DNA from: an uncultured bacterium | GTDB taxonomy: Bacteria; Krumholzibacteriota; Krumholzibacteriia; JACNKJ01 | Direction: 5' to 3' | Assembly: GCA_963695095.1 (NCBI GenBank) | Contig: CAVOFT010000001.1 | Coordinates: forward strand, 1,565,881-1,629,880 | Length of the DNA: 64,000 nucleotides | Part shown: one piece after another, positions 1 to 64,000 of the stretch | Position numbering within the stretch: the stretch's first letter is position 1 | How the letters are laid out: each line of letters begins with the position of its first letter | Notes under the pieces: generated by a model | What the model was told of the DNA's origin: nothing | Databases searched by the model: none | What the model saw: only the letters and a program-made list of their open reading frames with translations | Position numbers and translations under genes: made by a program

Positions 1-1886
1 GGGCTCTTCAACCCCAGCGGCATCCCCTCGCTGGCCTTCTCGCAGCCGCGCCTGGCGGATCTCGACGGCGATGGCGACTTCGATCTGATCCTCGGCAGCA
101 TCGACGACGCGCCGCTGTACTTCGAGAACATCGGCACGGCCGCCAGCCCGGCCTTCGCGCCCGGCGGCGACATCCTCGCGCCCATCGATCCGCTGGACGC
201 CGAGATGGCCGTCGCCGGCGATCTCGACGGCGACGTCGACCTCGACCTCGTCACCGGCGGCTACCTGGGTCTGCAGCTCTTCGCCAACGTCGGCGATGTC
301 GCACGCCCCGGCCTTCGCGCGCGTCGACGGCTTCTTCGCCGGCCTGCAAGCGGGCTCGATCCCCGTGCCGACCCTCGCCGATCTCGACGACGACGGCGAT
401 CTGGATCTACTGGTCGGGCTCAGCGAAAGCGGTCAGCTCAAGTACTATCCCAACCTGGGTTCGCCGACCGCCGCCGTCTTCACCGAGGCATCGGCCGCGA
501 CCTGGTTCGACGTGGGTCTGTACGCGTATCCGTGCTTCGCCGATCTCGACGGGGATCTCGATGTCGACCTGCTCTCCGGACGCGACGAGCACGGGTTCGT
601 CTACTACCGGAACATCGGCGACCCGGCGGCGTGGTCCTGGCAGAACGACGACGCGGTCTTCGCGGGCCTCGGCGGGGTGACGTACTGGAACTCGCCCTGC
701 CTGGCCGACCTCACCGGCGACGGCCGCCTCGATCTCGTGTACGGCACCGACGCCGGGCCCCTGCAGTACTACGTCAACACCGGCAGCCTTGCAGTGCCCG
801 TCTGGACAGCCAACACGAGCCTGTTCGGCGGCGTGCTCGACGTCGGCGGGGCCAGCTCGCCGTTCTTCTACGACTTCGACGGCGACGGCGACCTGGACCT
901 GGTCAGCGGCAGCCAGCTCGGCGACATCAAGTACTACGAGAACATCGGCACCGTCGCAGCGCCGGCCTGGCGTCGCCGACCACGCGTACTTTGCGAGCAT
1001 CGATCACTCGATCTACTCGGCCATCACGCTCGGCGACGTCAACGACGACGGCCTCGCCGACGCCGTCGTCGGCGACCTGAACGGCCAGCTGTTCTTCCAC
1101 CCCAACACCGGCAGCGGCTTCGGCTACGACGGCAGCGTCTTCGCGGGCGTCGACCTCGGCGACTGGTCGGTGCCGCGCTTCGTGGACATGGATGGCGACC
1201 TCGACCTCGACCTCGTGGCCGGCAACGAGGCGGGTCAGCTCAGCTACCTGGAGAACCAGGGGACCCTCGCCGCGCCGGTGTGGGTTGTCGTCCCCGGCTA
1301 CTTCGGCGGCCTGGACGTGGGCAGCAACTGCTCGCCGACCCTCGGCGATTACGATCACGACGGCGACCAGGACCTGATCACGGGCAACCTCTCGCACGCG
1401 GTGCGCTACTTCGCGCACGAGGGCGCGAACTGGGTGGAGGACGCCAGCGTCGTCGCCGGGATCACCGCCGGCCAGAATGCCGCGCCGGCGCTCGCGGACC
1501 TCGACGGCGACGGCGACCTCGACCTGACGATCGGCAACTACGCCGGCACCTTCAACTACTACCGCAACCTGGGCCCGCCTACGGCCGTGCCGGATGCGGA
1601 CGTGGTGGCGGCCAAGCTCGCGCTCGCCGCGTATCCCAACCCGTTCAATCCCTCCACGACGCTGCGCTTCCGACTGAGCACACCCACGACCGTCCTCCTC
1701 GCGATCTACGATCTGGCCGGCCGGCAAGTCCGCACCCTGGCGGTGGGCAAGCTGCCGGAGGGCGACCATGCGGTGAGGTGGGACGGCCGCGACGAGAACG
1801 GCGCGCTGCTGAGCTCGGGCGTCTACTTCGGGCGTCTTCGCGCCGGCAAGGACATGCGCACGGCGAAGCTCGTGTTCGTCAAGTAA
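1..1886 (+). CDS. FG-GAP/VCBS-repeat surface protein with FlgD-like (T9SS-type) C-terminal sorting domain; 5' partial; two +1 frame changes
   Basis: Recurrent DLDGDGDxDL FG-GAP motifs run from frame 1 (1 to ~295) into frame 2 (ORF 296..) and frame 3 (ORF 789..1886); C-terminus YPNPFNPSTTLRF...GVYFGRL...KLVFVK is a typical FlgD Ig-like/Por-secretion tail. Confidence 0.7.
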
Positions 1887-2093
1887 TCTCCTGCGCGCAG
1901 GCCGGGCTGTGTTGCAGGGCGAGCACCATGACCTCGGACAGGTCGCTATCTGCTTTCTGCTCAGGTCCGCCGCCGCGTGCTTGCCTGGCCGGTCCGGCAC
2001 CACCACCTGGAGCCCGAGGCCGTGGCCGCCATGCTGGCCCGGCGGCAGCCCGACGGGGGGTTCCCCTTGCTGGATGCGGCATTGCGTTTGTAC

Positions 2094-2123
2094 TTAACAT
2101 TCGGGTCCGAAAGGTGGTAATAT
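2094..2123 (+). promoter_or_regulatory. sigma70-like promoter candidate (TTAACA-18 nt-TAATAT)
   Basis: AT-rich island in GC-rich background ~100 nt upstream of the 2223 start; GGGAGG Shine-Dalgarno 6 nt before the ATG. Confidence 0.35.
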
Positions 2124-2222
2124 AGCTCGACCTAATTAGGTGCGCCCAGTGCGTGGTTCGTCTCCAGGACCACCCACGCGAGGGGCAGCTACTGGCATCA
2201 TGATCAATATGGGAGGTTGAGT

Positions 2223-2702
2223 ATGCGCATCGTTCTCGCGACTCTGCTGATTCTGATGACGGCCAGCGTCGCCATGGCCGACAAGGACCTCTATCGCTAC
2301 TGCGAGCCCTGCGTGGGCGTCCAGGGGACGCTCTCCCCTACCGCTAGTTGGCAGGTCCAGTCCGGTTACTACGCCGGCGACGACAACATGGCCTTCTACT
2401 TCTGCGCCGTGGGCGGCGAGACCTACACCTTCACGTTCTGCCAGGGCGGTGGGTCCGCGAGCTACGACACGGCCCTGTCCATCCAGGGCCCTGATGGCTG
2501 CGGCAGCTACCTCGCCTGCAACGATGACTTCTGCAGCCTGCAGTCCGAGATCATCTGGGTCGCTCCGGCCGACGGCACCTACATCGTCGCCGTGGACGGC
2601 TACAGCACCTCTACGGGCAACTTCGATCTGGCCTACATGGGCACGCCCTGCACGACCCCGACCAAGGAAGAGTCCTGGTCGGTGATCAAGAGCGCGTACT
2701 AG
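2223..2702 (+). CDS. small secreted Cys-rich protein of unknown function
   Basis: ORF 2217..2702; ATG at 2223 preceded by GGGAGG; signal peptide MRIVLATLLILMTASVAMA; 8 Cys; weak resemblance to pre-peptidase C-terminal beta-sandwich domains. Confidence 0.6.
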   Translation: MRIVLATLLILMTASVAMADKDLYRYCEPCVGVQGTLSPTASWQVQSGYYAGDDNMAFYFCAVGGETYTFTFCQGGGSASYDTALSIQGPDGCGSYLACNDDFCSLQSEIIWVAPADGTYIVAVDGYSTSTGNFDLAYMGTPCTTPTKEESWSVIKSAY

Positions 2703-2743
2703 TCGATCCAGACTCGAAGCTCGTAGAGTCTTCGGATGTGATG

Positions 2744-2769
2744 CGGAGGACGGGGTTTCCCGTCCTCCG
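2744..2769 (+). terminator. intrinsic terminator candidate between convergent genes
   Basis: Perfect 11-bp inverted repeat CGGAGGACGGG-GTTT-CCCGTCCTCCG followed by TTCTCTTTG. Confidence 0.4.
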
Positions 2770-2788
2770 TTCTCTTTGCATCCGGGGT

Positions 2789-3763
2789 TCAGGGCGTCGC
2801 GCCCGGAGCATCCTGCGCACGGCGGTCGGCCACCATGCGGTCGAGGACCCGGAGATTGTTCGCGGCGTTGGGATTCCCGGGCCAGATCTTCAAGGACTCC
2901 CGGAAGTGTCCGGCGGCGTCCGCGAAGCGCTCCAGCTGGATGAGCGCCCAGCCCAGATGATTGTGGACGACGGCCACGCGGCGGTCGGTCGCCTGCGCGC
3001 GGCGCAGGATCTGCAGATCGAAGCGCTCCGCAGCCGCCGGCCCCCAGCCCTTGGCCAGCAGCGCATCGATCGCGTCCAGGCTCCCGCCTTCCTCCTGCAG
3101 TTGATCCCTGCGGCGCAGGAGCATCTCCCGATAGCTCCGCGAGGGAGCCAGCTCGGCGGCGAGGGCGGTCTCCAGCGCGGCCGCGGCTTCCCCGAAGCGC
3201 CCCTCCGCGATCAGCAGCTGGCCCAGTCCCAGATGGTAGGGGCCCGGGTTGCCCGTCTCGCAGGCGGCGGCCTGGCGCATGAGCGCGATGGCGCCCGCGC
3301 GGTCGCCCCGCTTCTCGGCGAGATCGGCGAGATGCTCGTAGGCGGGAGCGCGCGTGCGGTCGCTCCGCGCCGCGTCCAGGGCTTCGTTCAGGTAGGCCTG
3401 TCCCTGCAGGTCATTGCCCAGCTGGATCCAGGCGATGCCCAGGTTGAGCAGCGCTCCCGGCTCTCTGGGCATGATTTCCAGGGCCTTCTCGTACTGGGGG
3501 ACGGCCAGGCGGAACCGCTCCTGGCGCATGGCGTCGTCGCCGTAGTGCTTGTAGTCCTGGAACTCCACCTTCGCGCCGCGGCTGGAGAGCGCCTTCAGCC
3601 AGGGAGGATTGATCACCGAGATGATCGCGAAGAGCATCAGGAGGATCCAGACGCCCATCAGGACAAGGGTCACGACGCCGCGCAGGCGAGTCGGCCCGGC
3701 AGCGGGCGGCGGCAAGGCGCCCCCTCCGCCCTCACTCGCCATTGTGATAGACCAAAAGGACAT
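2789..3763 (-). CDS. TPR-repeat protein with N-terminal membrane anchor
   Basis: ORF track; hydrophobic segment VVTLVLMGVWILLMLFAIISV then TPR-like helical repeats. Confidence 0.6.
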   Translation of the reverse strand: MSFWSITMASEGGGGALPPPAAGPTRLRGVVTLVLMGVWILLMLFAIISVINPPWLKALSSRGAKVEFQDYKHYGDDAMRQERFRLAVPQYEKALEIMPREPGALLNLGIAWIQLGNDLQGQAYLNEALDAARSDRTRAPAYEHLADLAEKRGDRAGAIALMRQAAACETGNPGPYHLGLGQLLIAEGRFGEAAAALETALAAELAPSRSYREMLLRRRDQLQEEGGSLDAIDALLAKGWGPAAAERFDLQILRRAQATDRRVAVVHNHLGWALIQLERFADAAGHFRESLKIWPGNPNAANNLRVLDRMVADRRAQDAPGATP

Positions 3764-4988
3764 GCTTGTCCTCCGCGATCATTCGGTTGTACGTGGGGAC
3801 AGCCTGCGCATTGGGAAGGCGGATGATCTGCGTGCCCTCCCCCGTGCGCGGATTGTAGTCGAACTGGCTGATCCCCATTTCGGGGAAGCCCCGGCCGCCG
3901 CTGCCCGCGCCACCCGTGGCCACCAGGATGATGTCGCGACCCTGGCTCATCAGACGCTGGCGGTCCCGCGCCGCGAAGTACTCCTTCTTGTCGACCAACC
4001 GGAAGCTCCCGTTCGGGTGGACCATCAGGTCGAAATGGACGACGGGCAGACCGCGGTAGAGGACGAGCCCCGGCCGGACCTCGCGCAGCGGCTCCCCGCG
4101 GAAGCGCAGAGCCAGGAAAGCCAAGGCCAGCAGCGCGGCCAGGCCGAGCGCGATCATCCCCCGGCGCCAGGCCTGGAACTGGCTGAGATGCACGATCAGG
4201 AAGAGCGGCACGAAGGCGCCGACGGTCCAGAGGATCACTTCACCGGCGTAGCGCACGTCGCTCTGGAGCGAGCCGAAGATCAGCATGAGCAGGGTGAACA
4301 GGACGATGAGCGGAAGCAGGGCAGCGGGCTCGCGGAGGTAATCGCCCGGACGCCGCTGGCGGATCGAGGGGCGCCGGGCCAGCAGGCTCCCGGGACCGCG
4401 CTCGCCGAGATTCAGCACGGTCATCCCGATGGCCGCGCCCCAGCCGTCCTTGGCGATGTCGCCCATGTCGAAGATGCGGCTGCTGATGAATTTCTGGAAA
4501 GCCTCGTCGAAGGTGGAGAACAGGATGGCGGCGATGAAGGTGCTCAGGATGATCCGCGCGCGGCTCATGCCGCGCGCCGCGAAGTCGCGCCGCGCCATGT
4601 AGGCGAAGAGACCGTAGGCGAGGTAGTGCCAGTTCTGCTGCAGATCGTACCACTCGTGCATCAGGTAGTAGTCGGCGATGCGATGGGCCATGAGGATCAT
4701 CAGCAGGGCGAGCGCGGCCACGCTCAGGCCGCGGCGCGACAGGCGCCGCCTCAGGACCAGAAGCGCGGCGGCGAGCAGGACCAGGGCGAGCACCGGGACC
4801 AGGGGAATCTCCCGGCCGCCCAGCGCGAGCGGGTAGCGCGTGATCTCGCCGACGGCCTCCTGCAGGAAGCGCCGCAGGAGCACGAAAGGCGTGGCGACGA
4901 GCAGCAGGCTGTACATGACCAGCTGCAGGCCGGTCGAGTGGATGCTCCAGCGGCGGCCTCGTCCCGGCGATCGCTTGGTGGATCCCAT
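3732..4988 (-). CDS. integral membrane protein, VanZ-like N-terminal region
   Basis: ORF track; several hydrophobic helices, motif FDEAFQKF...DGWGAAIG; start codon uncertain. Confidence 0.5.
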
Positions 4989-5157
4989 GGTTCCTCCATC
5001 CCTGGGACGGCCCCGGAAGCCCGATCAGACTAGCGGCCCCATGGGATTCTGGCAAGCCAAGGGAAGGGCATTCCCGCACCCACAATGCCATTCCCTTCCG
5101 CGGCCCCGATTTGGTATCGTCCCGCCGGGGCATGCCCCTTTGCCGGAGGGTAGGAGC

Positions 5158-5568
5158 ATGGACGAGCGCATCCGCGTGCTGGTGGCCAAGCCGGGCCTGG
5201 ACGGGCACGACCGCGGCGCGCGCGTGATCGCCGCCGCCCTGGTCGAGGCCGGCATGGAGGTGATCTACACGGGCCTGCACCAGACGCCCGAGATGATCGC
5301 CGAGGCGGCCATCCAGGAGGACGTGGACGTGGTGGGCCTGAGCATCCTCTCGGGCGCGCACATGAGCCTGATCCCCCGCGTGCGCGAGCGGCTGGTCGCG
5401 GCCGGGGCGGGGGACATCCTGATCACGGGCGGCGGCATCATTCCACCCGCTGACGCAGCGGCGCTCGCCGCGCAGGGCGTGGGCCAGCTCTTCGGCCCGG
5501 GGACGGACACGAGCGAGGTGGTGGACTACATTCGCGCGGAGGTCACCCGGCGGCGCGCCGGGGCCTGA
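5158..5568 (+). CDS. methylmalonyl-CoA mutase, B12-binding small subunit
   Basis: [23 protein letters not shown]...GLSILSGAH matches the cobalamin-binding domain (DxHxxG); AGGAG-like RBS before ATG 5158. Confidence 0.85.
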
Positions 5569-5635
5569 TCCGCGCGCGGGAGGCGGGGGAAACCCCGGCA
5601 ACAGAGCCTCGTAGGGGGGGCTTTCCGGAGGCGAG

Positions 5636-6487
5636 ATGAACGAGAACAGCGTGCTGGTGGTGGGCGCGGGCACCATGGGCAATGGCATCGCCCAGGTCTT
5701 CGCGGCTTCCGGCTTCGAGGTCACCCTGGTCGATGTGAGCGAGGAGCTGCTGAAGCGCGGCCTCGCCAATGTCGACAAGAGCCTGGATCGCCTGGTCAAG
5801 AAAGAGGCGATCAGCGCCGGCGACAAGAAGGCCATCCTGGGCCGCATCGCCACGGCCACCGCGGTGCCTGCCAAGTCGGAGGCCTTTCTCGCCATCGAGG
5901 CGGCCACCGAGCAGCTCGAGATCAAGCACAGGATCTTCGCCGGCCTGGCCAAGGCCCACGGCGAAGGCGCCATCCTGGCCACGAACACCTCCAGCATCTC
6001 GATCTGCACGCTGGCGGGGCCGCTGCCGCATCGCGAGCGCGTCGTCGGCATGCACTTCATGAACCCGGTGCCGATGATGAAGCTGGTGGAGATCATCCGC
6101 GGCCTGGACACCAGCGACGCGGTGATGGCGCGCACGGTGTCCCTGGCCGAGAAGCTGGGCAAGACGCCGGTGGTGGTGAACGACTACCCGGGCTTCGTCG
6201 CCAATCGCATCCTGATGCCGATGATCAACGAGGCCGTCTACACCTTGCAGGAAGGCGTGGCCGAGCGCGACGCCATCGACACGATCATGAAGCTGGGCAT
6301 GGCCCATCCCATGGGCCCGCTGCAGCTCGCCGACCTCATCGGCCTGGACGTCTGCCTCTCCATCATGGAGGTGCTGCACCGGGACCTGGGCGACAGCAAG
6401 TACCGCCCCTGCCCGCTGCTGCGCAAGATGGTCGACGCCGGGCGGCTGGGCCGCAAGAGCGGTCGCGGCTTCTACGACTACGCCTGA
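5636..6487 (+). CDS. hbd: 3-hydroxybutyryl-CoA dehydrogenase
   Basis: N-terminal [12 protein letters not shown] Rossmann motif and typical 3-hydroxyacyl-CoA dehydrogenase sequence throughout. Confidence 0.9.
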
Positions 6488-6505
6488 GCGAAGGGAGAGC
6501 GCCTC

Positions 6506-7048
6506 ATGCGCGCACGCCGCCTGATTCCGCTGCTGCTGCTTCTCACCCTGCCCGCGGCGGCCCTCGCCGAGGGCTACGCGCCCAACCCCGTCTCCCGCGA
6601 GCGCGCGCTGCTCAGGAGCGCGCTGCTGCCTGGGCTCGGCCAGATCGAGCAGGGCCGCACGGGGCGCGGCGCTCTCTGGGCGGGCGGCGCGACCGCGCTG
6701 GTCGCCGGCACCTTCTTCGCGCACATGGAATACCACAGCGCGGCCAAGGACCTGGGCAACGCCGAGGAGAGCTACCGGCGCGCCCTGGCTGAAGACGACG
6801 GCGACGCGGCCTATGCCTCATTCGTCGACATCGAGCGCCTGGCGCCCATCGCCGACGATCGCTACACGCTCAGGCGCAATATCGAAATCGGCCTCGCCGT
6901 CTGGTGGGCCGGCAGCCTGGTGGACACCTGGCTCTTCGCCGGGCCCAAGACCTCGGCGGCCGCGGGCGACGGGGCCGCCTTGCCCGGCCACCTGACGCCG
7001 GTGCTCGCCCACGGCGCGGCGGGCCTGGCCTGGACCATCGCTTTCTAG
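6506..7048 (+). CDS. hypothetical secreted protein
   Basis: ORF track; signal peptide MRARRLIPLLLLLTLPAAALA; LLPGLGQ motif. Confidence 0.5.
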   Translation: MRARRLIPLLLLLTLPAAALAEGYAPNPVSRERALLRSALLPGLGQIEQGRTGRGALWAGGATALVAGTFFAHMEYHSAAKDLGNAEESYRRALAEDDGDAAYASFVDIERLAPIADDRYTLRRNIEIGLAVWWAGSLVDTWLFAGPKTSAAAGDGAALPGHLTPVLAHGAAGLAWTIAF

Positions 7049-7063
7049 CACGGGGGAGATCTC

Positions 7064-7498
7064 ATGTCGCCACGGATGCTCTTGCTTGCGCTGGCCTTCA
7101 CGGCCTCGCTCCTCGCCCTCGGCTCCTGCAGCAAGGAGCACGAGGAACTGCTGGCCGACTTCCCGCTGCCGGTCATCACCAGCGCCCAGCGCGTGGGCAC
7201 GGAGAGCGTCCAGCTGGAATGGAGGGTGGCCGACGCGGCCGGCGTGGACGAGTACCGACTCTACGTCGGCCTCTACGCCAATCTCGGCTTCACCGAGCTG
7301 GACGTGGATTCGCTCTACACCGCGACGGCGGCGACGAGCTATCTCTACGAGGATCCCGGCCTCGCCTACATCGACGAGGATCTCTGCGCGGAGATCGGCC
7401 TCTGCGACACGCTCTACACCTACGCCTACTTCCGCGTCAGCGCCGTGCGCGCGGGTGCGGAGGGCCTGCGCGGCCCGCGCGCCTTCGTGGCTCCCTAG
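7064..7498 (+). CDS. hypothetical lipoprotein
   Basis: Signal peptide with lipobox LALGSC. Confidence 0.5.
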   Translation: MSPRMLLLALAFTASLLALGSCSKEHEELLADFPLPVITSAQRVGTESVQLEWRVADAAGVDEYRLYVGLYANLGFTELDVDSLYTATAATSYLYEDPGLAYIDEDLCAEIGLCDTLYTYAYFRVSAVRAGAEGLRGPRAFVAP

Positions 7499-7677
7499 CT
7501 TCGCCCTGGAACGCATCTTGATCTATGGCCTCCCGTCGCCGATGCGGCGGGAGTTCCGTTTGCAAGTGCGCTTGGCGCCGCCCTTTGGCGGCGCGGCGCG
7601 CCGCCGCTCGGCGGGCGCCCGGCGAGAAAACAGCCGACTGGATGCTTCCCGTCCGGCGCCTGCCTGGGAGAAGAGCC

Positions 7678-8889
7678 ATGACTCGATCGTCACGCCGCCA
7701 TGATGGGCTCACGCTCACCCTGCTGATCCTCGTGCTGATGGCCGCCCGCATCGCTCGCGCCCAGGGCGGCGGGGCCGAGGGCGAGTGGATCGACCTGGAG
7801 CCGCTGCGGGAAGCGCGGACCGCCACGCCGGCGACCGCAGCCCCGGCCGCGACGGCCCCGGCCGGCAAGGCGAAGGCCCCCGCAGTGGCCGCGCCCGCCG
7901 CCACGCCGGAGCCTGCCGCCGTCAAGCCGGCCGCCGACCGGCCGCCCGTCGAGCTGCCCCGCCGCTTCATCTGGAAGGGGGCGCCCACGGAGCTGGGTCG
8001 CGTGGGCTACGTCTATCTCGGCGACTACTACTACGTCGAGGAGCGCGATCCGGCCAAGGCCGAGCTCTGCTACGAGTACGCGCTGAAGCCCTGGCCCGAG
8101 TGCGGGCCCATCCAGACACGCCTGGAGCTGCTCAGCCTCTTCACGGGCGACTGGCTGCGCGCCGCCGCCTCCATGCAGGTGGGCTTCGACCAGAGCGCCC
8201 CGCCGCCGGTCCTGCAGGACTACGGGCTGACGCGGGAGAGCCCGCTGCTCTCCAATGATGAGGAGGACGTGCCGGCCGTGCCGGCCATCCTCTTTCGCCA
8301 GGCCCTGGGCCAGGCGCGGCAGCTCGAGCTGGCGCCCGAGGACGAGCCCGCCCGCAGCTTCCTCGTCGGCCGCCTGCTGGCCTTCCTCGGCGAGCGCGAG
8401 GAGGCGATTCGCGTGCTGGGGCCCGTGGCCCTGGCCGGCGACGAGGAGGCCGGCCCCTGGAACTTCCAGGCGGCCAGCCAGCGCGCCGCGCTCTACCTGG
8501 CCAACTGGCAACCCGAGCTGGCCTACATGAACCTGCTGCGCGCGAGGGATCTCGTCGGCGAACACCCCCTGCTCATGCAGCGCATCGCCGCTCTCGAGGA
8601 GGAGATGGCCCTCGCGGCCCTGCCCGGGGCGGGGACGCAGGCCCAGGCCATCGTGCGCATTCTCGGCCGACAGGGGCAGGGCCGCTGGATCCTGAGCCCG
8701 CCCGGCGAGGCCTTCGCCGGCCGGGTGGAGGTGGCGGCCGTGGGCGGCGAGGCGCCCGCGGGCTTCAAGCCCCACCTGCTCTACCGCGGCCGCGACTACT
8801 GGCTGATGACGGCGCCGCTGGGCAGCGGCGCGCCGAACTGGGAAGCCGGCACCAAGGTGACCCTGATCGGCAGCCGCCGCGAGGGCTAG
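7678..8889 (+). CDS. hypothetical secreted protein (Ala/Pro-rich linker)
   Basis: In-frame ATG 7678 within ORF 7525..8889 gives signal peptide MTRSSRRHDGLTLTLLILVLMAARIARAQ. Confidence 0.5.
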   Translation: MTRSSRRHDGLTLTLLILVLMAARIARAQGGGAEGEWIDLEPLREARTATPATAAPAATAPAGKAKAPAVAAPAATPEPAAVKPAADRPPVELPRRFIWKGAPTELGRVGYVYLGDYYYVEERDPAKAELCYEYALKPWPECGPIQTRLELLSLFTGDWLRAAASMQVGFDQSAPPPVLQDYGLTRESPLLSNDEEDVPAVPAILFRQALGQARQLELAPEDEPARSFLVGRLLAFLGEREEAIRVLGPVALAGDEEAGPWNFQAASQRAALYLANWQPELAYMNLLRARDLVGEHPLLMQRIAALEEEMALAALPGAGTQAQAIVRILGRQGQGRWILSPPGEAFAGRVEVAAVGGEAPAGFKPHLLYRGRDYWLMTAPLGSGAPNWEAGTKVTLIGSRREG

Positions 8890-9326
8890 CGCGCCTGGGG
8901 GTACTCGACCAGCTCCAGCAGCACCCCGTGCGTATCGCGGGGGTGCAGGAAGCAGATCTTCAGTCCGCCGGCGCCCCGGCTGGGCGGTCCCAGGGGGCGG
9001 ATGCCGTGGCTGGCCAGGGTCTTGAGGGCCCCGGCGAGATCCGCGACCTCGAAGGCCATCTGCTGCAGGCCCTCGCCGCGCTTGTCGAGGAAGCGCGCGA
9101 TGGGGCTCTCCTCGCCCAGCGGCGCGAGCAGCTCGAGGCGGCAGTTGCCGGCATCGAGCATGATCAGCTCCACGCCCTGCTCGGGCAGCCGCTCCCTGGC
9201 CAGCTCCTTGAAGCCGAGAATGTCCACGTAGCGGATGCGCGCGGCCTCGAGGTCCTCGACGGCCAGGCCCAGGTGATCCAGGCGGCGGAAGACCCCCGCC
9301 GGGAGCTGCTCGCTGTAGCGCTTCAT
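8886..9326 (-). CDS. mce: methylmalonyl-CoA epimerase (VOC family)
   Basis: Glyoxalase/VOC fold sequence HLGLAVEDLEAA...; last gene of the methylmalonyl-CoA operon. Confidence 0.8.
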   Translation of the reverse strand: MKRYSEQLPAGVFRRLDHLGLAVEDLEAARIRYVDILGFKELARERLPEQGVELIMLDAGNCRLELLAPLGEESPIARFLDKRGEGLQQMAFEVADLAGALKTLASHGIRPLGPPSRGAGGLKICFLHPRDTHGVLLELVEYPQAR

Positions 9327-9333
9327 CGCGGTC

Positions 9334-11000
<1,667 letters not shown>

Positions 11001-11004
<4 letters not shown>

Positions 11005-11534
11005 GGTCCCTCCTGGATCACCCGCGCGAGGACGGCGCCCGTCTCCACGAGCTGGCCCTCGCTGACGAGCAGCTCCTGCACCAGTCCGTCCTGCTCGCTG
11101 GCCAGTTCGTTCTGCATCTTCATCGCCTCGAGGATGACCAGTCCCTGCCCGCGGGCGACGCGCTCGCCGACCTCGGCCAGGGCGCGCAGGACGATGCCCG
11201 GCATCGGCGCGCGCAGCTCGAAGACGCCGGTCGGCCGCGCGGCGGCCGTGATCTGCTCGGCGACGGCCTCCAGCTCATCGCGCACGCCGAGCTCGATCTG
11301 CTCGCCGATGGCGCCGATGACGAGCCGGCCGGTCTGCCAGTCCGCGGCGACGAGGTCGACGAGATAGGAGTGATCGCCGACGATGAGCGAGTAGAGCTCG
11401 TCCTTCTCGAGCACGATCTGCTCCACTAGATGCTCCGCCCCGTCTACTGCTATGGCCCAGCGCCCGCCGCGCGGCTCGACGCTGACCACCTTGACGACCC
11501 CGCCGACGCGCACATGGTAACGAGTGGCGCTCAT
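11001..11534 (-). CDS. biotin carboxyl carrier protein
   Basis: C-terminal biotinyl domain with EAMKM motif; start MSATRYHV overlaps the stop of the upstream biotin carboxylase. Confidence 0.8.
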
Positions 11535-13054
11535 GCGTGGCTCCTGCGCGCGATGGCTTCGCGGCGCCCGACCTGCCGCCAGCGGCTGGGCTGGCAATCG
11601 CGGGCCGCGGCCTCGTCGAAGTTCAGGCGGCGGGCGTGCTGATGGTAGGCGAGCACGGCGGCGAGCACGGCCACCGCCGGCACGCGCGGGTCCTCGGCGA
11701 TCTCGTCCGCCTTGAAATGCTCGTCGATGAAGTGCGTGTCGCAGTCGCCGGCGGCGAAAGCGGGCTGGCGCAGCAGCCACTGGTGGAAGGGGATGTTCGT
11801 CTTGATCCCCGCGATGACGAATTCCTGGAAGGCCTGCCGGGCGCGGGCGATCGTGTCCGCGCGGTCTTCGCCCTGGATGACCAGCTTGCTGAGCAGGGGG
11901 TCGTAGTAGACGGGCACCTCGTACTTCTCGTAGATGCCGCTGTCGTGGCGCACGCCGGGCCCGGCCGGCTCGCGCAGGCACAGGATCTTGCCCGTCGAGG
12001 GCAGGAAGCCGTGCTCGGGGTCCTCGGCGTAGATGCGAAACTCCATCGCCCAGCCGCGGCGGGTCACCTGCTCCTGCGTGAGGGGCAGGGGCTCGCCCGC
12101 CGCCACCATGAACTGCAACTTGACCAGGTCGAGGCCCGTCACCAGCTCGGTCACCGGGTGCTCCACCTGCAGGCGCGTGTTCATCTCGAGGAAGTAGAAG
12201 CTGCGCGCCGCATCGACGATGAACTCCACCGTGCCCGCGCCTTGGTAGTCCACGGCGCGGGCGGCCTGCACGGCCATGGCGCCCATCGCCTCGCGCATCT
12301 CGGGCGTGACGAAGGGACTGGGGCTCTCCTCGACCACCTTCTGGTGCCGCCGCTGGATGGAGCACTCGCGCTCGCCGAGGTGGATGCAGCCGCCGTGGGC
12401 GTCGGCCATCACCTGGATCTCGATGTGCCGCGGCCGCTCGATGTACTTCTCGACGAAGACGGCCTCGTCGGCGAAGGCCTTGCCGGCCTCCTCGCGCGTC
12501 GCGCGCAGGGCGGCGGCCAGCTGCGCCGGATCGCGGACCACGCGCATGCCCTTGCCGCCGCCGCCGGCCGCGGCCTTGAGCATGACGGGATAGCCGATCG
12601 CGGCGGCCAGGCGGGCGGCCTCATCCGGCTCCGCCACCGCGCCCTCGCTGCCTGGGATCACGCGCACGCCGGCGGCGATCATGAGGGCGCGCGCCCGGAG
12701 CTTGTTGCCCATGGCGGCCATCGCGGCGGCGGGCGGACCGACGAAGGCCAGGCCGGCCGCGGCCAGCGCCTCGGCGAAGGCTGGGTTCTCCGAGAGGAAG
12801 CCGTAGCCGGGGTGCACGGCGTCGGCGCCCGCGCGGCGGGCGGCATCGACGATCTTGTCGATGCGCAGGTAGCTTTCTGCCGACGTGACGCCGCCCAGGG
12901 GCAGCGCCTGGTCGGCGAAGAAGACGTGGGGCGCCTGGCGGTCGGGATCGCTGTAGACGGCCACCGTCTCGATGCCGAGCTTCCTCGCCGTGCGCATCAC
13001 GCGCAGGGCGATCTCGCCGCGGTTCGCCACCAGGACCTTGTGTAGGGGGGGCAT
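11531..13054 (-). CDS. accC: biotin carboxylase subunit of acetyl/propionyl-CoA carboxylase
   Basis: ATP-grasp biotin carboxylase sequence (VLVANRGEIALRV...EMNTRLQVEHPVTE). Confidence 0.9.
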   Translation of the reverse strand: MPPLHKVLVANRGEIALRVMRTARKLGIETVAVYSDPDRQAPHVFFADQALPLGGVTSAESYLRIDKIVDAARRAGADAVHPGYGFLSENPAFAEALAAAGLAFVGPPAAAMAAMGNKLRARALMIAAGVRVIPGSEGAVAEPDEAARLAAAIGYPVMLKAAAGGGGKGMRVVRDPAQLAAALRATREEAGKAFADEAVFVEKYIERPRHIEIQVMADAHGGCIHLGERECSIQRRHQKVVEESPSPFVTPEMREAMGAMAVQAARAVDYQGAGTVEFIVDAARSFYFLEMNTRLQVEHPVTELVTGLDLVKLQFMVAAGEPLPLTQEQVTRRGWAMEFRIYAEDPEHGFLPSTGKILCLREPAGPGVRHDSGIYEKYEVPVYYDPLLSKLVIQGEDRADTIARARQAFQEFVIAGIKTNIPFHQWLLRQPAFAAGDCDTHFIDEHFKADEIAEDPRVPAVAVLAAVLAYHQHARRLNFDEAAARDCQPSRWRQVGRREAIARRSHA

Positions 13055-13067
13055 CGGGGCTCCCGGG

Positions 13068-14618
13068 CTAGAGGGGAAGGTTGCCGTGCTTCTTGGGCGG
13101 CAGCTGCTGGTGCTTGCCGGCCAGGCTCTGCAGGCCGGCGATCAGCTTCTGCCGCGTCTCGCGGGGCAGGATGACGTCGTCGATGAAGCCCGCCTCCGCG
13201 GCGAGATAGGGGTGCGCGAATTGCTCGTTGTAGCGCTGGATCAGCTCGGCCCGGCGCGCGACCGGATCTGCCGCCTCGGCCAGCTCCTTGCGGTAGAGGA
13301 TGTTCACGGCGCCCTCGGCGCCCATCACGGCGAGCTCGGCCGTCGGCCAGGCGTAGTTGAGGTCGGCGCGGATGTGCTTGGAGCTCATGACGTCGTAGGC
13401 GCCGCCGTAGGCCTTGCGGATCACTACCGTCAGCTTGGGCACGGTGGCCTCGCAGTAGGCGTAGAGCAGCTTGGCCCCGTGCTTGATGATGCCGCCGAAT
13501 TCCTGGTCGGTGCCGGGCAGGAAGCCGGGCACGTCCTCGAAGGTGACGAGCGGAATGTTGAAGGCGTCGCAGAAGCGCACGAAGCGCGCGGCCTTGAGGC
13601 TGGCCGCGATGTCCAGCGCGCCGGCCATCGTCTTGGACTGGTTGGCCACCACGCCCACGCTCTGGCCGCCCAGCCGCGCGAAGCCGACCACGATGTTGCG
13701 CGCGTAGTCCTTCTGCACCTGGAAGAAGCTCCCCCTGTCCATCACGCGCTCGATGACTTCCACCACGTCGAAGGTGCGCTTGGGATCCGAGGGGATGATC
13801 GTGTCCAGGGCCTCGTCCTGGCGGTCGAAGGGATCGTCGGTCTCCACGCGCGGCGGGTCGTCGAGGTTGTTCGAGGGCAGGTAGCTGAGTAGCTTCTTGA
13901 CCTGCAGCAGGGCGTCCTGGTCGCTGGTCGCCGAGAAGTGGGCCACGCCGCTCTTGGCATTGTGCGTGCCGGCGCCGCCCAGCTCCTCGAAGCTGACCTC
14001 CTCGCCCGTGACCATCTTGATCACGTTCGGGCCGGTCACGAACATGTGGCTGGTGCCCTCGACCATGAGGATGAAGTCCGTGATCGCCGGGCTGTAGACG
14101 GCCCCGCCCGCGCAGGGACCCATGATCACGCTGATCTGGGGGATGACGCCGCTGGCCAGCGTGTTGCGCAGGAAGATGTCCGCGTAGCCGCCCAGCGAGT
14201 AGACCCCCTCCTGGATGCGCGCGCCGCCCGAGTCGTTGAGGCCGATCACCGGGGCGCCGCCCTGCAGGGCGAGATCCATCAGGCGGCAGATCTTGGCCGC
14301 GTTGGCCTCGCTCATCGTGCCTCCGAAGACCGTGAAATCCTGCGCGAAGGCGTAGACGAGCCGGCCCGCCACGCGCCCGAAGCCGGCCACGACGCCGTCG
14401 CCCACGGGCTTGTTGTCGGCGATCCCGGGATCCGCCGAGCGGTGGGTGACGAAGACGCCCAGCTCCTGGAAGCTGCCCTTGTCGAAGAGCAGGTGGATCC
14501 GCTCGTGGGCGGTCAGGCGGCCGGAGGCGTGGAGCTTGTCGATGCGCTCCTGGCCGCCGCCCAGGCGCGCCGCGGCGCGCTTGGCTTCCAGGCGGCGGAA
14601 GACGTCGTCGTGGGCCAT
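13068..14618 (-). CDS. pccB: propionyl-CoA carboxylase beta subunit (carboxyltransferase)
   Basis: Carboxyltransferase sequence over 516 aa. Confidence 0.9.
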
Positions 14619-14771
14619 CGAAGTCCTTGGGAAAGGGTAAGATGCGCCTCTCAGCGCACAGGGCGCAGTCTAGCGAGCGCGGCGGGCAGCGTCAAGACAG
14701 GCTCCGGGCTGGAATTCCCGGCGGCGCCGGGCTATCCTCCCGGCCTCGAACCCCAGCCAGGGAGCCCCGCC

Positions 14772-16268
14772 ATGCGCCGATTCGCCGCCCTCTTCGCCAC
14801 CCTGCTCGCTTTTGCCGCTCTGCCCGCCGACGCCCTCGCCGAGGAGGCCTGGACCGCCGAGAGCTTCAAGGCCGAGTTCGGCAAGACCTTCGCCATCGCC
14901 GATGCCCTCGCGCTCTGCAGGCAGGCGACCGCGGCCAGCGAGGATCCCGCCCTCCAGCGGCTGATCCTCGAGCGCTGGAAGGGCGTGGACCCTGCAGATG
15001 CCGAGGCCTACTACGCCGCGCGGCAGGGCGAGCAGCCCCGGTCGGCCCTGGCCGCCGTGCTGCGCGGCCAGGCGAGCCAGGAGCCCCTGGACGCCCTCAC
15101 CTGGGCCCGCCACGCGCTCGCGCTCGAGCCGGCCAACCTCGGCGCCTACGAGCTGCTCACGGGCGTCTATCAGCGCGAGCTCTTTCGGGCCTCCGCGCCC
15201 AAGGCGGGCATCGCCGAGGCCTTCAGCCAGGACAAGGAGGCCTTCGCCCGTTACCTGACCCTCAGCGGCGAGACCCCCGAGGCACAGGCGGCGATGGCGA
15301 ACTTTCTCCTCCACACGGGCGATGCCGATGGCGCCCTGGCCCTCCACGAGCGGGCGCGGGCGGCCGGCGCCCGCTGGGCGACGGACATGGAAGCCGCGCG
15401 CATCCAGATCTACCGCGGCCGCTACGAGGAGGCCAAGGCGCAGCTGACGGCGGCCATCGACGCCCTGGTCGCCGCGGGCCGCGTGGGTCCCGGCGATCGC
15501 GCCCAGTACGTCGACTACTACTGGGCCAATGGCCTGCGCGAGGCGAAGGTCTACGCGATCCTGCTCGCCGAGCAGCGGGCGCAGGCGACGCCCGGCGGCG
15601 AAGGACTGGCGGGGCGGCTCTACGACATCGCCTGCCTGGAGGCCCTGCTCGGCCACCGCGAGGCGGCCTTCGCCGCGCTCCGCGAGGCGGCAGCGGCGGG
15701 CTACGCCGACGGCGGACACCTGGCGGAGGATCCCGATCTCGTCGCCCTGCACGAGGCGCCGGCCTGGGCCGAGATCGAGGCGGCGGTGGAGGCCAATCAC
15801 GCCGCCGGTCGCGCGGCGCTGAAGGCCGAGGTGATGGCCACGATGATCGATCGCGAGGCGCCCGCCTGGACCCTGCGCACGCTGGCGGGCGACAGCCTCA
15901 GCCTGGCGGACCTGCGCGGCCAGGTGCTCATTCTCGACTTCTGGGCCACCTGGTGCGGGCCCTGCCGCATGGCCATGCCCGTGCTCGACCAGTGGATCGA
16001 GACCGAGAAACCGGAGGGGGTGCGCGTCTTCTCGGTGAACGTCTGGGAGCAGACGCCGGCGGGGGCGGCGGCCTACCTGGCGCGCAACGGCTACGCGATG
16101 GAGCTGCTCTACGGCGACGACGCGCTGGCCAAGGCCTACGGCGTCGACGGCATTCCCTACATCTGCGCCATCGATCGGGCAGGCAAGATCCGCTTCGAGG
16201 AAAAGGGCTACTCGCCCGAGCTGGGCGGCAAGATCGCGCTCTGGGCTGCGGCTCTTGTCAGGGAGTAG
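14772..16268 (+). CDS. secreted TPR-like/thioredoxin-fold (TlpA-like) thiol-disulfide oxidoreductase
   Basis: In-frame ATG 14772 gives signal peptide MRRFAALFATLLAFAALPADALA; C-terminal redoxin domain with WATWCGPC. Confidence 0.7.
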   Translation: MRRFAALFATLLAFAALPADALAEEAWTAESFKAEFGKTFAIADALALCRQATAASEDPALQRLILERWKGVDPADAEAYYAARQGEQPRSALAAVLRGQASQEPLDALTWARHALALEPANLGAYELLTGVYQRELFRASAPKAGIAEAFSQDKEAFARYLTLSGETPEAQAAMANFLLHTGDADGALALHERARAAGARWATDMEAARIQIYRGRYEEAKAQLTAAIDALVAAGRVGPGDRAQYVDYYWANGLREAKVYAILLAEQRAQATPGGEGLAGRLYDIACLEALLGHREAAFAALREAAAAGYADGGHLAEDPDLVALHEAPAWAEIEAAVEANHAAGRAALKAEVMATMIDREAPAWTLRTLAGDSLSLADLRGQVLILDFWATWCGPCRMAMPVLDQWIETEKPEGVRVFSVNVWEQTPAGAAAYLARNGYAMELLYGDDALAKAYGVDGIPYICAIDRAGKIRFEEKGYSPELGGKIALWAAALVRE

Positions 16269-16311
16269 GCGCCGGCCTTCAGCGGGCCGCCTGCCAGGCC
16301 GCGGGCGCCCG

Positions 16312-17272
16312 TCAGGGCGCGACGCACCAGGGTAGCGCGTCCAGGTCCACGTTGCCGCCGCTGAGCACGAGACCGACGCGCCGGCCGCGGAAGCGTGCGG
16401 GGGCGCCGAGCACCGCGGCCAGGGGCACCGCGCCGGAAGGCTCCACGACGATCTTCAGGCGCTCCCAGATCAGGCGCATGGCCGCCACGATCTCTTCCTC
16501 GCTCACCGTGATGATTCCGCCGAGCAGCCTTCTTAAGATGGGGAAATTCCGCTCGCCGAGGGCCGTGCGCAGACCGTCGGCGCAGGTGCGCGGGTCGAGC
16601 TGCGGCAGGCGCTCGCCGGCGAGCAGCGAGCGAAAGGCGTCGTCAGCGCCCGCGGGCTCGGCGCCGAGGATCTCCGCGCGCGGCGCGAGGGCTGCCGTGG
16701 CGATTGCGCAGCCCGCGGAGAGGCCGCCGCCGCCGACGGGGATCACGATCGCCTGCAGGTCCGGCGCCTCCTGCCAGAGCTCGAGAGCCGCGGTGCCCTG
16801 GCCGGCGATGATCGCGTAGTCGTCGTAGGGGTGGATGAAGCGGGCGCCGGTCTCGGCCTGGACGCGCGCGGCCGTCTCCTCGCGCGCGGCGAGCGTGGGG
16901 GCGCAGATCGTGATCTCGCCGCCGTAGGCGCGCACGGCGGCCTGCTTCACGGCGGGGGCGTTCTCGGGCATGACGATGTGCGCTGCCACGCCCCGCTCCC
17001 GCGCGGCCAGCGCCAGCGCCGCCGCGAAGTTGCCCGAGGAGTGGGTGAGGACGCCGCCGGCGGCCTCGCGGTCCGAGAGCGAGAGCACTGCGTTCATGGC
17101 GCCGCGGATCTTGAAAGAACCCGTGCGCTGGAAGTTCTCGCACTTGAAGGCGAGGGCGCTGCCCGTGAGGGCATCCAGCCCCGCGCTGAGCAGCACCGGC
17201 GTGCGGTGGATGCGCCCGGCGAGCCGCGCCGCGGCGGCCTCGATGCTGGCTGAGCGTGGGTTCGTCCTGCAT
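16312..17272 (-). CDS. PLP-dependent threonine/serine dehydratase (frame change near the N-terminus)
   Basis: SFKIRGA PLP-lysine motif; SD-preceded ATG 17272 (MQDEPTLSQ) is +1 relative to the body frame (…SIEAAAARLAGRIHRTPV…), shift near 17245. Confidence 0.8.
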
Positions 17273-17451
17273 GGCGCTCCTTCCGATCCGCCCCCCGGGG
17301 CGGCTGCCAGCATAGCGCGACGGCGCGGCTTGTCACGCGGCAAGTGCCGCACGGGGCGAGCGCCCGCCTTGACCGCGCGCGGCGCCTCGCCTAGACTGGC
17401 CGCGCCCCCTCGACATCGCGCCACGGTTCCCCACACGCTGCGAGGAGCGCC

Positions 17452-18243
17452 ATGCCCTTCGAGAATCTCTCCCTGCGCCACGAGGGCGCCCTGAGCTGGC
17501 TGACGATCGAGCGCCCCCAGGCCCTGAACGCCTTGAACGCCGCCCTGCTGGCCGAACTCGACGCGGCCCTCGACGAGATCCAGGCCTGCGCCCTCGCGGG
17601 CACGACGCGCGTGCTGGCGATCACCGGCGCCGGCGAGAAGGCCTTCGTGGCCGGCGCCGACATCAGCGAGATCGCCCCCTTGCGGGGCCTCGCCGGCCAG
17701 GCCTTCGCGCGCCGCGGCCAGGCCCTGTTCGACCGCATCGAGAACCTGCCGATTCCCGTGGTCGCCGCCATCAACGGCTATGCGCTCGGCGGCGGCTGCG
17801 AGCTGGCCCTGGCCTGCCACCTGCGCGTGGCGGCCGAGACGGCGGCCCTCGGCCTGCCGGAGGTCACGCTCGGCGTGATCCCGGGCTATGGCGGCACGCA
17901 GCGTTTGGCCCGGCAGCTCGGCATGGGCCGGGCCCTGGACCTCATCCTCACCGGACGCATGGTGAAGGCCCCCGAGGCCCTCGAGCTGGGCCTCGTCAAC
18001 CGCGTGGTGCCGGCGGCGGAGCTGGCGGCTGCCGTGACGGCCCTGGCCGGCAAGCTGATGGCCGTGGGCCCCCTGGCCCAGCGGGCGGCCCTGGAGGCCG
18101 TCAGGGGCGGGCTGCAGAGCAGCCAGGCCGAGGGTCTGCGCCTGGAGGCCCAGCTCTTCGGCCTGCTCTGCGGCACGGGAGACATGCTGGAGGGCACGGC
18201 GGCCTTCCTCGAGAAGCGCAAGGCGGATTTCAAGGGCAAGTAA
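17452..18243 (+). CDS. enoyl-CoA hydratase (crotonase family)
   Basis: Crotonase fold sequence with GGGCELALACH oxyanion-hole region. Confidence 0.85.
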   Translation: MPFENLSLRHEGALSWLTIERPQALNALNAALLAELDAALDEIQACALAGTTRVLAITGAGEKAFVAGADISEIAPLRGLAGQAFARRGQALFDRIENLPIPVVAAINGYALGGGCELALACHLRVAAETAALGLPEVTLGVIPGYGGTQRLARQLGMGRALDLILTGRMVKAPEALELGLVNRVVPAAELAAAVTALAGKLMAVGPLAQRAALEAVRGGLQSSQAEGLRLEAQLFGLLCGTGDMLEGTAAFLEKRKADFKGK

Positions 18244-18358
18244 TGCCCTGCCAGGGGCTTGCGCGCGCCTTACGGCTTGACCGGAGGGCCTCCGGGGCCT
18301 TTACTATCGGTTCCGCGGCGGGCCTGGCAGCGCCGGCTGCCGCGGCGCTGCCGCCGGC

Positions 18359-18440
18359 GCGAGAGTGGCGGAATTGGCAGACGCGCGGGATTTAGGTTCC
18401 CGTGAGGAAACTCGTGGGGGTTCAAGTCCCCCCTCTCGCA
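18359..18440 (+). tRNA. tRNA-Leu (anticodon TAG)
   Basis: Hand-folded cloverleaf: acceptor GCGAGAG/CTCTCGC, anticodon loop TTTAGGT, long variable arm, T-arm GGGGG-TTCAAGT-CCCCC. Confidence 0.9.
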
Positions 18441-18513
18441 CCCGAGCCCGGGCCGCCCGGCGGCCCCGCGTCCCCCGGGCCTCCGCAGCGGCGGCCCCAC
18501 CTTAAGGAGCAGC

Positions 18514-19899
18514 ATGAGCAGCCAGCAGGCCGCCTCCGGCCCCAGCCCGGCGCCGCCCGAGCCCGAGCACAAAGAGCACAACCACGCTCCCCTGGTGGCC
18601 ATCGCCTCGGTGGAAGTGGAGGAGACCAAGTCCTGGCAGCGGGTCGTCTCGGTGAAGCTGCCGGCGGCCGAGTGGCAGGCCGCGCGCGCCCACGTGCTCA
18701 CCGGCGTGCGCCGCAAGGCCCAGGTGCCGGGCTTCCGCAAGGGCAAGGTGCCGCCGGCCATGGTGGAGAGCCTCTACGCCCGCGAGATCGTCATGGACGC
18801 CCTGGACTGGCTGCTGCCCCGCGCCTGGCACCAGGCCCTGCACGAGGTCACGCTGAACACCGTGAGCGAGCCCGACTACAGCGACATCGACCTGGGCGAG
18901 GAGAGCGGCGAGTTCAGCTTCAAGGCCACCGTCGAGGTGAGGCCCGAGGTGAAGATCGAGGGCTATCGCGGTCAATCCGTTACCGCTTACGAGGAAGAGG
19001 TGCCGGCCGACGGCGTCGAGCGCACGCTCGCCCAGCTCCAGGAGGCGCGGGCCGAGTTCGGCGCCGTGGAGCGGGCCGCCGCCGAGGGCGATCGTGTCAC
19101 CGTGGACTTCCGCCAGGTGGACGAGGGCGGCCTCGCCGTGCTCGGTACGGAGGTCAAGGACCACGTCTTCGAGCTGGGCAGCCCCTACGTGCTCGAGGCC
19201 TTCTCGACCGGTGTTCGGGGCATGGCGCCCGCGGAGGAACGGCGCTTTCCCGTCACCTATCCGGCCGACTACGACCAGGAATCCCTGGCCGGACAGACCC
19301 GGAACTTCCAGGTGACCCTCAAGGGCGTGGAGGCCAAGAGCCTGCCGGCCCTTGACGACGGCTTCGCAAGTGAAGTCGGTAAGTTCGAATCTTTGCAGCA
19401 GTTGCGCGATCAGGTGGGGGCCAACATCGAGGCCGAGATCCGCGATCGCAACCGGGGTCGCCTGGAGGCGGCCCTGGTCCGGGGCTTGCTCGAGAAGAAT
19501 CCGTTCGAGTTGCCGCCCTCGATGGTGGCCAGCTACGTCGCCCACCTGATCAGCGATCAGGAGCGGCGCGGCGGGCGGGCCCTGGCCCAGGATGAGCGGC
19601 AGCAGGCGGTGGAGGGCCTGGCGCCCGGCGCCGAGCTGGCCATCAAGCGCTGGTTCATCCTCGACGCGGTGGCGAAGCAGGAGGCCCTGGCGGTGAGCGA
19701 GGCCGATTACGAGGGCCACCTGGACGCCCTGGCCGCGGCCGAGGGGCGGCCGGCCGCCGAGATCAGGAAGAGTGTCGAGCGGGCGGGCGCCGCCGGGCGC
19801 CTGCGCGAGGATCTGCTCCACCGGAAGGTCTTTGCCTTCCTGGCCGAGCAGGCCCAGATTCAGCGGGCGCCGATTCCGCGCCCCGAGGCGGAGGCCTAG
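18514..19899 (+). CDS. tig: trigger factor
   Basis: GFRKGKVP ribosome-binding signature and overall trigger factor sequence. Confidence 0.9.
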
Positions 19900-19940
19900 G
19901 GCCTCCACGAGCGCAGCCAAGTTCCAGAAAGGAAGGATCC

Positions 19941-20552
19941 ATGGGCTACATCCCGGTTCCGATGGTGATCGAGCAGTCCGGTCGCGGCGAGCGTGCCTAC
20001 GACATTTACAGCCGCCTGCTCAAGGACCGCATCATCTTCATCGGCTCGCCGATCGACGACCACCTGGCGAACCTGGTCATCGCCCAGCTCCTGTTCCTCG
20101 ACGCCGAGGACCCGGAGCGGGACATCAACATGTACATCAACTCGCCCGGGGGCAGCGTTTCGGCCGGGATGGCCATCTACGACACCATGCAGTACATCAA
20201 GGCCGACGCGGCGACGATCTGCATGGGCCTGGCCGCCAGCATGGGGGCCTTCCTGCTCGCGGCCGGCGCGGCGGGCAAGCGCAGCGCGCTGCCCCACGGC
20301 CGCATCATGATCCACCAGCCCAGCGGCGGGACCCAGGGCCAGGCCAGCAATATCGAGATCTACACGCGGGAAATTCTGAAGACGCGGGACGAGATCAATG
20401 CCCTCTTCGCCCGCCACACCGGCCAGCCGGTGGAGCGCATCGCCAAGGACAGCGACCGCGATTATTTCATGTCTGCCGTCGAGGCCAGGGATTACGGCAT
20501 CGTCGACCGCGTGATCGAGAAGCAGGCCGGCGCGGAGCGCCAGAAGGACTAA
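19941..20552 (+). CDS. clpP: ATP-dependent Clp protease proteolytic subunit
   Basis: Highly conserved ClpP sequence ([17 protein letters not shown]...[11 protein letters not shown]). Confidence 0.95.
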
Positions 20553-20655
20553 GCTTCGGCTTGGCGACGCCGGGCCGATGGACTATCTTTAGGGTTCCCA
20601 GGTGCGGGCAGGCGAGTCCGAGGCTCTCGGCGTCCCCGCATCGGAAGGCACGGCG

Positions 20656-21882
20656 ATGATCAAGTGCTCCTTCTGCGGCCGCGGCCAGGACGAGGTGACC
20701 AAGCTGGTCAGCGGCCCCAACGTCTACATCTGCAACGAGTGCATCAAGCTCTGTAACGACATCCTCGAAGAGGAGATGGTGCGCCCGGCCATCTTCGAGG
20801 ATGGCGAATTCCCCAAGCCGACCGAGATTCGCGAGCAGCTCGACGACTACGTGATCGGCCAGGAGCGCGCCAAGATGACGCTGTCCGTGGCCGTCTACAA
20901 CCACTACAAGCGGATCCATCACCTGCGCGAAGCCGAGGAAGTCGAGCTCGACAAGAGCAATATCCTCCTGCTCGGGCCGACGGGCACGGGCAAGACCCTG
21001 CTCGCGCAGACCCTGGCGCACCTGCTGAAGGTGCCCTTCGCCATCGTCGACGCGACGACGCTCACCGAGGCCGGCTACGTGGGCGAGGACGTGGAGAACA
21101 TCCTCGTCCGCCTGCTGCAGGCCGCCGACTACAACGTCAGCTCCGCCGAGCGGGGCATCGTCTACATCGACGAGATCGACAAGATCGCTCGCAAGAGCGA
21201 CAACCCCTCGATCACGCGCGACGTTTCGGGCGAGGGCGTGCAGCAGGCCCTGCTCAAGATCCTCGAGGGCACGGTGGCCAACGTGCCGCCGCAGGGCGGC
21301 CGCAAGCATCCGCAGCAGAAGTACATCGAGGTGAACACGCGCAACATCCTGTTCATCTGCGGCGGCGCCTTCGACGGCCTGCACCAGGTGATCGCCAGTC
21401 GCGTCGGCAACAAGACGCTCGGTTTCGGCGCCGAGGTGCGCAGCAAGCAGGAGCGTGACCAGGAAGACCTCTTCCTCAAGGTGCTGCCGCAGGACCTCCT
21501 GCGCTTCGGCCTCATCCCCGAGCTGGTGGGCCGCCTGCCCGTGGTGGCGCCCCTGCACGGGCTCGACGAGGCGGCGCTGGTGGACATCCTCGTCAAGCCG
21601 AAGAACGCCCTGGTCAAGCAGTACCGCAAGCTCTTCGAGATGGAGGACATCCAGCTCGAGTTCGATCCGGGCGCCATCCGCGCCGTGGCCAGGCTGGCCC
21701 TCAAGCGCGCCACCGGCGCCCGCGGGCTGCGCTCGATCATGGAAGAGACCATGCTCGATCTCATGTACGAGCTGCCCAGCCGGCCCGGCGTGCAGCGCGT
21801 CGTCATCGCCGAGGACAGCGTCACCGAGGGCAAGGCGCCGAAGATCTTCTTCGGCGACGAACGCCAGATCCGGGAAGCCTAG
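20656..21882 (+). CDS. clpX: ATP-dependent Clp protease ATP-binding subunit
   Basis: Zinc-finger [30 protein letters not shown], Walker A GPTGTGKT. Confidence 0.95.
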
Positions 21883-21950
21883 CCGCTCGCCGGCAGGCCG
21901 GTGCCGGGGTGCCCGTCGGGCGCTCCGGCCTTCGCGCGAAAAGAGGCCCC

Positions 21951-24410
<2,460 letters not shown>

Positions 24411-24417
24411 GGCATTC

Positions 24418-25035
24418 GTGGGCCGCTTCGAGCAGCTGATCTACGAGACCAGCGCCCTCAGCCTGGGCGCCTGTCCGGGCGAGCCGTGGCCGGAGGTGGC
24501 CGTCTCCGGGCGCTCCAACGTGGGCAAGAGCAGCCTGCTCAACAAGCTCGCCGCTCAGAAGGCGCTGGCGCGCGTCAGCCAGCGGCCCGGCAAGACCCAG
24601 GCCCTGAACTTCTTCCGCCTGGGCGAGAGCCGCGCGCGCCTGGTCGATCTGCCCGGCTACGGCTATGCCGAAGTGCCGCGTGCGGTGCAGGACAAGTGGC
24701 GCCGCTTCATGAACGACTACCTGGAAGGGCGCGCCCAGCTCGCGGGGCTCGTGCAGCTCGTCGACTGCCGCCACGAGCCGACCGCGCTGGATCGCCAGAT
24801 GATCGACTGGCTGGCGGCCGGCGCGCGGCCCTTCCTGATCGTGCTCACCAAGGCGGACAAGCTGCCCCGCGGCCAGCGCCAGCAGGCTCTGGCTCGCGTG
24901 CGCGAGACCCTGGGGCTGGGGCCTGCGCAGCCCGTCCAGCTCTTCTCGGCGACGGACGGCACGGGGCGAGCGGAGCTGATCGCCTGGATCGACGGCCAGC
25001 TCGCGGCCTGGCGACCGGCGCCGGCGACAGGGTAG
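24418..25035 (+). CDS. engB: ribosome biogenesis GTP-binding protein YihA/EngB
   Basis: [13 protein letters not shown]-loop; follows lon as in many genomes. Confidence 0.85.
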
Positions 25036-25120
25036 CGTTGACAGGGCGGCAGGGGGCGTCTATCGTGGATCGGCTCGAAGCTCGGCCCTGCGGTCGGGCT
25101 CCGCAATGACGAGGAGAGCC

Positions 25121-26426
25121 ATGAGCGGCAAGCAGGGCAGCGCCACCGTGGTCATCGGCGGGCAGTGGGGCGACGAGGGCAAGGGCAAGCTCGTCGATGC
25201 CCTGGCCGCCCGGCACGATGTCGTCGTCCGCTACCAGGGCGGCGCCAACGCCGGCCACACGATCCGGGCCGATGGGCAGGAGTACATCTTCCACCTGATT
25301 CCCTCGGGCATCCTCATCGAGGGCAAGGACTGCGTGCTCGGGCCGGGCCTGGTGGTGGACCCGGTCACCCTGGCCGACGAGATCAAGGCCCTCAAGAAGC
25401 GCGGCATCTCGGTGGACGGCCGGCTCTTCCTGTCCGACGCCGCCCACCTGATCCTGCCCTACCATCGGCTCATCGATCGCCTCCAGGAGGAGGCGAAGAA
25501 GGGCCGCTCGATCGGCACCACGGGCCGCGGCATCGGGCCCGCCTATGCCGACAAGGTCTCGCGCACGGGCCTGCGGGCGGAGATCTTCCGCCTGGAGCCT
25601 GAGCGCTTCAAGCGCCTGATCATCGAGCGCACGATCGAGCAGAATCGGCGGATCGACGCGCTCTACCACGGCGAGCCGGTGAGCCCCAACGAGGCGGCCG
25701 AGAAGCTGCTGGCGGTGAAGGCCGTCATCGAGCCCCTGCTCGTGGACGCGGTGGACTTCCTGCACGAGGCCCTCGGCGCGGGCAAGCGCCTGCTGCTCGA
25801 AGGCGCGCAGGGCACGCTGCTGGACATCGATCACGGCACCTACCCCTACGTCACGAGCAGCAATCCCAGCATCGGCGGCGCGATCAGCGGCAGCGGCGTG
25901 CCGCCGTGCTGGATCGGCGACGTGGTGGGGATCTTCAAGGCCTACTGCACGCGGGTGGGCAACGGGCCCTTCCCGAGCGAGCTCACCGACGCCTCGCGGC
26001 GAGCTGCTGCGCCAGCGCGGCGCCGAGTTCGGCGCCACCACCGGCCGGCCGCGCCGCTGCGGCTGGTTCGACATGCCGGCGGCGCGCTACGCGGTGGCGG
26101 TGAACGGCATCAGCGTGCTCGCGATCACGAAGTTCGACATCCTGAGCGGCCTGGAGGAGATCGGCGTCTGCACGAGCTACACCGTGGACGGGGAGCCGCT
26201 CGCGCGCTTCCCGCGCGATGCGGCCACGCTCGATCGCGCGAAGCCCGTGGTGGAGATGCTGCCCGGCTGGCAGGAGGACATCAGCGAAGCCCGCCACCTG
26301 GAGGATCTCCCGGCGGCCGCGCGGGGCTACATCGACTACCTCGCCGAGCAGCTCGGCCTGCCGGTCGGCCTGCTCGGCGTCGGCCCGGATCGAAAACAGA
26401 TCCTGGACCTGGGCGCCGGCAGCTAG
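25121..26426 (+). CDS. purA: adenylosuccinate synthetase (one +1 frame change)
   Basis: GQWGDEGKGK P-loop; C-terminal third is in ORF 26073..26426; shift near 25995. Confidence 0.9.
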
Positions 26427-26467
26427 CTTGACGCTGGTCGTGGCCGCGCCTAGAGTTTCCCCATTGC

Positions 26468-26540
26468 GAGCCGCTAGCTCAGTCGGTAGAGCACTTGACT
26501 TTTAATCAAGTGGTGCCGGGTTCGATCCCCGGGCGGCTCA
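26468..26540 (+). tRNA. tRNA-Lys (anticodon TTT)
   Basis: Hand-folded cloverleaf: acceptor GAGCCGC/GCGGCTC, anticodon loop CTTTTAA, T-arm CCGGG-TTCGATC-CCCGG. Confidence 0.9.
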
Positions 26541-26674
26541 CTGGATCTTGAGTGCATGCCAAGGGCTTGCTGGCCAGCGGTCGAGCCGGATGCGTTATAC
26601 TCCCAGGGAGCGGGAGAAGCGGCCCTGCTAGGTGTCGCTCGCGCCAGCGAAGAACAGTCCGGGAGGATGCGGTG

Positions 26675-28693
26675 ATGAAGACGGCGCTTGTCGGCGCGCT
26701 CATGCTCATTCTGAGCAGCCAGGCAGCGAAGGCGGCGACCATCCATGTCCCCGCCGATCAACCGAACATCCAGGCCGGCATCGATGCCGCTGCCGGCGGC
26801 GACACCGTGCTCGTCGCCGACGGCATCTACAGCGGCCCCGGCAATCGCGAGATCGACTTCCGCGGGCAGCCGATCACGCTGCGCTCGGTAGGGGGCGACC
26901 CCGAGCTCTGCATCATCGATTGCGCCGCCGCCGAGCCCTACACCGGCGTCTACTTCCACTCCGGCGAGGACAGCACCTCCGTCCTCGAGGGGTTCACGAT
27001 CCAGAACGGCGTGGCGACTCACGCTACGGATTGGCCCGGCGCGTATGCCGGTGGGGGAATCTTCTGCAACCTCGCGCGACCCCTCCTGCAGAACCTCATC
27101 CTGCGGGCGAACAGCGCACCCTACCCTGGCACCGGCGCGGGGCTCGCGATCGACGGCTTCAGCTTCAGCGCCGGTCCGATCGTCCGCGACTGCCGCATCA
27201 TCGAGAACGACGACGGCGGCGTCTTCGTCTACGGCTCCGCGCGCTTCGAGCGCTGCCTGATCTCGCAGAACGCGGGCAGGTGCCTTGACCTGTACTGGAG
27301 CAACGCCCGCTTCCTCGACTGCGACGTGAGCGGCAATGAGATCCACCTCTTCGGGACGGGCCTCGGCATCGAGCTTCGCGGGTGCACGATCGTCGCCGCG
27401 ATGGACGGCCACCACGGCGCTCGCATCAGCTTCTACGATTGCGAGCTGTCCGGCCACCGGCTCTATTCCTTCGAGAACTATCTCGAGTTCCACGACTGCA
27501 CGATTCGCGATTGCCCCGACGGCGCGCTCGTGGTCGAAGAGGGCTTTGGGCTGACGATCGCGGGCTGCCTCTTCGCCAACAACAGCGGCGCCAGCGGCGG
27601 GGCCATCCAGCTGGGCGGGCCGAGCACCGCGCTGATCACGGCCACGCGCTTCGAGAACAACTCCGTGCTCGGTAGCGGCGGCGCGCTCCATCTCCTCCAG
27701 GCTGCATTCGCCGTGCTCGTCGACTGCGAGTTCCTCGGGAATACGGCGGGCGGCGGCGACGGGGGCGGCGCCATTGCCTCCAGCTCATCGGATGGGCTGT
27801 CCCTGACGGGCTGCACCCTGGCCGGCAACAGCGCGCTGTCGGGGTCTTCCGGCGGCGCGATCGCCGTCGCCGACTGGGACGGCAACGACATCCTCATCAA
27901 CGACTGCCTGCTGGTCGGCAACTACAGCGAAGGCAGCGGCGGCGCGCTGTACCTGGCCGGCGAGCCTGGCACCTCGAGCCGGCTCTTCCTGGCAGGCACG
28001 ACCGTCGCCGGCAATCGTGCGCTGGGTGCCGGCGGCGGCATCGCCTGCTTCCCCAAGGTCCCGCTGACCACCGGGGAATTCGACGACAGCATCCTCTGGG
28101 GCAACTGCGCGGGGATTGCCGGCGATCAGCTCTACCTGAACAACCCGGCGATCGCCGTCGATTTCGTCTGCAGCGCCGTGGACTCCGCCGGCGTCATCGG
28201 CGGCGCGGTCAGCTTCGATCCCGGCACCACCTTCCTAGATCCTCGCTTCTGCGCCCCGCTATCCTGTGCCGAGGCTCCCTTCGTCGAGTCCGCGGGCTTT
28301 GCCCTCGAGGAGGGGTCGCTCTGCTTGCCCGCGAACAACGACTGCGCGGTGCAGATGGGAGCGCTGGGCCTCGGCTGTTCGTTGACGGCCGTGGCCGATC
28401 AACCGGCGGCCCCATTCCCTCTGCTTGCTCAGAATCACCCGAATCCCTTCAACGCCCGCACGAGCCTGAGCTTCAGCTTGCCGCAAGCGGGTCCGGTGGG
28501 GCTCAGGATCTACGATCCGGCGGGGCGCGAGCGCGCCGCGCTGCTGACAGGGATCTGGCTCGGCACCGGCACGCACCGCCTGGATTGGGACGGCCGCGAC
28601 GCCCAGGGCCGGCCCCTGCCTTCAGGTGCCTATCTCTGCCGCTTGGAGGCTGCCGGTGGGGCGGACACCCGGAAGCTGATCCTGCTCAAGTAA
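26675..28693 (+). CDS. secreted right-handed beta-helix repeat protein with FlgD-like C-terminal sorting domain
   Basis: GGGAGG RBS and signal peptide MKTALVGALMLILSSQAAKA; Gly-rich beta-helix repeats; tail NHPNPFNARTSLSF...GAYLCRLEA. Confidence 0.7.
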   Translation: MKTALVGALMLILSSQAAKAATIHVPADQPNIQAGIDAAAGGDTVLVADGIYSGPGNREIDFRGQPITLRSVGGDPELCIIDCAAAEPYTGVYFHSGEDSTSVLEGFTIQNGVATHATDWPGAYAGGGIFCNLARPLLQNLILRANSAPYPGTGAGLAIDGFSFSAGPIVRDCRIIENDDGGVFVYGSARFERCLISQNAGRCLDLYWSNARFLDCDVSGNEIHLFGTGLGIELRGCTIVAAMDGHHGARISFYDCELSGHRLYSFENYLEFHDCTIRDCPDGALVVEEGFGLTIAGCLFANNSGASGGAIQLGGPSTALITATRFENNSVLGSGGALHLLQAAFAVLVDCEFLGNTAGGGDGGGAIASSSSDGLSLTGCTLAGNSALSGSSGGAIAVADWDGNDILINDCLLVGNYSEGSGGALYLAGEPGTSSRLFLAGTTVAGNRALGAGGGIACFPKVPLTTGEFDDSILWGNCAGIAGDQLYLNNPAIAVDFVCSAVDSAGVIGGAVSFDPGTTFLDPRFCAPLSCAEAPFVESAGFALEEGSLCLPANNDCAVQMGALGLGCSLTAVADQPAAPFPLLAQNHPNPFNARTSLSFSLPQAGPVGLRIYDPAGRERAALLTGIWLGTGTHRLDWDGRDAQGRPLPSGAYLCRLEAAGGADTRKLILLK

Positions 28694-28985
28694 TCCCTGG
28701 AAGCGCGCAACCCCATATCCAGCGCGAGTTTCCGCCCTGCAATACAATCAAACCGCGAAACTGGTTGACGAAGTTCCCATTCTCCCTTTCCATGCATCCC
28801 CAGGATGCGCGCCGCCGGGCTTTTCCTCGGTCCGACGGCGTGCCGCGCCCTCGGAACACGAGTTGCTTATCTGCAGCCGGGCGGCGGCAAATCTTGCCTG
28901 TTGCAGGAAGAACCTGCCTTGATTGAGCGTCCGGCGCCCCACGCAACGTTGCGTTTCACAACTTGCTGCAACCTACGAGGCGCGT

Positions 28986-31755
28986 GTGCACAAAATCCTA
29001 TCGGCAATCCTGATCCTCTGCGCTCTCCCCGTGGCTACTACCAGCTGCGGCAAGGACAACAAGACTACCACCGGTCCCATCCCCGAGGATCCCGCGCCCT
29101 GCGTGATCGCGGTGACGGGTCCCGTCGGCGGTGAAACCTGGATCGAAGGCCAGCTGCAGACGATCACCTGGACGATCAGCGACTGCGGCACCAAGGTCTC
29201 CCTCGAGCTGTGGCGCGAGGACGCACTGGTGGCCACGATCGCCGATAGTTCCGACAACGACGGCAGCTATACCTGGGCGGCCGCCCAGGTCGACAGCCAG
29301 GCCACCGGCTACCGGATCCGCATCGCCGATCTGGAGAGCGGCAACGCCGACAACAGCGACAACGCCTTCACGATCGAGAGGCCCGAGGACCCCGCCCCCT
29401 GCGTGGTGGCGGTGACCAGCCCCAACGGCGGCGAGACCTGGGTGGCGGGCGCCGAGTACCCGATCACGTGGACCGTCAGCGAGTGCGGGGCCGATGTCGC
29501 CATCGAGCTGTGGCGGGACGGTTCGCGCGTGGCCGTGCTCGCCGACCGCACCGACAACGACGGCAGCTACGAGTGGACGGCAATGCAGGCGGCGAACCAG
29601 GCCGCTGGCTACAAGGTCCGCGTCATCGACCTGGAGAGCAACAACGCGGACGAGAGCGACACCGTGCTCACGATCTCGCCGCCGGAGGACCCGGCCCCCT
29701 GCGTGCTCACCGTGACCGCTCCCAACGGCGGTGAGACCTGGGTGGCAGGCTCGGAGCACGCGTTCACCTGGACTCTGAGCGACTGCGGAGCCAAGGTCGC
29801 ACTCGAGCTGTGGCGGGATGGCGCCCCGGTGGCCACGATTTCCGATAGCACCGCCAACGACGGCAGCTTCACCTGGACCGTCGCCCAGGTGGGCGGACAT
29901 GTCCGCGGGCTACAAGGTGCGCGTCATCGACCTGGAGAGCGAGAGCACCGACGAGAGCAACGACGTGTTCACGATCGATCCGGCCGAGGACCCCACCCCC
30001 TGCGTGCTCACCGTCACCGGCCCCAACGGCGGCGAGACCTGGGTCGAGGGCCTGAGCTACCCGATCACCTGGACCGCCAGCGATTGCGGCGCCGAGGTCA
30101 TGATCGAGCTGCTGCGGGACGGCTCGCCGGCGGCCGTCATCGCCACCAGCACCGCGAACGACGGCAGCTACTCCTGGACCGCCGCGCAGGCGGACGGCGA
30201 ACTGGCGGGCTACAGCATCCGCATCACCGACCTCGAGAGCGCCAGCGCGGATGCGAGCAACGGCACCTTCTCGATCGGCGACGCGCCGCCCAACCCCGAC
30301 AACTACTTCTGCGTCTCGACGACCGGCACCAAGACCTCCGGGATCAGCACCACGGATATCGCGAACTTCGGCTGGGCGAACTCCGATTGCTACCATTCCA
30401 TCGGCGCGGCCATCAACGCCATGTCCCCCGGCGACCAGGTCTGGATCAACGATGGCACCTACTATGAGGACATCTCCCTGCACTCGAGTGAGTCCGGCAG
30501 CGCCAACAACTACACCATCATCCGCGCCCGCAACGCCGGCAAGGTCGCGCTGGAAGGCGACAACTTCGCGATGATCGATTTGCGCGCCGCCTCCTACATC
30601 GAAATCGACGGGCTGCGCATCCTACGCACGGGCGCGGCGGCCATCTACGTCCACGAAGCGTCCCATCACTTCAAGATCCTGCGCACGGGCTGGAACCAGC
30701 GCGCGGGCCTCATCAGCGACGACAGCCATCACGGGCTCATGGAGGATTGCTACGCCTGGGGCGGACCGCATCGCTACGCCTTCCAGGTGAATCAGGGCGC
30801 CAATCACATCGTTTTCCGGCGCTGTCGTCGTGCGCTGGGACTTCTCCAACGTCTCGGAGCCACTGGCCTGCTTCGCCTCCTATACCTGCGACAACATCTA
30901 CTTCCAGAACTGCATCACCGTCGACGGCACGGACAACAAGGGTGTCGATCACACCTACGACGGCCTCAAGAGCTTCTTCACGCCCAACGGCTCGCACGGA
31001 TTGCCATTACGTCGGGCTGCATCAGCCTGAACATGGACGGCGCGGCGGGCTGGTGGCTGGAGGGGCCGACCGCCGAGGGCAGTCTCACGGACTGCGTCGC
31101 CTGGGATCACCGGACGAACGCGGGCGACGCCACCGACACCTACAAGCCCTACACCTTCTCCTCGACGGCGGACTACGGCGGCTGGCTCCTGAACCGCTGC
31201 ACCTTCGGCATCAACGACCTCGGCTCTCGGCCGGTCAGCTTTGATCAATCCAACGCCGAGTCCATGGTGAACAGCATTATCTACGGCATGACGCTGAACG
31301 AGGGCCAGTACGCTGTTTCCGCCAACTTGGATGAGCACGACTACAACTGCTACTGGGGTAACACCGGCGGGCGCAATCAGGCCAGCCGCAGTCGGTCCGC
31401 ACTCGCTCGTGGCCATCAACCCGATCACGGACGGCCTGAGTTCGCTGGTCGAGATCGAGCCCGGCAGCACGCTCTGGAACGTCCGGCGACGAACGGCGGC
31501 CGCATCGGCGCTCATGATCGTGAACAAGATCGGCGTCAGCGGCACTCTCTACGGCGAGCCGGGCTGGGACCAGGACACGGGCGAGAGCCTCTGGCCCTTT
31601 CCCTACGAGGATCAGATCCGCGAGGATTGTCGGCGGATTCTGCGATGTCAGCGGGCGCGGCCTACTCGGGCAGCCCGGCCATGAACGGCGCGCGCGGCTT
31701 CTGCGCCCCCGGGCAGAGCCTGACGAACCACATCCTGAACTACCTCGATCGCTAG
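28986..31755 (+). CDS. lipoprotein with four tandem Kre9/KNH-like domains and a beta-helix region (about five frame changes)
   Basis: Lipobox ATTSCGK; four ~100-aa repeats PEDPAPCV..GGETW..ITWT..DCG..ELWR..NDGSY.W...GY..R..DLES; later segments alternate between frames (shifts near 29895, 30825, 31000, 31375, 31640). Confidence 0.65.
29082..30280 (+). repeat. four tandem ~300-bp coding repeats
   Basis: Near-identical repeat starts GAGGA(T/C)CC.GC.CCCTGCGTG at ~29085, 29385, 29685, 29986. Confidence 0.8.
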
Positions 31756-31911
31756 GGGGCGATGCCGGGGTCGCGCGCAAGCTAGACGGCGCGCGGCCCC
31801 GGCACCCGCCCTCCCCAGGAGGCCCAGCCAGCGCCTCCCTTTCTCCCCGTCCCTCACGAGTCCAGCCTTCGCCGCCGGTGCGGCGGGGGCTGAAATGCGC
31901 CGACATGGGCA

Positions 31912-31941
31912 TTGACAGAGTAGTTGTCATTTGTGTAAACT
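31912..31941 (+). promoter_or_regulatory. sigma70-like promoter candidate (TTGACA-18-TAAACT) overlapping inverted repeat TGACA-N7-TGTCA
   Basis: Read directly in the AT-rich spacer upstream of the 32108 gene. Confidence 0.3.
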
Positions 31942-32107
31942 AGGGCTGTGGATGCCCGGCCATTATTCGATTAGGAATGAGGCCGACTCGCTGGACAGCT
32001 CGACGGACTTGGCGTCCCCAGGCTGAGACTCGATTCCGGCTGCTGGCGCCGGTTCAAACTGGCCGGACATTCCAGCAATCGGTGACAGGCCTAGCACGAG
32101 GTGAGTC

Positions 32108-32650
32108 ATGCGCAAATTGCTAGTTATTGCTCTCGCGGCGGCGATGTGCAGCTTCGCCGTTTCGGCGTCCGCCCAGCTGATCGACCAGAATCAGCCCAGC
32201 GGCGTCACCTACATGGCCGGCTTCTCCCAGGGGGATCTGGCCCAGTCGTTCATGCAGACGAATGCCAACATCTCGGGCGCCGGGATCCTGCTGCAGAGTG
32301 GGATCGGCACGTCGGATACGGTCACGATCTCGCTGTGGAACCTGCTGCCGAACCAGGCCGGCGCCGTGATGCTCGCCTCGGCGAGCGCCACGGGCACGGC
32401 GGGGCAGTGGGTCGACGTCTTCTGGGGCCTCGTTCCCATCGCGCCGGCGACGACTTACTACCTGGTCTTCACGGGCAACACGACGCTGGGCATCGCGGGC
32501 GACACCAGCAACCCCTACGCCTTCGGGCAGGTGTACGCCAACCCGGGCTACCAGTCCTGGCCGACCTTCGACTACGCTTTCCGCACCTACTACAACGATG
32601 TGACGGCGACCGCGCCCAACAGCCTCTCTTCGATCAAGGCGCTCTACTAG
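32108..32650 (+). CDS. hypothetical secreted protein
   Basis: Signal peptide MRKLLVIALAAAMCSFAVSASA. Confidence 0.55.
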   Translation: MRKLLVIALAAAMCSFAVSASAQLIDQNQPSGVTYMAGFSQGDLAQSFMQTNANISGAGILLQSGIGTSDTVTISLWNLLPNQAGAVMLASASATGTAGQWVDVFWGLVPIAPATTYYLVFTGNTTLGIAGDTSNPYAFGQVYANPGYQSWPTFDYAFRTYYNDVTATAPNSLSSIKALY

Positions 32651-32853
32651 GCCGCGGATCGCTCTGCAATCCGAGGCATTCCCATTCGGACCCGGGGCCC
32701 CTGCCCGGGTCCTTCGCATTTTCCTTGCTTGCAGTCGCCCTGCCCTCATAATCCGGCCATCGCTGTGCGGAGCCTCCGGGGCGGAGCGCCGCTACGCGGC
32801 AGGGGGTCCGATGATGCGATCGCTTCTTCCGACGGTCCCTGGGTCTCGCGCTG

Positions 32854-33441
32854 ATGGCGGCCCTCCTCATCGCCCTCAGCGCCGCGCCCGGCCAGGCGCG
32901 CATCGTCCGCGGCCACGACCACGACGGCGGCTTCTTCCTGCGCCTGTCGGGCGGCCTGGGCGGCGCCGATAGCGGCCCCGAGATCCCGGGCGAGGATCCC
33001 CAGCTCTCGGGCGCCAGCGGCGACGTCAACCTCGCCATCGGCGGTGTCGTCTCGCCGGGCCTGGCCCTGCACGGCACGCTCTGGGGCTGGAGCATCAGTG
33101 AGCCCACGGTGGAGTGGGCCGACGAGGAGGGCTGGTTCCCCGGGGATCTCAGTTTGAGCGCCATCGGCGGCGGCGTGACCTACTACTTCATGCCGGCCAA
33201 CCTCTACCTCTCCGGTTCCCTGGGCTTCGCCACGCTCAGCCTCGATGTCGGCCATACGCAGCTGGGGGAGAGCGACACCGGCCTCGCCATGGACTTCACC
33301 GTGGGCAAGGAGTGGTGGGTGGGCGCCCGCTGGGGCCTGGGCGTGGCCGGCGCCTTCGGCTACCACAGCGTGCCCGGGGATGCGGACGAGGACTGGTCGG
33401 GCAAGAGCGTCGCCCTGCGCTTCTCGGCGACGCTGAACTAG
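32854..33441 (+). CDS. putative outer-membrane beta-barrel protein
   Basis: Gly/aromatic-rich alternating pattern, C-terminal F-S-A-T-L-N; a better signal peptide (MMRSLL...) lies upstream in another frame, so the N-terminus may be frameshifted. Confidence 0.45.
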   Translation: MAALLIALSAAPGQARIVRGHDHDGGFFLRLSGGLGGADSGPEIPGEDPQLSGASGDVNLAIGGVVSPGLALHGTLWGWSISEPTVEWADEEGWFPGDLSLSAIGGGVTYYFMPANLYLSGSLGFATLSLDVGHTQLGESDTGLAMDFTVGKEWWVGARWGLGVAGAFGYHSVPGDADEDWSGKSVALRFSATLN

Positions 33442-33677
33442 GGCCGGAGCGCCAGGCCCCCTGCGGTGGATTGACGCAGCGCTCGCCGCCGCATGCGATC
33501 CCAGCACTTCCAGCGCTATCCCCGCGCCTGGCCCGCAGCTTGCGCTTCCTGGCCGAGGGCCAGGAAAGGCCCGCTCTGGCGAGGGATGGCGTTTCGAGTC
33601 GCCGCTCCCCGATGGATCCCGGGATCGACCCCTCGCGGTCGCCAGCTCCTGCCGAGGAGCCCAGCAGGGGGTCGCCG

Positions 33678-35108
33678 ATGAAACGCATTACCCTGGTCGC
33701 AATCACCCTGGCCGCCCTGGTGCCGGCCCTGGTCGGCTGCCAGTTCCTCTTCACTCCGGACAGCGAGGAGGCAAGCCCCAGCTCCGCGCGTCGTCGAGAT
33801 GCCCGCGGCGGCGCCGCTGCCCGCCGCCGGCGCCCTCGAGGCCGCCCTGCTGCGCTTCCATGTTCGCCAGGCGAGCAACCAGTGGCTCTACCTGCACCGC
33901 GTCACGGCGCCCTGGACCGAGCAGAGCGTCACCTGGAACAACTTCGGCGCGGCCTACGACCCCTCGCCCATCGATTCCGTGCTCGTCGACGCGGCGGGCT
34001 GGTTCGAATTGCCGCTGACCGAACGGGTGCTCGCCTGGGGCACGGGCGCCGAGAGCTACCATGGCTTGCTGCTGCGCCACGGCGCGCTGGCCACGCCGCG
34101 CAGCGTCATCGACAGCCGCGAGGACGCCGCCTCGCCGCCGCGGCTGCTGCTCTGGATGCGCGGTCCGACCGGCCTCATCGCCGACAGCCTCGCGGCCGCG
34201 GCGGACGCCTTCATCTGGCGCGCCCAGCCAGGCAGCAACTACGGCGACCGCAATCCGCTCTACGCGGGCTGGGCCCAGCTCCAGGCCGGCATCGAGATGC
34301 AGGCCCTGCTGCGCTTCGACCTGCCGGTCTTCCCGACCACGGCCACCCTGGGCGACCGCGTCTGGCTCGACGCCGATGCCGACGGCCTCCAGGATCCCGA
34401 GGAAGCCGGGCTCGGCGGCATCACCGTCGAGTTGCAGGATCCCCTGCGCCGCCTGCTCCTGAGCGCGGTCAGCGACAGCAGCGGCGCCTATGCCTTCGCG
34501 GACCTGGAGCCCGGCGATTACCTGCTGCGCGTCGCAGCTCCCGGCGGGCTACGCTGGCGACGCTCGCCCAGCAGGGCGATGACCCTGCCCTCGACAGCGA
34601 TCTCGATCCGGGCAGCGGCTTCACGCCGGTCTTCAGCTCGCTCGCCGGCCAGTCCGATCTCGATCGGGACATCGGCCTGCGCCCCGCGCCCGTCGCGCAC
34701 TGGACGCCGCGCAGCGTGGGCTTCTGGATTCGCCACGCCGGACAGGGCCACGGCCACGGGGAGGATCTGGTGACCCCGCTCCTGCCGCTCTGGCTGGGCA
34801 GCCCCGCCGGCGCCAAGAGCCTGGAGGTGGCCGATGCCGGCCTGGCCGTGGCCGTGCTGCGCCAGCAGCTCCGGGATCGCTGCGAGGAGGGCGCGAATCC
34901 CATCACCGCGCTGCGGGCGCAGCTGCTGGCGGTCAAGCTCAACCTCGCCATGGGCGCCGAGGGCGAGCTGGCGGAGCTGCTGGCCGCCAGCGACGGCTTC
35001 CTGGCCGAACATGACCCGTCCGCCTGGTCCGGTCTGAGCCGCGCCGAGAAGCGGCAGGTCACTCAGTGGACGCGCCAGCTCAAGCGCTTCAACCAGGGCC
35101 GCGACTAG
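33678..35108 (+). CDS. lipoprotein with DNRLRE-like and SdrD-B (Cna-B)-like domains (two frame changes)
   Basis: Lipobox LVGC; middle part (…NYGDRNPLYAGW…, VWLDADADGLQDPEE…) is in ORF 33799..34773, N- and C-terminal parts in ORF 33114..35108; shifts near 33790 and 34550. Confidence 0.6.
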   Translation: MKRITLVAITLAALVPALVGCQFLFTPDSEEASPSSARRRDARGGAAARRRRPRGRPAALPCSPGEQPVALPAPRHGALDRAERHLEQLRRGLRPLAHRFRARRRGGLVRIAADRTGARLGHGRRELPWLAAAPRRAGHAAQRHRQPRGRRLAAAAAALDARSDRPHRRQPRGRGGRLHLARPARQQLRRPQSALRGLGPAPGRHRDAGPAALRPAGLPDHGHPGRPRLARRRCRRPPGSRGSRARRHHRRVAGSPAPPAPERGQRQQRRLCLRGPGARRLPAARRSSRRATLATLAQQGDDPALDSDLDPGSGFTPVFSSLAGQSDLDRDIGLRPAPVAHWTPRSVGFWIRHAGQGHGHGEDLVTPLLPLWLGSPAGAKSLEVADAGLAVAVLRQQLRDRCEEGANPITALRAQLLAVKLNLAMGAEGELAELLAASDGFLAEHDPSAWSGLSRAEKRQVTQWTRQLKRFNQGRD

Positions 35109-35136
35109 GCTCGAGTAGGCCAGGCTTCGCGCGAGG

Positions 35137-35685
35137 CTATGCCTCGCGCGAGCGGCCCCGCCACCACTGGGCGATCAGGTAGAGCCCGTAGAGCACCAGC
35201 GCGACGGGCCACCAGTCCTGGAGCCAGTCCAGCGAGTAGTCGTAGCGCGTGTGGGCGACGAGCAGGGCACCGATGGCGATGAGCAGCAGCCCGCCCAGCA
35301 GCGAGCCGCCCACGGGCAGCTTCATGTCCTTGGGCATCTCGAGGGCGGTGACCCCTTCAACGGCCTGATTGAAGAGCGCCGCCCGCCGGCCGGCGTCGAT
35401 GACGCTGAAGAGCCAGAAGAAGGCCAGGAAGAGCCCCACCAGCGGCGCCACCTTGCCGAGGTCCATGTTCAGCATCGTCATGCACAGGGCCACGACGATG
35501 GCGTGCGCGAAGCCGCGCTGGTAGTAGCCGATGTAGACCTGCCCCAGACCCGGGAAGAGCGAGAGCACGCTGGCCAGGGTGGGGGATTTGTACAAGCTGC
35601 TGCGGCGCAGGGGCCGGGGCGCAGCGGCCGCCGGCCGCGCGCCCTCCAGGGCGCCCTCGCCGCGCGTCTCGGGATGCTCGAACAT
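35137..35685 (-). CDS. hypothetical membrane protein (FPGLGQ motif)
   Basis: In-frame ATG within ORF 35137..35781; 3-4 hydrophobic helices; last gene of the sigma/anti-sigma operon. Confidence 0.45.
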   Translation of the reverse strand: MFEHPETRGEGALEGARPAAAAPRPLRRSSLYKSPTLASVLSLFPGLGQVYIGYYQRGFAHAIVVALCMTMLNMDLGKVAPLVGLFLAFFWLFSVIDAGRRAALFNQAVEGVTALEMPKDMKLPVGGSLLGGLLLIAIGALLVAHTRYDYSLDWLQDWWPVALVLYGLYLIAQWWRGRSREA

Positions 35686-35707
35686 GTCTGCCTCCTCGGT
35701 CAGGGAA

Positions 35708-36538
35708 TCAGGGCTGGCCGCTCGAGGCGGCATCGTTTGCTGTCGTCGTCGGGGCCGGGGCAGCCTGCCAGCCGCGGCCAATGCGCTTGAGGTCGCCCAG
35801 GATCTCGCTCAGGCGACTCGAGGCCGCCGCCAGGTCGCGCCGGCGCAGGCTGTCCAGCAGCTCGCGCAGATCCCGCCACAGCTCGCCCGCCAGCGGCGCC
35901 ATGCGCGAACGCCAGGCTGTCACGCGCGCGGACAGGCCGCTGCGCGCGGCGCCGATGCTGCGGGCGCCGCTGTCCAGGGCGGCGTCACCCACGGTGGCCA
36001 GCGTGTCCGTCACCCGGGAGAAGTCCAGGGGCAGGGCCGAGGCCAGGGTGCGCGGATCCTGGCGCAAGAGGTCCAGGGCGCGCTCGGGCGCCTGGCGCAG
36101 CGGGGAGACGGGCGTGGCCGTCAAGGCCACGACGATCAAGGTGCCGGCGTAGGCGGCCTCGAAGGCGAAGCGCGGCCGCCGCCAGCAGCGGCGCCACCAG
36201 GCAGTGATGCGCTCGTCGAGACGGGGCAGGGCGCTCCGCTCGTCTTCCCGGGCCATCGCCGCCAGCAACTCTGCCGCGAAGTCGGCATCGGGCTCGAGCG
36301 AGGCCAGGGCGGGCAGCGCGCGGGCCAGCCAGGCGAGGCCCTCCGCCAGTGCCCGGCAGGGCGCGCAGTGCGCCAGGTGGGCGGCGAGCAGGGCCGTCTC
36401 CTCGGCGCTGAGCTCGCCGTCCGTCACGGAGGGCAGCAGGGCCTCCGCCCGCGCGCAGGGGCTGCCGCTGGTGGCGGCGAGGATGGCCGCCGTCAGGGCT
36501 TCCTGGTCCAAGCGGGGACCATCGTCGAGCGGGCGCAT
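35708..36538 (-). CDS. membrane-bound zinc-binding anti-sigma factor (ZAS family)
   Basis: HLAHCAPC (H-x3-C-x2-C) plus upstream Cys; one TM segment; immediately downstream of the ECF sigma gene. Confidence 0.65.
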   Translation of the reverse strand: MRPLDDGPRLDQEALTAAILAATSGSPCARAEALLPSVTDGELSAEETALLAAHLAHCAPCRALAEGLAWLARALPALASLEPDADFAAELLAAMAREDERSALPRLDERITAWWRRCWRRPRFAFEAAYAGTLIVVALTATPVSPLRQAPERALDLLRQDPRTLASALPLDFSRVTDTLATVGDAALDSGARSIGAARSGLSARVTAWRSRMAPLAGELWRDLRELLDSLRRRDLAAASSRLSEILGDLKRIGRGWQAAPAPTTTANDAASSGQP

Positions 36539-36541
36539 CGC

Positions 36542-37123
36542 TCAGCCTCCCGGGGTTTCGCCGAGGGGGGCGGGCGGACCACCCAGCGCGCGCAGCGCGC
36601 GGGCCAGTTCCAGGCGGGCGCGGCTGGCGCGGGACTTCACGGTCCCCAGGGGCACGTCGAGCAGCGCCGCGATTTCCTCGAGCGGCAGCGCCTGCATCTC
36701 CTTGAGGACGATCAGCTCGCGATTGAGGGGGCTCAGCTCGTCCATGGCGCGCAAGAGCAGACGCCGGCGCTCGTCCGCCTCCCAGTGCTCGGCGGCGCTG
36801 GGCGAGGGGTCCGCCAGCGCGTGCGCGCTCTCCACGGGCAGATCCTGGCGGGGCGGCCGCGCCTGGCGGCGGCGCAGCGCGTCCAGGCTTGCGTTGCGGG
36901 CTATGGCCAGCAGCCAGGCCTCGAAGCGCTCGCTCTCGCGACAGTGCTCCAGATTCCGCCAGACGCGCAGGAAGATCTCCTGGGCCAGGTCGCGGGCCTC
37001 CTCGCGATCGCCCACGTAGGCGCTGGCGATGCCGAAGATGCGTGACTGGTACCTGCGCACGAGAAGCTCCCAGGCCAGGGGATCGCCTTGCCGGCAGCGA
37101 GCGATGAGGGTGGCCAGATCCAT
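36542..37123 (-). CDS. ECF-type RNA polymerase sigma factor
   Basis: Sigma-70 region 2 and region 4 sequence (…RYQSRIFGIA…, …LPLEEIAALLDVPLGTVKSR…). Confidence 0.8.
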   Translation of the reverse strand: MDLATLIARCRQGDPLAWELLVRRYQSRIFGIASAYVGDREEARDLAQEIFLRVWRNLEHCRESERFEAWLLAIARNASLDALRRRQARPPRQDLPVESAHALADPSPSAAEHWEADERRRLLLRAMDELSPLNRELIVLKEMQALPLEEIAALLDVPLGTVKSRASRARLELARALRALGGPPAPLGETPGG

Positions 37124-37249
37124 CGGGTCCACTCGGTTCGGGGCTGATGGCGCGGGGGTGCTTCCCCCTGCCTGGACAAGACGCAAGCGCAGAGGGGCAG
37201 GTTCGGTCAAGCCCGCGAAAATCTTCGCCCCCAACCGCACGTTCTCCAC

Positions 37250-37283
37250 TTGAAACGCTTGGGCATTTGGCTATATTGCCAAA
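37250..37283 (+). promoter_or_regulatory. arsR promoter candidate (TTGAAA-16-TATATT) with palindromic operator TTTGGC-N6-GCCAAA over the -10
   Basis: Perfect 6-6-6 inverted repeat ~30 nt upstream of the arsR start, centred on TATATT. Confidence 0.45.
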
Positions 37284-37313
37284 CATCCCAGTTGAACCCC
37301 GGAGGTGCCCGAC

Positions 37314-37634
37314 ATGGCGGTTTCGGTTCAAGCTCGCTTCGGCGCTCGTGCCGAGGTGCTCAAGGCGCTCGCGCACCCGACGCGCCTGCTCGTCGTCGAC
37401 GAGCTCTCGCGCGGCGAGCGCTGCGTGGCCGAGCTGACCGAGCTGGCCGGCGCGGACATGTCCACCGTCTCGCGGCACCTCGCCCAGCTGCGCAACGCCG
37501 GCATCCTTCAGGACGAGCGCCGCGGCGCCTGCATCTACTACTCCCTCAAGTGCCCCTGCGTGCTGAACTTCTTCACCTGCATCGAGTCCGTGCTCCAGGC
37601 CAACGCCGACGCGAACTCGAGCGCGGCGCGCTAG
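37314..37634 (+). CDS. arsR: ArsR/SmtB-family metalloregulator
   Basis: Winged-helix sequence with metal-binding ELSRGERCVAEL; GGAGGT RBS before ATG 37314. Confidence 0.8.
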   Translation: MAVSVQARFGARAEVLKALAHPTRLLVVDELSRGERCVAELTELAGADMSTVSRHLAQLRNAGILQDERRGACIYYSLKCPCVLNFFTCIESVLQANADANSSAAR

Positions 37635-37644
37635 GGGGATCGGC

Positions 37645-38956
37645 GTGGCTGTCTTCTCCTGGCGGCGCGAGGGACGAGCGCTTGCGGTCATTGCGGGCGG
37701 CTTCCTCGCCGCCTACTTCCTGCCGGTGGGGCGGGCCCGCGTGGACGGCGCCATTCTGGAGTCCCTGCAGCTGCTGCGCTGGTACGCCCGCGAGCACGTG
37801 CTGCTCTGCCTGGTGCCGGCCTTCTTCATCGCCGGAGCCATCGGCGTTTTCCTGCGCAAGGACACGGTGTTGCGCTACCTGGGGCCCGGCGCGCCCAAGC
37901 CGCTGGCCTACGGCGTCGCCTCGGTGTCGGGTGGCGTGCTGGCCGTCTGCTCCTGCACGGTGCTGCCGCTGTTCGCCGGCATCTACCGCATGGGCGCCGG
38001 GCTCGGCCCCGCAGCGGCCTTCCTGTACGCCGGGCCGGCGATCAACGCGCTGGCCATCATTCTCACGGCGCGCATCCTCGGATTCGAGCTGGGCATCGCG
38101 CGCGCGGTAGGGGCGGTCGTCTTCAGCATCGTCATCGGCCTGGCGATGGCCCTCCTCTTCCGTGGTGGCGAAGCGGTGCGGGCGCAGGCGGCGATGCCCG
38201 CGGAGACGGCGGCCTCCAGGCCGTTGAGGCAGATCGGCGCTCAGCCTGGCCGCGATGCTGGCGGTCCTGATCTTCGCCAACTGGGGCGCGCCGGCCGCTG
38301 GCCTCGGCTTCTGGACGGCTGTCCACGCGATCAAGTGGCCCCTGACCGGGCTGGCCGCGCTGGCGCTCGGTCTCATGCTGGTCCGCTGGTTTGGGTTGGC
38401 CTGGCGGGAGCTGGCCTTGATCAGCCTGCCCGTGGCCCTGCTCGCGCTCGTCGGCCCCGGGCGCCCGCTCCTGCCCTTCGGGGTAGCGATCCTGCTGCTG
38501 GCCTGGCGCCTGGGGCGGCGTGGGGCGGAGGACGAACTGGGCGAATGGCTGGCAGCCAGCTGGGGCTTCGCACGGCAGATCCTGCCCCTGCTGCTCGGCG
38601 GCATCCTGGTCGCCGGCCTGCTGCTCGGCCGCCCCGGCGGTGAGGGGCTTATTCCCTCCGCCTGGGTGGCGCGCGCGGTGGGGGGCAATTCGATCGGCGC
38701 CAATCTCTTCGCGGCCGTGGCGGGGGCCTTCATGTACTTCGCCACCCTGACGGAGATCCCCATTCTCCAGGGACTGCTGGGCTCCGGGATGGGCAAGGGC
38801 CCGGCGCTCGCGCTGCTGCTGGCCGGGCCCGCGCTCTCGCTGCCCAGCATGCTCGTCATCGGCGGCATTCTCGGCCTGCGCAAGACCTTCGTCTTCATCG
38901 TGCTCGTGGTCGCCATGGCGACGCTGACCGGGCTTCTCTACGGAGCCCTCTTCTAG
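37645..38956 (+). CDS. DUF318-family permease, ArsP-like (one +1 frame change)
   Basis: Polytopic membrane protein with VCSC motif; N-half in ORF 37645.., C-half in ORF 38255..38956; shift near 38200. Confidence 0.7.
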
Positions 38957-38966
38957 GGAGGATGCG

Positions 38967-39200
38967 ATGCACAAGCTGCAGATCCTGGGCACGGGTTGCC
39001 CCAAGTGCCGGCAGCTCGAAGCCAATGCGCGGGAGGCGGCAGCTGCCGCCGGCGGCGACTGGGCGGTGGAGAAGATCAGCGACCTGAACGCGATCATCGC
39101 CTTCGGGGTGATGATGACGCCCGCCCTCGCCATCGACGGCGAGGTGAAGTCCACGGGCAAGGTGCTCTCGCCCGAGGCCATCCGGGCGCTGCTGCCATGA
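38967..39200 (+). CDS. redox-active disulfide protein 2 (small thioredoxin-like)
   Basis: 77 aa with ILGTGCPKC. Confidence 0.75.
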   Translation: MHKLQILGTGCPKCRQLEANAREAAAAAGGDWAVEKISDLNAIIAFGVMMTPALAIDGEVKSTGKVLSPEAIRALLP

Positions 39201-39676
39201 GGCGCGCTCGCCTGCTCGTCGCAGCGCTGCTGATGGCCTTGCTGGCGCCCGCCGCCGTCGGAGAGCCGGTGGGGGAGCCCGTGCCGGCGCCTGGGGACTC
39301 GCTGGCGACGCCTGCCGGCGGCGTCGAGTTGATCTACTTCCACGCCACCCTGCGCTGCGAGACCTGCCTCGCCTTGGAGGCCAGCATCGAGCGCTGCCTG
39401 CGCGCGGAGTTCGCGGCCGAGCTCGCGCAAGGCAGGCTGGCCTGGCGCAGCCTGGACTACGAGCTCGGCGAAGGGCGCGCCTTGCACGCGAACCTGGAGC
39501 TGAGCGGCAGCGAACTCGTGATCCGGCGGCGCGCGGCCGGCGAGAGTCGTGACGCGCAGCCGATCCGCAGCGTCTGGAATGCGCCGGAGGCCGTTGCGCT
39601 CTGCGACTCCCTCCAGCCCATCGTCACGCAGTACCTCCGCGCCCAGCCGGACGCCGAGGCAACCAGCGGCCGCTGA
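39197..39676 (+). CDS. hypothetical secreted protein with CxxC (CETC)
   Basis: In-frame ATG in ORF 38996..39676 overlapping the previous stop; signal peptide MRRARLLVAALLMALLAPAAVG. Confidence 0.45.
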   Translation: MRRARLLVAALLMALLAPAAVGEPVGEPVPAPGDSLATPAGGVELIYFHATLRCETCLALEASIERCLRAEFAAELAQGRLAWRSLDYELGEGRALHANLELSGSELVIRRRAAGESRDAQPIRSVWNAPEAVALCDSLQPIVTQYLRAQPDAEATSGR

Positions 39677-39700
39677 GCGAGCCGCATCCGAGGAGCAGCG

Positions 39701-40183
39701 ATGAACCGGAGATTGCGCGTCGCGATCCTGCTGGTGGTGGCCCTGGCCGTGGCGGCCGTGCTGCTCTGGGGACGAGGCGCCGAGGCGCCCGGCCGTGCGG
39801 AGGCGCCGGGAGCGGCGCCGGTGGCGGCGGTCGCCGTGGCGCCTGCTGCCGGGGAAGCCGGCAAGCCGGCCGCGCTGCCGCGCCTGGTGGACCTGGGCTC
39901 GACCACCTGCATTCCCTGCAAGAAGATGGCGCCCATCCTCGCCGAGCTGGCCGCCGAGCAGGCCGGCCACCTCGAGGTGCTCGTCATCGACATCCGCGAG
40001 GATCCGGATGCGGCTGCCACCTACGGCATCCGCCTGATCCCGACGCAGATCTTCTTCGATGCGGGGGGCAAGGAACTCTGGCGGCACGAGGGCTTCATCG
40101 ACAAGGCCGCCATCCTCGCGCGCTGGGCCGAACTGGGCGTGGCGCTGCCCGGCGTCGCGCCCGCCGCGGAGCCAGCGGGATGA
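39701..40183 (+). CDS. membrane-anchored thioredoxin
   Basis: N-terminal TM helix then thioredoxin fold with CIPC active site. Confidence 0.7.
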   Translation: MNRRLRVAILLVVALAVAAVLLWGRGAEAPGRAEAPGAAPVAAVAVAPAAGEAGKPAALPRLVDLGSTTCIPCKKMAPILAELAAEQAGHLEVLVIDIREDPDAAATYGIRLIPTQIFFDAGGKELWRHEGFIDKAAILARWAELGVALPGVAPAAEPAG

Positions 40184-40875
40184 GCGAGGTCTTCAGCAGC
40201 CTGACCGGAGCAGTGCAGGGCGCCTGGCCCCTGGCCCTCGGCGCGGCTTTCCTGTGGGGCGTGCTCAGCATCGTGCTCAGCCCCTGCCACCTGGCCAGCA
40301 TTCCGCTCATCGTGGCCTTCATCGGGGGCCAGGGTCCGAGCAGCACGCGGCGCGCCGCGGCGCTGGCGAGCCTCTTCAGCCTTGGCATCCTGGTCACCAT
40401 CGCGGCGATCGGCCTGGCGACGGCCGCCCTCGGCCGCATGCTGGGCGATGTCGGCCGCGCCGGCAACTGGATCGTCGCGATCGTCTTCCTCGCGGTGGGC
40501 CTGCACCTGGTCGGCGTGATTCCAATGCCCGGCGGGCCCGCGCGGGTGGGCCTCGCGCGGCGCGGGGCGCTCGGTGCCCTGCTGCTCGGCCTCGTCTTCG
40601 GCATCGCGCTCGGGCCCTGCACCTTCGCCTACCTGGCGCCCATGCTGGCAGTCACGCTCTCCGCCGGCTCGGTGAGCCTCCTCTTCGGCAGTCTGCTGCT
40701 CCTGACCTACGGCATCGGCCACACGGCGGTGATCGCTGTCGCCGGCACCTTCACCCAGCTCGTCCAGCGCACGCTCGACTGGAACGAGCGATCACGGACT
40801 TTGGGCGTGATCCGGAGGATCTGTGGCGTACTCATCATCCTGGCGGGGCTCTATTTGCTCGCACTGGCGCGCTAG
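40180..40875 (+). CDS. ccdA: cytochrome c biogenesis/DsbD-type transmembrane electron transporter
   Basis: Two conserved membrane Cys (LSPCHLASIP, GPCTFAYLAP) in a six-TM core. Confidence 0.8.
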   Translation: MSEVFSSLTGAVQGAWPLALGAAFLWGVLSIVLSPCHLASIPLIVAFIGGQGPSSTRRAAALASLFSLGILVTIAAIGLATAALGRMLGDVGRAGNWIVAIVFLAVGLHLVGVIPMPGGPARVGLARRGALGALLLGLVFGIALGPCTFAYLAPMLAVTLSAGSVSLLFGSLLLLTYGIGHTAVIAVAGTFTQLVQRTLDWNERSRTLGVIRRICGVLIILAGLYLLALAR

Positions 40876-41389
40876 GCGATACGCCGGTTCGGCGCTGCTG
40901 ATCGCCGGCGGCCTCCTGGCCAGCGGCATGCCCGCGGCCGCGGCGACGCAGCGCCTGCCCGCGCTCTGGCTCAGCGACCTCCATGGCGGCCGCGCGCCCC
41001 TGGACAGCCTGCTCGGCGCGCGGCCGGCCCTGCTCCTCTTCTGGAGCACGCCCTGCCAGTCCTGTCTGGACAAGCTGCGCGCCGTCGAGGCCTTCGCCCA
41101 GGCGCGCGCCGAACAGGATCTCGCCCTGCTCATGGTCAACATCGACGCGCCGCGCAACAAGAACCAGATCGCACCCTTCTTGCATCGCTTCGAGTTCACG
41201 GCGCCTTGCTTCGTCGATCCCGAGCGCGCCGCCTTCCGCAAGCTCGGCGGCCGGGAGGCGCCCTACCTGGTGCTCCTTTCCGCGGAACGCGAGGTCCTCT
41301 ATCGCAGCGGCAGCCTTGATCGCCGCGATCTGACGGCCATTGCCGCCTTGCTCGAGGCTCAGGACTCGGCAGGCTCGGCGCATGACTAG
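40823..41389 (+). CDS. TlpA-like periplasmic thiol:disulfide oxidoreductase
   Basis: Redoxin fold with WSTPCQSC; start uncertain (track start overlaps ccdA by ~50 nt). Confidence 0.6.
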   Translation: MAYSSSWRGSICSHWRARRYAGSALLIAGGLLASGMPAAAATQRLPALWLSDLHGGRAPLDSLLGARPALLLFWSTPCQSCLDKLRAVEAFAQARAEQDLALLMVNIDAPRNKNQIAPFLHRFEFTAPCFVDPERAAFRKLGGREAPYLVLLSAEREVLYRSGSLDRRDLTAIAALLEAQDSAGSAHD

Positions 41390-41834
41390 AGCCGCGGTGC
41401 TGTTTCTCTGCACGGGCAACGCCTGCCGCAGCCAGATGGCCGAGGGCTGGGCGCGTCACCTGCACGGCAAGCGGGTCGATGCGGTATCGGCCGGCATGGC
41501 GCCCGCGGGCCTGGATCCCCGGGCCGTGCGTGTGATGGCGGAGGTCGGAGTCGACATCGGCGGCCAGCAGAGCAAGGGACTTGCCGAGCTGGGCAAGCGA
41601 CGCTTCGAGCTCGTCGTCACCGTCTGCGACCGGGCGCGGGAGGCCTGTCCCGTGCTGCCCGGCGCACGGCACCTGCACGCGGGCTTTCCCGATCCGCCGG
41701 CCCTCGCTCGCGGCGCGGCGAGCGAGGAGGAGGCTCTGGATCACTACCGGCGGGTGCGCGATGCCATCCGCGAGCTCGTCGCCGGCCTGCCGGCGCTGCT
41801 GGCCGCCGCGCGGGGCCCCGGAGGCCAGCGCTGA
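41382..41834 (+). CDS. arsC: arsenate reductase, thioredoxin-coupled LMW-PTP type
   Basis: [14 protein letters not shown]-loop. Confidence 0.85.
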
Positions 41835-43027
41835 TGCCCGCGGAAGCCTGTGTCAGCAAGCGCCCCGGAGGGCTGGGCGGCTTCGAGCGCTGGCTCACGC
41901 TCTGGGTGCTGCTGTCGATCGGGGCGGGCATCCTGCTCGGCAAGCTGGCGCCGGGCCTGGCGCGCTGGCTGGACGGCCTCGCGCTCCGCGTCGACGGCGC
42001 GCCGGTGATCAGCCTGCCCATCGCCCTCTGCCTCTTCTTCATGATGTACCCGATCATGGTCAAGATCGACTTCGCCGAGCTGCTGCGCGCCGGCCGCGGC
42101 GCGAAGCCGGTGGCGCTCACCCTCGTCGTCAACTGGGCGATCAAGCCCTTCACGATGCTCGCCATCGCGAGCTTCTTCCTCGGCGGCGTCTTCTTGCGCT
42201 TCATCGGTCCGGAGGCCGTGGACCTGGTCAAGCTGCCCCTCGGACTCGACCTGCCGGTGGGGGCGAGCTACGGCGCAGGCACCGTGGTGCTCGCCGATGG
42301 CGTCAAGCTGCTGGCCGTGCCGCTCTGGCGCAGCTACCTGGCCGGCTGCATCCTGCTGGGCGTGGCGCCCTGTACGGCGATGGTGCTGGTCTGGGGCTAC
42401 CTCGCCCGCGGCAACGACGGCCACACCCTGGTGATGGTGGCGATCAACTCGCTCGCGATGCTCCTTCTCTACGGACCGCTGGGCGGCCTGCTGCTCGGCG
42501 TGGGCCGCCTGCCCGTGCCCTGGCAGGCCCTGCTGCTCTCGATCGCCGTCTATGTCGCCCTGCCCCTGGTCGCGGGCTACCTCACGCGGCGCTGGCTGGT
42601 GGCCGCCCGCGGCGAGGCCTGGTTCGCCGAGCACTTCCTGCATCGGCTGACTCCGGTCACCATCGTCGCGCTGCTGACCACGCTCGTCCTGCTCTTCTCC
42701 TTCAAGGGCGAGACGATCCTCGCCGCCCCGCTCACGATTCTCTGGATCGCGGTGCCGCTCTTCCTGCAGACCCTCCTCATCTTCGGACTCACCTATCTCC
42801 TGGCCCACCGCCTGCGCCTGGACTACCGCGATGCGGCTCCCAGCGCGCTGATCGGCGCCTCCAATCACTTCGAGGTCGCCATCGCCACGGCCACGCTGCT
42901 CTTCGGCCTCGGCTCCGGCGCCGCGCTGGCCACGGTGGTGGGCGTTCTCATCGAGGTGCCGGTGATGCTGCTCCTCGTGCGGCTTTGCCTGCGCAGTCGT
43001 GGCCGCTTCGCCGCCTTCGCGCGTTGA
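41834..43027 (+). CDS. acr3: ACR3-family arsenite efflux transporter
   Basis: ACR3 signature …[14 protein letters not shown]… and ~10 TM helices. Confidence 0.9.
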
Positions 43028-43095
43028 CAGCAGCCCCCGGCGCGAGGCACCCTGGCCCGGCCGGCGCTCGGGCCGGCCTTCCCGGAGGGTATCGG

Positions 43096-44484
43096 ATGCC
43101 GCGACGCCTGCCTGCGCGCCTGACGCGCCGTCTCGCCCTGCTCTTCGCCCTGCTCGCGGCCGGCGCCGCCCACGCCGGGGCTGCGCCGCCGCGGCATGTC
43201 ATCCTGTGCATCGGCGACGGCATGGGCTTCAACCACGTCGCCCTGGCCAGCCTCTGGGCCGCGGGCCGGCCGGACGCGGCGCCCTTCGCCGACTGGCCGG
43301 TGCGTCTCGCCTTGAGCACCGAGCCCGCCGGCGCGCCGCCCTACTCGCCCGCCGGCTTCTGGAGCCAGTCCGGCCAGCGACGGCGCGGCATCACCGATTC
43401 CGCGGCGGCGGCCACGGCCCTCGCCACGGGGGTCAAGACGGCGAACGGAGTGCTGGGGCTCACCCCCGACGGCCGTCCCCTGCACAATCTCACCGAGTGG
43501 CTGGGTGAGCGCGGTCTCGCGACGGGGTTGGTCACGAGCGTGCCCTTCGTCCATGCCACGCCGGCCGGCTTCGTCGTGCACGTCGAGGACCGCGACGACT
43601 ACCGCGCCATCGCCCGGCAGCTCCTGCTGGAGAGCCGCCTGCGCGTGCTGATGGGCTGCGGCGATCCTGCCTACGCCGCCGACGGCCGGCCGCTCGAGCA
43701 GCCCCGGGGCTTCGGCAAGGTCGGCGGCCGCGAGCTGTGGGCGGGGCTGCTCGCCGGGGCGACGACCTTCGACCTGGACGGCGACGGCGCCATCGACGCG
43801 GAGCTGATGGATCTGGACGGCGACGGCCGGCGCGATCCCTGGCAGCTCGTCACGGAGCGCGCCGCGGTGCAGGCCCTCGCCGCCGGCCCGACGCCGCTGC
43901 GCCTGCTCGTCGTGCCGCGCGGCGGACTCACGCTGCAGGCCGAGCGCCCCGGCCCCCGCCATCGCGCGCCCTTCGCGGTGCCCTTCGATGAATCGCTGCC
44001 CACGCTCGCCGAGATGAGCCTGGCCGCGCTCAACGTGCTCGACACGGATCCGGACGGCTTCTTCCTCATGATCGAGGGCGGCGCCATCGACTGGGCGGCC
44101 CACGACAACGATGCGGGCCGCCTGGTCGAGGAGCAGCTTGCCTTCCATGCCGCCGTCGCTGCGGTGATGGACTGGGTCGCGCGGGAGAGCAGCTGGGAGG
44201 AGACCTTGCTCATCGTCACCGCCGACCACGAGACGGGCGGCCTCAGCGCGCCGGGCTGGGGGCGCCGACGCTGGCAGCCGCTGCGCTCGCGCGGCATCCA
44301 TCGCCTGGCGCGGCATCAGTGGGGCAGCAGCGATCACAGCGGCGCCCTCGTGCCGCTCTATGCGATCGGTTGCGGCAGCGAGACGCTGGCCGCGCTGGCC
44401 GAGGGCAGCGATCCGCGCCGCGGCCCCTACCTCGACAACACGGCGATCGCCCCGGCCATCCGGGCGCTCTGGCGGCATCGCTGA
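43096..44484 (+). CDS. alkaline phosphatase
   Basis: Signal peptide; active-site block ITDSAAAATALATGVKT; GGAGGG RBS before ATG 43096. Confidence 0.85.
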   Translation: MPRRLPARLTRRLALLFALLAAGAAHAGAAPPRHVILCIGDGMGFNHVALASLWAAGRPDAAPFADWPVRLALSTEPAGAPPYSPAGFWSQSGQRRRGITDSAAAATALATGVKTANGVLGLTPDGRPLHNLTEWLGERGLATGLVTSVPFVHATPAGFVVHVEDRDDYRAIARQLLLESRLRVLMGCGDPAYAADGRPLEQPRGFGKVGGRELWAGLLAGATTFDLDGDGAIDAELMDLDGDGRRDPWQLVTERAAVQALAAGPTPLRLLVVPRGGLTLQAERPGPRHRAPFAVPFDESLPTLAEMSLAALNVLDTDPDGFFLMIEGGAIDWAAHDNDAGRLVEEQLAFHAAVAAVMDWVARESSWEETLLIVTADHETGGLSAPGWGRRRWQPLRSRGIHRLARHQWGSSDHSGALVPLYAIGCGSETLAALAEGSDPRRGPYLDNTAIAPAIRALWRHR

Positions 44485-44537
44485 ACGGGAAAGGCCGCCG
44501 GCGCGCGGGCCGCGAACCCGCGCGCCGGAGCCAGGGC

Positions 44538-45716
44538 TTAGCCGCGCGGCGTGGCGGCGAGCTGTTCGAAGCGGGCGAGCTGCAGCTTGAGGTAGTCGCT
44601 GTCCGGGTTCAGCTGCAGGGCTTCGCGGATCAGGGTCAGCGCCTCCCCGCAGTCGCCGCGCGCATTGCAGAGCTCGGCCAGCGTGTCCAGGATGTTCGCC
44701 TTCTCGCCGCCCTCCGCCAGGGCCACGCCGCGGCGAGCGAAGGCTTCGCCCTCGGCCAGGGCGACCTCGTTCTCGAAGCACCACCAGGCGATCTCGTTGA
44801 GGGCGGCGGCCTCCTGCTCCCAGCCCGGGGCCATGCTCTTGCGCTTCCAGGCGAAGGCCTCGTCCTGGCGGCCGTCGATGAGCAGCGCGTGGTCGGCCAT
44901 CAGGCGGGCATGCAGGCGCTGCTCCTCGGCGTCCGTTGCGCCGGCGAGCCGCGCCGCGCCCAGCTTGAGCCCTTCCAGGTAGGGGCTGCGGTCCTCCTTG
45001 CCCGCCGTGGCCTGCCCCAGCAAGGCCACGGTCTCCATCACCTGCTGGCCGCTGCTGCGCGGATCGCCGATGACCGCGCGGGCCGGCTCCAGGAGGGCCG
45101 CCTCGCCGAAGAGCCCCGCCCGCTGGCCGCGGGCGATGAGCTCGACCATGGCCGGCGCCAGGTGATCCGAGCTGCCCAGCTCCTGGGCGCGGCGATACCA
45201 GGCGAGGGCTTCGCCGAAGGCGCCGCCGACCTGCTCGAGCTCGGCGATCTTCACTGCCGCCGCCGCCGTCGGTGTCTTCCGGAAGTCCCGGCGGCGCTCG
45301 ATGAGCGGTAGGGGCGCTGCCGTCGCGGCGCGCAGGGCCGTCAGGAAGGGCTCGGCGGCGCCATAGCCGAGCCAGCCATCGAGCAGGATACCGTCGGCAT
45401 CGACGAGCAGGAAGGTCGGATAGGCGTGGACGCCGTAGCGGCGAGCGAGGCCGATGCCCTCGCCCTTCTCGGCGTCGACAGGGAGCAGGATGGCCTGGGC
45501 GGCGATGTCCTGCCGGAAGGTCTCGCTGGCCTTCACCTCACGGGCGAAGGTCTGGCAGGAGCCTCACCAGGAGGTGCCGATCTCGAGCAGGATGGGCCGT
45601 CCGCTGGCGGCGGCCTGGGCGCCGGCGGCCGCCATGCTGTCGACGGTGTCGGCCACCGCGGCGCCGGCGGCGAAGGTGAAGGCGACGAGGAGGCTGGCGG
45701 CGAGCAGGGTTTTCAT
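44538..45716 (-). CDS. secreted thioredoxin-fold/TPR-like protein with in-frame TGA at the CxxC position (candidate selenoprotein)
   Basis: ORFs 45564..45773 and 44538..45536 share one frame; joined product …PILLEIGTSW-[TGA]-GSCQTFAREVKASETF…YPTFLLVD…; signal peptide MKTLLAASLLVAFTFAAGAAVA. Confidence 0.6.
45530..45550 (-). promoter_or_regulatory. SECIS-like hairpin candidate
   Basis: mRNA CCUUCGCC-CGUGA-GGUGAAGG (8 bp including one G-U, GU in the loop) begins 13 nt after the UGA. Confidence 0.35.
45564..45566 (-). other. in-frame UGA, candidate selenocysteine codon
   Basis: Sits at the first-Cys position of a W-C-x-x-C motif (W-U-G-S-C). Confidence 0.5.
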
Positions 45717-45862
45717 GCGCGGTCGTCTCCGATGAAGGTGGCCGCAAGGGGCGCCGACGGCAGCCTGCCACATCGGCGATCGCCCTGCGGGAGGGCCCTC
45801 ACAGTGGCAGAGCTGGCAGGGGGGCGCAAGCGGATCGAGACGGGTCGAGCTGGGGCGGCGGG

Positions 45863-46207
45863 CTAGAGCGAGCTGGGCATGCTGTCGGCGACGGACTCCT
45901 CCTCGCCCAGTTCCTTCTCGAGCACGGTCAGCAGCACCTGGGCGCCGTTGCGCGACTTGTTGGGGTCCAGGTAGTCGCGGATGGCCGCCTCCAGGGCATT
46001 GATGCGGGAGTTGAGATCATCGATGATGCTCTCCTGCAGGGAGAGGGCGCCCTGCAGGGAGGCGCACTCGCTGCGGAGCCGGCCGATGAGGCGCTCCTGC
46101 TGGTCGAGCCCGGTGAGCAGGGCGTCGATTTCTTCGCGGTGCGCGGCCAGGCTGAGCCGGCTCGCGGCGAGAAGCTGCTGCTTGGCCACGTCGAGCCGGT
46201 GGTTCAT
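45863..46207 (-). CDS. hypothetical coiled-coil protein
   Basis: ORF track; heptad-like Leu/Gln-rich sequence. Confidence 0.4.
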   Translation of the reverse strand: MNHRLDVAKQQLLAASRLSLAAHREEIDALLTGLDQQERLIGRLRSECASLQGALSLQESIIDDLNSRINALEAAIRDYLDPNKSRNGAQVLLTVLEKELGEEESVADSMPSSL

Positions 46208-46584
46208 CTGGCGCTCCTGGCGGTTTCATCGCTCAGGCGGCCTGCACGGCCTTGCAGTCCGCATCCGCTGTCTCGGGCGATTTTCATGATGCCGTGCCCG
46301 ACAGCCCTCCCCGAACTGCCCCGTCACTTCCCATGCCATCCCCGGCGAGCTTGCGAGGGCGCGCGCCTCCTGCGCGCAACGCGGACCTTGCAAGGCCCGC
46401 GCCCCCGCCGGAGAATGCCGCGACCCTCGTATTGGATCTTTCGCCATCCGAAAACCCTTTGACGCTCTCTTCGCCGTGATCGACACTCGCGAACAGCGCC
46501 TGCCCGGCGCCCCCCGGTCGCCCCGGCCTTCCCCTGCGGGCCGCACGGCTCATCATCGCGGCAGCGGCGACCCTGCGCTATCCG

Positions 46585-47598
46585 ATGCGGTGGGGCGTCG
46601 TTCTTGCTAATCTGGGTTCCTGGTCCGGGAATTCTCGGGTCCTTGCCGCCACCGCCGGCCCGACTCGGTGGCTGGCCAACACGAAGGGGTTTCCCACGAG
46701 CGCTTCCGCCGGTCATGGCGCCGAACGCCTTTCCGAGCGCCGCTTCCGCCGGAGCATGCGCCTCCTCGGCGCGGCTTCGACCGCCGCGCTGCTCTGGCTC
46801 TGCTGGCGCGGCGCCGGGTTCTACCTGACCGCGGATGCCGAGCGTCCCCTGCACGCGGACTACGAGCGCTGGCGGCCGGCTGGAGACATCGGCCACGGCC
46901 TGGGCATCCTCGGCTCCCTGATGATGGTGATCCTGCTCGGCTACAGCCTGCGCAAGCGCTGGCGCCCCCTGCGCGCGGCGGGGCCCATCTCGCGCTGGCT
47001 CAGCGTGCACATCTACCTGGGCATTTTCGGCCCACTGCTCGTCGTGCTGCACAGCGCCTTCAAGGTGAACGGCCTCGTCTCGCTGAGCTTCTGGTCGATG
47101 GTGGCGGTGGCGGCCAGCGGCGTCCTGGGCCGCTATCTCTATCTCCAGATTCCGCGCAACCTGCAGGGCGACGCGCTGGACCTGGCGGCCCTCGAGACCG
47201 AGGACGCCGCGCTGAACGCGGCGCTGGCCGCCGACTTCGGCCTCGATGCGCAGACCCTGGCTGGACTGCAGCGTCTGGGGGGAACCGGGGAAGCTCGATC
47301 CCTGGGCGCGGCCTTGCTCGCCTCGCTCGCCAGCGACCTCACGCTGTCCCTGCGCCTGCGTCGCTTCCTCGCCCAGCGGACGGCCGGCTTTCGCCTACCC
47401 GCGGGCGAGCGGCGCCGGCTCCTGGCCCTGGCTCGCCGGCGGGCGCTCCTCGCGCGACGGCGCTTGCTGCTCGAGCGCCTGGAGCGGATCTTCCACTACT
47501 GGCATGTGATCCACAAACCTTTCGCCGTCGTGATGCTCGCCATCATGGTCGTGCACGTGGGAGTGACCGTCCTGTTGGGCTACCGATGGATCTTCTAA
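46585..47598 (+). CDS. membrane protein with His-bearing TM helices (cytochrome b-like)
   Basis: ~5 predicted helices with His pairs (…IGHGLGILG…, …SVHIYLGIFGPLLVVLHSAF…, …HYWHVIHKPFAVVMLAIMVVHVG…); stop overlaps the next start (TAATG); start codon uncertain. Confidence 0.5.
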   Translation: MRWGVVLANLGSWSGNSRVLAATAGPTRWLANTKGFPTSASAGHGAERLSERRFRRSMRLLGAASTAALLWLCWRGAGFYLTADAERPLHADYERWRPAGDIGHGLGILGSLMMVILLGYSLRKRWRPLRAAGPISRWLSVHIYLGIFGPLLVVLHSAFKVNGLVSLSFWSMVAVAASGVLGRYLYLQIPRNLQGDALDLAALETEDAALNAALAADFGLDAQTLAGLQRLGGTGEARSLGAALLASLASDLTLSLRLRRFLAQRTAGFRLPAGERRRLLALARRRALLARRRLLLERLERIFHYWHVIHKPFAVVMLAIMVVHVGVTVLLGYRWIF

Positions 47599-49277
47599 TG
47601 CGGGGCGCGCTGCGCTGCGCTCTGCTCTGCCTCGCCTGCGCCTGGGCGACGCCGGCCCCTGCCCAGCTCTCGCCGGGGCCGCTGTCCACGCCCCACGCCG
47701 AGCTCGAGGGCCTCAAGCGCTGCACGAGCTGCCACGAGATCGGCGAGGGCGTGCGCGCGGACAAGTGCTTCGCCTGTCATCGCCAGCTCGGCGCGCGGAT
47801 CGCCGCGGGCCAGGGCCTGCACGCCGGTGCCGACTACGCGAACTGCATCGGCTGTCACTCCGAGCACCACGGGCGCGACTATCCCCTCATCCGCTGGCCC
47901 GGCGGCGAAGCCAACTTCGACCACGGGGCCGCCGGCTACACGCTCGTCGGCGCCCATGCCCGCCTCGGCTGCCGCGACTGCCACCGCGAGGCGTTCGTCG
48001 CCGGCGCTGCCGCGCTGAGGGCCGAAGGCAGCGATCCCGCGCGCAGCTTTCTCGGACTCGGCAAGACCTGCCTGGACTGCCACCAGGATCCGCATCGCGG
48101 CGAGCTGGGCGCGCGCTGCCTCGCCTGCCACGGCGAGGAGGCCTGGCGGCCCGCCGCCGGCTTCGACCACGCGAGCACGCGCTATCCCCTGCGCGGCAAG
48201 CACGCAGATGTGGCTTGCGAGAAGTGCCATCCGCGCAGCGGCGGCGCCGCGACGGGGGACCTGCACATCGCCTTCAAGGGCGTCGCCTTTGCCGATTGCC
48301 GGGACTGCCACCAGGATCCGCACGCCGGCCGCTTCAAGGAAGCCTGCGCGAGCTGTCACAGCGAGAGCGGCTGGCGGCAGGGCGCGAGCGCGCGCTTCGA
48401 TCACGAGCGCACGCGCTATCCTCTGCGCGGCCGGCACGCCGCGCTGGACTGCGGGGCCTGCCACAAGCCGGGCGTCCCGCACGCGCCCCTGGCCCACGCG
48501 CGCTGTCTGGACTGTCACGCGGACAAGCATGAAGGGCAGTTCAAGCTGGCCGGCGCGCTCAGGGATTGCAGCGATTGTCACGACGCCGGCATCAAGGGCT
48601 TCGCGCCTGCGAAGTTCGGTCCGGCGCAGCACGCCGCGAGTCGCTACCCCCTGGCCGGAGCGCACCTGGCCGTGGCCTGCCGCGACTGCCATGCACCCAC
48701 GGCCGCCTTCGCCGCCGGGCGCTTCCGCTACGCCGACACCAGCTGCAGCAGCTGCCACGCGGATCCGCACGGCAAGGCGCTCGCGCTCGCGGGTGAGGCC
48801 CGCCGCTGCGAGGCCTGCCACCAGGTGGCGAGCTGGCGCGCTGTGGCCTGGGATCATGCGCAGACGGCCTTCCCCCTGGCCGAGCGCCACGCCGAGATCG
48901 CCTGCCGCGCTTGTCACGAGCCGATCGCCGGCCAGCCCGCCGGGACGCTGCGTTTCGCCGGCCTGGGCAAGGACTGCGCGACCTGCCATGCCGACGTCCA
49001 CCGGGGGCAGTTCGTGCTGGCCGGCGAGCAGGCGACGCGCTGCGAGCGCTGCCACGACAGCCGCGATTGGTTCGCCGCTCGCTTCGAGCACAACCGCGAT
49101 GCGCGCTTTGCCCTGGACGGCGCCCACGCGCCCCTGGCTTGCACCGCCTGCCACCAACCCCTCGCAGCTGCAGCGGGCCAGCCGGTCACGCTGCGCTACA
49201 AGCCGCTGCCGACGGACTGCAAGTCCTGTCATCCGGACCTCGTCCCGGCAGCGTCCACGCAAGGAGATCGGCCATGA
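47598..49277 (+). CDS. multiheme c-type cytochrome (~20 CxxCH)
   Basis: Signal peptide MRGALRCALLCLACAWATPAPA; ~20 CxxCH in repeated FDHxxTxYPLxGxHxxxxCxxCH modules. Confidence 0.85.
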   Translation: MRGALRCALLCLACAWATPAPAQLSPGPLSTPHAELEGLKRCTSCHEIGEGVRADKCFACHRQLGARIAAGQGLHAGADYANCIGCHSEHHGRDYPLIRWPGGEANFDHGAAGYTLVGAHARLGCRDCHREAFVAGAAALRAEGSDPARSFLGLGKTCLDCHQDPHRGELGARCLACHGEEAWRPAAGFDHASTRYPLRGKHADVACEKCHPRSGGAATGDLHIAFKGVAFADCRDCHQDPHAGRFKEACASCHSESGWRQGASARFDHERTRYPLRGRHAALDCGACHKPGVPHAPLAHARCLDCHADKHEGQFKLAGALRDCSDCHDAGIKGFAPAKFGPAQHAASRYPLAGAHLAVACRDCHAPTAAFAAGRFRYADTSCSSCHADPHGKALALAGEARRCEACHQVASWRAVAWDHAQTAFPLAERHAEIACRACHEPIAGQPAGTLRFAGLGKDCATCHADVHRGQFVLAGEQATRCERCHDSRDWFAARFEHNRDARFALDGAHAPLACTACHQPLAAAAGQPVTLRYKPLPTDCKSCHPDLVPAASTQGDRP

Positions 49278-50560
49278 TCGCCGGGACCGCTCGACTTCGC
49301 CGCGCTCTGCCCTGGCTGCTGCTGCCGCTGCCCTTCCTGATCCTGCTCGGGGCCGGCGATGATCAAGCTGGACAGAGCCCGCAGAGCCCGCAGAGCCCGC
49401 ACGGACCGCTTGCCATCGACTGCGCGCACTGCCATGCCACGGATAGCTGGCGCTTCGCCGCCGGCCGGGGCTTCGCGCACGACAGCACGGGCTATGTCCT
49501 CGAGGGCGCGCACGCCCAGGCCGATTGCGTCGGCTGTCACGGCGACCTGCGCTTCGGCCGCGTCGCCTCGGCCTGCGCGGATTGCCACCTCGACGTGCAC
49601 GCCGGCGAGCTGGGCTTCGACTGCGCCGGCTGTCACTCTCCGCACGATTGGCAGCCGACGGGCGGGACCCTGGCCCTGCACGCCGCGCGCGGCTTTCCCC
49701 TGCTCGGTGTCCACGCGCGGGTGGATTGCGAATCCTGCCACGTCGGCGCCAAGGGCGAGGAGTTCGCGGGCACGCCGAGCGACTGCTTCGCCTGCCACGC
49801 CGACGACTACGCGGCGACCTCGGCGCCCGACCACGGGGCGGCGGGCATGTCCACGGACTGCCTGAGCTGCCACTCCTCGGTGGCGCCTGGCTGGGGCGAC
49901 AGCAACTTCGATCACGATGCCTACTTCCCGCTGAGCGGCGCCCACGCTCGCCTGGACTGCCTGGCCTGTCACCAGGGCGGCTTCGGCGGCCAGCCGACCA
50001 GCTGCATCGGCTGCCACCAGGCCGACTACGACGGCGCGGACGATCCCGATCACCGGGCCGCCAACTTCGACACGGCCTGCCTCGTCTGTCACAGCACGCA
50101 GGCCTGGTCGCCGGCCACCTTCAATCACGCGGCGACGGCCTTTCCGCTCACGGGCGCGCACACGAGCGCGAGCTGCCTGAGCTGCCATGCCTCCGGCTAC
50201 GCCGGCACGCCGACGGACTGCTACGCCTGCCACCAGGGGGACTTCGAAAGCGCCGACGATCCGGATCACGCGGCCGCCGGCTTCAACACGCAGTGCGCAG
50301 TCTGCCACTCCACGGCGAACTGGTCGCCCTCCACCTGGGACCACGATCAGCTCTTCCCGATCTACTCGGGCCGCCATCGGGGCGAGTGGAACAGCTGCGC
50401 GGACTGCCACGTGCAGTCCACGAACTACGCCGAGTTCGAGTGCATCCTCTGCCACGAGCACAGCCAGAACGAAACCGACGGCCATCACGACAACGTGGAC
50501 GACTACGTCTACGAGAGCGCGGCCTGCTTCGACTGCCACCCGCGCGGCGAGGCCGATTGA
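49274..50560 (+). CDS. multiheme c-type cytochrome (~16 CxxCH)
   Basis: Signal peptide; ~16 CxxCH in the same module type; ATGA overlap with the previous gene. Confidence 0.85.
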   Translation: MIAGTARLRRALPWLLLPLPFLILLGAGDDQAGQSPQSPQSPHGPLAIDCAHCHATDSWRFAAGRGFAHDSTGYVLEGAHAQADCVGCHGDLRFGRVASACADCHLDVHAGELGFDCAGCHSPHDWQPTGGTLALHAARGFPLLGVHARVDCESCHVGAKGEEFAGTPSDCFACHADDYAATSAPDHGAAGMSTDCLSCHSSVAPGWGDSNFDHDAYFPLSGAHARLDCLACHQGGFGGQPTSCIGCHQADYDGADDPDHRAANFDTACLVCHSTQAWSPATFNHAATAFPLTGAHTSASCLSCHASGYAGTPTDCYACHQGDFESADDPDHAAAGFNTQCAVCHSTANWSPSTWDHDQLFPIYSGRHRGEWNSCADCHVQSTNYAEFECILCHEHSQNETDGHHDNVDDYVYESAACFDCHPRGEAD

Positions 50561-52113
50561 TGCACAGGTTCATTCCGGCCCTCGCATTCCTGCTCGCCGC
50601 GAGCGCCGCCGCGGCCTCGCCGGAGGCGCGCATCCGCTACCTCTCGGCCGAGCAGGTCTATCTGGATGCGGGCCTCGCCGCCGGCTTCGCCGAGGGGGAT
50701 ACCCTGGGCGTGCTGCGCGAAGGCAGGACCGTGGCCAGCTTGCTCGTCCTCCATGCCGCCGAGCACTCGGCAGCCTGCCGCATCCTGGCCAGCCGGGTGG
50801 CGCTCGCCGCCGGCGACCGCGTGCGCGGAGTGCAGCGCAGCGCGCCGCCGGCCGTCGCCGTGCCTCCGGCAGCGCCGCGGCGGAGCCGGGACCCCGCGGC
50901 GCCCGCGCCCGGTAGCCCGGCGTCCCGCGCCTCCAGCGGCCGCTTCAGCGGCAGCCTGCGCTTCGCCTGGGACGCCTACCGGGACGACGCCGCCGCCGCG
51001 CGCGACTACGACCGGCTCAGCGCGACACTCGGCCTGCGCGGTGAGCAGCTGGCCGGCCGCGACCTGCGTCTCGATCTGCGCCTGCGCCAGCGCACGGTGA
51101 AGCGCACAGGCGCAGCCGACGAGCAGCGCCTGCGCCTCTACGCCGCGGCGATCGAGTACGGCGCAAGCAGGGGCCGCTGGCACCTGGCCGCGGGCCGCCT
51201 CGGTGGGGGCCGGCAATCGGGAGCCGGCGCTCTGGACGGCCTCCTCGTCGGCCGCCGTCTGGGCGATGCCGAACTCGGCGGCTACTTCGGCGCCATGCCC
51301 GACTGGAATGAGGAGGGCCTGCGCGATCGGGGCACGCGCGGGGGTCTCTACCTGCGCCAGCGCCTGGCATCCGCGCAGTGGTCCCTCGAAGCGGTGGGCG
51401 AGCGCCTCGCCGGCGAGAGCAGCCGCGACTACCTCCTGGCGGGCAGTTCCTGGCAGCGCGGCGCCCTCAGCCTGCGCGAACGCCTCGAACTGGATTGGAA
51501 CCGCGGTTGGCGGGGGGACCGGGCGGCGGACGCCCTTCAGGTCAGCGCGCTGAATGTCGGCGCCGACTGGCGGCCGCACGCGGACTTCGGCCTCGGCCTG
51601 CGTGTGGACAGCCGCGCCACGCCCCTGGACGGCGAGCAGCGCACGCTCCCCGATAGCCTCTTCCAGGAAGCGCGCTCGCAGGGCAGCAGCCTGAGCCTCT
51701 CCTGGCGTCCCCTGCCCGGCGCGCGCCTGGGCGCGCGCGCCGGTTGGCGCAGCCGCGCCGGGTCTGCGCGCGGGACGGCCTCATGGGGTCTGGACCTGGG
51801 CATCGACGCGCCGGCCCTGCCTCACCTGCACCTGGATCTCCGCCTGAGCGGCTTCGACGGCGAAGCGGCCCGAGGCCTCTCCCCGAGCGCGGACCTGCGC
51901 CGGCGCTTCCGCGCGGGCCACGAGCTGGGACTGGCCGCGGGCGCCTACCTCTACACGCCGCGCGACCTCGAGGCTCGCCACAATCGCTGGCTGCGCGCCG
52001 AGGGTCGCCTGGCGCTAGCCGGCCGCGCCTGGCTGGGGCTCTCCATCGAAACGGATGGCGGCGACGATCTCAGCGGCCGGCGCTTCGGCGCCGAACTGGG
52101 ACGGCGCTTCTAG
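50560..52113 (+). CDS. secreted Arg/Gly-rich protein, possible outer-membrane beta-barrel
   Basis: Signal peptide MHRFIPALAFLLAASAAAA; alternating hydrophobic pattern; C-terminal …GRRF; start overlaps the previous stop. Confidence 0.5.
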   Translation: MHRFIPALAFLLAASAAAASPEARIRYLSAEQVYLDAGLAAGFAEGDTLGVLREGRTVASLLVLHAAEHSAACRILASRVALAAGDRVRGVQRSAPPAVAVPPAAPRRSRDPAAPAPGSPASRASSGRFSGSLRFAWDAYRDDAAAARDYDRLSATLGLRGEQLAGRDLRLDLRLRQRTVKRTGAADEQRLRLYAAAIEYGASRGRWHLAAGRLGGGRQSGAGALDGLLVGRRLGDAELGGYFGAMPDWNEEGLRDRGTRGGLYLRQRLASAQWSLEAVGERLAGESSRDYLLAGSSWQRGALSLRERLELDWNRGWRGDRAADALQVSALNVGADWRPHADFGLGLRVDSRATPLDGEQRTLPDSLFQEARSQGSSLSLSWRPLPGARLGARAGWRSRAGSARGTASWGLDLGIDAPALPHLHLDLRLSGFDGEAARGLSPSADLRRRFRAGHELGLAAGAYLYTPRDLEARHNRWLRAEGRLALAGRAWLGLSIETDGGDDLSGRRFGAELGRRF

Positions 52114-52114
52114 C

Positions 52115-53405
52115 ATGGAGACCCTTGCCATCTGGGGCGGCGCCCTCTTGCTCGTGCTGGCCGTCGTGCTGCCCTACGCGCGCAGCTTCCGCCGCCGCGA
52201 GCGCGAGACGGCCGCCCGGCGCGCGGAAGCGGTAGCGCTGGGGGCCGATCGCGCCATCGCCCAGCACCCCCAGGTCGACGCGCTGCGCTGCATCGGCTGC
52301 GGCGCCTGTGTCGCCGCCTGTCCCGAGGGGGAGGTGCTGGGTCTGGTGGCGGGCAAGGCCGTCATCATCAACGGGCTCAAGTGCGTGGGCCACGGCCTCT
52401 GCGCGGTGGCCTGTCCGGTCGAGGGTATCAGCGTCGGGCTGGGCGACCTCGGCGCGCGCGACGACATCCCCCAGCACGATGCGCATCTGGAGACGAACCT
52501 GCCGGGGGTCTACGTGGCCGGCGAGTTGAGCGGCTATGCGCTGATCCGCAACGCGGTGGCCCAGGGCGTCCAGGCCGTCGAGCACATGGCGAGCCAGCCG
52601 CGGGCGGCGGCGGATCGCCTCGACCTGCTCATCGTGGGCGCCGGGCCGGCGGGCCTGGCCGCGGCCCTCGCCGCCAAGGAGGCGGGCCTGCGCAGCCTGG
52701 TGCTGGAGCGCGAGGCCGCGGGCGGGACAATCTTGCAGTACCCGCGCAAGAAGCTCGTGCTGACCCAGCCGGTGGCGATCCCCCTCTACGGCGTTCTCGA
52801 CCGCGAGGAGTACACCAAGGAGGAGCTGCTGGAGATCTGGCGCGGCATCGTCGAGCGCTTCGCGCTTGCCCATCGAGATCGGCGCCAGCGTGGACGGCAT
52901 GCAGGCGCTCGCCGGGGGCGGTTATCGCCTCACGGCCGCCGGGCGGCACTGGGATGCTCAGCGCGTGCTGCTCGCCCTGGGCCGCCGCGGCACGCCGCGC
53001 AAGCTGGGCGTGCCCGGCGAGGACAGCGAGAAGGTCTTCTACAAGCTGCTCGATGCCGCCTCCTTCGCCGGCGAGCGCGTGCTCGTCGTGGGCGGTGGCG
53101 ACAGCGCCGTCGAGGCGGCAATGGGCCTGGCCCTGCAGGAGCACACGGCCGTCACCCTCGCCTACCGCAAGGAGAAGCTGTTCCGCATCAAGCGGCGCAA
53201 CGAAGAGCGCTTCGCGCCGCTCCTGCGGGAGGGCCGCCTGCGCGCGGCCTTCAATGCGGATGTGCTCGCCATCGAGCCTGAGGCCGTACGCTTGCGCGTC
53301 GCGGGCAGGGAGGAGACGCTCGCCAACGATCGCGTCTTCGTTCTCGCGGGCGGCGAGCCGCCCTTCCCCCTGCTCAAGGCGATGGGCTTGCGCTTCGGCC
53401 GCTAG
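52115..53405 (+). CDS. membrane-anchored ferredoxin-domain/FAD-dependent pyridine nucleotide-disulfide-type oxidoreductase (one +1 frame change)
   Basis: N-terminal TM helix, CIGCGACVAACP and CVGHGLCAVACP cluster motifs, LLIVGAGPAG and VVGGGDSAVE dinucleotide motifs; C-terminal part in ORF 52866..53405; shift near 52860. Confidence 0.7.
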
Positions 53406-53431
53406 CGCCGGCGGCGCCAGCCGTGGCGGCC

Positions 53432-54268
53432 TCAGTCCCGCGCGCGCGGCGTGCCGGGCGCGCGCACCCAGTCCACCCAGGAGCCATCGTAGAGCGCGAC
53501 GTCGTCCTGGCCCAGGCGCGCGAAGGCGAAGGCCAGCACGCAGGCCGTGACGCCCGAGCCGCAGCTCACGGCCAGGGAGCGCTGCAGATTGAGACCCGCG
53601 GCGGCGACGCGCGCGCGCAGGCCCTCGTCGGCGAGCAAGCGGCCGTCTGCGTCGAGCAGCTCCGCATAAGGGAGGTTCCGGCTGTCCGGGATGCGCCCCG
53701 GCTCGCCCCAGGGCTCGGGGCCGAGGCCGGCGAAGCGCTCGCGGCTGCGGGCGTCCACGAGCAGGCGCTCGCGGCGCTCGAGGTTGGCGAGCACCGCCTC
53801 GCGATCCCAGACGGCGAAGCGCCCTGCCCGCGCTGCGCGCACTTGCGGTGCGGGGCGCTCTTCGCCGGTCGCCAGGGGCAGGCCCGCCCTCTGCCAGGCG
53901 GGCAGGCCGCCGTCCAGGACGGCGACGCGGGCCTGGCCGAAGTGGCGGAAGGTCCACCAGGCGCGGCAGGCGGCCGAAGCCACCCCCGTCTGATCATAGA
54001 CGACGACGCGATCGGCCTCGGCGATGCCGAGGGCGCCGGCCGCGGCGGCGAAGGTGGCCGCATCGGGCAGCATGTGGGGCAGCGCAGCCGGCGGGCCGGC
54101 CACGCTGTCGATGTCGAAGAAGACGGCGCCGGGCAGGCGCGCCTCGCGGTAGCGGGCGCGGGCATCCAGGCCGGAGGCCGGAGCGTGCCAGCTGGCGTCG
54201 ACGAGGCGCAGACCCGGCGCGCCGAGCAGAGCGGCCAGATCGGTGGGAGCGATGAGTTCGGCGTCCAT
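53432..54268 (-). CDS. sseA: 3-mercaptopyruvate/thiosulfate sulfurtransferase (tandem rhodanese)
   Basis: Two rhodanese domains with active-site CGSGVTAC. Confidence 0.85.
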   Translation of the reverse strand: MDAELIAPTDLAALLGAPGLRLVDASWHAPASGLDARARYREARLPGAVFFDIDSVAGPPAALPHMLPDAATFAAAAGALGIAEADRVVVYDQTGVASAACRAWWTFRHFGQARVAVLDGGLPAWQRAGLPLATGEERPAPQVRAARAGRFAVWDREAVLANLERRERLLVDARSRERFAGLGPEPWGEPGRIPDSRNLPYAELLDADGRLLADEGLRARVAAAGLNLQRSLAVSCGSGVTACVLAFAFARLGQDDVALYDGSWVDWVRAPGTPRARD

Positions 54269-54489
54269 GGCAGCGAGAGATGGCAGAGCGACAGTTCGCG
54301 GTCAAGCCGAGAGGCAGCTGTTAAGCGTCTATTAAGAGGGGAAATTCCGCTTGCCGGATCGGAGCGCTCTGCCTAGTTTCTGCGGGACCTCGGAGCGCCG
54401 CGTCCGGCGAAGGGACCGCTGCGGCATCATTTTCCAAGGCCGGACCCCGCTGGGGTCGATGACCGTGCAATCCTGAGGGAGGATCAGCG

Positions 54490-55599
54490 ATGAAGAGAGC
54501 CACGTTCCTCGCGGCGGCGCTGCTGCTGCTCGCGCTGGCCGGGGCGGCCCGGGCGGAGGGTTCCTTGGTGGGTCTGCTGCAGACCTGGTGGTCTTACACC
54601 GCCTACACGGATCCGGATAGCTCCAAGTTCGATGCCAGCCAGACCGGCTTCGGCGTGCGCCGCGCTCGCATCGGCTACGACTACAAGGGCGGCGACATGT
54701 CGGGCGGCCTGCTGGGGGACGTCAGCGGCCTCAACGTCGTCATCCTGGATGCCTATGCCGACTGGAAGTTCACCGAGAAGGCGAGCCTGCGGGCGGGGCG
54801 CTTCATCGGCGTACAGAGCCAGGCGGCGGGGCTGACTTCTTCGGCCAAGATCGACCTCGTGGAGCGCAGCATCGTGGGCCGCCGCGTGGGCAGCGGCACC
54901 GTGGGCGGCGATTATCGAACCTTCGGGGCCCAGCTCACGCTGGAGCCCAGCGACATGTTCAAGGCGCAGCTGCTCGCGCACAACGGCAGCGGCAGCTGGG
55001 GCGCCGACTTCACGCCCTCCACCAACAGCCACGGCGATCCCACGGCCTTGGATGACGAGGACGAGCCAGCGCCCACGATGGCCGACACCGGCGCGCTGCC
55101 CCAGCTCGACTTCGGCATCAGCGCGACGCCGACGCCGGAACTCAGCGTGGGCTTCACCTACGGCCTGCCCAACGAGTTCCGCAGCCCGACCGGCTCGCTG
55201 ACGGCCTTCGTCTACTACGCGGCCCCCGCCTACTACTTCAAGTTCGACTACGCCACCTTGATGTGGAATCCGGTCTGGGACGACGACGCTGCCGACTACA
55301 GCAGCCTCGGCTACTCGCTGACCGCCGGCTATAGCCTGAACAAGAAGGCCGAGCTGGTGGGACGCTACGAGATCTGGGACACCAACACGGACGTCGACTA
55401 CGCGAGCGAGGATGCCGTGGGGGATCCGGAGCTGGTCAAGAACCTGGGCCTGGGCGTGAACTACTACGTCAACCCGGACGCCAAGTACGATCAGGTCTTC
55501 AAGGTCGCCTTCACGCTGCGCCTGGACGACATGCCCGACGGCGTGGACATCGCCGATCCCTACCTCTTCCAGCTCATGTGGCAGATCTACGTGCACTAG
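54490..55599 (+). CDS. putative outer-membrane porin
   Basis: Signal peptide MKRATFLAAALLLLALAGAARA; beta-strand-like alternation with Tyr/Gly-rich segments. Confidence 0.55.
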   Translation: MKRATFLAAALLLLALAGAARAEGSLVGLLQTWWSYTAYTDPDSSKFDASQTGFGVRRARIGYDYKGGDMSGGLLGDVSGLNVVILDAYADWKFTEKASLRAGRFIGVQSQAAGLTSSAKIDLVERSIVGRRVGSGTVGGDYRTFGAQLTLEPSDMFKAQLLAHNGSGSWGADFTPSTNSHGDPTALDDEDEPAPTMADTGALPQLDFGISATPTPELSVGFTYGLPNEFRSPTGSLTAFVYYAAPAYYFKFDYATLMWNPVWDDDAADYSSLGYSLTAGYSLNKKAELVGRYEIWDTNTDVDYASEDAVGDPELVKNLGLGVNYYVNPDAKYDQVFKVAFTLRLDDMPDGVDIADPYLFQLMWQIYVH

Positions 55600-55651
55600 C
55601 CGCTGCCGCGCTGGGCCCGGGGCGAAGGGGGAAGGCAGCCTTCCCCCTTCG

Positions 55652-56266
55652 TCATTGGCGGCCTGCCGCCGGCGCCGCGAAGTGCAGGGGCGCGCTGGCG
55701 TCCAGCTCGCGCCCCGCCGCGTCAACCGGCACCACGCGCCAGAAGCCCCTGGCTGGCGGCAGCGAGTCCATGCTCGCGGGCCAGAGGAGCAGGGTGTCGG
55801 CTGCCAGCGCGCTGAAGCGCAGGCGCGCCTCGGCATCGTAGAGTTCGAAGCGATAGAGCCGGGCTCGAGCGTCGGCCGTCCAGCGGAAACGCCGGGCCGG
55901 GGCGTCCAGGCTCCCGGCGGGCTCGAGTCCTTTCACCTGACCGGCTTCGCCGCGCAGGCGGGGGACCGCGGGCGAGCCGGCGCGCTCACGCCAGCCGGGA
56001 CCCAGCCAGAGCAGGGCGATGGCCGCTGCCAGCGGCAGGGCCGCGATCAGGCTCCGGCGGCGCCAGTGCAGCCCACGGCGGCGCCGCCCCTCGTCCGCGA
56101 TGGCCCCCTGGAGATTCACCTGGGCGTAGAGCGCCTCGCTGGCCTGGGCGTCCCCGAGCAGCTCCGCTTCGAGGGCCGCCCGGTCGGCGGCCGCCAGGCG
56201 GCCGGCCAGGTAGTCCGCCAGTCGCGTCTCGCGATCGCCGGCATCTCCGCCCACATCGAGCTTCAT
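55652..56266 (-). CDS. putative membrane anti-sigma factor
   Basis: In-frame ATG (MKLDVGGD) overlapping the sigma gene stop; one TM segment (LIAALPLAAAIALLWLG); position directly after the ECF sigma gene. Confidence 0.45.
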   Translation of the reverse strand: MKLDVGGDAGDRETRLADYLAGRLAAADRAALEAELLGDAQASEALYAQVNLQGAIADEGRRRRGLHWRRRSLIAALPLAAAIALLWLGPGWRERAGSPAVPRLRGEAGQVKGLEPAGSLDAPARRFRWTADARARLYRFELYDAEARLRFSALAADTLLLWPASMDSLPPARGFWRVVPVDAAGRELDASAPLHFAAPAAGRQ

Positions 56267-56805
56267 GGCAACACTCCTCGCTGGATCAGGATCTCCCGCA
56301 GGCGGGCGCGGCAGCGGTACAGCCGGCGGTAGAGCAGCTCGGCAGCCAGGCCCTCCGAGGCTGCCAGTGTCGCCGGCGAGGCGCCGGCCAGCAGGCGGCG
56401 CAGGTAGCGGCTGCAATCGGGCGCGCTCGGCGCCAGCGCGTCCAGCGCAGCCGCCAGGGCATGGGAGCGCTCCGCGCGTTCGAGCGCTTCGAGCGGACTG
56501 GGCTCCGCGCTGCCGGCGACCTGCGCAGCGCTCAGCGACTCGTGGCGACGGTGCCGCTGGCGCTGGTAGTGGTTGCCGATCGTGTTGCGGAGCACCTGAA
56601 AGCACCAGGCCAGGGGGGGCAGGCCCTCGGGCATTCGCGCTTCGCCGGCAGCTCCCGCCACGATGCCCCGCTCGTAGACCACGCGCAACGCCTCCTGTAC
56701 CGTATCCTCGACCGCTTCGGCGGCCACGCGGCGGCTGGCGATCTCCATGAAGCGCGCCCGCAGGGCCGTCAACCAGCGCTCACGCTCGGCAGACGGCCCG
56801 CTCAT
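56263..56805 (-). CDS. ECF-type RNA polymerase sigma factor
   Basis: Sigma-70 region 2/4-like sequence; start overlaps the CHAT gene stop. Confidence 0.7.
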   Translation of the reverse strand: MSGPSAERERWLTALRARFMEIASRRVAAEAVEDTVQEALRVVYERGIVAGAAGEARMPEGLPPLAWCFQVLRNTIGNHYQRQRHRRHESLSAAQVAGSAEPSPLEALERAERSHALAAALDALAPSAPDCSRYLRRLLAGASPATLAASEGLAAELLYRRLYRCRARLREILIQRGVLP

Positions 56806-59246
56806 TTGCCGAGGCCCCGCGATCTCCCCCGCCGTCGGCGCCGCGCGAGGAAAGCGCCCGGCAGGAGCAGGGCCGCCGAGGCGGCCAGGATCCAGGCCGC
56901 ACGCGGCGAGCGCTGGGCGGGGGCGGCGCCGGCGAGCGCCGCCACGGGATGCGCGCCAAGGCCGGTGAGGATGAAGGCTGCCCGATCCCGCAGGGGATAG
57001 CCCTCCCTCGCCATGGCGAGGCGAGCGAGGCCCAGCGCATGGTCGCGCTCCTCGCCGCGGCGCAGGGCCGCGTAGAAATGCACCATGAAGCGGCGCGCCG
57101 CCCGATCCTCGACATCCCAGAGGCTGGAGACCACGCTGCGGGCACCGGCGAGGAGGAAGGAGCGCGGCAGGCCGAAGCTGCCCTCGCCGGGCAGGACGAG
57201 ACCCAGGCTGCTGCGGCAGGCACTGAGGGTGACCAGATCGGCACTGAGGCGCAGGCTCTCCACCTCGGCGGCTCGGAGGAATTCGCTGCCGCCGTCGATG
57301 CCCGCGAGCAGCAGGGCGGCGTCGGCTCCGTTGAGCGGATTGATCAGCGCGTGGGTGGCGAAGTGAAGCACGGCACAGCCGGCGGCAGCGGCGCTCAGGT
57401 CCGCCTTGCGGGCGGCACGGCCTTCCAGTCGCCGACTGCCGGCCACGGCGATCTCGCGAATCTCCGCTCGCGCTTCGGGCAGGGGAACGCCCGCCAGGCC
57501 GCGACTCGGGTCCGCCCGCTCGCCGGCGAGCGCAGCGGGGGCCGGCGGGGGATCGGCCAGGGCCAGCATGCCCGCCCCGGCAGCGGGTCGCTCGGCGACC
57601 AGGACCAGGGCGCTGGCGCTGGGCAGGTAGCTCAGGTCGAAGCGCTCGCCGAGACTGCCTCCGGAGATGGGCAGGGCCTCGAAGGGGAAGCCCGCCAGGG
57701 CATCCGGCGGGATCAGGCAGAGCCGCGTCGCATCGGGCGGCAGCAGTGGCAGCAGGGGGGCGAGGAGTTGCTCGGCCAGGCGTGCCAGGGGCGGCGCGCA
57801 GCGCGAATCGGAGTTCCCATCCGCCATCAGGCTGAGGGCGGCGCGCACATCGTCGTCGAGGCTGGGCTCCAGCGCCAGGTCGAGCATCTGGAGGCCGCGG
57901 CCATCGACGAGGAATACGAGAAGGTGGTCATCGATGTAGCTATCGTATTGAATAAGACATGCATTGGATCTATCAAGTTCTGCCTGAACAGCGCGTAGCG
58001 CTGCCGGCTGCCCGCTGCCCAGGCGCTCGCGAAAGAGCGGCGCCCGCCCGCGCTCCGAGGTGGCCCAGCCGGCGGCGAGATCGCCGGTCCGAAGCTGGCA
58101 GCGCGCGAGCGCGGAGTAGTAGGCCGCGCCTTCGCGCTGAAGGCCGGCCCGGCTGTCGGGGGCCTCCTGCCTGTAGCGCTGGCTCTCGAAGGCGGTCACG
58201 GTCTCGCCGAGTACGGCCTCGGCCTCGCCGAGCCGGCCGAGAGCGAAGAGGGCCTCGCCCTCCAGCGCCCGCACCGAATTGAGCAGGGGGCCGTGCTCGA
58301 GCGCGGCGATCTCGGGCTTCAGGTCGCGCGCAGCGGCCAGGCAATCCGCGGCGCGGCCGGCGTCCAGCAGGAGACCGAGGCGGGCCTCGCGGCAGCGCGC
58401 CGCATAGTAGCGTTCGCCGGCGGCGTCCAGGGTGGCGATGCCGGTCTCGAGCCGAGGCAGCGCTTCGTCGCCGCGCCCCAGGGCGTCGAGGAGAGCGGCG
58501 CGACGCACGATGGCGAGGCCCAGGGCGTCCGTCCGTCCGGCCACTCTGGCCAGGGCGAGCGCCGAGTCCGCCCAGGCCAGCGCCTCCACCTGCCGTCCGA
58601 GCTGGGCCATCAGCAGGGTGCGGCGCATCAGCGTCGACAGCTGACCGCCCACGTTGCCCGCCAGGCGATCCCAGCGCTCGGCCTGCAGTGTTGCGTCCAG
58701 GGCCTCGCCCACGCGGCCCAGTTCCTGGTAGCTGTTGGCGATGTTGCCCCAGGTCACGCCCAGGCCGAAGCTGTCACCCAGGGCCTCGCGCAAGGGTATC
58801 ATCTCGATCCAGCTGGCCACGGCCTCTTCGCTGCGGCCGGCGGCCGCCCGCCCCACGGCGATCGCATTGAGCAGGCTGACTTCCGTCCTGGGCTCTCCGT
58901 GCCGGCGCAGCATGGCCAGGCCCCGCTGCCAGGTCGTCTCGGCCTCCTTCAGATGTCCGAAGCGGAAGGCGTGAATGCCCGCCCATTCGTAGCCGCGGCC
59001 CGCCGGCCCCAGGAGGCCGGCGGCTTCCAGGCTGTCCGCCAGGGCGAGCAGGGCGCCGCAATGGGCGAGCCGCTCGCTCTCGCTGCTGGGTTTGCTCGGA
59101 TAGAGGGCGGCGGCCCGCGCCATCAGCCACGTGGAGTCGGCGGCCGCCGGCGCCGCCTGAGGCCGCTCGGGAACAGCCGTGCTCAGCACTGCGCCCAGGA
59201 GCAGGGGAAGCAGGGCCAAGCGTGGCTGTGGTCCTTGGCGTCGCAT
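56802..59246 (-). CDS. secreted TPR-like/CHAT-domain (caspase-like) protein with C-terminal membrane anchor
   Basis: In-frame ATG 59246 gives signal peptide MRRQGPQPRLALLPLLLGAVLS; TPR-like repeats; CHAT motifs …VLHFATHAL… and …LVTLSACRSS…; C-terminal hydrophobic stretch plus RRRRRGRSR. Confidence 0.75.
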   Translation of the reverse strand: MRRQGPQPRLALLPLLLGAVLSTAVPERPQAAPAAADSTWLMARAAALYPSKPSSESERLAHCGALLALADSLEAAGLLGPAGRGYEWAGIHAFRFGHLKEAETTWQRGLAMLRRHGEPRTEVSLLNAIAVGRAAAGRSEEAVASWIEMIPLREALGDSFGLGVTWGNIANSYQELGRVGEALDATLQAERWDRLAGNVGGQLSTLMRRTLLMAQLGRQVEALAWADSALALARVAGRTDALGLAIVRRAALLDALGRGDEALPRLETGIATLDAAGERYYAARCREARLGLLLDAGRAADCLAAARDLKPEIAALEHGPLLNSVRALEGEALFALGRLGEAEAVLGETVTAFESQRYRQEAPDSRAGLQREGAAYYSALARCQLRTGDLAAGWATSERGRAPLFRERLGSGQPAALRAVQAELDRSNACLIQYDSYIDDHLLVFLVDGRGLQMLDLALEPSLDDDVRAALSLMADGNSDSRCAPPLARLAEQLLAPLLPLLPPDATRLCLIPPDALAGFPFEALPISGGSLGERFDLSYLPSASALVLVAERPAAGAGMLALADPPPAPAALAGERADPSRGLAGVPLPEARAEIREIAVAGSRRLEGRAARKADLSAAAAGCAVLHFATHALINPLNGADAALLLAGIDGGSEFLRAAEVESLRLSADLVTLSACRSSLGLVLPGEGSFGLPRSFLLAGARSVVSSLWDVEDRAARRFMVHFYAALRRGEERDHALGLARLAMAREGYPLRDRAAFILTGLGAHPVAALAGAAPAQRSPRAAWILAASAALLLPGAFLARRRRRGRSRGLGK

Positions 59247-59383
59247 GTGGGCCGATTCCAGTATATTGCCTATCGACAATGGTTTGTAGCCATCGATCCT
59301 AGTCGATCTGTCGCCATGGCGCCAGCTATTTTGGATCGCGGTCGGTCCCTCGCCGCCAGCGCTACCTTTTTCTCGCCTCGCGC

Positions 59384-59412
59384 TTGACATGTATACGGAC
59401 GTATAGTAGTTT
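59384..59412 (+). promoter_or_regulatory. dinB promoter candidate (TTGACA-17-TAGTTT) with palindrome TATACG-N2-CGTATA in the spacer (candidate SOS operator)
   Basis: Read directly ~60 nt upstream of the dinB start. Confidence 0.3.
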
Positions 59413-59464
59413 CTCCGTCGATGCAGGGCGCTGCGGCCTGGCCTGCGTCGGAGGTTGCTCGCCC

Positions 59465-60652
59465 GTGTTCAGGTCCTCCCCCGCCCTGGCTCACGTCGAC
59501 ATGGACGCTTTCTACGCCTCCGTGGAACAGCGGGATTTTCCCGAGTTGCGGGGGCGGCCCGTCGTGGTGGGCGGCAGCGATCCCACGCGGCGGGGCGTGG
59601 TCTCGGCAGCCAGCTACGAGGCGCGGCGCTTCGGCATCCACAGCGCGATGCCCCTGCGCACGGCCTTCCGGCTCTGCCCCCAGGCCTGCTTCGTGGCCGG
59701 TCGCATGGAGGTCTACGTGGCCGAGAGCAAGCGCATCATGGCCATCCTGCGCGAGCATTCCCCGCGCGTGCAGCCGCTCAGCCTGGACGAGGCCTTCCTG
59801 GACCTCAGCGGCACCGAGCTGCTCTTCGGACCGCCGGAGGGCACCCTGCGCCGGATCAAGGCGCGGATCCGGGAGGAGACGGGCCTGGTCTGCTCGGCCG
59901 GCCTGGCGCCGGTGAAGTTCGTGGCGAAGATCGCCTCGGATCTGGAGAAGCCCGACGGCTTCACCGTGGTGCCGCCGGACGGCGTGCTGGACTTCCTGCG
60001 CCCCCTGCCCGTGGGCCGGCTCTGGGGCGTGGGGCCCAGGACCCTGGCCCGGCTCCAGGAGCTGGGCATCGCCAGCATCGGCGATCTGGACCGCCTGGGC
60101 GAGGCCGAACTGGAGCGCCTCTTCGGCCGCTGGGGCACGCGGCTGGCCCGCCTGGCGCGGGGCGAGGATCCCCGCGGGGTGGAGGCCGAGCGGCCTGACG
60201 AGAAGTCCGTCGGCCACGAGCACACCTTCGCCGAGGATCAGGACGAGGCGCGGGTGCTGGAGCGCACCCTGCTGGAGCTGGCCGAGAAGGTGGCCCGTCG
60301 CCTGCGCCGGCAGGGCGTGGCCGGCCGCACGCTGACGCTCAAGCTGCGCACGGCCTCCTTCCGCACGCTGAGCCGATCCGTCACCGGCAGCGAGTACCTG
60401 GACCAGGGCCTGCTCATCTTCCAGACCGCCCGGCGCCTGATGAACGCGGTGGACCGCCGGGGAGAGAAGGTGCGGCTGCTGGGCATCTCGCTGCGCAATC
60501 TGATCCCCCGGGACGCCGTGCCCGGCAGCCTCTTCGCCGGCGAAGCGCCGGAGCGCGAGGCGAAGCTGGACGGCGCCATCGACGAACTGGGGGAGCGTTT
60601 TGGGCGCGGGGCCGTTCAGCGGGCCCGCCTGCTGGGAAGGAGTCGCTCATGA
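59465..60652 (+). CDS. dinB: DNA polymerase IV (Y-family)
   Basis: Catalytic motifs HVDMDAFYASVEQ and SLDEAFLD; start GTG 59465 or ATG 59501. Confidence 0.85.
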   Translation: MFRSSPALAHVDMDAFYASVEQRDFPELRGRPVVVGGSDPTRRGVVSAASYEARRFGIHSAMPLRTAFRLCPQACFVAGRMEVYVAESKRIMAILREHSPRVQPLSLDEAFLDLSGTELLFGPPEGTLRRIKARIREETGLVCSAGLAPVKFVAKIASDLEKPDGFTVVPPDGVLDFLRPLPVGRLWGVGPRTLARLQELGIASIGDLDRLGEAELERLFGRWGTRLARLARGEDPRGVEAERPDEKSVGHEHTFAEDQDEARVLERTLLELAEKVARRLRRQGVAGRTLTLKLRTASFRTLSRSVTGSEYLDQGLLIFQTARRLMNAVDRRGEKVRLLGISLRNLIPRDAVPGSLFAGEAPEREAKLDGAIDELGERFGRGAVQRARLLGRSRS

Positions 60653-61290
60653 TCATGCGCGAGGGCGGGCAAATCGACCTCTTTGTCGCGGGGGCCGCGG
60701 CGCCGCCGCGTCGCCCCCGAGCCGACCTGGACCTGGAGGCGGCCCTGGCCAATGCCCGCCGCTTCCTGGCCACAGGCAGTCACCCCGGGGACTCCCGGGC
60801 CAATCAGGCCCATCTTCCCGGTCTCCCGGGAGGCCCCGAGATCTTCGCCCTCTGCCCGGGCTGTTCGGTGCATCCGGACGGCGGCATCTTCCCGGCGGCC
60901 GAACTGGCCCGGGTGGAGGGCTGCCCCGCCGGCCCGCGCCTCGCGGCGCAGCTGGCGGCGGCCAGCGCCTTGACCGGGGGGGAGGGGCGCCAGTGGGCCG
61001 AAAGGGAGGGTTCGGCTCGCAGGGTTCCGGCAGAGCGAAACTCGCTCTCCCGCTCCTTCTCCCCGGGCATCATCGGCACCCGCCCCTGGGGGCGGGTGCC
61101 TGTCGACTTCTCCTTGACGGCCTTGGGGGGCCTGTGTTCGGGTGCCCTCGAGGCCTTGGCCGCCCCCGGCCGGCACATCCTCGCAGCGGGGAGCCGTCAA
61201 CTCCGGCGCCGCTGGTACTTTCACAGGAGGCGGGCGATATGTCGCCAACGGCTCTCACGGATCGCCAGCGATCCGTCCTGGATTTCCTGA
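60649..61290 (+). CDS. hypothetical protein between dinB and lexA (may be non-coding)
   Basis: ORF track only; overlaps dinB stop and lexA start; Gly/Pro/Ala-rich, no recognisable motif. Confidence 0.3.
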   Translation: MIMREGGQIDLFVAGAAAPPRRPRADLDLEAALANARRFLATGSHPGDSRANQAHLPGLPGGPEIFALCPGCSVHPDGGIFPAAELARVEGCPAGPRLAAQLAAASALTGGEGRQWAEREGSARRVPAERNSLSRSFSPGIIGTRPWGRVPVDFSLTALGGLCSGALEALAAPGRHILAAGSRQLRRRWYFHRRRAICRQRLSRIASDPSWIS

Positions 61291-61871
61291 GGGATTTTCT
61301 CAAGGATAACGGCTATCCACCTACAATCAGGGAGATTGCCGCACACTTCGATCTGCGATCGCCGCGGGGGGTCCAGGATCACCTCAAGGCGCTGGAGCGC
61401 AAGGGCTACATCCGCCGGGCTCCGGAGCGCTCCCGCGGCATCGAGCTGCTCGAATTGGGGGGGCGACGCTCTCCGGCAGCGAGCAATGTCCTGCGCCTGC
61501 CCCTGATCGGTCAGGTGGCGGCCGGCGTGCCCGTGCTCTCCGAGGAGAACATCGAGGAGTGGATCGAGGTCGATGCCTCCTTCGCTGCCCGGGAAGGCAA
61601 CTTCCTGCTCAAGGTGGTGGGGGACTCGATGGTCGAGGCGCACATCCTCGACGGCGACACCATCGTGGTCAGCCCCCAGGAGACGGCGCGCGATGGGGAG
61701 ATCGTCGTTGCGCTGGTGGATGACGAGGCCACGGTGAAGACCTTCTACAAGGAGCCCGGGGGAATCCGGCTGCAGCCGGAGAACGCGAATCTGAAACCGA
61801 TCTGGGTGCCGGCCGGCAGCGCCGAGGTGCGCATCATCGGCAAGGTCGTGGCCGTGATGCGCGTGCTCTGA
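61239..61871 (+). CDS. lexA: LexA repressor
   Basis: N-terminal winged helix, cleavage-site region VAAGVPV, S24 peptidase GDSM…K dyad; AGGAGG RBS 8 nt before ATG. Confidence 0.9.
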   Translation: MSPTALTDRQRSVLDFLRDFLKDNGYPPTIREIAAHFDLRSPRGVQDHLKALERKGYIRRAPERSRGIELLELGGRRSPAASNVLRLPLIGQVAAGVPVLSEENIEEWIEVDASFAAREGNFLLKVVGDSMVEAHILDGDTIVVSPQETARDGEIVVALVDDEATVKTFYKEPGGIRLQPENANLKPIWVPAGSAEVRIIGKVVAVMRVL

Positions 61872-61926
61872 ACGGGACCGCTAGCAGCGCCCGCCCCGCC
61901 CCCGGGGGCGAGGCCTCGCCTGGGTG

Positions 61927-62571
61927 CTAGCCGGTGAGGGCCTTTTCCACGGCGGCGACCAGTTCCTCGTCCAGGGGCCCGGTCCGCGAGCCGAAGCGGG
62001 CGATCAAGCGGCCTTCACGGTCCACGAGGAACTTGTTGAAGTTCCAGCTCACCTCGCCCGCCAGGGCCGGATCGCCGCCGCCGGCGGTGAGGTAATGATA
62101 CAGGGGATGCTGCGCGTCGCCCTTCACATGGATCTTGGCGAAGAGCGGAAAGCCCACGCCGTAGTTCACGTTGCAGAACTCGAGGATGTCGGCGTTGCTG
62201 CCGGGCTCCTGCCCCATGAAGTCGTTGGCGGGAAAGCCGAGCACTTCGAGCCCCTGGGCGCTGAAGCGCTCGTAGAGGGCCTGCAGGCCCGCGTACTGGG
62301 GTGTGAAGCCGCACTTGCTGGCCACGTTGACGAGCAGAAGCACCTGGCCGCGATAGGCCTCGAGGCTGGTGGGCTGGCCCTCGATCGTTTGCAGCGGGAT
62401 GGCGAAGATCGAAGTGGGCATGTCGGGCTCCGGCTCGGGGCTGCGCTTGCCGGCGCCGCCGATGAGCGGGAAGAGGGCAAGCAAGGCGATGAGAGCGCGG
62501 CGGCGTGGGATCAAGCTCGAGCTCCCGTCTGAGGGGAAGCGCCGCCGGAGTGCAGCGCGGCTGTCTAGCAT
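61927..62571 (-). CDS. glutathione peroxidase (Cys-type), with N-terminal signal-like extension
   Basis: NVASKCGFT active site and GPx fold; N-terminal RRRALIALLALFPLIGGAG suggests export; start uncertain. Confidence 0.85.
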   Translation of the reverse strand: MLDSRAALRRRFPSDGSSSLIPRRRALIALLALFPLIGGAGKRSPEPEPDMPTSIFAIPLQTIEGQPTSLEAYRGQVLLLVNVASKCGFTPQYAGLQALYERFSAQGLEVLGFPANDFMGQEPGSNADILEFCNVNYGVGFPLFAKIHVKGDAQHPLYHYLTAGGGDPALAGEVSWNFNKFLVDREGRLIARFGSRTGPLDEELVAAVEKALTG

Positions 62572-62629
62572 AGGGTAGAATATTTCCTATCTTGAGCCCA
62601 AGGTCAAGGCGAGGAGGTCAAGCTCCAGC

Positions 62630-63940
62630 GTGGACGCGGACTCCAGGAAAGCCCAGCGCATCGTCATCGTCGGGGCCGGCTTCGCCGGCGCTTACTGTGC
62701 CCAGGGCCTGGAGCGGCGTCTGGGGCGGCGGCGCGACGTGGAGATCGTCCTCCTGGATCGGCAGAACTTCTTCGCCTTCACGCCCCTGCTCGTCGAGGCC
62801 GGCACGGGCAGCCTGCAGCCCCGGCATGCCGTGGTCTCCATTCGCGCCTTCATCAAGCGCAGCCGCTTCTTGATGGCCGAGGCCACGCGCGTCGATGCCG
62901 ACGCCCGGCGGCTCTACTACCGCCTCGAGCCGGCTGCCCCGGAGTCCTACCTGGACTACGACGAGCTGGTCCTGGCCCTGGGCAGCGTGACCCGCCACCC
63001 GCCTGTCCCCGGCCTCACCGAGTACGGCTTCGGGATGAAGAGCCTGGGCGATGCGGTGGCCCTGAGGGACCGGGCCATCACCATGCTCGAGCTGGCCGAG
63101 GCCAGCGAGGATCCCGGCGCGCGCCGGCAGCTGCTGCACTTCGTGGTGGTGGGGGCCAACTTCACCGGCGTCGAGGTGGCGGGCGAATTCCTCCACTTTC
63201 TGAGGGCGGCCAGCCGGGGCTATCCCCGCCTCTCGCCCGCGGACTGCCGGGTCACCCTCATCGAGATCGGCGAGCGCATCCTGGGCGCGCTCGGGGAGGA
63301 ACTGTCTCGCCAGGCCTCCCGCCAGCTCGCGCGCGAGGGGGTGGAGATCCTCACGCGGCGGTCGGTGCAGGCGATCGGCCCGGCTTCCCTGCTCCTGGAC
63401 GACGGCCAGCGCCTCGACAGCCGCACGGTGATCTGGTGCGCCGGCATTGCCGCCCCGCCGCCGCTCTGGGACGGCAGCTTGCCCTGCGACGCTCAGGGCT
63501 GGCTGCTCTGCGCCGCCGACATGCGCGTCGCGGGGCAGGAGCGCATCTGGGCCATCGGCGACTGCGCCGTCAACGTGGATGCCGCCGGCCGCAGCCTGCC
63601 GGCCACGGCGCAGGGCGCCGTGCAGGAGGGCCAGCAACTGGCCGCCAATCTCGCCGCCGTCATCGCAGGGCGGCCGGTCAGGCCCCTGCGCTACCGCCAC
63701 CACGGCGCGCTGGCCGCGCTCGGCTGCCGCAGGGGCGTGGCGGAGCTCTTCGGCATCAAGATCTCCGGCTTCTGGGCCTGGTTCCTCTGGCGAACGGTCT
63801 ACCTCCTCAAGATGCCCGGAGCCACCCGGCGCCTGCGCGTCGCCGTGGACTGGAGCCTGGATCTCCTCTTTCCGCGCGAACACGTGGCGCTCGGCCTGCA
63901 CCGCAGCGAGCCCCCGGCGCCGCCGCGCTCGGCGCCCTGA
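62630..63940 (+). CDS. ndh: type II NADH dehydrogenase (NDH-2)-like flavoprotein
   Basis: IVIVGAGFAGAYCAQ FAD-binding and VVVGANFTGVEVAGE NAD-binding motifs. Confidence 0.8.
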   Translation: MDADSRKAQRIVIVGAGFAGAYCAQGLERRLGRRRDVEIVLLDRQNFFAFTPLLVEAGTGSLQPRHAVVSIRAFIKRSRFLMAEATRVDADARRLYYRLEPAAPESYLDYDELVLALGSVTRHPPVPGLTEYGFGMKSLGDAVALRDRAITMLELAEASEDPGARRQLLHFVVVGANFTGVEVAGEFLHFLRAASRGYPRLSPADCRVTLIEIGERILGALGEELSRQASRQLAREGVEILTRRSVQAIGPASLLLDDGQRLDSRTVIWCAGIAAPPPLWDGSLPCDAQGWLLCAADMRVAGQERIWAIGDCAVNVDAAGRSLPATAQGAVQEGQQLAANLAAVIAGRPVRPLRYRHHGALAALGCRRGVAELFGIKISGFWAWFLWRTVYLLKMPGATRRLRVAVDWSLDLLFPREHVALGLHRSEPPAPPRSAP

Positions 63941-64000
63941 TCGCCGCGCTGAAAGTGTGGCAGCCGCGGCCCGCTCCCGCTATTCTGCGCGGCATGCCCG

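Follow-up and report, generated by a model that had tools for sequence, protein, structure and literature searches.

CcdA and TlpA/ResA-like proteins have their classical role in cytochrome c maturation, and the CcdA proteins studied to date are electron transfer proteins. In System II (CcdA-ResA/CcsX/TlpA) and in the DsbD-DsbC/DsbG/CcmG pathways the route leads from a cytoplasmic thioredoxin through a membrane cysteine pair to periplasmic CxxC proteins. In arsenic resistance, ArsEF is reportedly a nitroreductase of nitro-aromatic arsenicals and ArsG is said to be an efflux permease. NCBIfam has curated families for ArsE, ArsF and ArsG; PMC9144182 counts ArsG among the efflux transporters and cites Chen, Zhang and Rosen (2019, Environ Sci Technol 53:6182) on the ArsEFG of Shewanella putrefaciens 200. 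The association of CcdA, Trx and Trx_3 with ars operons, alongside ArsP, was published by Castillo and Saier (2010; PMC2963123), whose purely bioinformatic study of 8 instances in 7 organisms discusses CcdA-mediated electron transfer in ars operons and ties these genes to ArsC. The ArsP of Campylobacter jejuni is a methylarsenite efflux permease (Chen et al., 2015, PMC4681449; summarized in PMC6205960).

The locus analysed here lies in a stretch of 64,000 nucleotides (the window) from a genome of high GC content and Krumholzibacteria type. Its ars operon likewise combines these three accessory genes with ArsP. The combination of ars genes with CcdA and thioredoxin is widespread, was noted by 2010 and is poorly understood; the arrangement is not new. 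The preliminary description had placed it beyond the canonical arsRBC. What differs from the 2010 instances is that at least 590 species genomes contain the arsR-arsP-arsE-trx-ccdA core, that this core is linked to ArsP and ArsE and not to ArsC, and that the operon in the window adds two secreted redoxins. The lineage-specific (Krumholzibacteria) parts are the added TlpA-like redoxin and a divergent ArsF.

The locus is confirmed as a genuine nine-gene, ArsR-headed arsenic-resistance operon. All nine genes are on the + strand at 37314-43027, in the order arsR, long ArsP-type permease, ArsE, ArsF-family protein, CIPC thioredoxin, CcdA, TlpA-like redoxin, ArsC and Acr3, and they are separated by -53 to +24 nt (successively +10, +10, -4, +24, -4, -53, -8 and -1 nt), with start and stop codons overlapping at several junctions. 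The preliminary description had read this layout correctly, and the profile search of each ORF bore out all nine families; what it missed was a frameshift in the permease gene. The gene order is repeated in five related contigs (L001, L084, L086, L088 and L089) and therefore is no chance arrangement. The only promoter-like site in 36900-44700 (0.2 expected from shuffles) is a sigma-70-like TTGAAA-16-TATATT upstream of arsR (37250-37277, + strand), which sits inside a sequence block conserved in L001. Its -10 hexamer is overlapped by the palindrome TTTGGCTAT-ATTGCCAAA (37266-37283, no strand assigned), a candidate ArsR operator that occurs once in the window, with 0 copies expected by chance. 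The 27-nt block that holds the palindrome is identical in L001, and the palindrome core TTGGCNATATNGCCAA stands upstream of arsR in six other loci (the five contigs above and L068).

The first gene (37314-37634, + strand), preceded by a GGAGG ribosome-binding site 5' of its ATG at 37314, encodes an ArsR/SmtB repressor of 106 aa (PF01022, 53.3 bits; NF033788, 84.7 vs the cut-off of 55). Among 58 module-linked ArsRs, 97-100% keep its Cys37, Cys82 and Cys89. The inducer is not certain, since the ArsR of the window has Ala where 72% of the 58 carry the second cysteine of the CVC motif.

The permease gene (37645-38956, + strand) would encode a long-form ArsP_1/DUF318 protein of ~436 aa if repaired, with PF03773 matched by both the N half (135.4 bits) and the C half (97.9 bits). 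It is a counterpoint to the operon model that this gene is frameshifted in the sequence of the window: the N half runs in frame 1 (37645-38232) and the C half in frame 2 (38234-38956). Alignment of the DNA to L001 places a single inserted base on the + strand at ~38233 (CAG[A]TCGGCG), in agreement with the three-frame translation. The orthologues are unbroken at 435-438 aa in L001 (438 aa), L086, L088 and L089, dN/dS relative to L001 is 0.20 in both halves, and the permease gene of L084 has a 1-nt insertion of independent origin, located 11 nt further downstream than that in the window. The frameshift is probably an assembly error. A second frame change of the window is located at ~34550, in an unrelated gene. 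Like the C. jejuni ArsP, the permease is a PF03773 member with a vicinal cysteine pair in a transmembrane segment (CSC, residues 102/104; ~11-12 hydrophobic segments in total); unlike it, the long form has ~100 extra, largely hydrophobic residues between the halves and is always paired with ArsE.

This ArsE-family protein (38967-39200, + strand) is a small thioredoxin-like protein of 77 aa with a CPKC site (PF13192, 84.8 bits). It matches TIGR00412, the "MTH895/ArsE family" model, at 93.2 vs 62, and MTH895 itself (PDB 1ILO) with E=5.9e-17; the preliminary name, redox-active disulfide protein 2, corresponds to Thioredoxin_3. Hydropathy and charge rules detected no signal peptide in its sequence. 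Of the 48 loci in which ArsE and ArsP both occur, 31 have them side by side. The next gene (39197-39676, + strand) encodes a secreted ArsF-family CxxC protein of 159 aa, which lies just over the cut-off of NF040494 (63.3 vs 60) and shares 29% identity with the protein annotated as ArsF on a Prevotella plasmid (tblastn, E=3e-8). At its N-terminus a hydrophobic segment (residues 4-22) follows RR, and Cys54, Cys57, Cys67 and Cys136 (the CETC site and two further cysteines) are invariant. A thioredoxin fold is predicted for it with high confidence by the AlphaFold model, which has pLDDT >90 across most of residues 41-150 and finds thioredoxins and PDI domains as its best Foldseek matches in the PDB.

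The membrane-tethered CIPC thioredoxin (39701-40183, + strand; 160 aa; PF00085, 47.7 bits) starts with MNRRLR and one transmembrane segment (residues 5-23), followed by an Ala/Pro linker. Its Trx domain is predicted to face the periplasm; topology was derived from simple hydropathy and charge rules and from the natural fusion protein P0040 (TM-Trx-CcdA), in which no transmembrane segment separates the two parts and the Trx domain shares its side of the membrane with the CcdA N-terminus. The Trx gene is immediately 5' of the CcdA gene in at least 60 of 80 loci. CcdA itself (40180-40875, + strand; 231 aa) is a DsbD_TM membrane protein (PF02683, 41.9 vs 27.1) that matches the Thermus CcdA (PDB 5VKV, E=4.3e-6). 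Its Cys36 (SPCHL) and Cys147 (GPCTF) are invariant across 27 homologues, and its clade keeps ~60% identity across phyla. The third member of this group (40823-41389, + strand) is a secreted TlpA/AhpC-TSA-like redoxin of 188 aa with the WSTPCQSC motif (PF00578, 36.2 vs 26) and a conserved N-terminal h-region with an AxA-type site. It misses the equivalog cut-offs of TlpA (27.5 vs 230) and ResA (24.1 vs 170). Its only 9 close homologues are all from the same lineage and in the same operon position, and none was found in 80 loci of other phyla. Thus three of the four thioredoxin-fold proteins, namely the tethered thioredoxin, the ArsF-like and the TlpA-like protein, carry an N-terminal signal or anchor sequence.

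The last two genes encode a cytoplasmic, thioredoxin-coupled ArsC of the LMW-PTP type (41382-41834, + strand; 150 aa; PF01451, 60.4 bits) and the arsenite efflux permease Acr3 (41834-43027, + strand; 397 aa; TIGR00832, 367.5 vs 282.8), which is 95% identical to its L001 orthologue. ArsC scores 121.6 with TIGR02691, under the equivalog cut-off of 174.3, and aligns to Bacillus subtilis ArsC (PDB 1JL3, E=1.2e-27) with Cys10, Cys82 and Cys89 all kept. The same hydropathy and charge rules revealed no N-terminal signal or anchor in its sequence.

Nearly this list of parts is found in the plasmid operon of Prevotella nigrescens (arsR-arsF-arsG-arsE-arsP-arsC-acr3). The ArsEFG systems share the architecture of our locus because the ArsG family is DsbD-like: common to both are ArsR control, a 77-aa ArsE, an exported ArsF-family CxxC protein, a six-TM protein of the DsbD superfamily with two conserved cysteines, an ArsP_1 permease, an LMW-PTP ArsC and Acr3. 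However, the membrane component of the window is a CcdA-type DsbD_TM protein that is only 28% identical to the DsbD_2/DsbD_TM ArsG of the Prevotella plasmid (NF040495, 292.9 bits) and does not match NF040495. The window also has its own tethered thioredoxin, an extra TlpA-like redoxin, a divergent ArsF-like protein and another gene order. Additionally, the published roles of ArsEF and ArsG, reportedly and by their NCBIfam names those of a nitroreductase and an efflux permease, involve no thiol relay; that the homologous ArsG is interpreted as an efflux permease and no electron conduit is a counterpoint to a relay.

The neighbourhood was assessed in 44 loci with full flanks from many phyla. Trx was present in 44/44, ArsE in 42/44, ArsR in 42/44 and ArsP in 39/44, but Acr3 in only 25 and LMW-PTP ArsC in only 14. 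Acr3, ArsC or ArsM was within the same cluster in 27 loci and all were absent nearby from the other 17; the search covered Acr3, LMW-PTP ArsC and ArsM, so this arsenic link is a lower bound to which ArsB or Grx-type ArsC may add. In the permuted loci L038 and L043, ArsP-ArsE and Trx-CcdA each travel as a pair. The close relatives keep the seven-gene module and vary in 3' cargo (acr3 only, acr3-arsC or arsR-CMD-multihaem cytochrome), the nearest ones (L001, L084 and L088/89) having the module without arsC. At 14 related loci a single fusion protein combines the tethered thioredoxin with a MerB-like domain, whose three-Cys site resembles one for ligand binding.

With somewhat better than even confidence, we regard the locus as a three-unit, ArsR-repressed arsenic operon with a periplasmic CcdA relay that does not supply the cytoplasmic ArsC. 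The long ArsP-type permease and ArsE, its partner in the cytoplasm, would export trivalent (organo)arsenicals. An envelope-directed thiol relay built on CcdA would form the second unit: reducing equivalents may pass from a cytoplasmic dithiol (ArsE or a housekeeping thioredoxin) to CcdA, across the membrane to the tethered thioredoxin and on to the two secreted CxxC proteins. The thioredoxin-type ArsC and Acr3 would be an exchangeable cargo for inorganic arsenic. The relay could correspond to the characterised ArsE/ArsF/ArsG set, with CcdA as its membrane component. In the periplasm it may reduce arsenical substrates, a reaction that ArsEF is reported to perform on nitro-aromatic arsenicals, or keep the cysteines of the envelope and of the permease reduced and free during trivalent arsenical efflux.

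One could argue that the relay regenerates the thioredoxin-coupled ArsC or reduces periplasmic arsenate, which would couple arsenate reduction to a reducing pathway of its own. Castillo and Saier (2010) brought up this possibility too, arsC being present in 7/8 of their instances; Cys10, Cys82 and Cys89 of ArsC are conserved, its gene starts within the end of the TlpA-like gene and the cytoplasmic ArsE could reduce it. The preliminary description reasoned in the same way from the need of ArsC for a reductant. However, the acceptors carry export signals and ArsC does not, and 30/44 loci have the Trx-CcdA core but no LMW-PTP ArsC. The scarcity of ArsC among these loci and the closest relatives, which have the full relay with no arsC or with other 3' cargo, argue that the relay is not for feeding ArsC, and we consider such a role improbable. 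What is supported of the preliminary description is that the ArsR-headed operon brings together a cytoplasmic thioredoxin-like protein, CcdA and extracytoplasmic acceptors, the layout of a trans-membrane thiol relay; its dedication to ArsC is not supported. It is less credible still that a housekeeping system of the CcdA-ResA/TlpA type for cytochrome c maturation or envelope thiols lies beside the ars genes by accident. This would fit the classical role of such proteins and the multihaem cytochrome genes a few kb downstream (47586-50458 in the window; also in L088), but the TlpA-like redoxin falls far under both equivalog cut-offs and stop and start codons overlap with ars genes. The CcdA clade is flanked by ArsR and ArsE across many phyla, and no cytochrome c maturation genes, including ccm, ResB/ResC and ResB/CcsA-type genes, were found inside the operon or as repeated neighbours of the clade; a conserved ccm context would have spoken against the preliminary description.

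Another view is that arsenic itself and not electrons is handed over, As(III) or R-As(III) moving by dithiol ligand exchange from the ArsE CxxC site to the CcdA membrane cysteine pair, alternately exposed on each side, and then to the periplasmic CxxC proteins of an export and chaperone chain. The curation of the homologous DsbD-fold ArsG as an arsenical efflux permease (NCBIfam; PMC9144182), the invariant CcdA cysteines, the fact that every partner is a CxxC protein under the candidate ArsR operator and the MerB-like fusions would agree with it. Against it, the CcdA of the window is outside the ArsG family, the operon already provides ArsP and Acr3 as dedicated permeases for arsenicals and the CcdA proteins so far studied carry electrons (PDB 5VKV); we consider it rather unlikely. 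Little weight can be given to the notion that the module answers other thiophilic stress (organomercury, copper/zinc or reactive sulfur species) with arsenic genes as occasional passengers. The ArsP_1 halves do match the SaoE and SO_0444 Cu/Zn efflux models weakly, and the MerB-like fusions, the non-canonical ArsR cysteines, the 17 loci devoid of Acr3, ArsC and ArsM and the multi-metal island around the Sulfuricella plasmid copy of the module point the same way, but the other 27 loci do cluster with these genes, the ArsE and ArsF families were curated from an arsenical-resistance system and overlapping codons tie the module to arsC and acr3 in the window.

Downstream of acr3, after a gap of 68 nt in which no terminator-like site was found, lies an alkaline phosphatase gene (43096-44484, + strand; 462 aa). 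Its membership of the operon is uncertain; it is a conserved neighbour, PF00245 being matched by the orthologues in L001, L084 and L087.

Our profile searches identify all nine genes of the ars operon on the forward strand (37314-43027), and the preliminary description of these genes, including the two motifs quoted in it (CIPC and WSTPCQSC), is therefore correct in every element, although it overlooked a frame break in the permease at about 38233. The operon opens with arsR (37314-37634; NF033788, 84.7 against a cut-off of 55; PF01022, 53.3 against 22), followed by an ArsP_1/DUF318 permease (37645-38956), the two halves of which score 135.4 and 97.9 bits with PF03773, and by an ArsE-family thioredoxin of 77 aa (38967-39200), which lies above the cut-off of the MTH895/ArsE model TIGR00412 (93.2 against 62), matches PDB 1ILO (E=5.9e-17) and carries CPKC at residues 11-14, near its N-terminus. 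Next come an ArsF-family exported CxxC protein (39197-39676), a thioredoxin with CIPC and one N-terminal TM segment (39701-40183), CcdA (40180-40875; PF02683, 41.9 against 27.1; PDB 5VKV, E=4.3e-6) and a TlpA/AhpC-TSA-like redoxin with WSTPCQSC (40823-41389; PF00578, 36.2 against 26). The last two genes encode an LMW-PTP ArsC (41382-41834; PF01451, 60.4 bits; alignment with B. subtilis ArsC 1JL3, E=1.2e-27) and the arsenite efflux transporter Acr3 (41834-43027), which aligns with positions 2-326 of the 327 in the TIGR00832 model and exceeds its equivalog cut-off (367.5 against 282.8). The junctions between the genes are, in operon order, +10, +10, -4, +24, -4, -53, -8 and -1 nt, and the G+C content of the window is about 72%.

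The sole sigma-70-like promoter within 36900-44700, where 0.2 are expected, is TTGAAA-16-TATATT at 37250-37277. Its -10 hexamer is overlapped by a palindrome with the halves TTTGGCTAT and ATTGCCAAA (37266-37283), which occurs once in the window. The closest relative (contig L001) has the 27-nt block around this palindrome without a single difference, between diverged flanks, and the palindrome core TTGGCNATATNGCCAA precedes arsR in six other loci. Judged by these sequence features, the palindrome is a candidate ArsR operator overlapping the promoter of arsR itself. The terminator scan gave two intragenic matches only, which is the chance level, and no convincing internal terminator; therefore there is no sign of internal transcript ends. 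Promoter, palindrome and terminator scan fit the prediction of one ArsR-autoregulated transcript. ArsR is a winged helix-turn-helix protein (HTH_5 type) with a score that exceeds the cut-off of its family; it has CVA where the As(III)-binding Cys triad of the R773 type has CVC in helix 3, besides one more Cys. Its Cys37, Cys82 and Cys89 are kept in 97-100% of 58 module-linked ArsRs and would fit another, predicted S3 site. Three genes on the reverse strand (35140-37123) run divergently from arsR and code for an ECF sigma factor, a zf-HC2 anti-sigma factor and a LiaI-LiaF-like TM protein. Their position is kept in the relatives L001, L084 and L086; they may form a unit for envelope stress that has the 190-nt intergenic region in common with arsR.

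The permease, by family a putative organoarsenical exporter (MAs(III), Rox(III)), bears a vicinal Cys pair (CSC, residues 102/104) in a TM helix. It is not intact in the window: set against the intact 438-aa orthologue of L001, its ORF is split over two frames by a single additional base at about 38233 (CAG[A]TCGGCG). This frameshift is probably an assembly artefact. A second clean frame change lies at about 34550 in an unrelated SdrD_B/CBM96-type gene (33678-35102; compared with the 481-aa orthologue of L001), possibly with another near 33800, which suggests indel errors in the assembly of the window. In four relatives, for which the contig names point to short-read assemblies, the permease is intact with 435-438 aa, and both assemblies with a split permease contain other frameshifts and have contig names that suggest long reads. 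Additionally, dN/dS is 0.20 in both permease halves, compared to 0.14-0.19 in the neighbouring genes, and an ArsF-like protein identical to that of the window is encoded on a 3.61-Mb contig. An assembly indel is thus more likely than a genuine pseudogene or a natural split of the gene. A tolerated natural split is nevertheless possible, as the related contig L084 carries an independent 1-nt insertion merely 11 nt downstream of that in the window; a recurrent systematic error in both contigs is possible as well. The insertion in L084 divides ArsP into 200 + 233 aa (L084:6447-7761), and acr3 of the same contig is fragmented.

The assignment of the ArsF-like protein to its family is marginal (NF040494, 63.3 against a cut-off of 60, compared to 131.8 for a bona fide Prevotella ArsF); it shares 29% identity with Prevotella ArsF (E=3e-8), and its four Cys are invariant. 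Since a PDB sequence search with this protein returned no match, its fold was taken from structure prediction. The model has a thioredoxin fold with pLDDT >90 over most of residues 41-150 and places CETC where helix 1 begins, and its top PDB fold matches are all thioredoxins or PDI domains, so that a CxxC protein of thioredoxin fold is predicted. An RR pair followed by a hydrophobic segment stands at the N-terminus of both the ArsF-like protein and the tethered thioredoxin. The TlpA-like protein has CQSC at residues 78-81 and a conserved signal-like h-region with an AxA-type site; it remains below the equivalog level of the TlpA/ResA models (NF047696, 27.5 against 230; NF002854, 24.1 against 170). 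The N-terminus check found no export or anchor signals in ArsE or ArsC. From these signals and the fold prediction the operon is predicted to encode three exported proteins of thioredoxin fold and a fourth that stays in the cytoplasm. In CcdA, Cys36 and Cys147, one each in TM1 and TM4, are invariant in 27 sequences, and the loop behind TM1 is positively charged. A natural TM-Trx-CcdA fusion protein (P0040) has no TM segment between its Trx domain and CcdA TM1, which places this domain on the same membrane face as the N-terminus of CcdA; in CcdA and DsbD that face is the periplasmic one. This fusion, together with the tethered thioredoxin gene adjoining CcdA in at least 60 of 80 loci, indirectly supports the predicted transfer of electrons by CcdA across the membrane to a periplasmic thioredoxin-like partner.

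The comparison with close relatives separates a constant part of the operon from a variable one. The closest match is L001, an ENA contig labelled Krumholzibacteria VGXI01, with a CcdA 90% identical to that of the window; an exact-match search with the CcdA of the window returned no entry. The order arsR-arsP-arsE-arsF-like-trx-ccdA-tlpA-like is common to five related contigs, while the 3' cargo differs: L001 and L084 have acr3 only, the window has arsC-acr3, L086/87 acr3-arsC, and L088/89 arsR-CMD-multihaem cytochrome without acr3 or arsC. Therefore, the seven genes form a stable module and arsC and acr3 are exchangeable. The arsC gene of the window is missing from the same junction in its two closest relatives, L001 (9204-9213) and L084, where the stop codon of the TlpA-like gene abuts acr3; the presence of arsC between the tlpA-like gene and acr3 is a gene-level presence/absence polymorphism. 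ArsC itself conserves Cys10 of the P-loop CX5R as well as Cys82 and Cys89 in the 1JL3 alignment and falls under the TIGR02691 equivalog cut-off (121.6 against 174.3), and by its sequence it is a divergent member of the thioredoxin-coupled arsenate reductases (pI258/B. subtilis type). The gene of an alkaline phosphatase, the N-terminus of which is signal-like (43096-44484), begins 68 nt after acr3, and this position is kept in L001, L084 and L086/87; because the terminator scan found no terminator-like site in the gap, the phosphatase may be co-transcribed with acr3. Farther downstream (47586-50458) lie tandem multihaem-cytochrome-like paralogues, the first being the orthologue of a 563-aa protein of L001 and the next a repeat region that is 30-33% identical; in L088 a multihaem cytochrome of 837 aa stands directly behind the relay module.

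A pattern scan with one genome per species gave at least 590 confirmed loci of the CcdA clade, which is about 60% identical across phyla. The nine proteins were mapped onto 80 of these loci, from Planctomycetota, Verrucomicrobiota, Armatimonadota, Hydrogenedentota, Thermodesulfobacteriota, Nitrospirales and others. Among the 44 full-flank loci a thioredoxin is near CcdA in all 44, ArsE and ArsR in 42 each and ArsP in 39; Acr3 is found in 25, LMW-PTP ArsC in 14 and at least one of Acr3, ArsC and ArsM in 27, arsenic-gene counts that are lower bounds, as ArsB, Grx-type ArsC, ArsA and ArsD lay outside the comparator search. ArsP-ArsE and Trx-CcdA behave as two pairs, the order of which can be swapped (loci L038 and L043). 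The TlpA-like protein (9 homologues) and the ArsF-like branch of the window (10 homologues) are confined to the Krumholzibacteria-type lineage. Neither was retained as a widespread ars component: the former was seen only in Krumholzibacteria-type loci, and an ArsF-like protein is present in 9 of the 80 other loci.

Although ars operons have been studied more thoroughly than most resistance systems, we know of no tested function for the CcdA and thioredoxin genes that many of them carry. Eight instances, seven of them with arsC, were listed by Castillo and Saier (2010), who pointed out the topological problem with ArsC (PMC2963123). The nearest characterised counterpart is ArsEFG. In the Prevotella plasmid operon annotated by PGAP (arsR-arsF-arsG-arsE-arsP-arsC-acr3), ArsG lies between exported ArsF and cytoplasmic ArsE (L090:5902-8401, Prevotella nigrescens plasmid NZ_CP072340.1). 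This protein, annotated as 'aromatic aminobenzylarsenical efflux permease ArsG' (NF040495, 292.9 bits, cut-off 200), is a DsbD_2/DsbD_TM protein with two Cys, and hence ArsEFG shares the three-tier architecture of thioredoxin, DsbD-fold protein and exported thioredoxin, as expected of a thiol relay. By their NCBIfam names we take NF040494 to be the family of ArsF, the nitrophenyl compound nitroreductase subunit, and NF040495 to be that of the ArsG efflux permease. The activities of ArsE, ArsF and ArsG were reportedly described by Chen et al. in 2019, and reduction of the nitro group of aromatic arsenicals is ascribed to ArsF together with ArsE. ArsG is listed with the efflux transporters in PMC9144182. 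ArsG and the CcdA of the window both belong to the DsbD superfamily and share 28% pairwise identity; however, the NF040495 model gave no match to the latter at E<=0.01, which places it outside the ArsG family on sequence grounds, and unlike the ArsG set it comes together with a tethered thioredoxin of its own and with a TlpA-like protein. One Thermodesulfobacteriota genome holds both an ArsF-ArsG-ArsE cluster (L069:778-2168) and, 8 kb off, a Trx-CcdA pair (L069:9632-10693); thus two DsbD-fold systems can coexist. The operon of the window is thus a variant, specific to its lineage, of an ars accessory module that is already known and widespread.

A CcdA-type relay is the most economical reading of the envelope module. 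A cytoplasmic dithiol, either ArsE or a housekeeping thioredoxin, would reduce CcdA, which would in turn reduce the tethered periplasmic thioredoxin, and the latter would serve the ArsF-like and TlpA-like proteins. The periplasmic branch might reduce arsenical substrates, as reported for ArsEF, or it might shield or free Cys of the envelope and the permease from the trivalent arsenicals exported by ArsP and Acr3. The preliminary description had wired such a relay to arsenate reduction. The thiol relay and its arsenic context hold, but the service to ArsC does not: since the acceptors are extracytoplasmic and the module mostly lacks ArsC (LMW-PTP ArsC in just 14 of the 44 full-flank loci), the relay is not there to regenerate the cytoplasmic enzyme, although ArsE could do so. 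Across the window and about 90 comparators the relay, predicted to be directed to the periplasm, travels with the ArsP-ArsE pair and not with ArsC. A role in cytochrome c maturation, named from the beginning as the contrary reading, was rejected because of the gene neighbourhoods, as ResB/ResC or ccm genes are absent from the operon and do not recur among the neighbour clusters of 82 loci, and CcdA is associated with ArsR, ArsP and ArsE. It is also conceivable, but in our view improbable, that the Cys pairs hand over As(III) or R-As(III) itself by ligand exchange. The periplasmic direction, the tie to ArsP-ArsE and the matching architecture of ArsEFG together offer a concrete, testable alternative to the current view of ArsG-like proteins as plain efflux pumps. 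They also indicate that protection of thiols in the envelope, or chemistry on arsenicals in the periplasm, has been overlooked in the arsenic resistance of anaerobes.

Taken alone, the operon of the window is a variant of something described before and would not surprise a specialist; what brings its question within reach of a direct test is the pattern across the comparators, together with the DsbD fold of ArsG and the MerB-like fusions of relatives. These tethered CIPC thioredoxin-MerB-like fusions occur in 14 of the 82 mapped loci, all outside the window (e.g., L016:8493-9887, L013:7592-9007, L008:401-1834 and L010:7519-8982). Their MerB-like domain (PF03243, 62.6 bits; PDB 5C17 MerB2, E=2e-11) is C-terminal to the anchored thioredoxin beside CcdA and retains both catalytic Cys, and the position of Asp99 is occupied by Cys, resulting in a three-Cys site. 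It is possible that the fusion provides a periplasmic organo-metal(loid) binding or lyase domain within ArsR-controlled clusters. A broader and rather doubtful proposal is that ArsR-controlled ArsP-ArsE with tethered Trx-CcdA, in at least 590 species of many phyla, is an uncharacterised arm of arsenic resistance that is directed to the envelope. In it, proteins of DsbD fold, among them ArsG, published as an efflux permease, would cooperate with thioredoxin-fold partners on both membrane sides, either to supply electrons to a periplasmic chemistry that is specific to arsenic or to move R-As(III) between successive dithiols, possibly with the MerB-like fusions as members. If this were true, the three-Cys fusions could bring a long-sought oxygen-independent activity that cleaves C-As bonds or binds organoarsenicals. 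Other accessory proteins in the 82 mapped loci are a DGC-domain Cys-rich protein (PF08859; 20 loci, L082:7258-7647 and 19 more), a SurA-like-Trx protein (18), an FMN reductase with a twin-arginine-like N-terminal signal (PF03358; 15 loci, L053:7891-8580 and 14 more), ArsM (15) and a short ArsP (9), the DGC-domain protein and the FMN reductase being from other phyla. A thioredoxin-CcdA pair 58% identical to the CcdA of the window is also present on the Sulfuricella denitrificans plasmid pSCD (L085; NC_022358.1, 54786-55894), within a multi-metal island of arsM, arsC, RND efflux and CDF genes.

Follow-up and report, generated by a model that had tools for sequence, protein, structure and literature searches.

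Gene organization and reading frame

The window, i.e. the whole 64-kb stretch of DNA that was analysed, contains on its minus strand two listed open reading frames (45564..45773, 69 amino acids, and 44538..45536, 332 amino acids with a GTG start) which lie in one and the same frame and are separated by a TGA codon and the nine sense codons (GSCQTFARE) located between this TGA and the GTG used as start by the gene callers. Translation of 45716..44538 gives 392 codons with the TGA at 45566..45564 as the sole internal stop (Table 1). The read-through product is composed of MKTLLAASLLVAFTFAAGAAVA, followed by DTVDS...PILLEIGTSW-(TGA)-GSCQTFAREVK...YPTFLLVD... and then a helical tail; the flanks of the TGA in the joined product are ...GRPILLEIGTSW-(TGA)-GSCQTFAREVK. 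The orthologues L001, L002, and L004 share the geometry of start, TGA, and stop with the gene of the window. A scan for promoters and terminators around the gene revealed nothing above background.

Table 1 Sequence features of the candidate selenoprotein gene and its predicted product
Feature	Position	Strand	Details
Shine-Dalgarno-like GGAG	45727..45730	minus	10 nt upstream of ATG 45716; presumed function, from sequence
Candidate selenoprotein gene (whole)	44538..45716	minus	ATG 45716..45714 to TAA 44540..44538; 392 codons including one UGA (putative Sec51)
Predicted signal peptide coding region	45651..45716	minus	MKTLLAASLLVAFTFAAGAAVA; A-V-A before the predicted cleavage site; from sequence pattern
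Thioredoxin_7 / thioredoxin-fold domain (residues 26-107)	45396..45641	minus	PF13899, E 5.3e-14, 52.6 bits vs cut-off 27
UGA, putative Sec51	45564..45566	minus	First (attacking) position of the W-U-G-S-C redox motif; TGA conserved in orthologues
TGC, resolving Cys54 of the UxxC motif	45555..45557	minus	TGY invariant in 45/45 Sec forms of alignment A3
SECIS-like hairpin	45530..45550	minus	5' arm CCUUCGCC 45550..45543; loop CGUGA 45542..45538; 3' arm GGUGAAGG 45537..45530
cis-Pro loop Y-P-T-F, Pro100	45419..45417	minus	Pro100 invariant in protein alignment A2
All-helical TPR-like superhelical domain (~residues 135-392)	44541..45314	minus	TPR Pfam families, P0021 model, Foldseek

When a codon log-odds score trained on the window's own genes was scanned over the 64 kb, three in-frame TGAs with strongly coding sequence on both sides were found. 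As two of them are ordinary gene junctions, the minus-strand TGA at 45566..45564 is the only selenoprotein candidate in the window. No second selenoprotein gene was detected in the window by this codon-score scan, and a scan of all loci for the bacterial SECIS (bSECIS) pattern returned only the family described here, termed Trx-TPR, plus junk frames. Many predicted genes of the window terminate at TGA as an ordinary stop, which excludes for this genome a genetic code in which TGA is reassigned. The gene of ArsP_1 was also considered as a split selenoprotein gene and was rejected, since its two halves lie in different frames in L001 and represent two separate genes.

Domain composition and predicted fold

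For the domain analysis, Pfam was run on the read-through product with Cys substituted for the stop. Besides Thioredoxin_7, the Thioredoxin_2 and Thioredoxin models also scored above threshold; the values for the window protein were 34.2 bits with PF13098 (cut-off 27) and 30.3 bits with PF00085 (cut-off 23.5). The C-terminal part matched several TPR Pfam families, and in alignment A2 this region contains the invariant motif WWCFEN and the conserved motif ILDTLAE(I/L)CN..GDC. Full-length homologues in A2 also carry hydrophobic segments at the N-terminus. As a structural reference served an AlphaFold model (30-sequence alignment) of the full-length Cys homologue P0021, which is 37% identical to the window protein. 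This model (pLDDT 93.8) comprises a signal helix, a thioredoxin fold, and then 14 helices, and the W-[U/C]-x-x-C motif is placed at the junction of β1 and α1, following the strand E41-46 and beginning the helix H51-62. A Foldseek search of the PDB with the P0021 model returned TPR superhelices as well as YbbN/CnoX (3qou, 3qdn) with their Trx-TPR architecture, and the solved chains nearest to the thioredoxin domain were 2kuc and then DsbD-γ, in agreement with a PDB sequence search. As predicted from sequence and model, the product consists of a signal peptide, a Thioredoxin_7 domain containing the UxxC motif and the cis-Pro, and a superhelix of the TPR type. A periplasmic location and an oxidoreductase activity, which might operate in the reductase or in the oxidase direction, are further suggested by the signal peptide and the fold.

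Occurrence of TGA and Cys forms in the family

In the homologue search, the 17 closest proteins (48-100% identical) were all called with a length of 331-338 amino acids, starting just after the TGA. Homologues at 33-42% identity are mostly full length (387-417 amino acids) with thioredoxin Pfam domains, and the homologues P0018-P0032 and P0045 contain a W-C-x-x-C motif. At the DNA level, eight metagenomic orthologues that had been called as fragments and 45 GTDB species representatives were examined, and all of them contain TGG-TGA-NNN-NNN-TGY at the aligned codon, with signal peptide and β-strand conserved ahead of it. In the eight metagenomic orthologues the TGA is preceded by an ORF of 50-57 codons, which encodes a signal peptide and the β1 strand. 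Altogether, TGA was found at exactly the aligned codon in 54 different orthologous sequences, with identities of 35-79% in those that were measured and with conserved protein sequence on both sides of it (upstream ...LLxxxxxW, downstream xxC...F-A-R), and the stop at this codon is always TGA and never TAA or TAG.

A scan of GTDB r220 with one genome per species recovered 80 loci, and among the species representatives 45 Sec (TGA) copies, 17 Cys copies (TGC or TGT), and two copies with a degenerate motif were distinguished. The window's own genome is outside the GTDB r220 representatives, where the best match is 39% identical; to its closest relatives the window protein is 79-90% identical. The ClpX of the window's genome shows 79-87% identity to proteins bearing the name Candidatus Krumholzibacteriota. 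The MAGs from which the TGA orthologues derive carry the labels of at least seven lineages at phylum level, and the labels found in the family include Krumholzibacteriota, Eisenbacteria, Zixibacteria, Gemmatimonadota, Latescibacterota, Acidobacteriota (Polarisedimenticola and others), Calditrichia, and Caldisericaceae; some family members occur in unclassified MAGs. Three Sec forms are located on closed MAG chromosomes (CP070763.1, CP070813.1, and CP070742.1). On one contig (L037), a Cys paralogue lies 4.5 kb from a Sec paralogue. Across the 45 Sec forms of alignment A3, the codon of the resolving Cys is TGC in 33 and TGT in 12.

The original prediction had joined the two frames across the TGA and the nine sense codons, had placed the TGA at the first Cys of a thioredoxin CxxC motif, had assigned a signal peptide and a TPR-like tail to the product, and had anticipated that gene callers truncate or split the gene. 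Each of these points is borne out, by the continuous translation, by the alignment with W-C-x-x-C homologues and the Thioredoxin_7 match, by the N-terminal sequence pattern together with the TPR Pfam families, the P0021 model, and the Foldseek result, and by the gene calls in all sources. The closest homologues carry TGA with conserved flanks and the more distant ones Cys, and none ends at this position.

These data bear on the alternative of a pseudogene, or of an error in sequencing or assembly by which TGC or TGT, each differing from TGA by a single base, was replaced by TGA. However, this TGA recurs in 54 independent sequences, which stem from various assemblies, sequencing technologies, and phyla; both sides of it are under purifying selection, and the hairpin described below covaries. 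The comparative sequence data have effectively refuted this explanation, whose probability we consider negligible.

A conserved hairpin downstream of the UGA codon

The hairpin of the window (Table 1) starts 13 nt after the TGA, has a stem of 8 bp and a predicted free energy of -11.2 kcal/mol, and the distance from the UGA to the beginning of its loop is 21 nt. Taken alone, it is unremarkable for a sequence with 71% GC (folding z = -0.91), and its significance rests on conservation and covariation across orthologues and not on the folding of a single sequence. Published criteria for bSECIS elements comprise a loop of 3-9 nt, a stem of 4-16 bp, a distance of 16-37 nt from the UGA to the loop, and a minimum free energy of at most -7.5 kcal/mol, as well as a G as the first or second nucleotide of the loop with G or U after it (PMC13188914). 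With its 5-nt loop CGUGA, which has G and U at positions 2 and 3, and the values given above, the hairpin of the window lies within all of these limits. Of the 54 Sec forms, all but L078 contain a hairpin of 6-8 bp with the loop C-G-K-G-N 21 nt after the UGA, and it is likewise these 53 that show the pattern TTCRCY-CGKGN-RGYGRA at a fixed distance.

Pairing and covariation statistics were calculated for A3, an alignment of 45 Sec-form sequences, with 500 column shuffles as control. In A3, 93.6% of the cells are paired vs 86.0 ± 1.1% in the column shuffles, and when the partners are slid against each other, only 36-55% of the cells are paired; the covariation score is 0.367 vs 0.230 in the control. 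Neither the pairing value nor the covariation score was reached by any of the 500 shuffles. Compensatory changes occur in the pairs 27-33 (CG in 37 sequences, UA in 6, UG in 2), 25-35 (GU 23, GC 18, AU 4), and 21-39 (GC 25, CG 9, UA 4), and in L047 an otherwise invariant C-G pair is replaced by U-A. Codon usage within the hairpin is likewise restricted: Phe is encoded by TTC in 45 of 45 Sec forms and Arg by CGT in 39 and by CGG in 6, even where the genome has about 70% GC. The entropy of third codon positions is 0-0.68 bit inside the hairpin vs 0.84-1.83 bit outside. The amino acids encoded at loop and wobble positions of the hairpin do vary (E/A, V/A). Since the synonymous sites are nearly frozen while these residues change, the constraint acts on the RNA and not on the protein.

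The Cys forms provide a natural comparison. The hairpin is absent from 16 of the 17 Cys copies, which have unrelated sequence at this place, and among these is the Cys paralogue of L037, which shares its contig with a Sec paralogue. The exception is L041, a Cys form which has retained TTTGCC-CGTGA-GGCAAA; it probably results from a recent conversion of Sec to Cys, the hairpin having the appearance of a fossil. As judged from the sequence comparisons, the hairpin is a bacterial SECIS element. Such elements usually show no resemblance to one another (PMC13188914), and a SECIS that is almost sequence-invariant across several phyla and shows clean covariation is unusual. An 8-bp hairpin with a CGUGA loop, 13 nt 3' of the TGA, was part of the original prediction; it was found again at 45550..45530, and its conservation in the Sec forms, its covariation, and its fit to the published bacterial SECIS model are all in line with the role proposed for it.

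All gene callers predict an arrangement in which two products are formed, i.e. a 50-residue peptide ending at the TGA and a TPR protein starting from the GTG at 45536, and in that case the hairpin might serve a regulatory or coupling function. Such an organization would, however, sever the thioredoxin fold where strand β1 ends, directly before the active-site motif, and the second "start" is not conserved as a start (V or A), its codon being situated inside the hairpin stem. Moreover, the Cys homologues are continuous proteins, and the stop codon in the family is always TGA and never TAA or TAG. We therefore regard two separate products as very improbable.

Decoding of the UGA codon

With respect to the machinery required for Sec insertion, ARAGORN detected no tRNA-Sec in the window or in 41 Sec-form loci. 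A tblastn search of the window and 92 loci (1.35 Mb) with approximate E. coli SelA, SelB, and SelD sequences as queries identified no selA, selB, or selD; its sole match was a BipA-type GTPase. No sel genes were found in Pfam scans of 31 window proteins, and Rfam at gathering thresholds reported nothing in the window beyond two tRNAs. ARAGORN, tblastn, and Pfam thus agree with the earlier statement that selA, selB, selD, and selC are absent from the window.

Two alternatives start from this result or from the loss of the Sec trait. In the first, the hairpin aids recoding of the UGA, but a different amino acid is inserted in place of Sec, either Cys by means of a tRNA-Sec-like tRNA or one resulting from near-cognate read-through at a low level. 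Mukai and co-workers reportedly observed in 2016 that some uncultured bacteria place Cys on a tRNA-Sec-like tRNA; no Sec machinery was seen in the window and the related loci, and Cys would be chemically workable at residue 51. Against recoding of this kind, the hairpin conforms to the bSECIS model of the SelB type, TGY is only one mutation away and already used by 17 family copies, and the prior is low, so that we consider it unlikely to a high degree. According to the second alternative, the gene is the non-functional relic of a former selenoprotein gene in a genome which has since lost the Sec machinery, and loss of the Sec trait is described as common in bacterial evolution (PMC1794560). 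Here, however, the reading frame, the signal peptide, the SECIS, and the TPR domain are intact with no visible decay, and the identity of the protein to its closest relatives is 79-90%. The comparative signal, indirect as it is, renders loss of decoding unlikely, and a relic has a very low probability in our view.

From the sequence evidence, the gene is very probably a genuine selenoprotein gene with SelB-dependent, hairpin-directed insertion of Sec at UGA51, export of the product, and a UxxC redox centre. The minus-strand gene 45716..44538 would then encode a single exported selenoprotein of 392 residues with W-U-G-S-C as its active site and a TPR superhelix at the C-terminus. The UGA at 45566..45564 would be read as Sec owing to the mRNA hairpin 13-14 nt downstream, with its 7-8 bp and C-G-U-G-A loop, which, by analogy to the established bacterial mechanism, is expected to recruit SelB-GTP with Sec-tRNA(Sec) to the ribosome. 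The Sec-type signal peptide would direct export by the Sec pathway. Judging by the fold and the position of Sec, the selenolate of Sec51 may subsequently attack disulfides or sulfenic acids of client proteins; resolution of the mixed selenenylsulfide would fall to Cys54. The TPR domain may bind clients or partners in the manner of cytoplasmic CnoX/YbbN, as the architecture suggests.

Relationship to known selenoproteins and thioredoxin-like proteins

Thioredoxin-fold proteins with a UxxC motif are the commonest class of bacterial selenoprotein. No principle is changed by the protein described here, since selenoproteins of this type are a textbook case. A catalogue from 2026 lists 119 prokaryotic selenoprotein families, including Trx (PF00085, UxxC), a thiol:disulfide interchange protein with a UxxC motif (PF13098), and a Trx7/PDZ protein (CxxU); a Thioredoxin_7-TPR architecture is not among the 119 (PMC13188914). 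Sec-containing thioredoxin (PF00085) and the PF13098 selenoprotein family share with the window protein the thioredoxin fold, a Sec in the attacking position of UxxC, the existence of Cys homologues, and a SECIS that lies within the coding region shortly after the UGA. Unlike these, the window protein has Thioredoxin_7 (PF13899) as best domain, a signal peptide, and a C-terminal TPR region of about 260 residues (WWCFEN, ILDTLAE). The Trx7/PDZ (seleno)protein NF041199 resembles it in the combination of a Thioredoxin_7-type domain with a protein-binding module and in the use of Sec, but differs in having Sec in the second position (CxxU) and PDZ instead of TPR as the partner domain. The window protein is not a member of NF041199 (trx7_PDZ_seleno; 13.7 bits vs a cut-off of 300) or of NF045694 (TsoB; 19.4 bits vs a cut-off of 805). 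No further NCBIfam selenoprotein model gave a match at E ≤ 0.1, and no NCBIfam model at all reaches its cut-off on the window protein.

Among proteins without Sec, 2kuc, a putative disulphide isomerase of Bacteroides thetaiotaomicron (E 9e-12 by sequence, TM 0.74 by fold to the Trx domain), and DsbD γ (1vrs, 1uc7) are the closest solved Trx domains. Both represent extracytoplasmic reductase-type Trx domains, but they are single CxxC domains without Sec or TPR; with the NCBIfam model of DsbD the window protein scores 24.8 bits vs a cut-off of 330. In overall architecture, an N-terminal Trx domain followed by TPR, the window protein is similar to the chaperedoxin CnoX/YbbN (PDB 3qou, 3qdn; Foldseek E about 1e-5), whereas superposition with the P0021 model is poor (TM 0.23-0.32, rmsd 20 Å or more) and neither a YbbN-type TPR Pfam match nor a sequence match to 3qou was obtained for the window protein. 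CnoX is cytoplasmic, in contrast to the window protein with its predicted N-terminal signal peptide. CnoX is not known to contain Sec, nor YbbN of E. coli a CxxC motif.

Full-text searches of the literature retrieved no paper linking selenoproteins with TPR-thioredoxin proteins or with the phyla concerned. The exported Trx-TPR proteins would constitute a new selenoprotein family of a well-known kind, with some overlap possible with the PF13098 family of the catalogue. That the TPR superhelix binds clients, which would make the protein an extracytoplasmic analogue of the CnoX chaperedoxin, is a tentative suggestion by analogy. The full proposal, namely an uncatalogued exported Trx-TPR family which has Sec as its majority state and acts as a selenium-dependent extracytoplasmic counterpart of CnoX, its TPR arm binding clients and a reductase centre based on Sec serving in the repair of oxidised envelope proteins, is speculative and rather unlikely to hold in its entirety.

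The family is large, mostly of the Sec type, systematically mis-annotated, and found in under-studied phyla. The database entries for the Sec forms are all "hypothetical" or "TPR repeat" fragments of about 332 amino acids which lack the catalytic half, and hundreds of records would be put right by a family model that makes an exception for Sec. For candidate phyla that selenoproteome surveys hardly cover, the family would also contribute a selenoprotein and with it evidence that Sec is used. Its near-constant SECIS offers a handle for studies of SelB-SECIS recognition and for finding further selenoproteins in these genomes, and the presence of Sec in a secreted Trx-TPR protein points to redox activity in the cell envelope that depends on selenium.

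Gene neighbourhood

No neighbour gene is conserved across the family; synteny is lineage-specific and gives no functional clue. In the clade of the window, the neighbours comprise a gene for a 114-residue coiled-coil protein, multihaem cytochromes, a rhodanese, and an alkaline phosphatase, and in another clade an amidohydrolase, UDG, and phosphodiesterases. In the window, a convergent ars-like operon at a distance of about 4 kb contains a set of Trx, DsbD_TM, and AhpC-TSA genes; a CcdA/DsbD_TM protein is encoded at 40180..40875. The products of this set could serve as an electron supply, an idea to which we attach little weight because the linkage occurs only in close relatives of the window.

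Sec and Cys copies of the Trx-TPR family

Two family members, one with Sec (TGA) and the other with Cys (TGC), lie 4.5 kb from each other on a single Eisenbacteria MAG contig (L037, positions 3553 and 8054). Because the SECIS hairpin is present in only the Sec copy, this pair serves as a natural control inside one genome. In a Zixibacteria Cys form (L041, position 2717; motif W-C-G-Y-C), the FAREAK peptide and the hairpin, here TTTGCC-CGTGA-GGCAAA, are both retained; the hairpin is probably a SECIS fossil that dates from a recent replacement of Sec by Cys. In a divergent member of the family (L078, position 10079), a TGA is present within W-U-S-W-C-R-R-L-E-A; the family hairpin is absent, and another, weaker stem-loop is predicted.

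Cysteine residues of the TPR domain

In the family alignment, the cysteine of the WWCFEN motif in the TPR domain (window 44541-45314, minus strand) is invariant, and the cysteine pair of the motif AE(I/L)CN..GDC in the same domain is mostly conserved; these cysteines fall at about residues 300-360. They could be engaged in a structural disulfide, or make up a second site for redox chemistry or metal binding.

Genomic context

The 114-aa gene next to the selenoprotein gene had no match in a Pfam search, and its conservation is limited to the closest relatives (L001, L002, L004, and L006). The cytochrome/rhodanese cluster encodes a DUF4405-like membrane protein, three multihaem c-type cytochromes, a Fer4/Pyr_redox protein, and a tandem rhodanese, a gene content which points to an electron-transfer or sulfur module outside the cytoplasm. 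The gene order of the ars-like operon is identical in the homologous locus L001.

Some bacteria possess GPX-like proteins as selenoproteins (PMC13188914). Since its ORF is uninterrupted, the GPx-family gene of the window encodes a Cys-type GPx.

Genes and gene clusters of the window
Feature	Position	Strand	Remarks
Two secreted proteins	1170-1886 and 26672-28693	+	FlgD_ig-like domain at end; FG-GAP repeats; beta-helix
ars-like operon	37356-44484	+	Convergent with selenoprotein gene
ArsR-type HTH		+	First in operon, by synteny with L001
ArsP_1 permease (two adjoining genes)	37645-38250 and 38255-38956	+	Second in operon
Thioredoxin_3		+	After ArsP_1 genes, by synteny with L001
Trx, DsbD_TM, AhpC/TSA, LMWPc-type ArsC, SBF/ACR3, alkaline phosphatase		+	Rest of operon, in this order
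114-aa gene	45863-46207	-	Adjoins selenoprotein gene upstream, same strand
Cytochrome/rhodanese cluster	46756-54268		Syntenic with L001 and L002
CHAT-domain/TPR protein	56802-59219	-	805 aa
Glutathione-peroxidase-family gene	61927-62484	-	GSHPx, E 1.8e-36

Follow-up and report, generated by a model that had tools for sequence, protein, structure and literature searches.

A TPR-CHAT protein encoded with an ECF sigma factor and an anti-sigma-like protein: a candidate split counterpart of DdvA

A gene for a TPR-CHAT protein, a putative caspase-like protease, is followed by genes for an ECF sigma factor and an anti-sigma-like protein in the window (the whole 64,000-nucleotide stretch that was analyzed), and the locus raises the question of whether the protease acts on the anti-sigma factor or merely travels with the pair. 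The three minus-strand genes (window positions 55652–59246) are translationally coupled. As the original prediction had it for both junctions, the sigma ATG overlaps the CHAT stop codon (ATGA at 56805–56802, minus strand) and the ATG of the anti-sigma-like gene overlaps the sigma stop codon (ATGA at 56266–56263, minus strand), the latter 4-nt overlap being kept in 20 of 26 related genomes. A hairpin directly behind the operon (dG –30.4 kcal/mol, z –3.4) was absent from the consensus terminator scan, which demands a T-run, and is probably a terminator without a U-tract. The neighbours of the operon (dinB/lexA, a porin, and multihaem cytochromes) are syntenic in one relative. All features are listed in Table 1.

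Table 1. Features of the TPR-CHAT/sigma/anti-sigma-like operon in window coordinates
Feature	Position	Strand	Details
TPR-CHAT gene	56802..59246	-	814 aa; signal-peptide-like N-terminus, ~9 TPR pairs, CHAT caspase-like domain, C-terminal TM anchor
Predicted Sec-type signal peptide	59142..59246	-	residues 1-35; n-region R2, R3, R9; h-region LALLPLLLGAVL
TPR superhelix	58089..59081	-	residues 56-386; 17 helices in structure model
AT-rich, rare-codon island	57927..57959	-	CLIQYDSYIDD; TPR/CHAT boundary; outside proposed mechanism
CHAT protease domain (predicted)	56961..57962	-	residues 429-762
Predicted catalytic His632	57351-57353 (codon)	-	HFATHA
Predicted catalytic Cys677	57216-57218 (codon)	-	LSAC
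C-terminal TM anchor (predicted)	56844..56900	-	residues 783-801, then 13-residue cytoplasmic tail
ECF (group IV) sigma factor	56263..56805	-	180 aa
Anti-sigma-like gene	55652..56266	-	204 aa
Putative cytoplasmic helical anti-sigma domain	56081..56248	-	residues 7-62; three helices; without zinc ligands
Single TM helix (predicted)	55991..56056	-	residues 71-92; hydropathy 1.98; preceded by RRRRGLHWRRR
Linker motif	55949..55963	-	P102-R-L-R105-G106; candidate cleavage or recognition site
Periplasmic FN3-like beta-sandwich (predicted)	55667..55930	-	residues 113-200; pLDDT 77-90
Hairpin, perfect 13-bp, GC-rich	55624..55650	-	directly 3' of the operon's last stop codon, between convergent genes

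By its profile matches, the sigma factor is assigned to a divergent, lineage-restricted ECF (group IV) family. It had no Pfam match at E<0.1 (Sigma70_r2 reached only E 0.29) and scored 41.3 bits (E=1e-10) against TIGR02937 (sigma70-ECF, cut-off 42.9). All PDB matches of the family profile were ECF sigmas (8/8; SigL at E=7e-8), with profile positions 31–178 aligning to SigL, SigH, and RpoE across sigma2 and sigma4, in line with the earlier ECF call. Its 180 aa, with sigma2 and sigma4 as the only domains, fit the group IV format of about 170–200 aa. Of the 101 homologues, 11 come with a precomputed PF04542 or PF08281 match, C68, C131, and C165 are invariant, and the relatives come from MAGs of Eisenbacteria, Krumholzibacteriota, Latescibacteria, and Gemmatimonadota.

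Whether the small anti-sigma candidate is a real gene had been left as a check, and it stands up as one, with 2733 cluster representatives of its family at E<=1e-3 in addition to the start/stop overlap kept in most of the related genomes. It has one TM segment, as first described, and because RRRRGLHWRRR precedes this segment (positive-inside), the protein is predicted to be N-in/C-out. In the AF2 model the N-terminal domain consists of helices 7–20, 26–38, and 40–62 (pLDDT 70–79). The zf-HC2 profile (PF13490) reached E 0.23 for the window protein and gave weak, sub-threshold matches for 12 of the 27 family members, the best at E 0.004. Neither the window protein nor its orthologues have the HxxxCxxC zinc motif (they read LGDAQASEALY at the aligned position), which occurs there only in an outgroup locus (L028). 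Membership in the ZAS subclass was rejected on this absence, and the domain may be a zinc-free anti-sigma domain. Beyond the membrane, the C-terminal domain found FN3 domains as its best Foldseek matches (E ~1e-2, probability ~1.0) and the Fn3-like PDB entry 3mpc in the profile comparison (E 0.09).

Between the TM helix and the FN3-like domain lies a linker (residues 91–111, pLDDT <50) that is predicted to be disordered, softly stated for a model built on 7 sequences with pLDDT 65. It contains a near-invariant P-V-[LF]-R-[GS] motif (family consensus P/E/D - V/R/T - L/F/M - R - G/S), whose Arg is invariant in 21 orthologues and present in 124 of 129 family representatives, as conserved as the core Trp residues of the fold (128–129 of 129). 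G or S follows in 120/129, and the P2 position is hydrophobic in 121/124.

The TPR-CHAT protein is, according to sequence and structure model, a clan CD caspase-like fold with a predicted peptidase dyad. PF12770 (CHAT) matched residues 486–749 at E=6e-52 with 177.3 bits (cut-off 24); the TPR_12 match was weak, and the family profile matched LGN/Pins-type TPR proteins at E=1e-27. The structure model (pLDDT 86) has a caspase-haemoglobinase fold preceded by a TPR superhelix and resembles DdvA, Csx29, separase, and gingipains; DdvA was the top Foldseek match (E 8e-17, 794 columns), with the two fold-search methods disagreeing on it as the nearest structure. In an alignment with separase, the domain matches the region around the active site, WDVxD motif included. 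Conservation of the dyad on alignment, another of the proposed checks, was complete: His632 and Cys677 are invariant in 16 orthologues (alignment A3) and 13 wider homologues (alignment A5), and because of this invariance a catalytic rather than purely scaffolding role of CHAT is favoured.

Export and anchoring, both part of the original prediction, are likewise supported by rule-based calls on hydropathy and charge, made without a dedicated predictor. The N-terminus has three Arg followed by LALLPLLLGAVL (KD 2.70 at residue 10, three K/R and no D/E before it), a signal-peptide-like pattern seen in 16/16 orthologues; residues 1–35 are modelled at pLDDT <50. The C-terminal anchor (hydropathy 1.95–1.96, model helix 781–805, eight K/R in the tail) occurs in only about 9 of the 16 orthologues. 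The CHAT domain and the C-terminal domain of the anti-sigma-like protein are thereby predicted to share the periplasmic compartment.

The compositionally odd AT-rich island, earlier placed at about 57930..57975, is confirmed at 57927–57959; no other 45-nt stretch of the CHAT gene has a lower GC (GC 0.36, and GC3 0.455 vs. 0.853 gene-wide). Orthologues have GC3 0.78–1.00 at the aligned site, and a search of the island for promoter-like elements and Rfam matches found none. It is real but lineage-specific, without a demonstrable role.

Co-occurrence of CHAT with the ECF sigma and anti-sigma-like genes is strong from both search directions, which bears out the expectation of an association across genomes. 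Starting from the sigma factor, a CHAT gene adjoins the pair in 19 of the 26 genomes with this sigma family (16 with the orthologous CHAT gene, three more with a different TPR-CHAT paralogue), in four placements relative to the pair: upstream co-directional, divergent, downstream, and convergent. Starting from the CHAT protein, the anti-sigma-like gene lies beside CHAT in 42 of 80 metagenome loci, and, where each side offers 1.5 kb or more, in 20 of 29 loci, again in four gene arrangements; the ORF upstream of it was an ECF sigma (Pfam r2 and r4_2) in all 10 loci tested. Because the adjacency recurs across lineages in four gene orders, it is far beyond chance. In four genomes whose flanks are complete (L003, L007, L008, and L018), the pair and its R-[GS] motif stand with no CHAT gene next to them; in these, either the CHAT gene lies elsewhere in the genome or the R-[GS] site serves another protease. 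Two distant CHAT proteins (P0114 and P0115) have no sigma neighbour.

In a mirror-tree comparison, the periplasmic half of the anti-sigma-like protein co-varies with CHAT beyond what sigma explains (partial r=0.48 given sigma, Mantel p=0.0005). The cytoplasmic part gave r=0.14 (p=0.12) with CHAT, and sigma gave r=–0.08 with the periplasmic part given CHAT. Sigma and the cytoplasmic domain reached only r=0.18 (p=0.12), though this pair should interact, and because it lacks a significant signal the test is low in power. The positive CHAT/periplasmic signal could also reflect shared compartment-specific rates.

We propose, with about even credence, that the trio is one extracytoplasmic signalling module, a split two-protein counterpart of DdvA in which CHAT cuts the anti-sigma factor as its dedicated site-1 protease and sensor. 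At rest, the anti-sigma factor would hold the ECF sigma through its cytoplasmic helical domain, with the periplasmic FN3-like domain blocking intramembrane proteolysis. The exported TPR-CHAT protein, tethered in this organism by its predicted C-terminal TM helix, would sense a periplasmic cue, presumably through the TPR superhelix, and its His632/Cys677 site, once activated, would cut the anti-sigma factor in its disordered linker next to the membrane, most likely on the C-terminal side of the near-invariant R105. Gingipain R, a fold relative of CHAT, cuts after Arg. Separases, also fold relatives, do the same (PMC11506125). The truncated anti-sigma factor could then become the substrate of an RseP-type site-2 protease, by which sigma would be freed. 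As a site-1 protease or sensor, the role first suggested for it, CHAT has gained an invariant dyad, co-occurrence, a shared compartment, and co-variation, and the cleavage itself stays a prediction from sequence. The regulon of the trio is counted among the inferred parts of this reading.

CHAT could instead be an output, that is, a periplasmic effector protease (e.g., against damaged envelope or foreign proteins) that shares a transcript with the ECF sigma or is under its control, with another site-1 protease inactivating the anti-sigma factor. ECF operons often include their targets, and context alone cannot separate regulators from targets, as stated in PMC7826278; the four genomes that keep the pair and motif without an adjacent CHAT gene and the two distant CHAT proteins without a sigma neighbour fit this as well. 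We nevertheless consider it unlikely, as the association holds over four gene orders, among them the convergent and divergent orders, which rule out co-transcription, CHAT co-varies specifically with the periplasmic anti-sigma half, and the structural relatives DdvA and Csx29 regulate sigma activity. Moreover, the regions upstream of the CHAT genes revealed no shared ECF-type promoter and had TAnnnT –10-like elements instead. An interaction without cutting would explain co-variation and co-localization just as cleavage does: CHAT might be an RseB-like ligand sensor or co-anti-sigma factor that shields the FN3 domain or the linker, or the linker might be a securin-like pseudosubstrate that restrains the protease, in which case the sigma module would control the protease. 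Docking or pseudosubstrate binding would fit a linear motif that is short, conserved, and placed in a disordered linker; separase is kept inactive by securin that occupies its active site, and the dyad of DdvA has a resting geometry (PMC11506125). The dyad of the window protein, invariant in the 16 orthologues and the 13 wider homologues, points to selection for catalysis, which is incompatible with a purely non-catalytic sensor and compatible with a pseudosubstrate; on balance, binding without cutting appears doubtful.

That the module belongs to an anti-phage defence island, in which the sigma would turn on immune genes, is suggested by both characterized TPR-CHAT/sigma systems, which regulate defence loci (PMC11506125, PMC10028731), and by weak NCBIfam echoes (Csx29 10.7 bits, III-E sigma 12 bits). 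These scores, however, are far under the cut-offs of 300 and 100 bits, none of the three proteins had a PADLOC match, the neighbouring genes are the syntenic ones named above, and in other lineages the module stands among housekeeping-type genes, which makes this reading very improbable.

The module proposed here, with CHAT as site-1 protease, shares its logic with DegS/RseA/RseP/sigma-E of E. coli, where a signal-activated site-1 protease removes the periplasmic domain of a single-pass anti-sigma factor before site-2 cleavage. DegS differs in being a PDZ serine protease encoded apart from its sigma factor and sensing through the PDZ domain, whereas the candidate here is a clan CD cysteine protease from the same operon with a proposed TPR sensor. 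Separase, in turn, is a eukaryotic, nuclear/cytoplasmic protein, much larger than the window CHAT protein and with unrelated substrates. ECF54 offers a bioinformatic ECF-CHAT link: CHAT proteins, subtilases, and carboxypeptidases are noted in the gene context of this group, and proteolytic control was proposed (PMC8999054, citing the ECF classification). In its published descriptions (PMC7826278, PMC8999054), this group is actinobacterial and without an anti-sigma factor, and membership was rejected by that description, given the conserved anti-sigma-like gene and the Eisenbacteria/Krumholzibacteriota/Latescibacteria-like lineage here. In Craspase, Csx29 (TPR-CHAT, type III-E) cleaves Csx30, the inhibitor of an ECF-like sigma (PMC10028731); that Csx29/Csx30/CASP-sigma system is cytoplasmic, Cas7-11-bound, and activated by target RNA, whereas the window protein is predicted to be exported, and Csx30 is unrelated to the anti-sigma-like protein. 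Type III-E membership was rejected on the bit scores given above and the absence of Cas genes in the flanks.

The original prediction regarded the arrangement as uncharacterized. This was too broad, as the fused DdvA (PMC11506125), Csx29 (PMC10028731), and the ECF54 context (PMC8999054) precede it; what stands is that the split, two-protein periplasmic form is undescribed in the searched literature, with the fused protein of Myxococcus as the one form of this design described so far. DdvA of M. xanthus, the partner of DdvS (PDB 8ROT/8RW5; PMC11506125, PMC6061681), is an anti-sigma factor with a fused periplasmic TPR-CHAT domain that was proposed to be its own site-1 protease, cutting in the linker ahead of RseP as proposed here. 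Without this domain it is degraded in an RseP-dependent manner; cleavage by its CHAT domain was not seen, and mutating the dyad left the wild-type behaviour unchanged (PMC11506125). Both systems combine an ECF sigma/anti-sigma pair with a periplasmic TPR (about nine repeats)-CHAT part bearing a His/Cys dyad, and a single-pass anti-sigma factor whose N-terminal domain is small, helical, and sigma-binding and whose juxtamembrane linker is flexible, both as predictions in our case. In DdvA, the anti-sigma domain, TM helix, and TPR-CHAT form one polypeptide, whereas here separate genes (55652–56266 and 56802–59246) encode an anti-sigma-like protein with its own FN3-like domain and a protease that carries a predicted signal peptide of its own and, in the genome analyzed, also a C-terminal anchor. 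The anti-sigma domain lacks zinc ligands here, unlike DdvA with its CHCC zinc site, and no defence island is adjacent. Finally, the split form is spread broadly over several candidate phyla and soil and marine metagenomes, whereas DdvA-like proteins are reported to be narrowly distributed.

The minus strand of the window (G+C about 72%) carries a TPR-CHAT gene, an ECF sigma gene and an anti-sigma-like gene, with consecutive genes sharing ATGA overlaps. The original prediction had described this gene order, both overlaps, the domains and an AT-rich island inside the CHAT gene, and every one of these points was borne out. Long ORFs lying opposite the trio were also considered as genes and rejected, as the minus-strand frames have the coding signature (GC3 0.85 vs. 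GC2 0.56) as well as homologs.

Features of the CHAT/ECF region and of the analogous trio on the marine contig L088 (window positions; for L088, positions on that contig)
Feature	Position	Strand	Description
Three-gene region	55652-59246	-	ORFs
TPR-CHAT gene, 814 aa	56802-59246	-	Pfam CHAT E=6e-52, residues 486-749; TPR matches weak
ATGA overlap	56805-56802	-	CHAT stop / sigma start
ECF sigma gene, 180 aa	56263-56805	-	TIGR02937 sigma70-ECF E=1e-10, 1.6 bits below curated cut-off
ATGA overlap	56266-56263	-	sigma stop / third-gene start
Third (anti-sigma-like) gene, 204 aa	55652-56266	-	single TM segment 71-92, Arg-rich stretch before it
Perfect 13-bp hairpin	55624-55650		3' of third-gene stop; dG -30.4, z -3.4
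AT-rich island in CHAT gene	57927-57959	-	CLIQYDSYIDD, TPR/CHAT boundary
CHAT leader	59246-59300	-	ACAA-N4-TTGT inverted repeat ahead of start codon
Promoter-like element	59384-59412	+	TTGACA-17 nt-TAGTTT, between CHAT gene and dinB, reads into dinB
Perfect palindrome	59392-59405		TATACGGACGTATA, in spacer of promoter-like element
ORF	36542-37270	-	weak match to sigma-family HMM, E 0.0016
L088 trio (32% G+C)	3378-7486		CHAT gene convergent
L088 ECF sigma gene	6914-7486	-	
L088 anti-sigma gene	6180-6917	-	

Gene neighborhoods make a strong case for a functional link between the CHAT protein and the sigma/anti-sigma module. The flanking genes of 26 genome loci found through the sigma factor were scored, and an orthologous CHAT gene adjoined in 16 of them, mostly upstream and co-directional, with divergent placement in L015, L016, and L022 and downstream placement in L013 and L025. 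A different TPR-CHAT gene, larger or more distant, adjoined in three further loci (L004, L020, L024), four loci with full flanks had no adjacent CHAT gene (L003, L007, L008, and L018, where the neighbor was TPR only), and the remaining three were short contigs or the outgroup. The reverse search, a metagenome scan with the CHAT alignment, yielded 80 loci, with an anti-sigma-like gene beside CHAT in 42 of them and in 20 of the 29 that had at least 1.5 kb on both sides. The metagenomic arrangements were sigma>anti-sigma>CHAT (16), convergent (21), divergent (4), and CHAT-first (1), and in 10 of 10 loci tested, the candidate ORF preceding the anti-sigma-like gene matched Pfam Sigma70_r2 and r4_2. 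Adjacency kept through rearrangement is a classical signature of a functional link, and chance adjacency was rejected, as the adjacency recurs in four different orientations. An analogous trio was found on low-GC (32–33%) marine contigs (L088, L081, L090, L092, L093, L106, L107); thus, the CHAT/ECF pairing reaches lineages that differ greatly and can go with another type of anti-sigma ectodomain. In L088 the periplasmic domain is TPR-like, not FN3-like, and the CHAT protein (940 aa) carries a TM helix at its C-terminus. No sigma neighbor was seen for two CHAT proteins of greater distance, which points to a CHAT-sigma link that is specific to a subfamily.

The CHAT protein begins with three Arg followed by LALLPLLLGAVL (hydropathy 2.70) and ends with a hydrophobic helix (783-801) and a 13-residue tail. 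This is the pattern of a putatively exported protein with a C-terminal helix anchor and a cytoplasmic tail, in agreement with the secretion and anchoring originally predicted. The AF2 model (13 sequences) was confident (pLDDT 86.2, pTM 0.80) and comprised about nine helical TPR pairs (56-386), the CHAT domain (429-762), and the terminal helix (781-805). His632 and Cys677, the predicted catalytic dyad, were invariant in 16 orthologs and in a wider 13-sequence set, and the region after the Cys aligned with separase, G-E-G and W-D-V-x-D included. DdvA, the M. xanthus anti-sigma factor with a fused periplasmic TPR-CHAT domain, was not reached by sequence, as phmmer and the family profile against PDB returned only separase and TPR proteins. 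The AT-rich island is real and lineage-specific and is not considered part of the mechanism. It has a GC of 0.36 and a GC3 of 0.455 (vs. 0.853 gene-wide), with abundant rare A/T-ending codons; GC3 at the aligned position was 0.78–1.00 in 15 orthologs, and the closest ortholog has a local GC minimum in common with the window, but through amino-acid composition only. It was explained neither by a sigma-70 promoter/terminator consensus scan of 55400-59700 (0 sites) nor by Rfam over 55300-59800 (no match).

The ECF identity of the sigma factor is supported by its TIGR02937 match, just below the cut-off, and by a profile of 31 family members, which retrieved only ECF sigmas from PDB, over both sigma2 and sigma4 (SigL, E 7e-8); there was no Pfam match at E<0.1. 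All 101 homologs were found in MAGs labelled Eisenbacteria, Krumholzibacteriota, Latescibacteria, and Gemmatimonadota. Three cysteines (C68, C131, and C165) are invariant in 31/31 aligned family members, located in WCFQVLRN of region 2, at the start of sigma4 (C131), and in YRCR of the sigma4 recognition helix, which suggests that the sigma factor itself holds a metal or redox site. The weakly matching ORF elsewhere in the window may be another ECF-type sigma gene.

The small single-TM third gene, as predicted, is a real gene; in 20 of 26 related genomes, a homolog overlaps the sigma stop by 4 nt. The motif RL..Y..G.L...ER..FE..L.D..LA..LY at the N-terminus, a TM helix, and a C-terminal domain are common to the family, which is matched by no Pfam or NCBIfam model; zf-HC2 appeared below threshold at the N-terminus of 12/27 members (best E 0.004), and HxxxCxxC is kept at the aligned position in the outgroup L028. 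The AF2 model, of moderate confidence (7 sequences only, mean pLDDT 65), shows three helices at the N-terminus, then the TM helix, a linker of low confidence at 91-111, and, at 113-200, a beta-sandwich (pLDDT 77-90) whose best matches were FN3 domains (Foldseek E about 1e-2; profile vs. 3mpc E 0.09). Judging from sequence and model, we read the product as a zinc-free class-I-like anti-sigma factor with an FN3-like periplasmic domain, which would bind the sigma factor. In an exhaustive profile search, the number of cluster representatives was 2733 with a threshold of E<=1e-3 and 339 with 1e-10; most have a length of 185-250 aa and share the architecture of the window protein. The FN3-like domain is also repeated in tandem, 7-22 times, in giant proteins (P0122, P0144, P0155, P0186, and others; 864-4984 aa) and is therefore a mobile beta-sandwich module, not covered by Pfam, with the signature F.W....A..YR ... 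W.V.

The linker from the TM helix to the FN3-like domain, otherwise variable and rich in Pro, Gly, and acidic residues, holds a hydrophobic-Arg-[Gly/Ser] motif in 21/21 orthologs (P102-R-L-R105-G106 in the window) and in most of the distant relatives as well. The Arg was found in 124 of 129 full-length family representatives, with Gly or Ser next in 120/129, a conservation equal to that of the fold's core Trp residues (128-129/129); P2 is occupied by L, F, M, V, or Y in 121/124, P3 is V, R, or T, and P4 is P, E, or D. Gingipain R, a relative in fold, cuts after Arg. Separase does the same (PMC11506125), and from this analogy together with the conservation we infer that R105 would be P1 of a putative cut. 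Self-cleavage of the anti-sigma factor by a FecR-type N-O acyl shift was rejected because it requires Ser, Thr, or Cys at P1', which is Gly in 94 sequences of the 124-sequence set.

Co-variation was analyzed with pairwise distances from 14 matched CHAT/sigma/anti-sigma triples. When controlling for sigma, CHAT distances were correlated with those of the periplasmic anti-sigma part (partial r 0.48, Mantel p 0.0005) and not significantly with the cytoplasmic part (0.14, p 0.12), while sigma, controlling for CHAT, gave -0.08 (p 0.71) with the periplasmic and 0.18 (p 0.12) with the cytoplasmic part. In a weak test with a small sample, this pattern fits a specific relationship between CHAT and the periplasmic domain; its weakness as a mirror-tree test shows in the pair of sigma and cytoplasmic domain, for which an interaction is expected and which was not significant either.

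The best-supported reading of the trio is a split DdvA design, in which an exported TPR-CHAT protein is paired with a separate anti-sigma factor, most likely working like the model proposed for DdvA. The TPR-CHAT sensor-protease would act on the juxtamembrane linker of the anti-sigma factor, the cut would remove the FN3 domain, and this removal would license intramembrane cleavage, followed by sigma release. The original proposal of CHAT as a possible site-1 protease or sensor of the sigma module is thus partly supported, the functional link being its strong part. That the stand-alone periplasmic TPR-CHAT protein serves a new anti-sigma family as its dedicated site-1 protease, cutting after the invariant Arg in a widespread unrecognized ECF class, is a tentative claim to which we give clearly less than an even chance; the family would then be characterized by a zinc-free ASD, a TM helix, a P-V-[LF]-R-[GS] linker, and an FN3-like domain, and would comprise at least several hundred 50%-identity clusters. 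The split DdvA design has three rivals. The CHAT protein may be a co-regulated effector with other substrates, or it may bind and not cut, in which case it would serve as a co-anti-sigma or the linker would be a securin-like pseudosubstrate. The trio may also serve in phage defense; against this, none of the three proteins matches PADLOC, and the neighbors are dinB/lexA, a porin, and multiheme cytochromes, syntenic in a relative.

A common ECF-type promoter upstream of the operons was not found when 23 upstream regions were searched for dyads (4-mer, 14-20 nt, 4-mer) and for k-mers, where the best dyad occurred in 8 sequences (vs. 7-9 in shuffles) and CGGGAGA in 7/23 (vs. up to 7). Leaders of sigma-first loci (L003, L004, L007, L008, L013, L015, L016, L022) contain CGGGAGAT or CGAGAGAT, followed after 10-20 nt by CAAAYA just before the ATG; these elements were not above shuffled controls by k-mer counting and are of uncertain significance. 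The inverted repeat in the CHAT leader (ACAAACCATTGT in the window vs. ACAACCCGTTGT in the syntenic relative L001) is preceded in both by a -10-like CTAG[G/C]AT, and may act as an operator or form a small hairpin. Where CHAT precedes sigma (L005, L019, L026, L027, and the window), the last residues of CHAT are often ...G-x-(L/F)-(G/A/S)-K; since this ending coincides with the overlap carrying the sigma start, it is probably a nucleotide-level constraint (ribosome loading for sigma) and not a protein motif. The palindrome facing dinB (IMS family) occurs nowhere else in the window (0.02 expected) and is conserved as TATAC-N4-GTATA in L001, with a LexA gene about 1.8 kb downstream in the same direction; it is probably the LexA operator of this lineage.

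To our knowledge, the inactivation route of most ECF anti-sigma factors is not known, and DdvA is the only described anti-sigma factor with a caspase-like domain. In the locus, the parts of DdvA are divided between two proteins, an arrangement conserved in several candidate phyla and in soil and marine metagenomes. The locus also defines an anti-sigma family so far without annotation, alongside a divergent ECF group whose three cysteines are invariant, and would extend prokaryotic caspase-like proteases to envelope signaling outside immunity. The candidate substrate carries a sharply defined motif; if the reading is true, enzyme and substrate are separate soluble domains, so that a first direct demonstration of CHAT-driven regulated intramembrane proteolysis may be possible.

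The arrangement, originally taken as uncharacterized, is in part preceded by published systems; no account of a periplasmic CHAT protein that stands alone and is paired with a separate anti-sigma factor was found in the literature searched. CHAT proteins are known in the context of ECF54, a group without anti-sigma factors (PMC8999054) that is placed in Actinobacteria (PMC7826278). Reports of DdvA-like proteins are limited to some Myxococcota and a single Comamonas species, and DdvA is described as rare, its proposed self-cleavage so far not observed (PMC11506125). In the type III-E Craspase, Csx29 cleaves Csx30, the inhibitor of an ECF-like sigma factor, in the cytoplasm and under RNA control (PMC10028731). 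Craspase is Cas-associated, whereas the window trio has no Cas association, and DdvA is defined by its single polypeptide, whereas in the trio the protease and the anti-sigma factor are separate proteins.

Follow-up and report, generated by a model that had tools for sequence, protein, structure and literature searches.

Does an uncultivated Krumholzibacteriota-type bacterium run its SOS response from a single promoter, and what is encoded by the long reading frame that separates its DNA polymerase IV gene from lexA? These questions are raised by three genes on the + strand of a 64-kb window (i.e., the whole stretch of DNA analyzed here, to which all positions refer), in which an earlier note had pointed to an SOS cassette with a candidate LexA operator.

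The cassette comprises three overlapping genes

The first gene, dinB (59465 to 60652, + strand), encodes a DNA polymerase IV (Pol IV) of 395 amino acids (aa) and starts at a GTG codon that follows GGAGG at 59450 to 59454. Its product scored 393.1 bits against NCBIfam NF002751 (cut-off, 371), matched Pfam IMS, IMS_HHH, and IMS_C, and has intact active-site motifs (DMDAFYASVE and SLDEAFLD), in keeping with the catalytically intact Pol IV described earlier; the gene has a GC3 of ~0.97. The position first given as the start of the cassette (59384) is a mechanical TTG start within the -35 hexamer, and the GTG at 59465 is the real dinB start, as in orthologues. The C-terminal clamp motif of DinB is weakened to PGSLF in the window and reads PPSLF, MPSLF, PLSLF, PATLF, or PPGLF in orthologues, with QPSLF retained only in locus L005.

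The last gene, lexA (61239 to 61871, + strand; 210 aa), encodes a protein with the Pfam domains LexA_DNA_bind (PF01726, 95.9 bits) and Peptidase_S24 (PF00717, 113.6 bits), and its score against TIGR00498 (231.7 bits; cut-off, 110.95) places it in the LexA family. Nine orthologues share, without change, the Ala95-Gly96 cleavage site (V-A-A95-G96) and the Ser/Lys catalytic dyad (G-D-S130-M and V-K167-T), and both RecA-stimulated self-cleavage and operator binding are predicted for this protein. The ribosome-binding site (RBS) of lexA, AGGAGG (61225 to 61230, + strand), lies 8 nucleotides (nt) before the ATG, inside the middle reading frame, and is conserved in alignment A4.

The order of the genes is thus dinB, the middle frame (orfX), and lexA on one strand, with overlaps of 4 nt (ATGA) and 52 nt, respectively, as the co-directional, overlapping arrangement noted earlier implied. 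Both overlaps are kept in every related locus recovered, and synteny and overlaps together recur in >15 distinct loci, including loci found via LexA alone and the most divergent one, L096. Neither the 64-kb window nor the fetched locus flanks contained recA, uvrA, ruvAB, or imuAB.

orfX is a coding, lineage-restricted gene

The middle frame had been considered either a new SOS-associated factor or a frame artefact, to be told apart by conservation and codon bias. orfX (60649 to 61290, + strand; 213 aa) begins with an ATG that overlaps the dinB stop codon and is preceded by an RBS, GGAAGGAG, at 60635 to 60642; across loci, the start of the gene retains an RBS and an ATG that overlaps the dinB stop or directly adjoins it. 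We recovered 15 OrfX homologues (48 to 92% identity), always encoded between dinB and lexA, and only 12 cluster representatives among 1.84 billion proteins; the window's own OrfX has no record in the gene index searched. Nine anchors hold the reading phase in 13 loci despite at least 33 length changes, and GC1/GC2/GC3 amount to 0.71/0.64/0.84. Over the whole gene, dN/dS is high for orfX (0.52 to 0.89) compared with dinB (0.18 to 0.46) and lexA (0.02 to 0.26), but within orfX it is 0.23 to 0.26 in three peptide islands versus ~1.15 in the linkers. On the evidence of the retained phase, the GC3 pattern, and purifying selection on the islands, we conclude that orfX is truly coding and is a lineage-restricted orphan. 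A new SOS-associated factor is therefore the correct half of the original pair of options, and a frame artefact is ruled out by the phase kept over those length changes together with the three islands.

Two competing frames were rejected by their GC3 pattern and the lack of a Pfam match, namely, an extension of the LexA frame (60600 to 61871), which is moreover unconserved in L005 and L006, and a minus-strand frame (60616 to 61248). Searches of Pfam, NCBIfam, PADLOC, and PDB found nothing similar to OrfX itself, and the earlier view of the frame as unannotatable holds to that extent.

OrfX carries a clamp-type motif

Residues 8 to 12 of OrfX (QIDLF; 60670 to 60684, + strand) resemble a beta-clamp-binding motif. 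Alignment A1 shows no change at Q8 or F12 and at least 90% conservation at D10 and L11, and the codons vary synonymously (CAA/CAG, CTC/CTT/CTG, and TTT/TTC; dN/dS, 0.26). The divergent members P0021, P0023, and P0024 have the hexapeptide form QxxLxF, and the QxxLF motif is missing from a single family member (L020/P0022). The motif sits within residues 1 to 27, for which AlphaFold2 gave a pLDDT of <50, such that a clamp-type peptide in a disordered terminus is conserved across the OrfX family with that one exception. Most probably, OrfX contacts the beta sliding clamp via its N-terminal QxxLF or QxxLxF.

The second island is a Cys/His core (ALCPGCxVHPxGG...EGCP; 60838 to 60939, + strand) in which C69, C72, H75, and C92 are invariant and variation falls mostly at third codon positions (dN/dS, 0.23). 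It is the best-modelled part of OrfX (pLDDT, 76 to 89) and may possibly be a metal-binding zinc knuckle. The third is an Arg-rich C-terminal helix, RQLRRRWYFHRRRAICRQRLSRI (61192 to 61260, + strand; predicted helix, residues 174 to 207; pLDDT, 80 to 91). The part of it that lies 5' of the lexA RBS has a dN/dS of 0.23 with synonymous swapping of Arg codons, and the distal part is additionally constrained by the lexA RBS and coding sequence. As a whole, the AlphaFold2 model is poor (pLDDT, 60), helical and disordered, with no fold match found.

Several assignments for OrfX were tried and rejected. Against the DUF6504-like protein of L044, hhalign gave a probability of 0.2%, and OrfX is helical and disordered rather than beta-rich, which argues against ImuB-C/DUF6504; UmuD and YolD find no support, as a Peptidase_S24 or YolD domain is absent; and neither PADLOC nor fold searches supported a defence protein or a solved fold. 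OrfX and three divergent homologues gave no Pfam match at E ≤ 0.1 other than a sub-threshold PqqF_C_3 (E = 0.057) in P0023.

A clamp-type motif in a small, disordered, and fast-evolving protein would also suit an SOS checkpoint effector or toxin that blocks the clamp and inhibits replication or division (like SocB, or SulA, YneA, and SidA) instead of helping Pol IV, and a checkpoint gene is common in SOS operons. We regard such an effector as rather unlikely, because no Pfam family matched, SulA included, because OrfX presumably lacks a transmembrane segment of the YneA/SidA kind, and because its translation is tightly coupled to that of dinB, which points to a 1:1 output with Pol IV; even so, the evidence fits this role and that of an accessory factor alike.

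The orfX linkers encode RNA structures

The earlier note did not foresee conserved RNA structure within the middle frame. RNAalifold predicted a hairpin, H1 (60786 to 60838, + strand), with the invariant loop CCCAUCUUCC. Pairing extends to 92.8% of cells in H1, compensatory changes are seen at 5 of 13 pairs, and the held-out loci L096 and L097 have the hairpin as well; the peptide encoded by H1 has a dN/dS of 1.14. Further downstream, covariation defines a three-way junction of 93 nt (P1, P2, and P3; 60974 to 61066, + strand), the P2 loop of which, AAAGGGAGGGU, is invariant. Here, compensatory changes occur in 13 of 32 pairs, the encoded peptide has a dN/dS of 1.16, and 90.4% of cells pair as against 42 to 58% in slid controls, a level reached by none of 500 shuffles. 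Over 886 kb, the covariance model R1 had a single match in each cassette locus, always on the + strand, and none outside these loci; it also matched the held-out L096 and L097 (E ~1e-11). The orfX linkers hence encode RNA supported by covariation, namely, H1 and the three-way junction, and these structures probably control processing, stability, or lexA translation.

Other RNA candidates fared differently. A helix termed H2 (60847 to 60921, + strand), consisting of an 18-bp outer helix and an inner stem, is 97% paired, with T/C and A/G co-varying 6:6 at synonymous sites; most of this pairing is lost in L096 and L097, which retain the Cys/His peptide, so H2 was not upheld as a universal element and is probably secondary to the encoded peptide. 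A long-range helix between the orfX and lexA RBS regions was rejected as well, being 95.7% paired and compatible but devoid of covariation. Rfam 15 gave no match at E ≤ 1 in 59100 to 62000 on either strand, and we saw in the sequence neither an internal start codon after the GGGAGGG loop nor a frameshift site. Duplex energies for loop-loop and loop-to-RBS pairing were suggestive only.

It is conceivable that the dinB-lexA spacer is mainly a structured translated leader, in which the passage of ribosomes opens up the RNA and uncovers the lexA RBS or alters its use, while the OrfX peptide itself is functionless. Such a leader would account for a dN/dS of ~1.15 over the H1 and three-way-junction segments with their strong covariation, for the invariance of rare CAT and CTT codons and of the loop sequences, for the high whole-gene dN/dS, and for the lack of a fold or family match. 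Nevertheless, we consider it unlikely, because the three islands have a dN/dS of 0.23 to 0.26 and codons that turn over synonymously, because no supported helix covers two of these islands, because QxxLF is replaced by the other known clamp form, QxxLxF, rather than lost, and because the Cys/His peptide persists in L096 and L097 despite the broken H2. A functional OrfX whose linkers also carry RNA structure remains our preferred reading.

lexA is probably served by the dinB promoter

A scan for promoters and terminators found no sigma-70-like promoter or terminator inside the cassette, and a position-weight-matrix scan found no LexA box-like site upstream of lexA within orfX, as the earlier note had stated for the region directly 5' of lexA. 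Together with the conserved overlaps, these results support, at the level of sequence, the proposal that lexA is co-transcribed from the dinB promoter. A hairpin following lexA was rejected as a terminator, since it was no better than shuffled sequence (z = 0.07).

Should lexA also have its own promoter inside orfX (e.g., at the conserved TTGACG, 61113 to 61118), then the operon would be co-transcribed only in part, with the RNA structures belonging to the 5' region of a distinct lexA transcript. The conservation of TTCTCCTTGACGG at the nucleotide level and the unusually long dinB-lexA spacer (590 nt) fit this arrangement, and consensus promoter rules may not be those of this phylum. We judge it quite unlikely, given that no TAnnnT occurs 16 to 18 nt downstream of TTGACG, that there is neither a sigma-70-like match nor a LexA box at this position, and that the TTGACG motif also encodes the conserved OrfX peptide FSLT.

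The dinB promoter contains a candidate LexA operator

As the earlier note had indicated, a palindrome in this promoter is flanked by a -35 hexamer, TTGACA (59384 to 59389, + strand), and a probable -10, TAGTTT (TAnnnT; 59407 to 59412, + strand), the two hexamers being 17 nt apart. A comparison of nine distinct orthologous promoters with diverged flanks (alignment A6) left only TTGACA, TATAC, GT..A, and GGAGG invariant. The TA of the -10 is kept at the same spacing in all orthologues (TAGCCT, TATTGT, TAGAGT, TAGTCT, and TATACC); TAGTTT is a weak match, and the operon promoter was not called by a consensus scan. The candidate operator, TATAC-N4-GTATA, reads TATACGGACGTATA in the window (59392 to 59405, + strand) and is a 14-bp 5-4-5 dyad that occupies the promoter spacer and abuts the -10. 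Its half-sites are invariant, whereas the N4 spacer varies among orthologues; the palindrome first written as TATACG-N2-CGTATA is thus present, but its inner G and C are unconserved, and the conserved dyad is TATAC-N4-GTATA. Nor is it the sole upstream palindrome, as had been claimed, since CTGTCGCCATGGCGCCAG (59308 to 59325) and others exist, which are unconserved in orthologous promoters. The box is also present in the held-out L096, and some orthologues have a pair of boxes separated by 2 bp.

Within the 64-kb window, the palindrome occurs just once, and the relaxed TATAC-N4-GTATA likewise has a single perfect match; if up to 2 mismatches are allowed, 0.05 chance matches are expected, and 5 of 100 shuffles contained at least one. 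Across ~890 kb of related loci, the box was found only at these promoters, at the stand-alone lexA promoters of L027 and L046, and at one intragenic, non-promoter match; the latter, an extra L005 match at 12552, was dismissed as part of a gene in an AT-rich island. The weak matrix match TATGCATGTGTATA (L060-L075) and a match at 5317 of L060 were set aside, both being within coding sequence. Another weak matrix match, TGTACATTTGTATC (L039, L040, and L055), lies in AT-rich sequence ~3.7 kb upstream of lexA.

At the stand-alone lexA genes of distant lineages, the box reads GTATACacatGTATAC, 29 nt before the ATG (L027), or occurs as TTGACA-N5-TATACatatGTATAC (L046). Related NNxAC-N4-GTxNN boxes form a graded series 5' of other lexA genes, comprising TGAAC-, AGAAC-, TGTAC-, and TGCAC-N4 dyads and the hybrid TATAC-N4-GTTCA. 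The LexA recognition helix in the window reads SPRGVQDHL, and the S/Y-P-R-G signature was found only with full TATAC-GTATA boxes, whereas LexAs with other boxes lack it. The site is hence a dyad of the 14- to 16-bp class that overlaps the promoter of the lexA transcription unit, has been retained in orthologous promoters with diverging flanks, and travels with lexA in other gene contexts (L027 and L046). With the motif redefined, its interpretation as the SOS box of the lineage gains support from this footprint, the stand-alone lexA sites, the graded boxes, and the recognition helix, and TATAC-N4-GTATA is a Cheo-box-type variant and very probably the LexA operator.

That the palindrome is instead the site of a non-LexA regulator or mere promoter architecture, with LexA control elsewhere or absent, might be argued from operator evidence that comprises one operon per genome and sequence comparison, and from the overlap of the right half-site with a -10-like GTATAGTA, because of which part of its conservation may be explained by promoter function, but is highly improbable, as the box in L027 and L046 goes with lexA rather than with dinB (and is placed differently with respect to the -35 and -10), has the Cheo-box 5-4-5 geometry grading via hybrid sites, and correlates with the recognition-helix change, and as LexA is the only DNA-binding regulator encoded by the operon.

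A model of the operon

We propose that dinB-orfX-lexA is a LexA-repressed, single-promoter operon with a clamp-docking OrfX and a structured mRNA, and we put the probability of this model as a whole at roughly 0.7. According to the model, TTGACA-N17-TAGTTT would drive all three genes, and a LexA dimer on TATAC-N4-GTATA would exclude RNA polymerase because the dyad occupies the promoter spacer as far as the -10. Upon DNA damage, RecA on single-stranded DNA would trigger self-cleavage of LexA, which has the Ala-Gly site and the Ser/Lys dyad, and the operon would be derepressed, with Pol IV and OrfX produced by coupled translation across the ATGA overlap. Small, mostly disordered, and lineage-specific, OrfX may act at the stalled fork through its Cys/His core and Arg-rich helix, either as a Pol IV partner or as a regulator. 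New LexA, made from its own strong RBS in orfX, would re-close the operon (negative autoregulation), and two orfX linkers would double as mRNA structures, i.e., H1 and the three-way junction with its invariant GGGAGGG loop.

More tentatively, and with the odds in our view against it, orfX may be dual-coding, specifying a new clamp-binding partner or regulator of Pol IV, made 1:1 with the polymerase, as well as a new class of cis-acting RNA (H1 and the three-way junction) that tunes LexA re-synthesis. The invariant, RBS-like GGGAGGG loop would then be displayed, and the RNA, by setting the rate of LexA re-synthesis, would set the timing of SOS shut-off.

This is a first sequence-level account of an SOS system in Krumholzibacteriota-type bacteria. 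The half-site TATAC is new for LexA and is tied to a helix change from S-T-N-G to S-P-R-G, which informs the lineage drift of LexA specificity. An unannotated frame proves to be a real lineage-restricted SOS gene with a clamp-type motif and is a candidate new player in translesion synthesis, and the covariation-supported RNA in coding sequence just 5' of lexA is a candidate for post-transcriptional control of LexA recovery.

Comparison with known systems

Cheo-box-type operators include the Gram-positive CGAAC-N4-GTTCG, the cyanobacterial RGTAC-N3-DGTWCB, and the Fibrobacter TGCNC-N4-GTGCA. The box described here resembles them in its 14-bp 5-4-5 dyad with an NNxAC-N4-GTxNN core, in its location in the promoter of a lexA unit, and in the occurrence of TATAC-N4-GTTCA hybrids and TGCAC-N4-GTGCA upstream of related lexA genes. 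It differs in the half-site (TATAC versus GAAC, GTAC, and GCAC) and in the recognition helix (S/Y-P-R-G versus S-T-N-G or S-T-S-V). Our literature search found no description of a TATAC LexA motif or of LexA in Krumholzibacteriota; further LexA motifs are tabulated in PMC8565304. Within the same FCB superphylum, the Balneolaeota LexA motif is a 20-bp direct repeat, TTACACATATTTTWTACATA (PMC7739468), and Bacteroidetes have CI-like repressors with GGA-N5-TCC or CTAA-N5-TTAG (PMC8565304). The core regulon of LexA plus dinB or umuDC is shared with these groups, whereas the present system has a canonical LexA and a short palindrome.

A similar gene set occurs in known damage-induced operons, in which lexA is co-transcribed with the gene for a Y-family polymerase and a small accessory gene; L037 and L044 carry a lexA/Y-family polymerase operon with a gene for an 87-aa, beta-rich, DUF6504-like protein. 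In contrast, the order is reversed here, with the polymerase first and lexA last, and OrfX is unrelated to ImuB-C/DUF6504. Small proteins adjoining and co-regulated with a Y-family polymerase under LexA are exemplified by UmuD with UmuC and by YolD/YqjX with YqjW/UvrX (PMC6511836). orfX resembles these genes as a small, LexA-controlled gene beside a Y-family polymerase, but its partner is a DinB-type polymerase, which normally works alone. The N-terminal arm of UmuD also contacts the beta clamp, and Hda bears an N-terminal beta-clamp-binding motif. Clamp-binding motifs reportedly comprise the pentapeptide QL[SD]LF and the hexapeptide QLxLx[LF] (Dalrymple 2001; Wijffels 2004). At position 2, the OrfX motif has I, T, A, S, or Q instead of L, and the remainder of OrfX resembles none of the known clamp partners; yet its likeness to clamp-motif proteins extends to Q-x-[DST]-L-F in most members, Q-x-x-L-x-F in the divergent ones, and the placement of the peptide in a disordered terminus.

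Organization and distribution of the dinB-orfX-lexA cassette

The three genes of the cassette, dinB, orfX and lexA, all run in one direction on the + strand. The dinB product matched Pfam IMS, IMS_HHH and IMS_C and scored over the cut-off of the NCBIfam Pol IV model, and we placed its start at GTG 59465, which has GGAGG ahead of it and is shared with all orthologues; the start at 59384 assumed in an earlier note marks no more than the earliest TTG in that open frame, a codon that falls within the -35 hexamer. The lexA gene starts at ATG 61239 (AGGAGG ahead), and its product passed TIGR00498 and retains the Ala-Gly cleavage site and the Ser/Lys dyad. The middle gene, orfX (60649-61290, + strand), forms an ATGA overlap with the dinB stop and overlaps lexA by 52 nt. 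Across the related loci, its ribosome-binding site and the ATG overlapping the dinB stop are conserved (in one locus, L012, the ATG abuts the stop instead), and the overlap with lexA was 52 nt wherever junctions were examined, except for 64 nt in L006.

A homologue search returned 15 OrfX proteins (48-92% identity), and a profile search found only 12 relatives among 1.84 billion cluster representatives. Gene order was identical in every encoding contig examined, including those recovered through LexA alone (L017-L021). Among the LexA-related loci compared, orfX was absent from all those outside the cassette lineage, within which LexA identity is at least 78% vs at most 52% outside. In genes next to the cassette we found sorting domains of the Por_Secre_tail kind (type IX secretion).

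Directly ahead of dinB, related loci have a rhodanese gene and a conserved hypothetical/porin-like gene; in the window only, the porin-like gene is separated from dinB by a gene for a large TPR and CHAT-domain (caspase-like) protein (56805-59246, - strand). Further upstream, the window has a cluster of multihaem cytochrome c7/c3 genes, together with a partial ORF for a pyridine-nucleotide-disulphide oxidoreductase (46585-53405), that is syntenic with the region ahead of the cassette in loci L010 and L011. On the short contig L013, dinB is broken into two reading-frame segments (576-1738), which points to a pseudogene or else to faulty assembly, and orfX and lexA are intact. In L005, whose host genome has 62-70% GC, lexA is immediately followed by an AT-rich island (11900-13650) encoding a membrane protein and a product with an N-terminus that is TIR-like by eye only and a Fis-type HTH at the C-terminus. 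This island could have arrived by insertion, as a defence or mobile element, and a box-like match within it was put down to chance.

orfX as a protein-coding gene

In DNA of 70% G+C an open frame says little: out of six, three are open across the spacer, namely orfX, the lexA frame (60600-61871, +) and a minus-strand frame (60616-61248, -). As ORF length is by itself uninformative at 74% GC, we tested phase conservation instead. Using nine anchors from the orfX ATG to the lexA ATG, we found phase modulo 3 unchanged in 13 loci, even though each inter-anchor segment occurs in 2 to 9 different lengths; this variety implies at least 33 length changes, each a multiple of three, which counters the frame artefact that the earlier note had considered. 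Together with the conserved start and ribosome-binding site and a GC3 of 0.84, equal to that of lexA, these sequence patterns indicate that orfX is a real gene.

Overall orfX dN/dS was high (0.52-0.89) but strongly uneven along the gene, with values of 0.26 for the N-terminal QxxLF segment, 0.23 for the Cys/His core and 0.23 for RRLRRxWYFH. A less likely rival reading takes orfX as a function-less translated leader; the high overall ratio speaks for it and these three low segments against it.

Beta-clamp-binding motifs are known in two forms, QxxLF and QxxLxF. Most OrfX members have Q-x-[DSTH]-L-F as their N-terminal motif, its codons turning over synonymously, and the most divergent ones have the Q-x-x-L-x-F form; one member is without a QxxLF-type motif. 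In the DinB of this lineage, the clamp motif mostly no longer has its Gln and reads xPSLF (QPSLF only in L005). From these two observations, we infer that OrfX may bind the clamp and serve Pol IV as a partner or regulator. Alternatively, OrfX could be a checkpoint inhibitor instead of a polymerase partner.

Structured RNA within orfX

Several nucleotide runs of orfX, written in rare codons, show no variation even at synonymous positions, and a 291-nt segment of the window folded better than its shuffled versions, by 3.7 standard deviations. Folding predicted a three-way junction (60974-61066, +) in all loci, which was independently recovered by RNAalifold over the whole spacer. In a gap-free alignment, 13 of its 32 pairs carry compensatory changes, and 90.4% of cells pair vs 42-58% with partners slid by 1-3 columns, the observed values being reached by 0/500 shuffles. 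The junction covariance model matched each cassette locus once, always on the sense strand, with no match elsewhere in 886 kb; it also matched two loci not used in building it (E about 1e-11). Likewise, hairpin H1 (60786-60838, +), with the invariant loop CCCAUCUUCC, shows covariation and occurs in the held-out loci. A further helix, H2 (60847-60921, +), is formed between the codons for ALCPGC and those for LAR(V/A)EGC, and its synonymous sites co-vary 6:6; since the held-out loci mostly lose it while keeping the encoded peptide, we treated it as secondary. Conserved G-U pairs and strand asymmetry point to a structure of RNA, not DNA. Rfam contained no match.

H1 and the junction coincide exactly with protein segments that evolve neutrally (dN/dS about 1.15), a coincidence arguing that orfX is dual-coding, with peptide islands between linkers constrained at the RNA level. 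The GGGAGGG loop, which does not vary, looks like a ribosome-binding site, and CU-rich strands could pair with ribosome-binding sites; the partners in these putative contacts are invariant. A long-range helix joining the two ribosome-binding-site regions was compatible with the sequences but unsupported. Two further runs conserved at the nucleotide level within orfX, both near lexA, TTCTCCTTGACGG (61107-61122, -35-like and complementary to a ribosome-binding site) and CTGGTACTTTCAC (61209-61223, just 5' of the lexA ribosome-binding site), are candidates for a role as peptide, promoter or RNA pairing. A rival to lexA expression from the dinB promoter is an internal lexA promoter at a conserved TTGACG.

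The candidate operator and its likely binder

The promoter region (59384-59412, +) reads TTGACA-tg-TATACggacGTATA-g-TAGTTT, with the candidate LexA box at 59392-59405. The palindrome TATACG-N2-CGTATA described in the earlier note is unique within the 64-kb window (0.05 chance matches expected at up to two mismatches). Others exist further upstream, so that it is not the only one there as first claimed, but these are not conserved elsewhere. In an alignment of nine distinct orthologous promoters, the only invariant elements are TTGACA, TATAC, GT..A and the ribosome-binding site GGAGG; since the four central bases and both flanks of the box vary, the dyad is 5-4-5, i.e., TATAC-N4-GTATA, and the additional inner G and C seen in the window are incidental. 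This core has one perfect match in the window, and the -10 is probably TAnnnT, 17 nt past the -35. An 18-bp near-palindrome, CTGTCGCCATGGCGCCAG (59308-59325), not present in orthologous loci, lies some 60 nt ahead of the -35 within the divergent intergenic region and may belong to the promoter of the CHAT gene. One sub-clade carries tandem boxes 2 bp apart, or 16 bp centre to centre (L004 8705-8734; L008 8727-8756; L014 6005-6034), with relaxed half-sites (GATAC, GTACA, GTGTA and GGATA); the LexA proteins of these three loci have VNAG, not VAAG, at the cleavage site.

A position-weight matrix built from the orthologous promoter boxes found no further promoter site in 205 kb. Most window ORFs were annotated with Pfam, giving only housekeeping, redox and surface-protein genes, and no LexA-type box lies near the conserved tig-clpP-clpX-lon-engB cluster (18514-25032). 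Scanning 681 kb of LexA-related metagenome loci located the box at cassette promoters and, in two distant lineages, immediately ahead of lexA genes that stand alone. More specifically, L027 (9980-12235; LexA 51% identical) has GTATACacatGTATAC, a perfect box of 16 bp, 29 nt ahead of the ATG, its left half-site forming the -10, and L046 (45% identical) has the arrangement TTGACA-N5-TATACatatGTATAC. In L027, lexA is followed by a radical-SAM and helix-hairpin-helix gene, a pairing reported to be LexA-regulated in Balneolaeota (PMC7739468).

Other lexA genes (42-52% identity) carry TGAAC-, AGAAC-, CGAAC-, TGTAC- and TGCAC-N4 dyads as well as hybrid TATAC-N4-GTTCA sites, making TATAC-N4-GTATA one member of a Cheo-box continuum. 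The hybrids lie upstream of lexA in high-GC lineages, at -29 to -31 in L050, L064 and L082 and at -56 and -40 in L059, where two identical copies are 16 bp apart; by sequence they look like evolutionary intermediates from GAAC-type to TATAC-type half-sites. A recognition helix starting S/Y-P-R-G occurs only in the three lineages with full TATAC-GTATA boxes, and all other helices compared read S-T-N-G, S-T-S-V or similar. A regulator other than LexA at the box is an alternative; this correlation and the location of the box in the promoter of the lexA operon make LexA the likely binder.

Proposed model and known systems

The best-supported reading is an SOS operon of three genes that LexA autoregulates through a Cheo-type operator, TATAC-N4-GTATA. 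LexA would repress its own operon through the predicted operator, Pol IV and OrfX would be produced by coupled translation, and renewed synthesis of LexA would start at its own ribosome-binding site, with the embedded RNA possibly in control of this step.

The literature searched described neither a TATAC-N4-GTATA LexA motif nor LexA in Krumholzibacteriota. Two of the compared loci (L037 9995-12642 and L044 2551-4989) carry an operon of lexA, an 87-aa beta-rich DUF6504-like gene and a Y-family polymerase, with the box TGAAC-N4-GTT(T/C)A; it matches the lexA-imuB-C-polY type described in Geobacter (PMC6511836). Operon logic and operator class are already known; new are the TATAC half-site with its recognition-helix link, and an orphan gene with a clamp-type motif and a structured RNA inside it.
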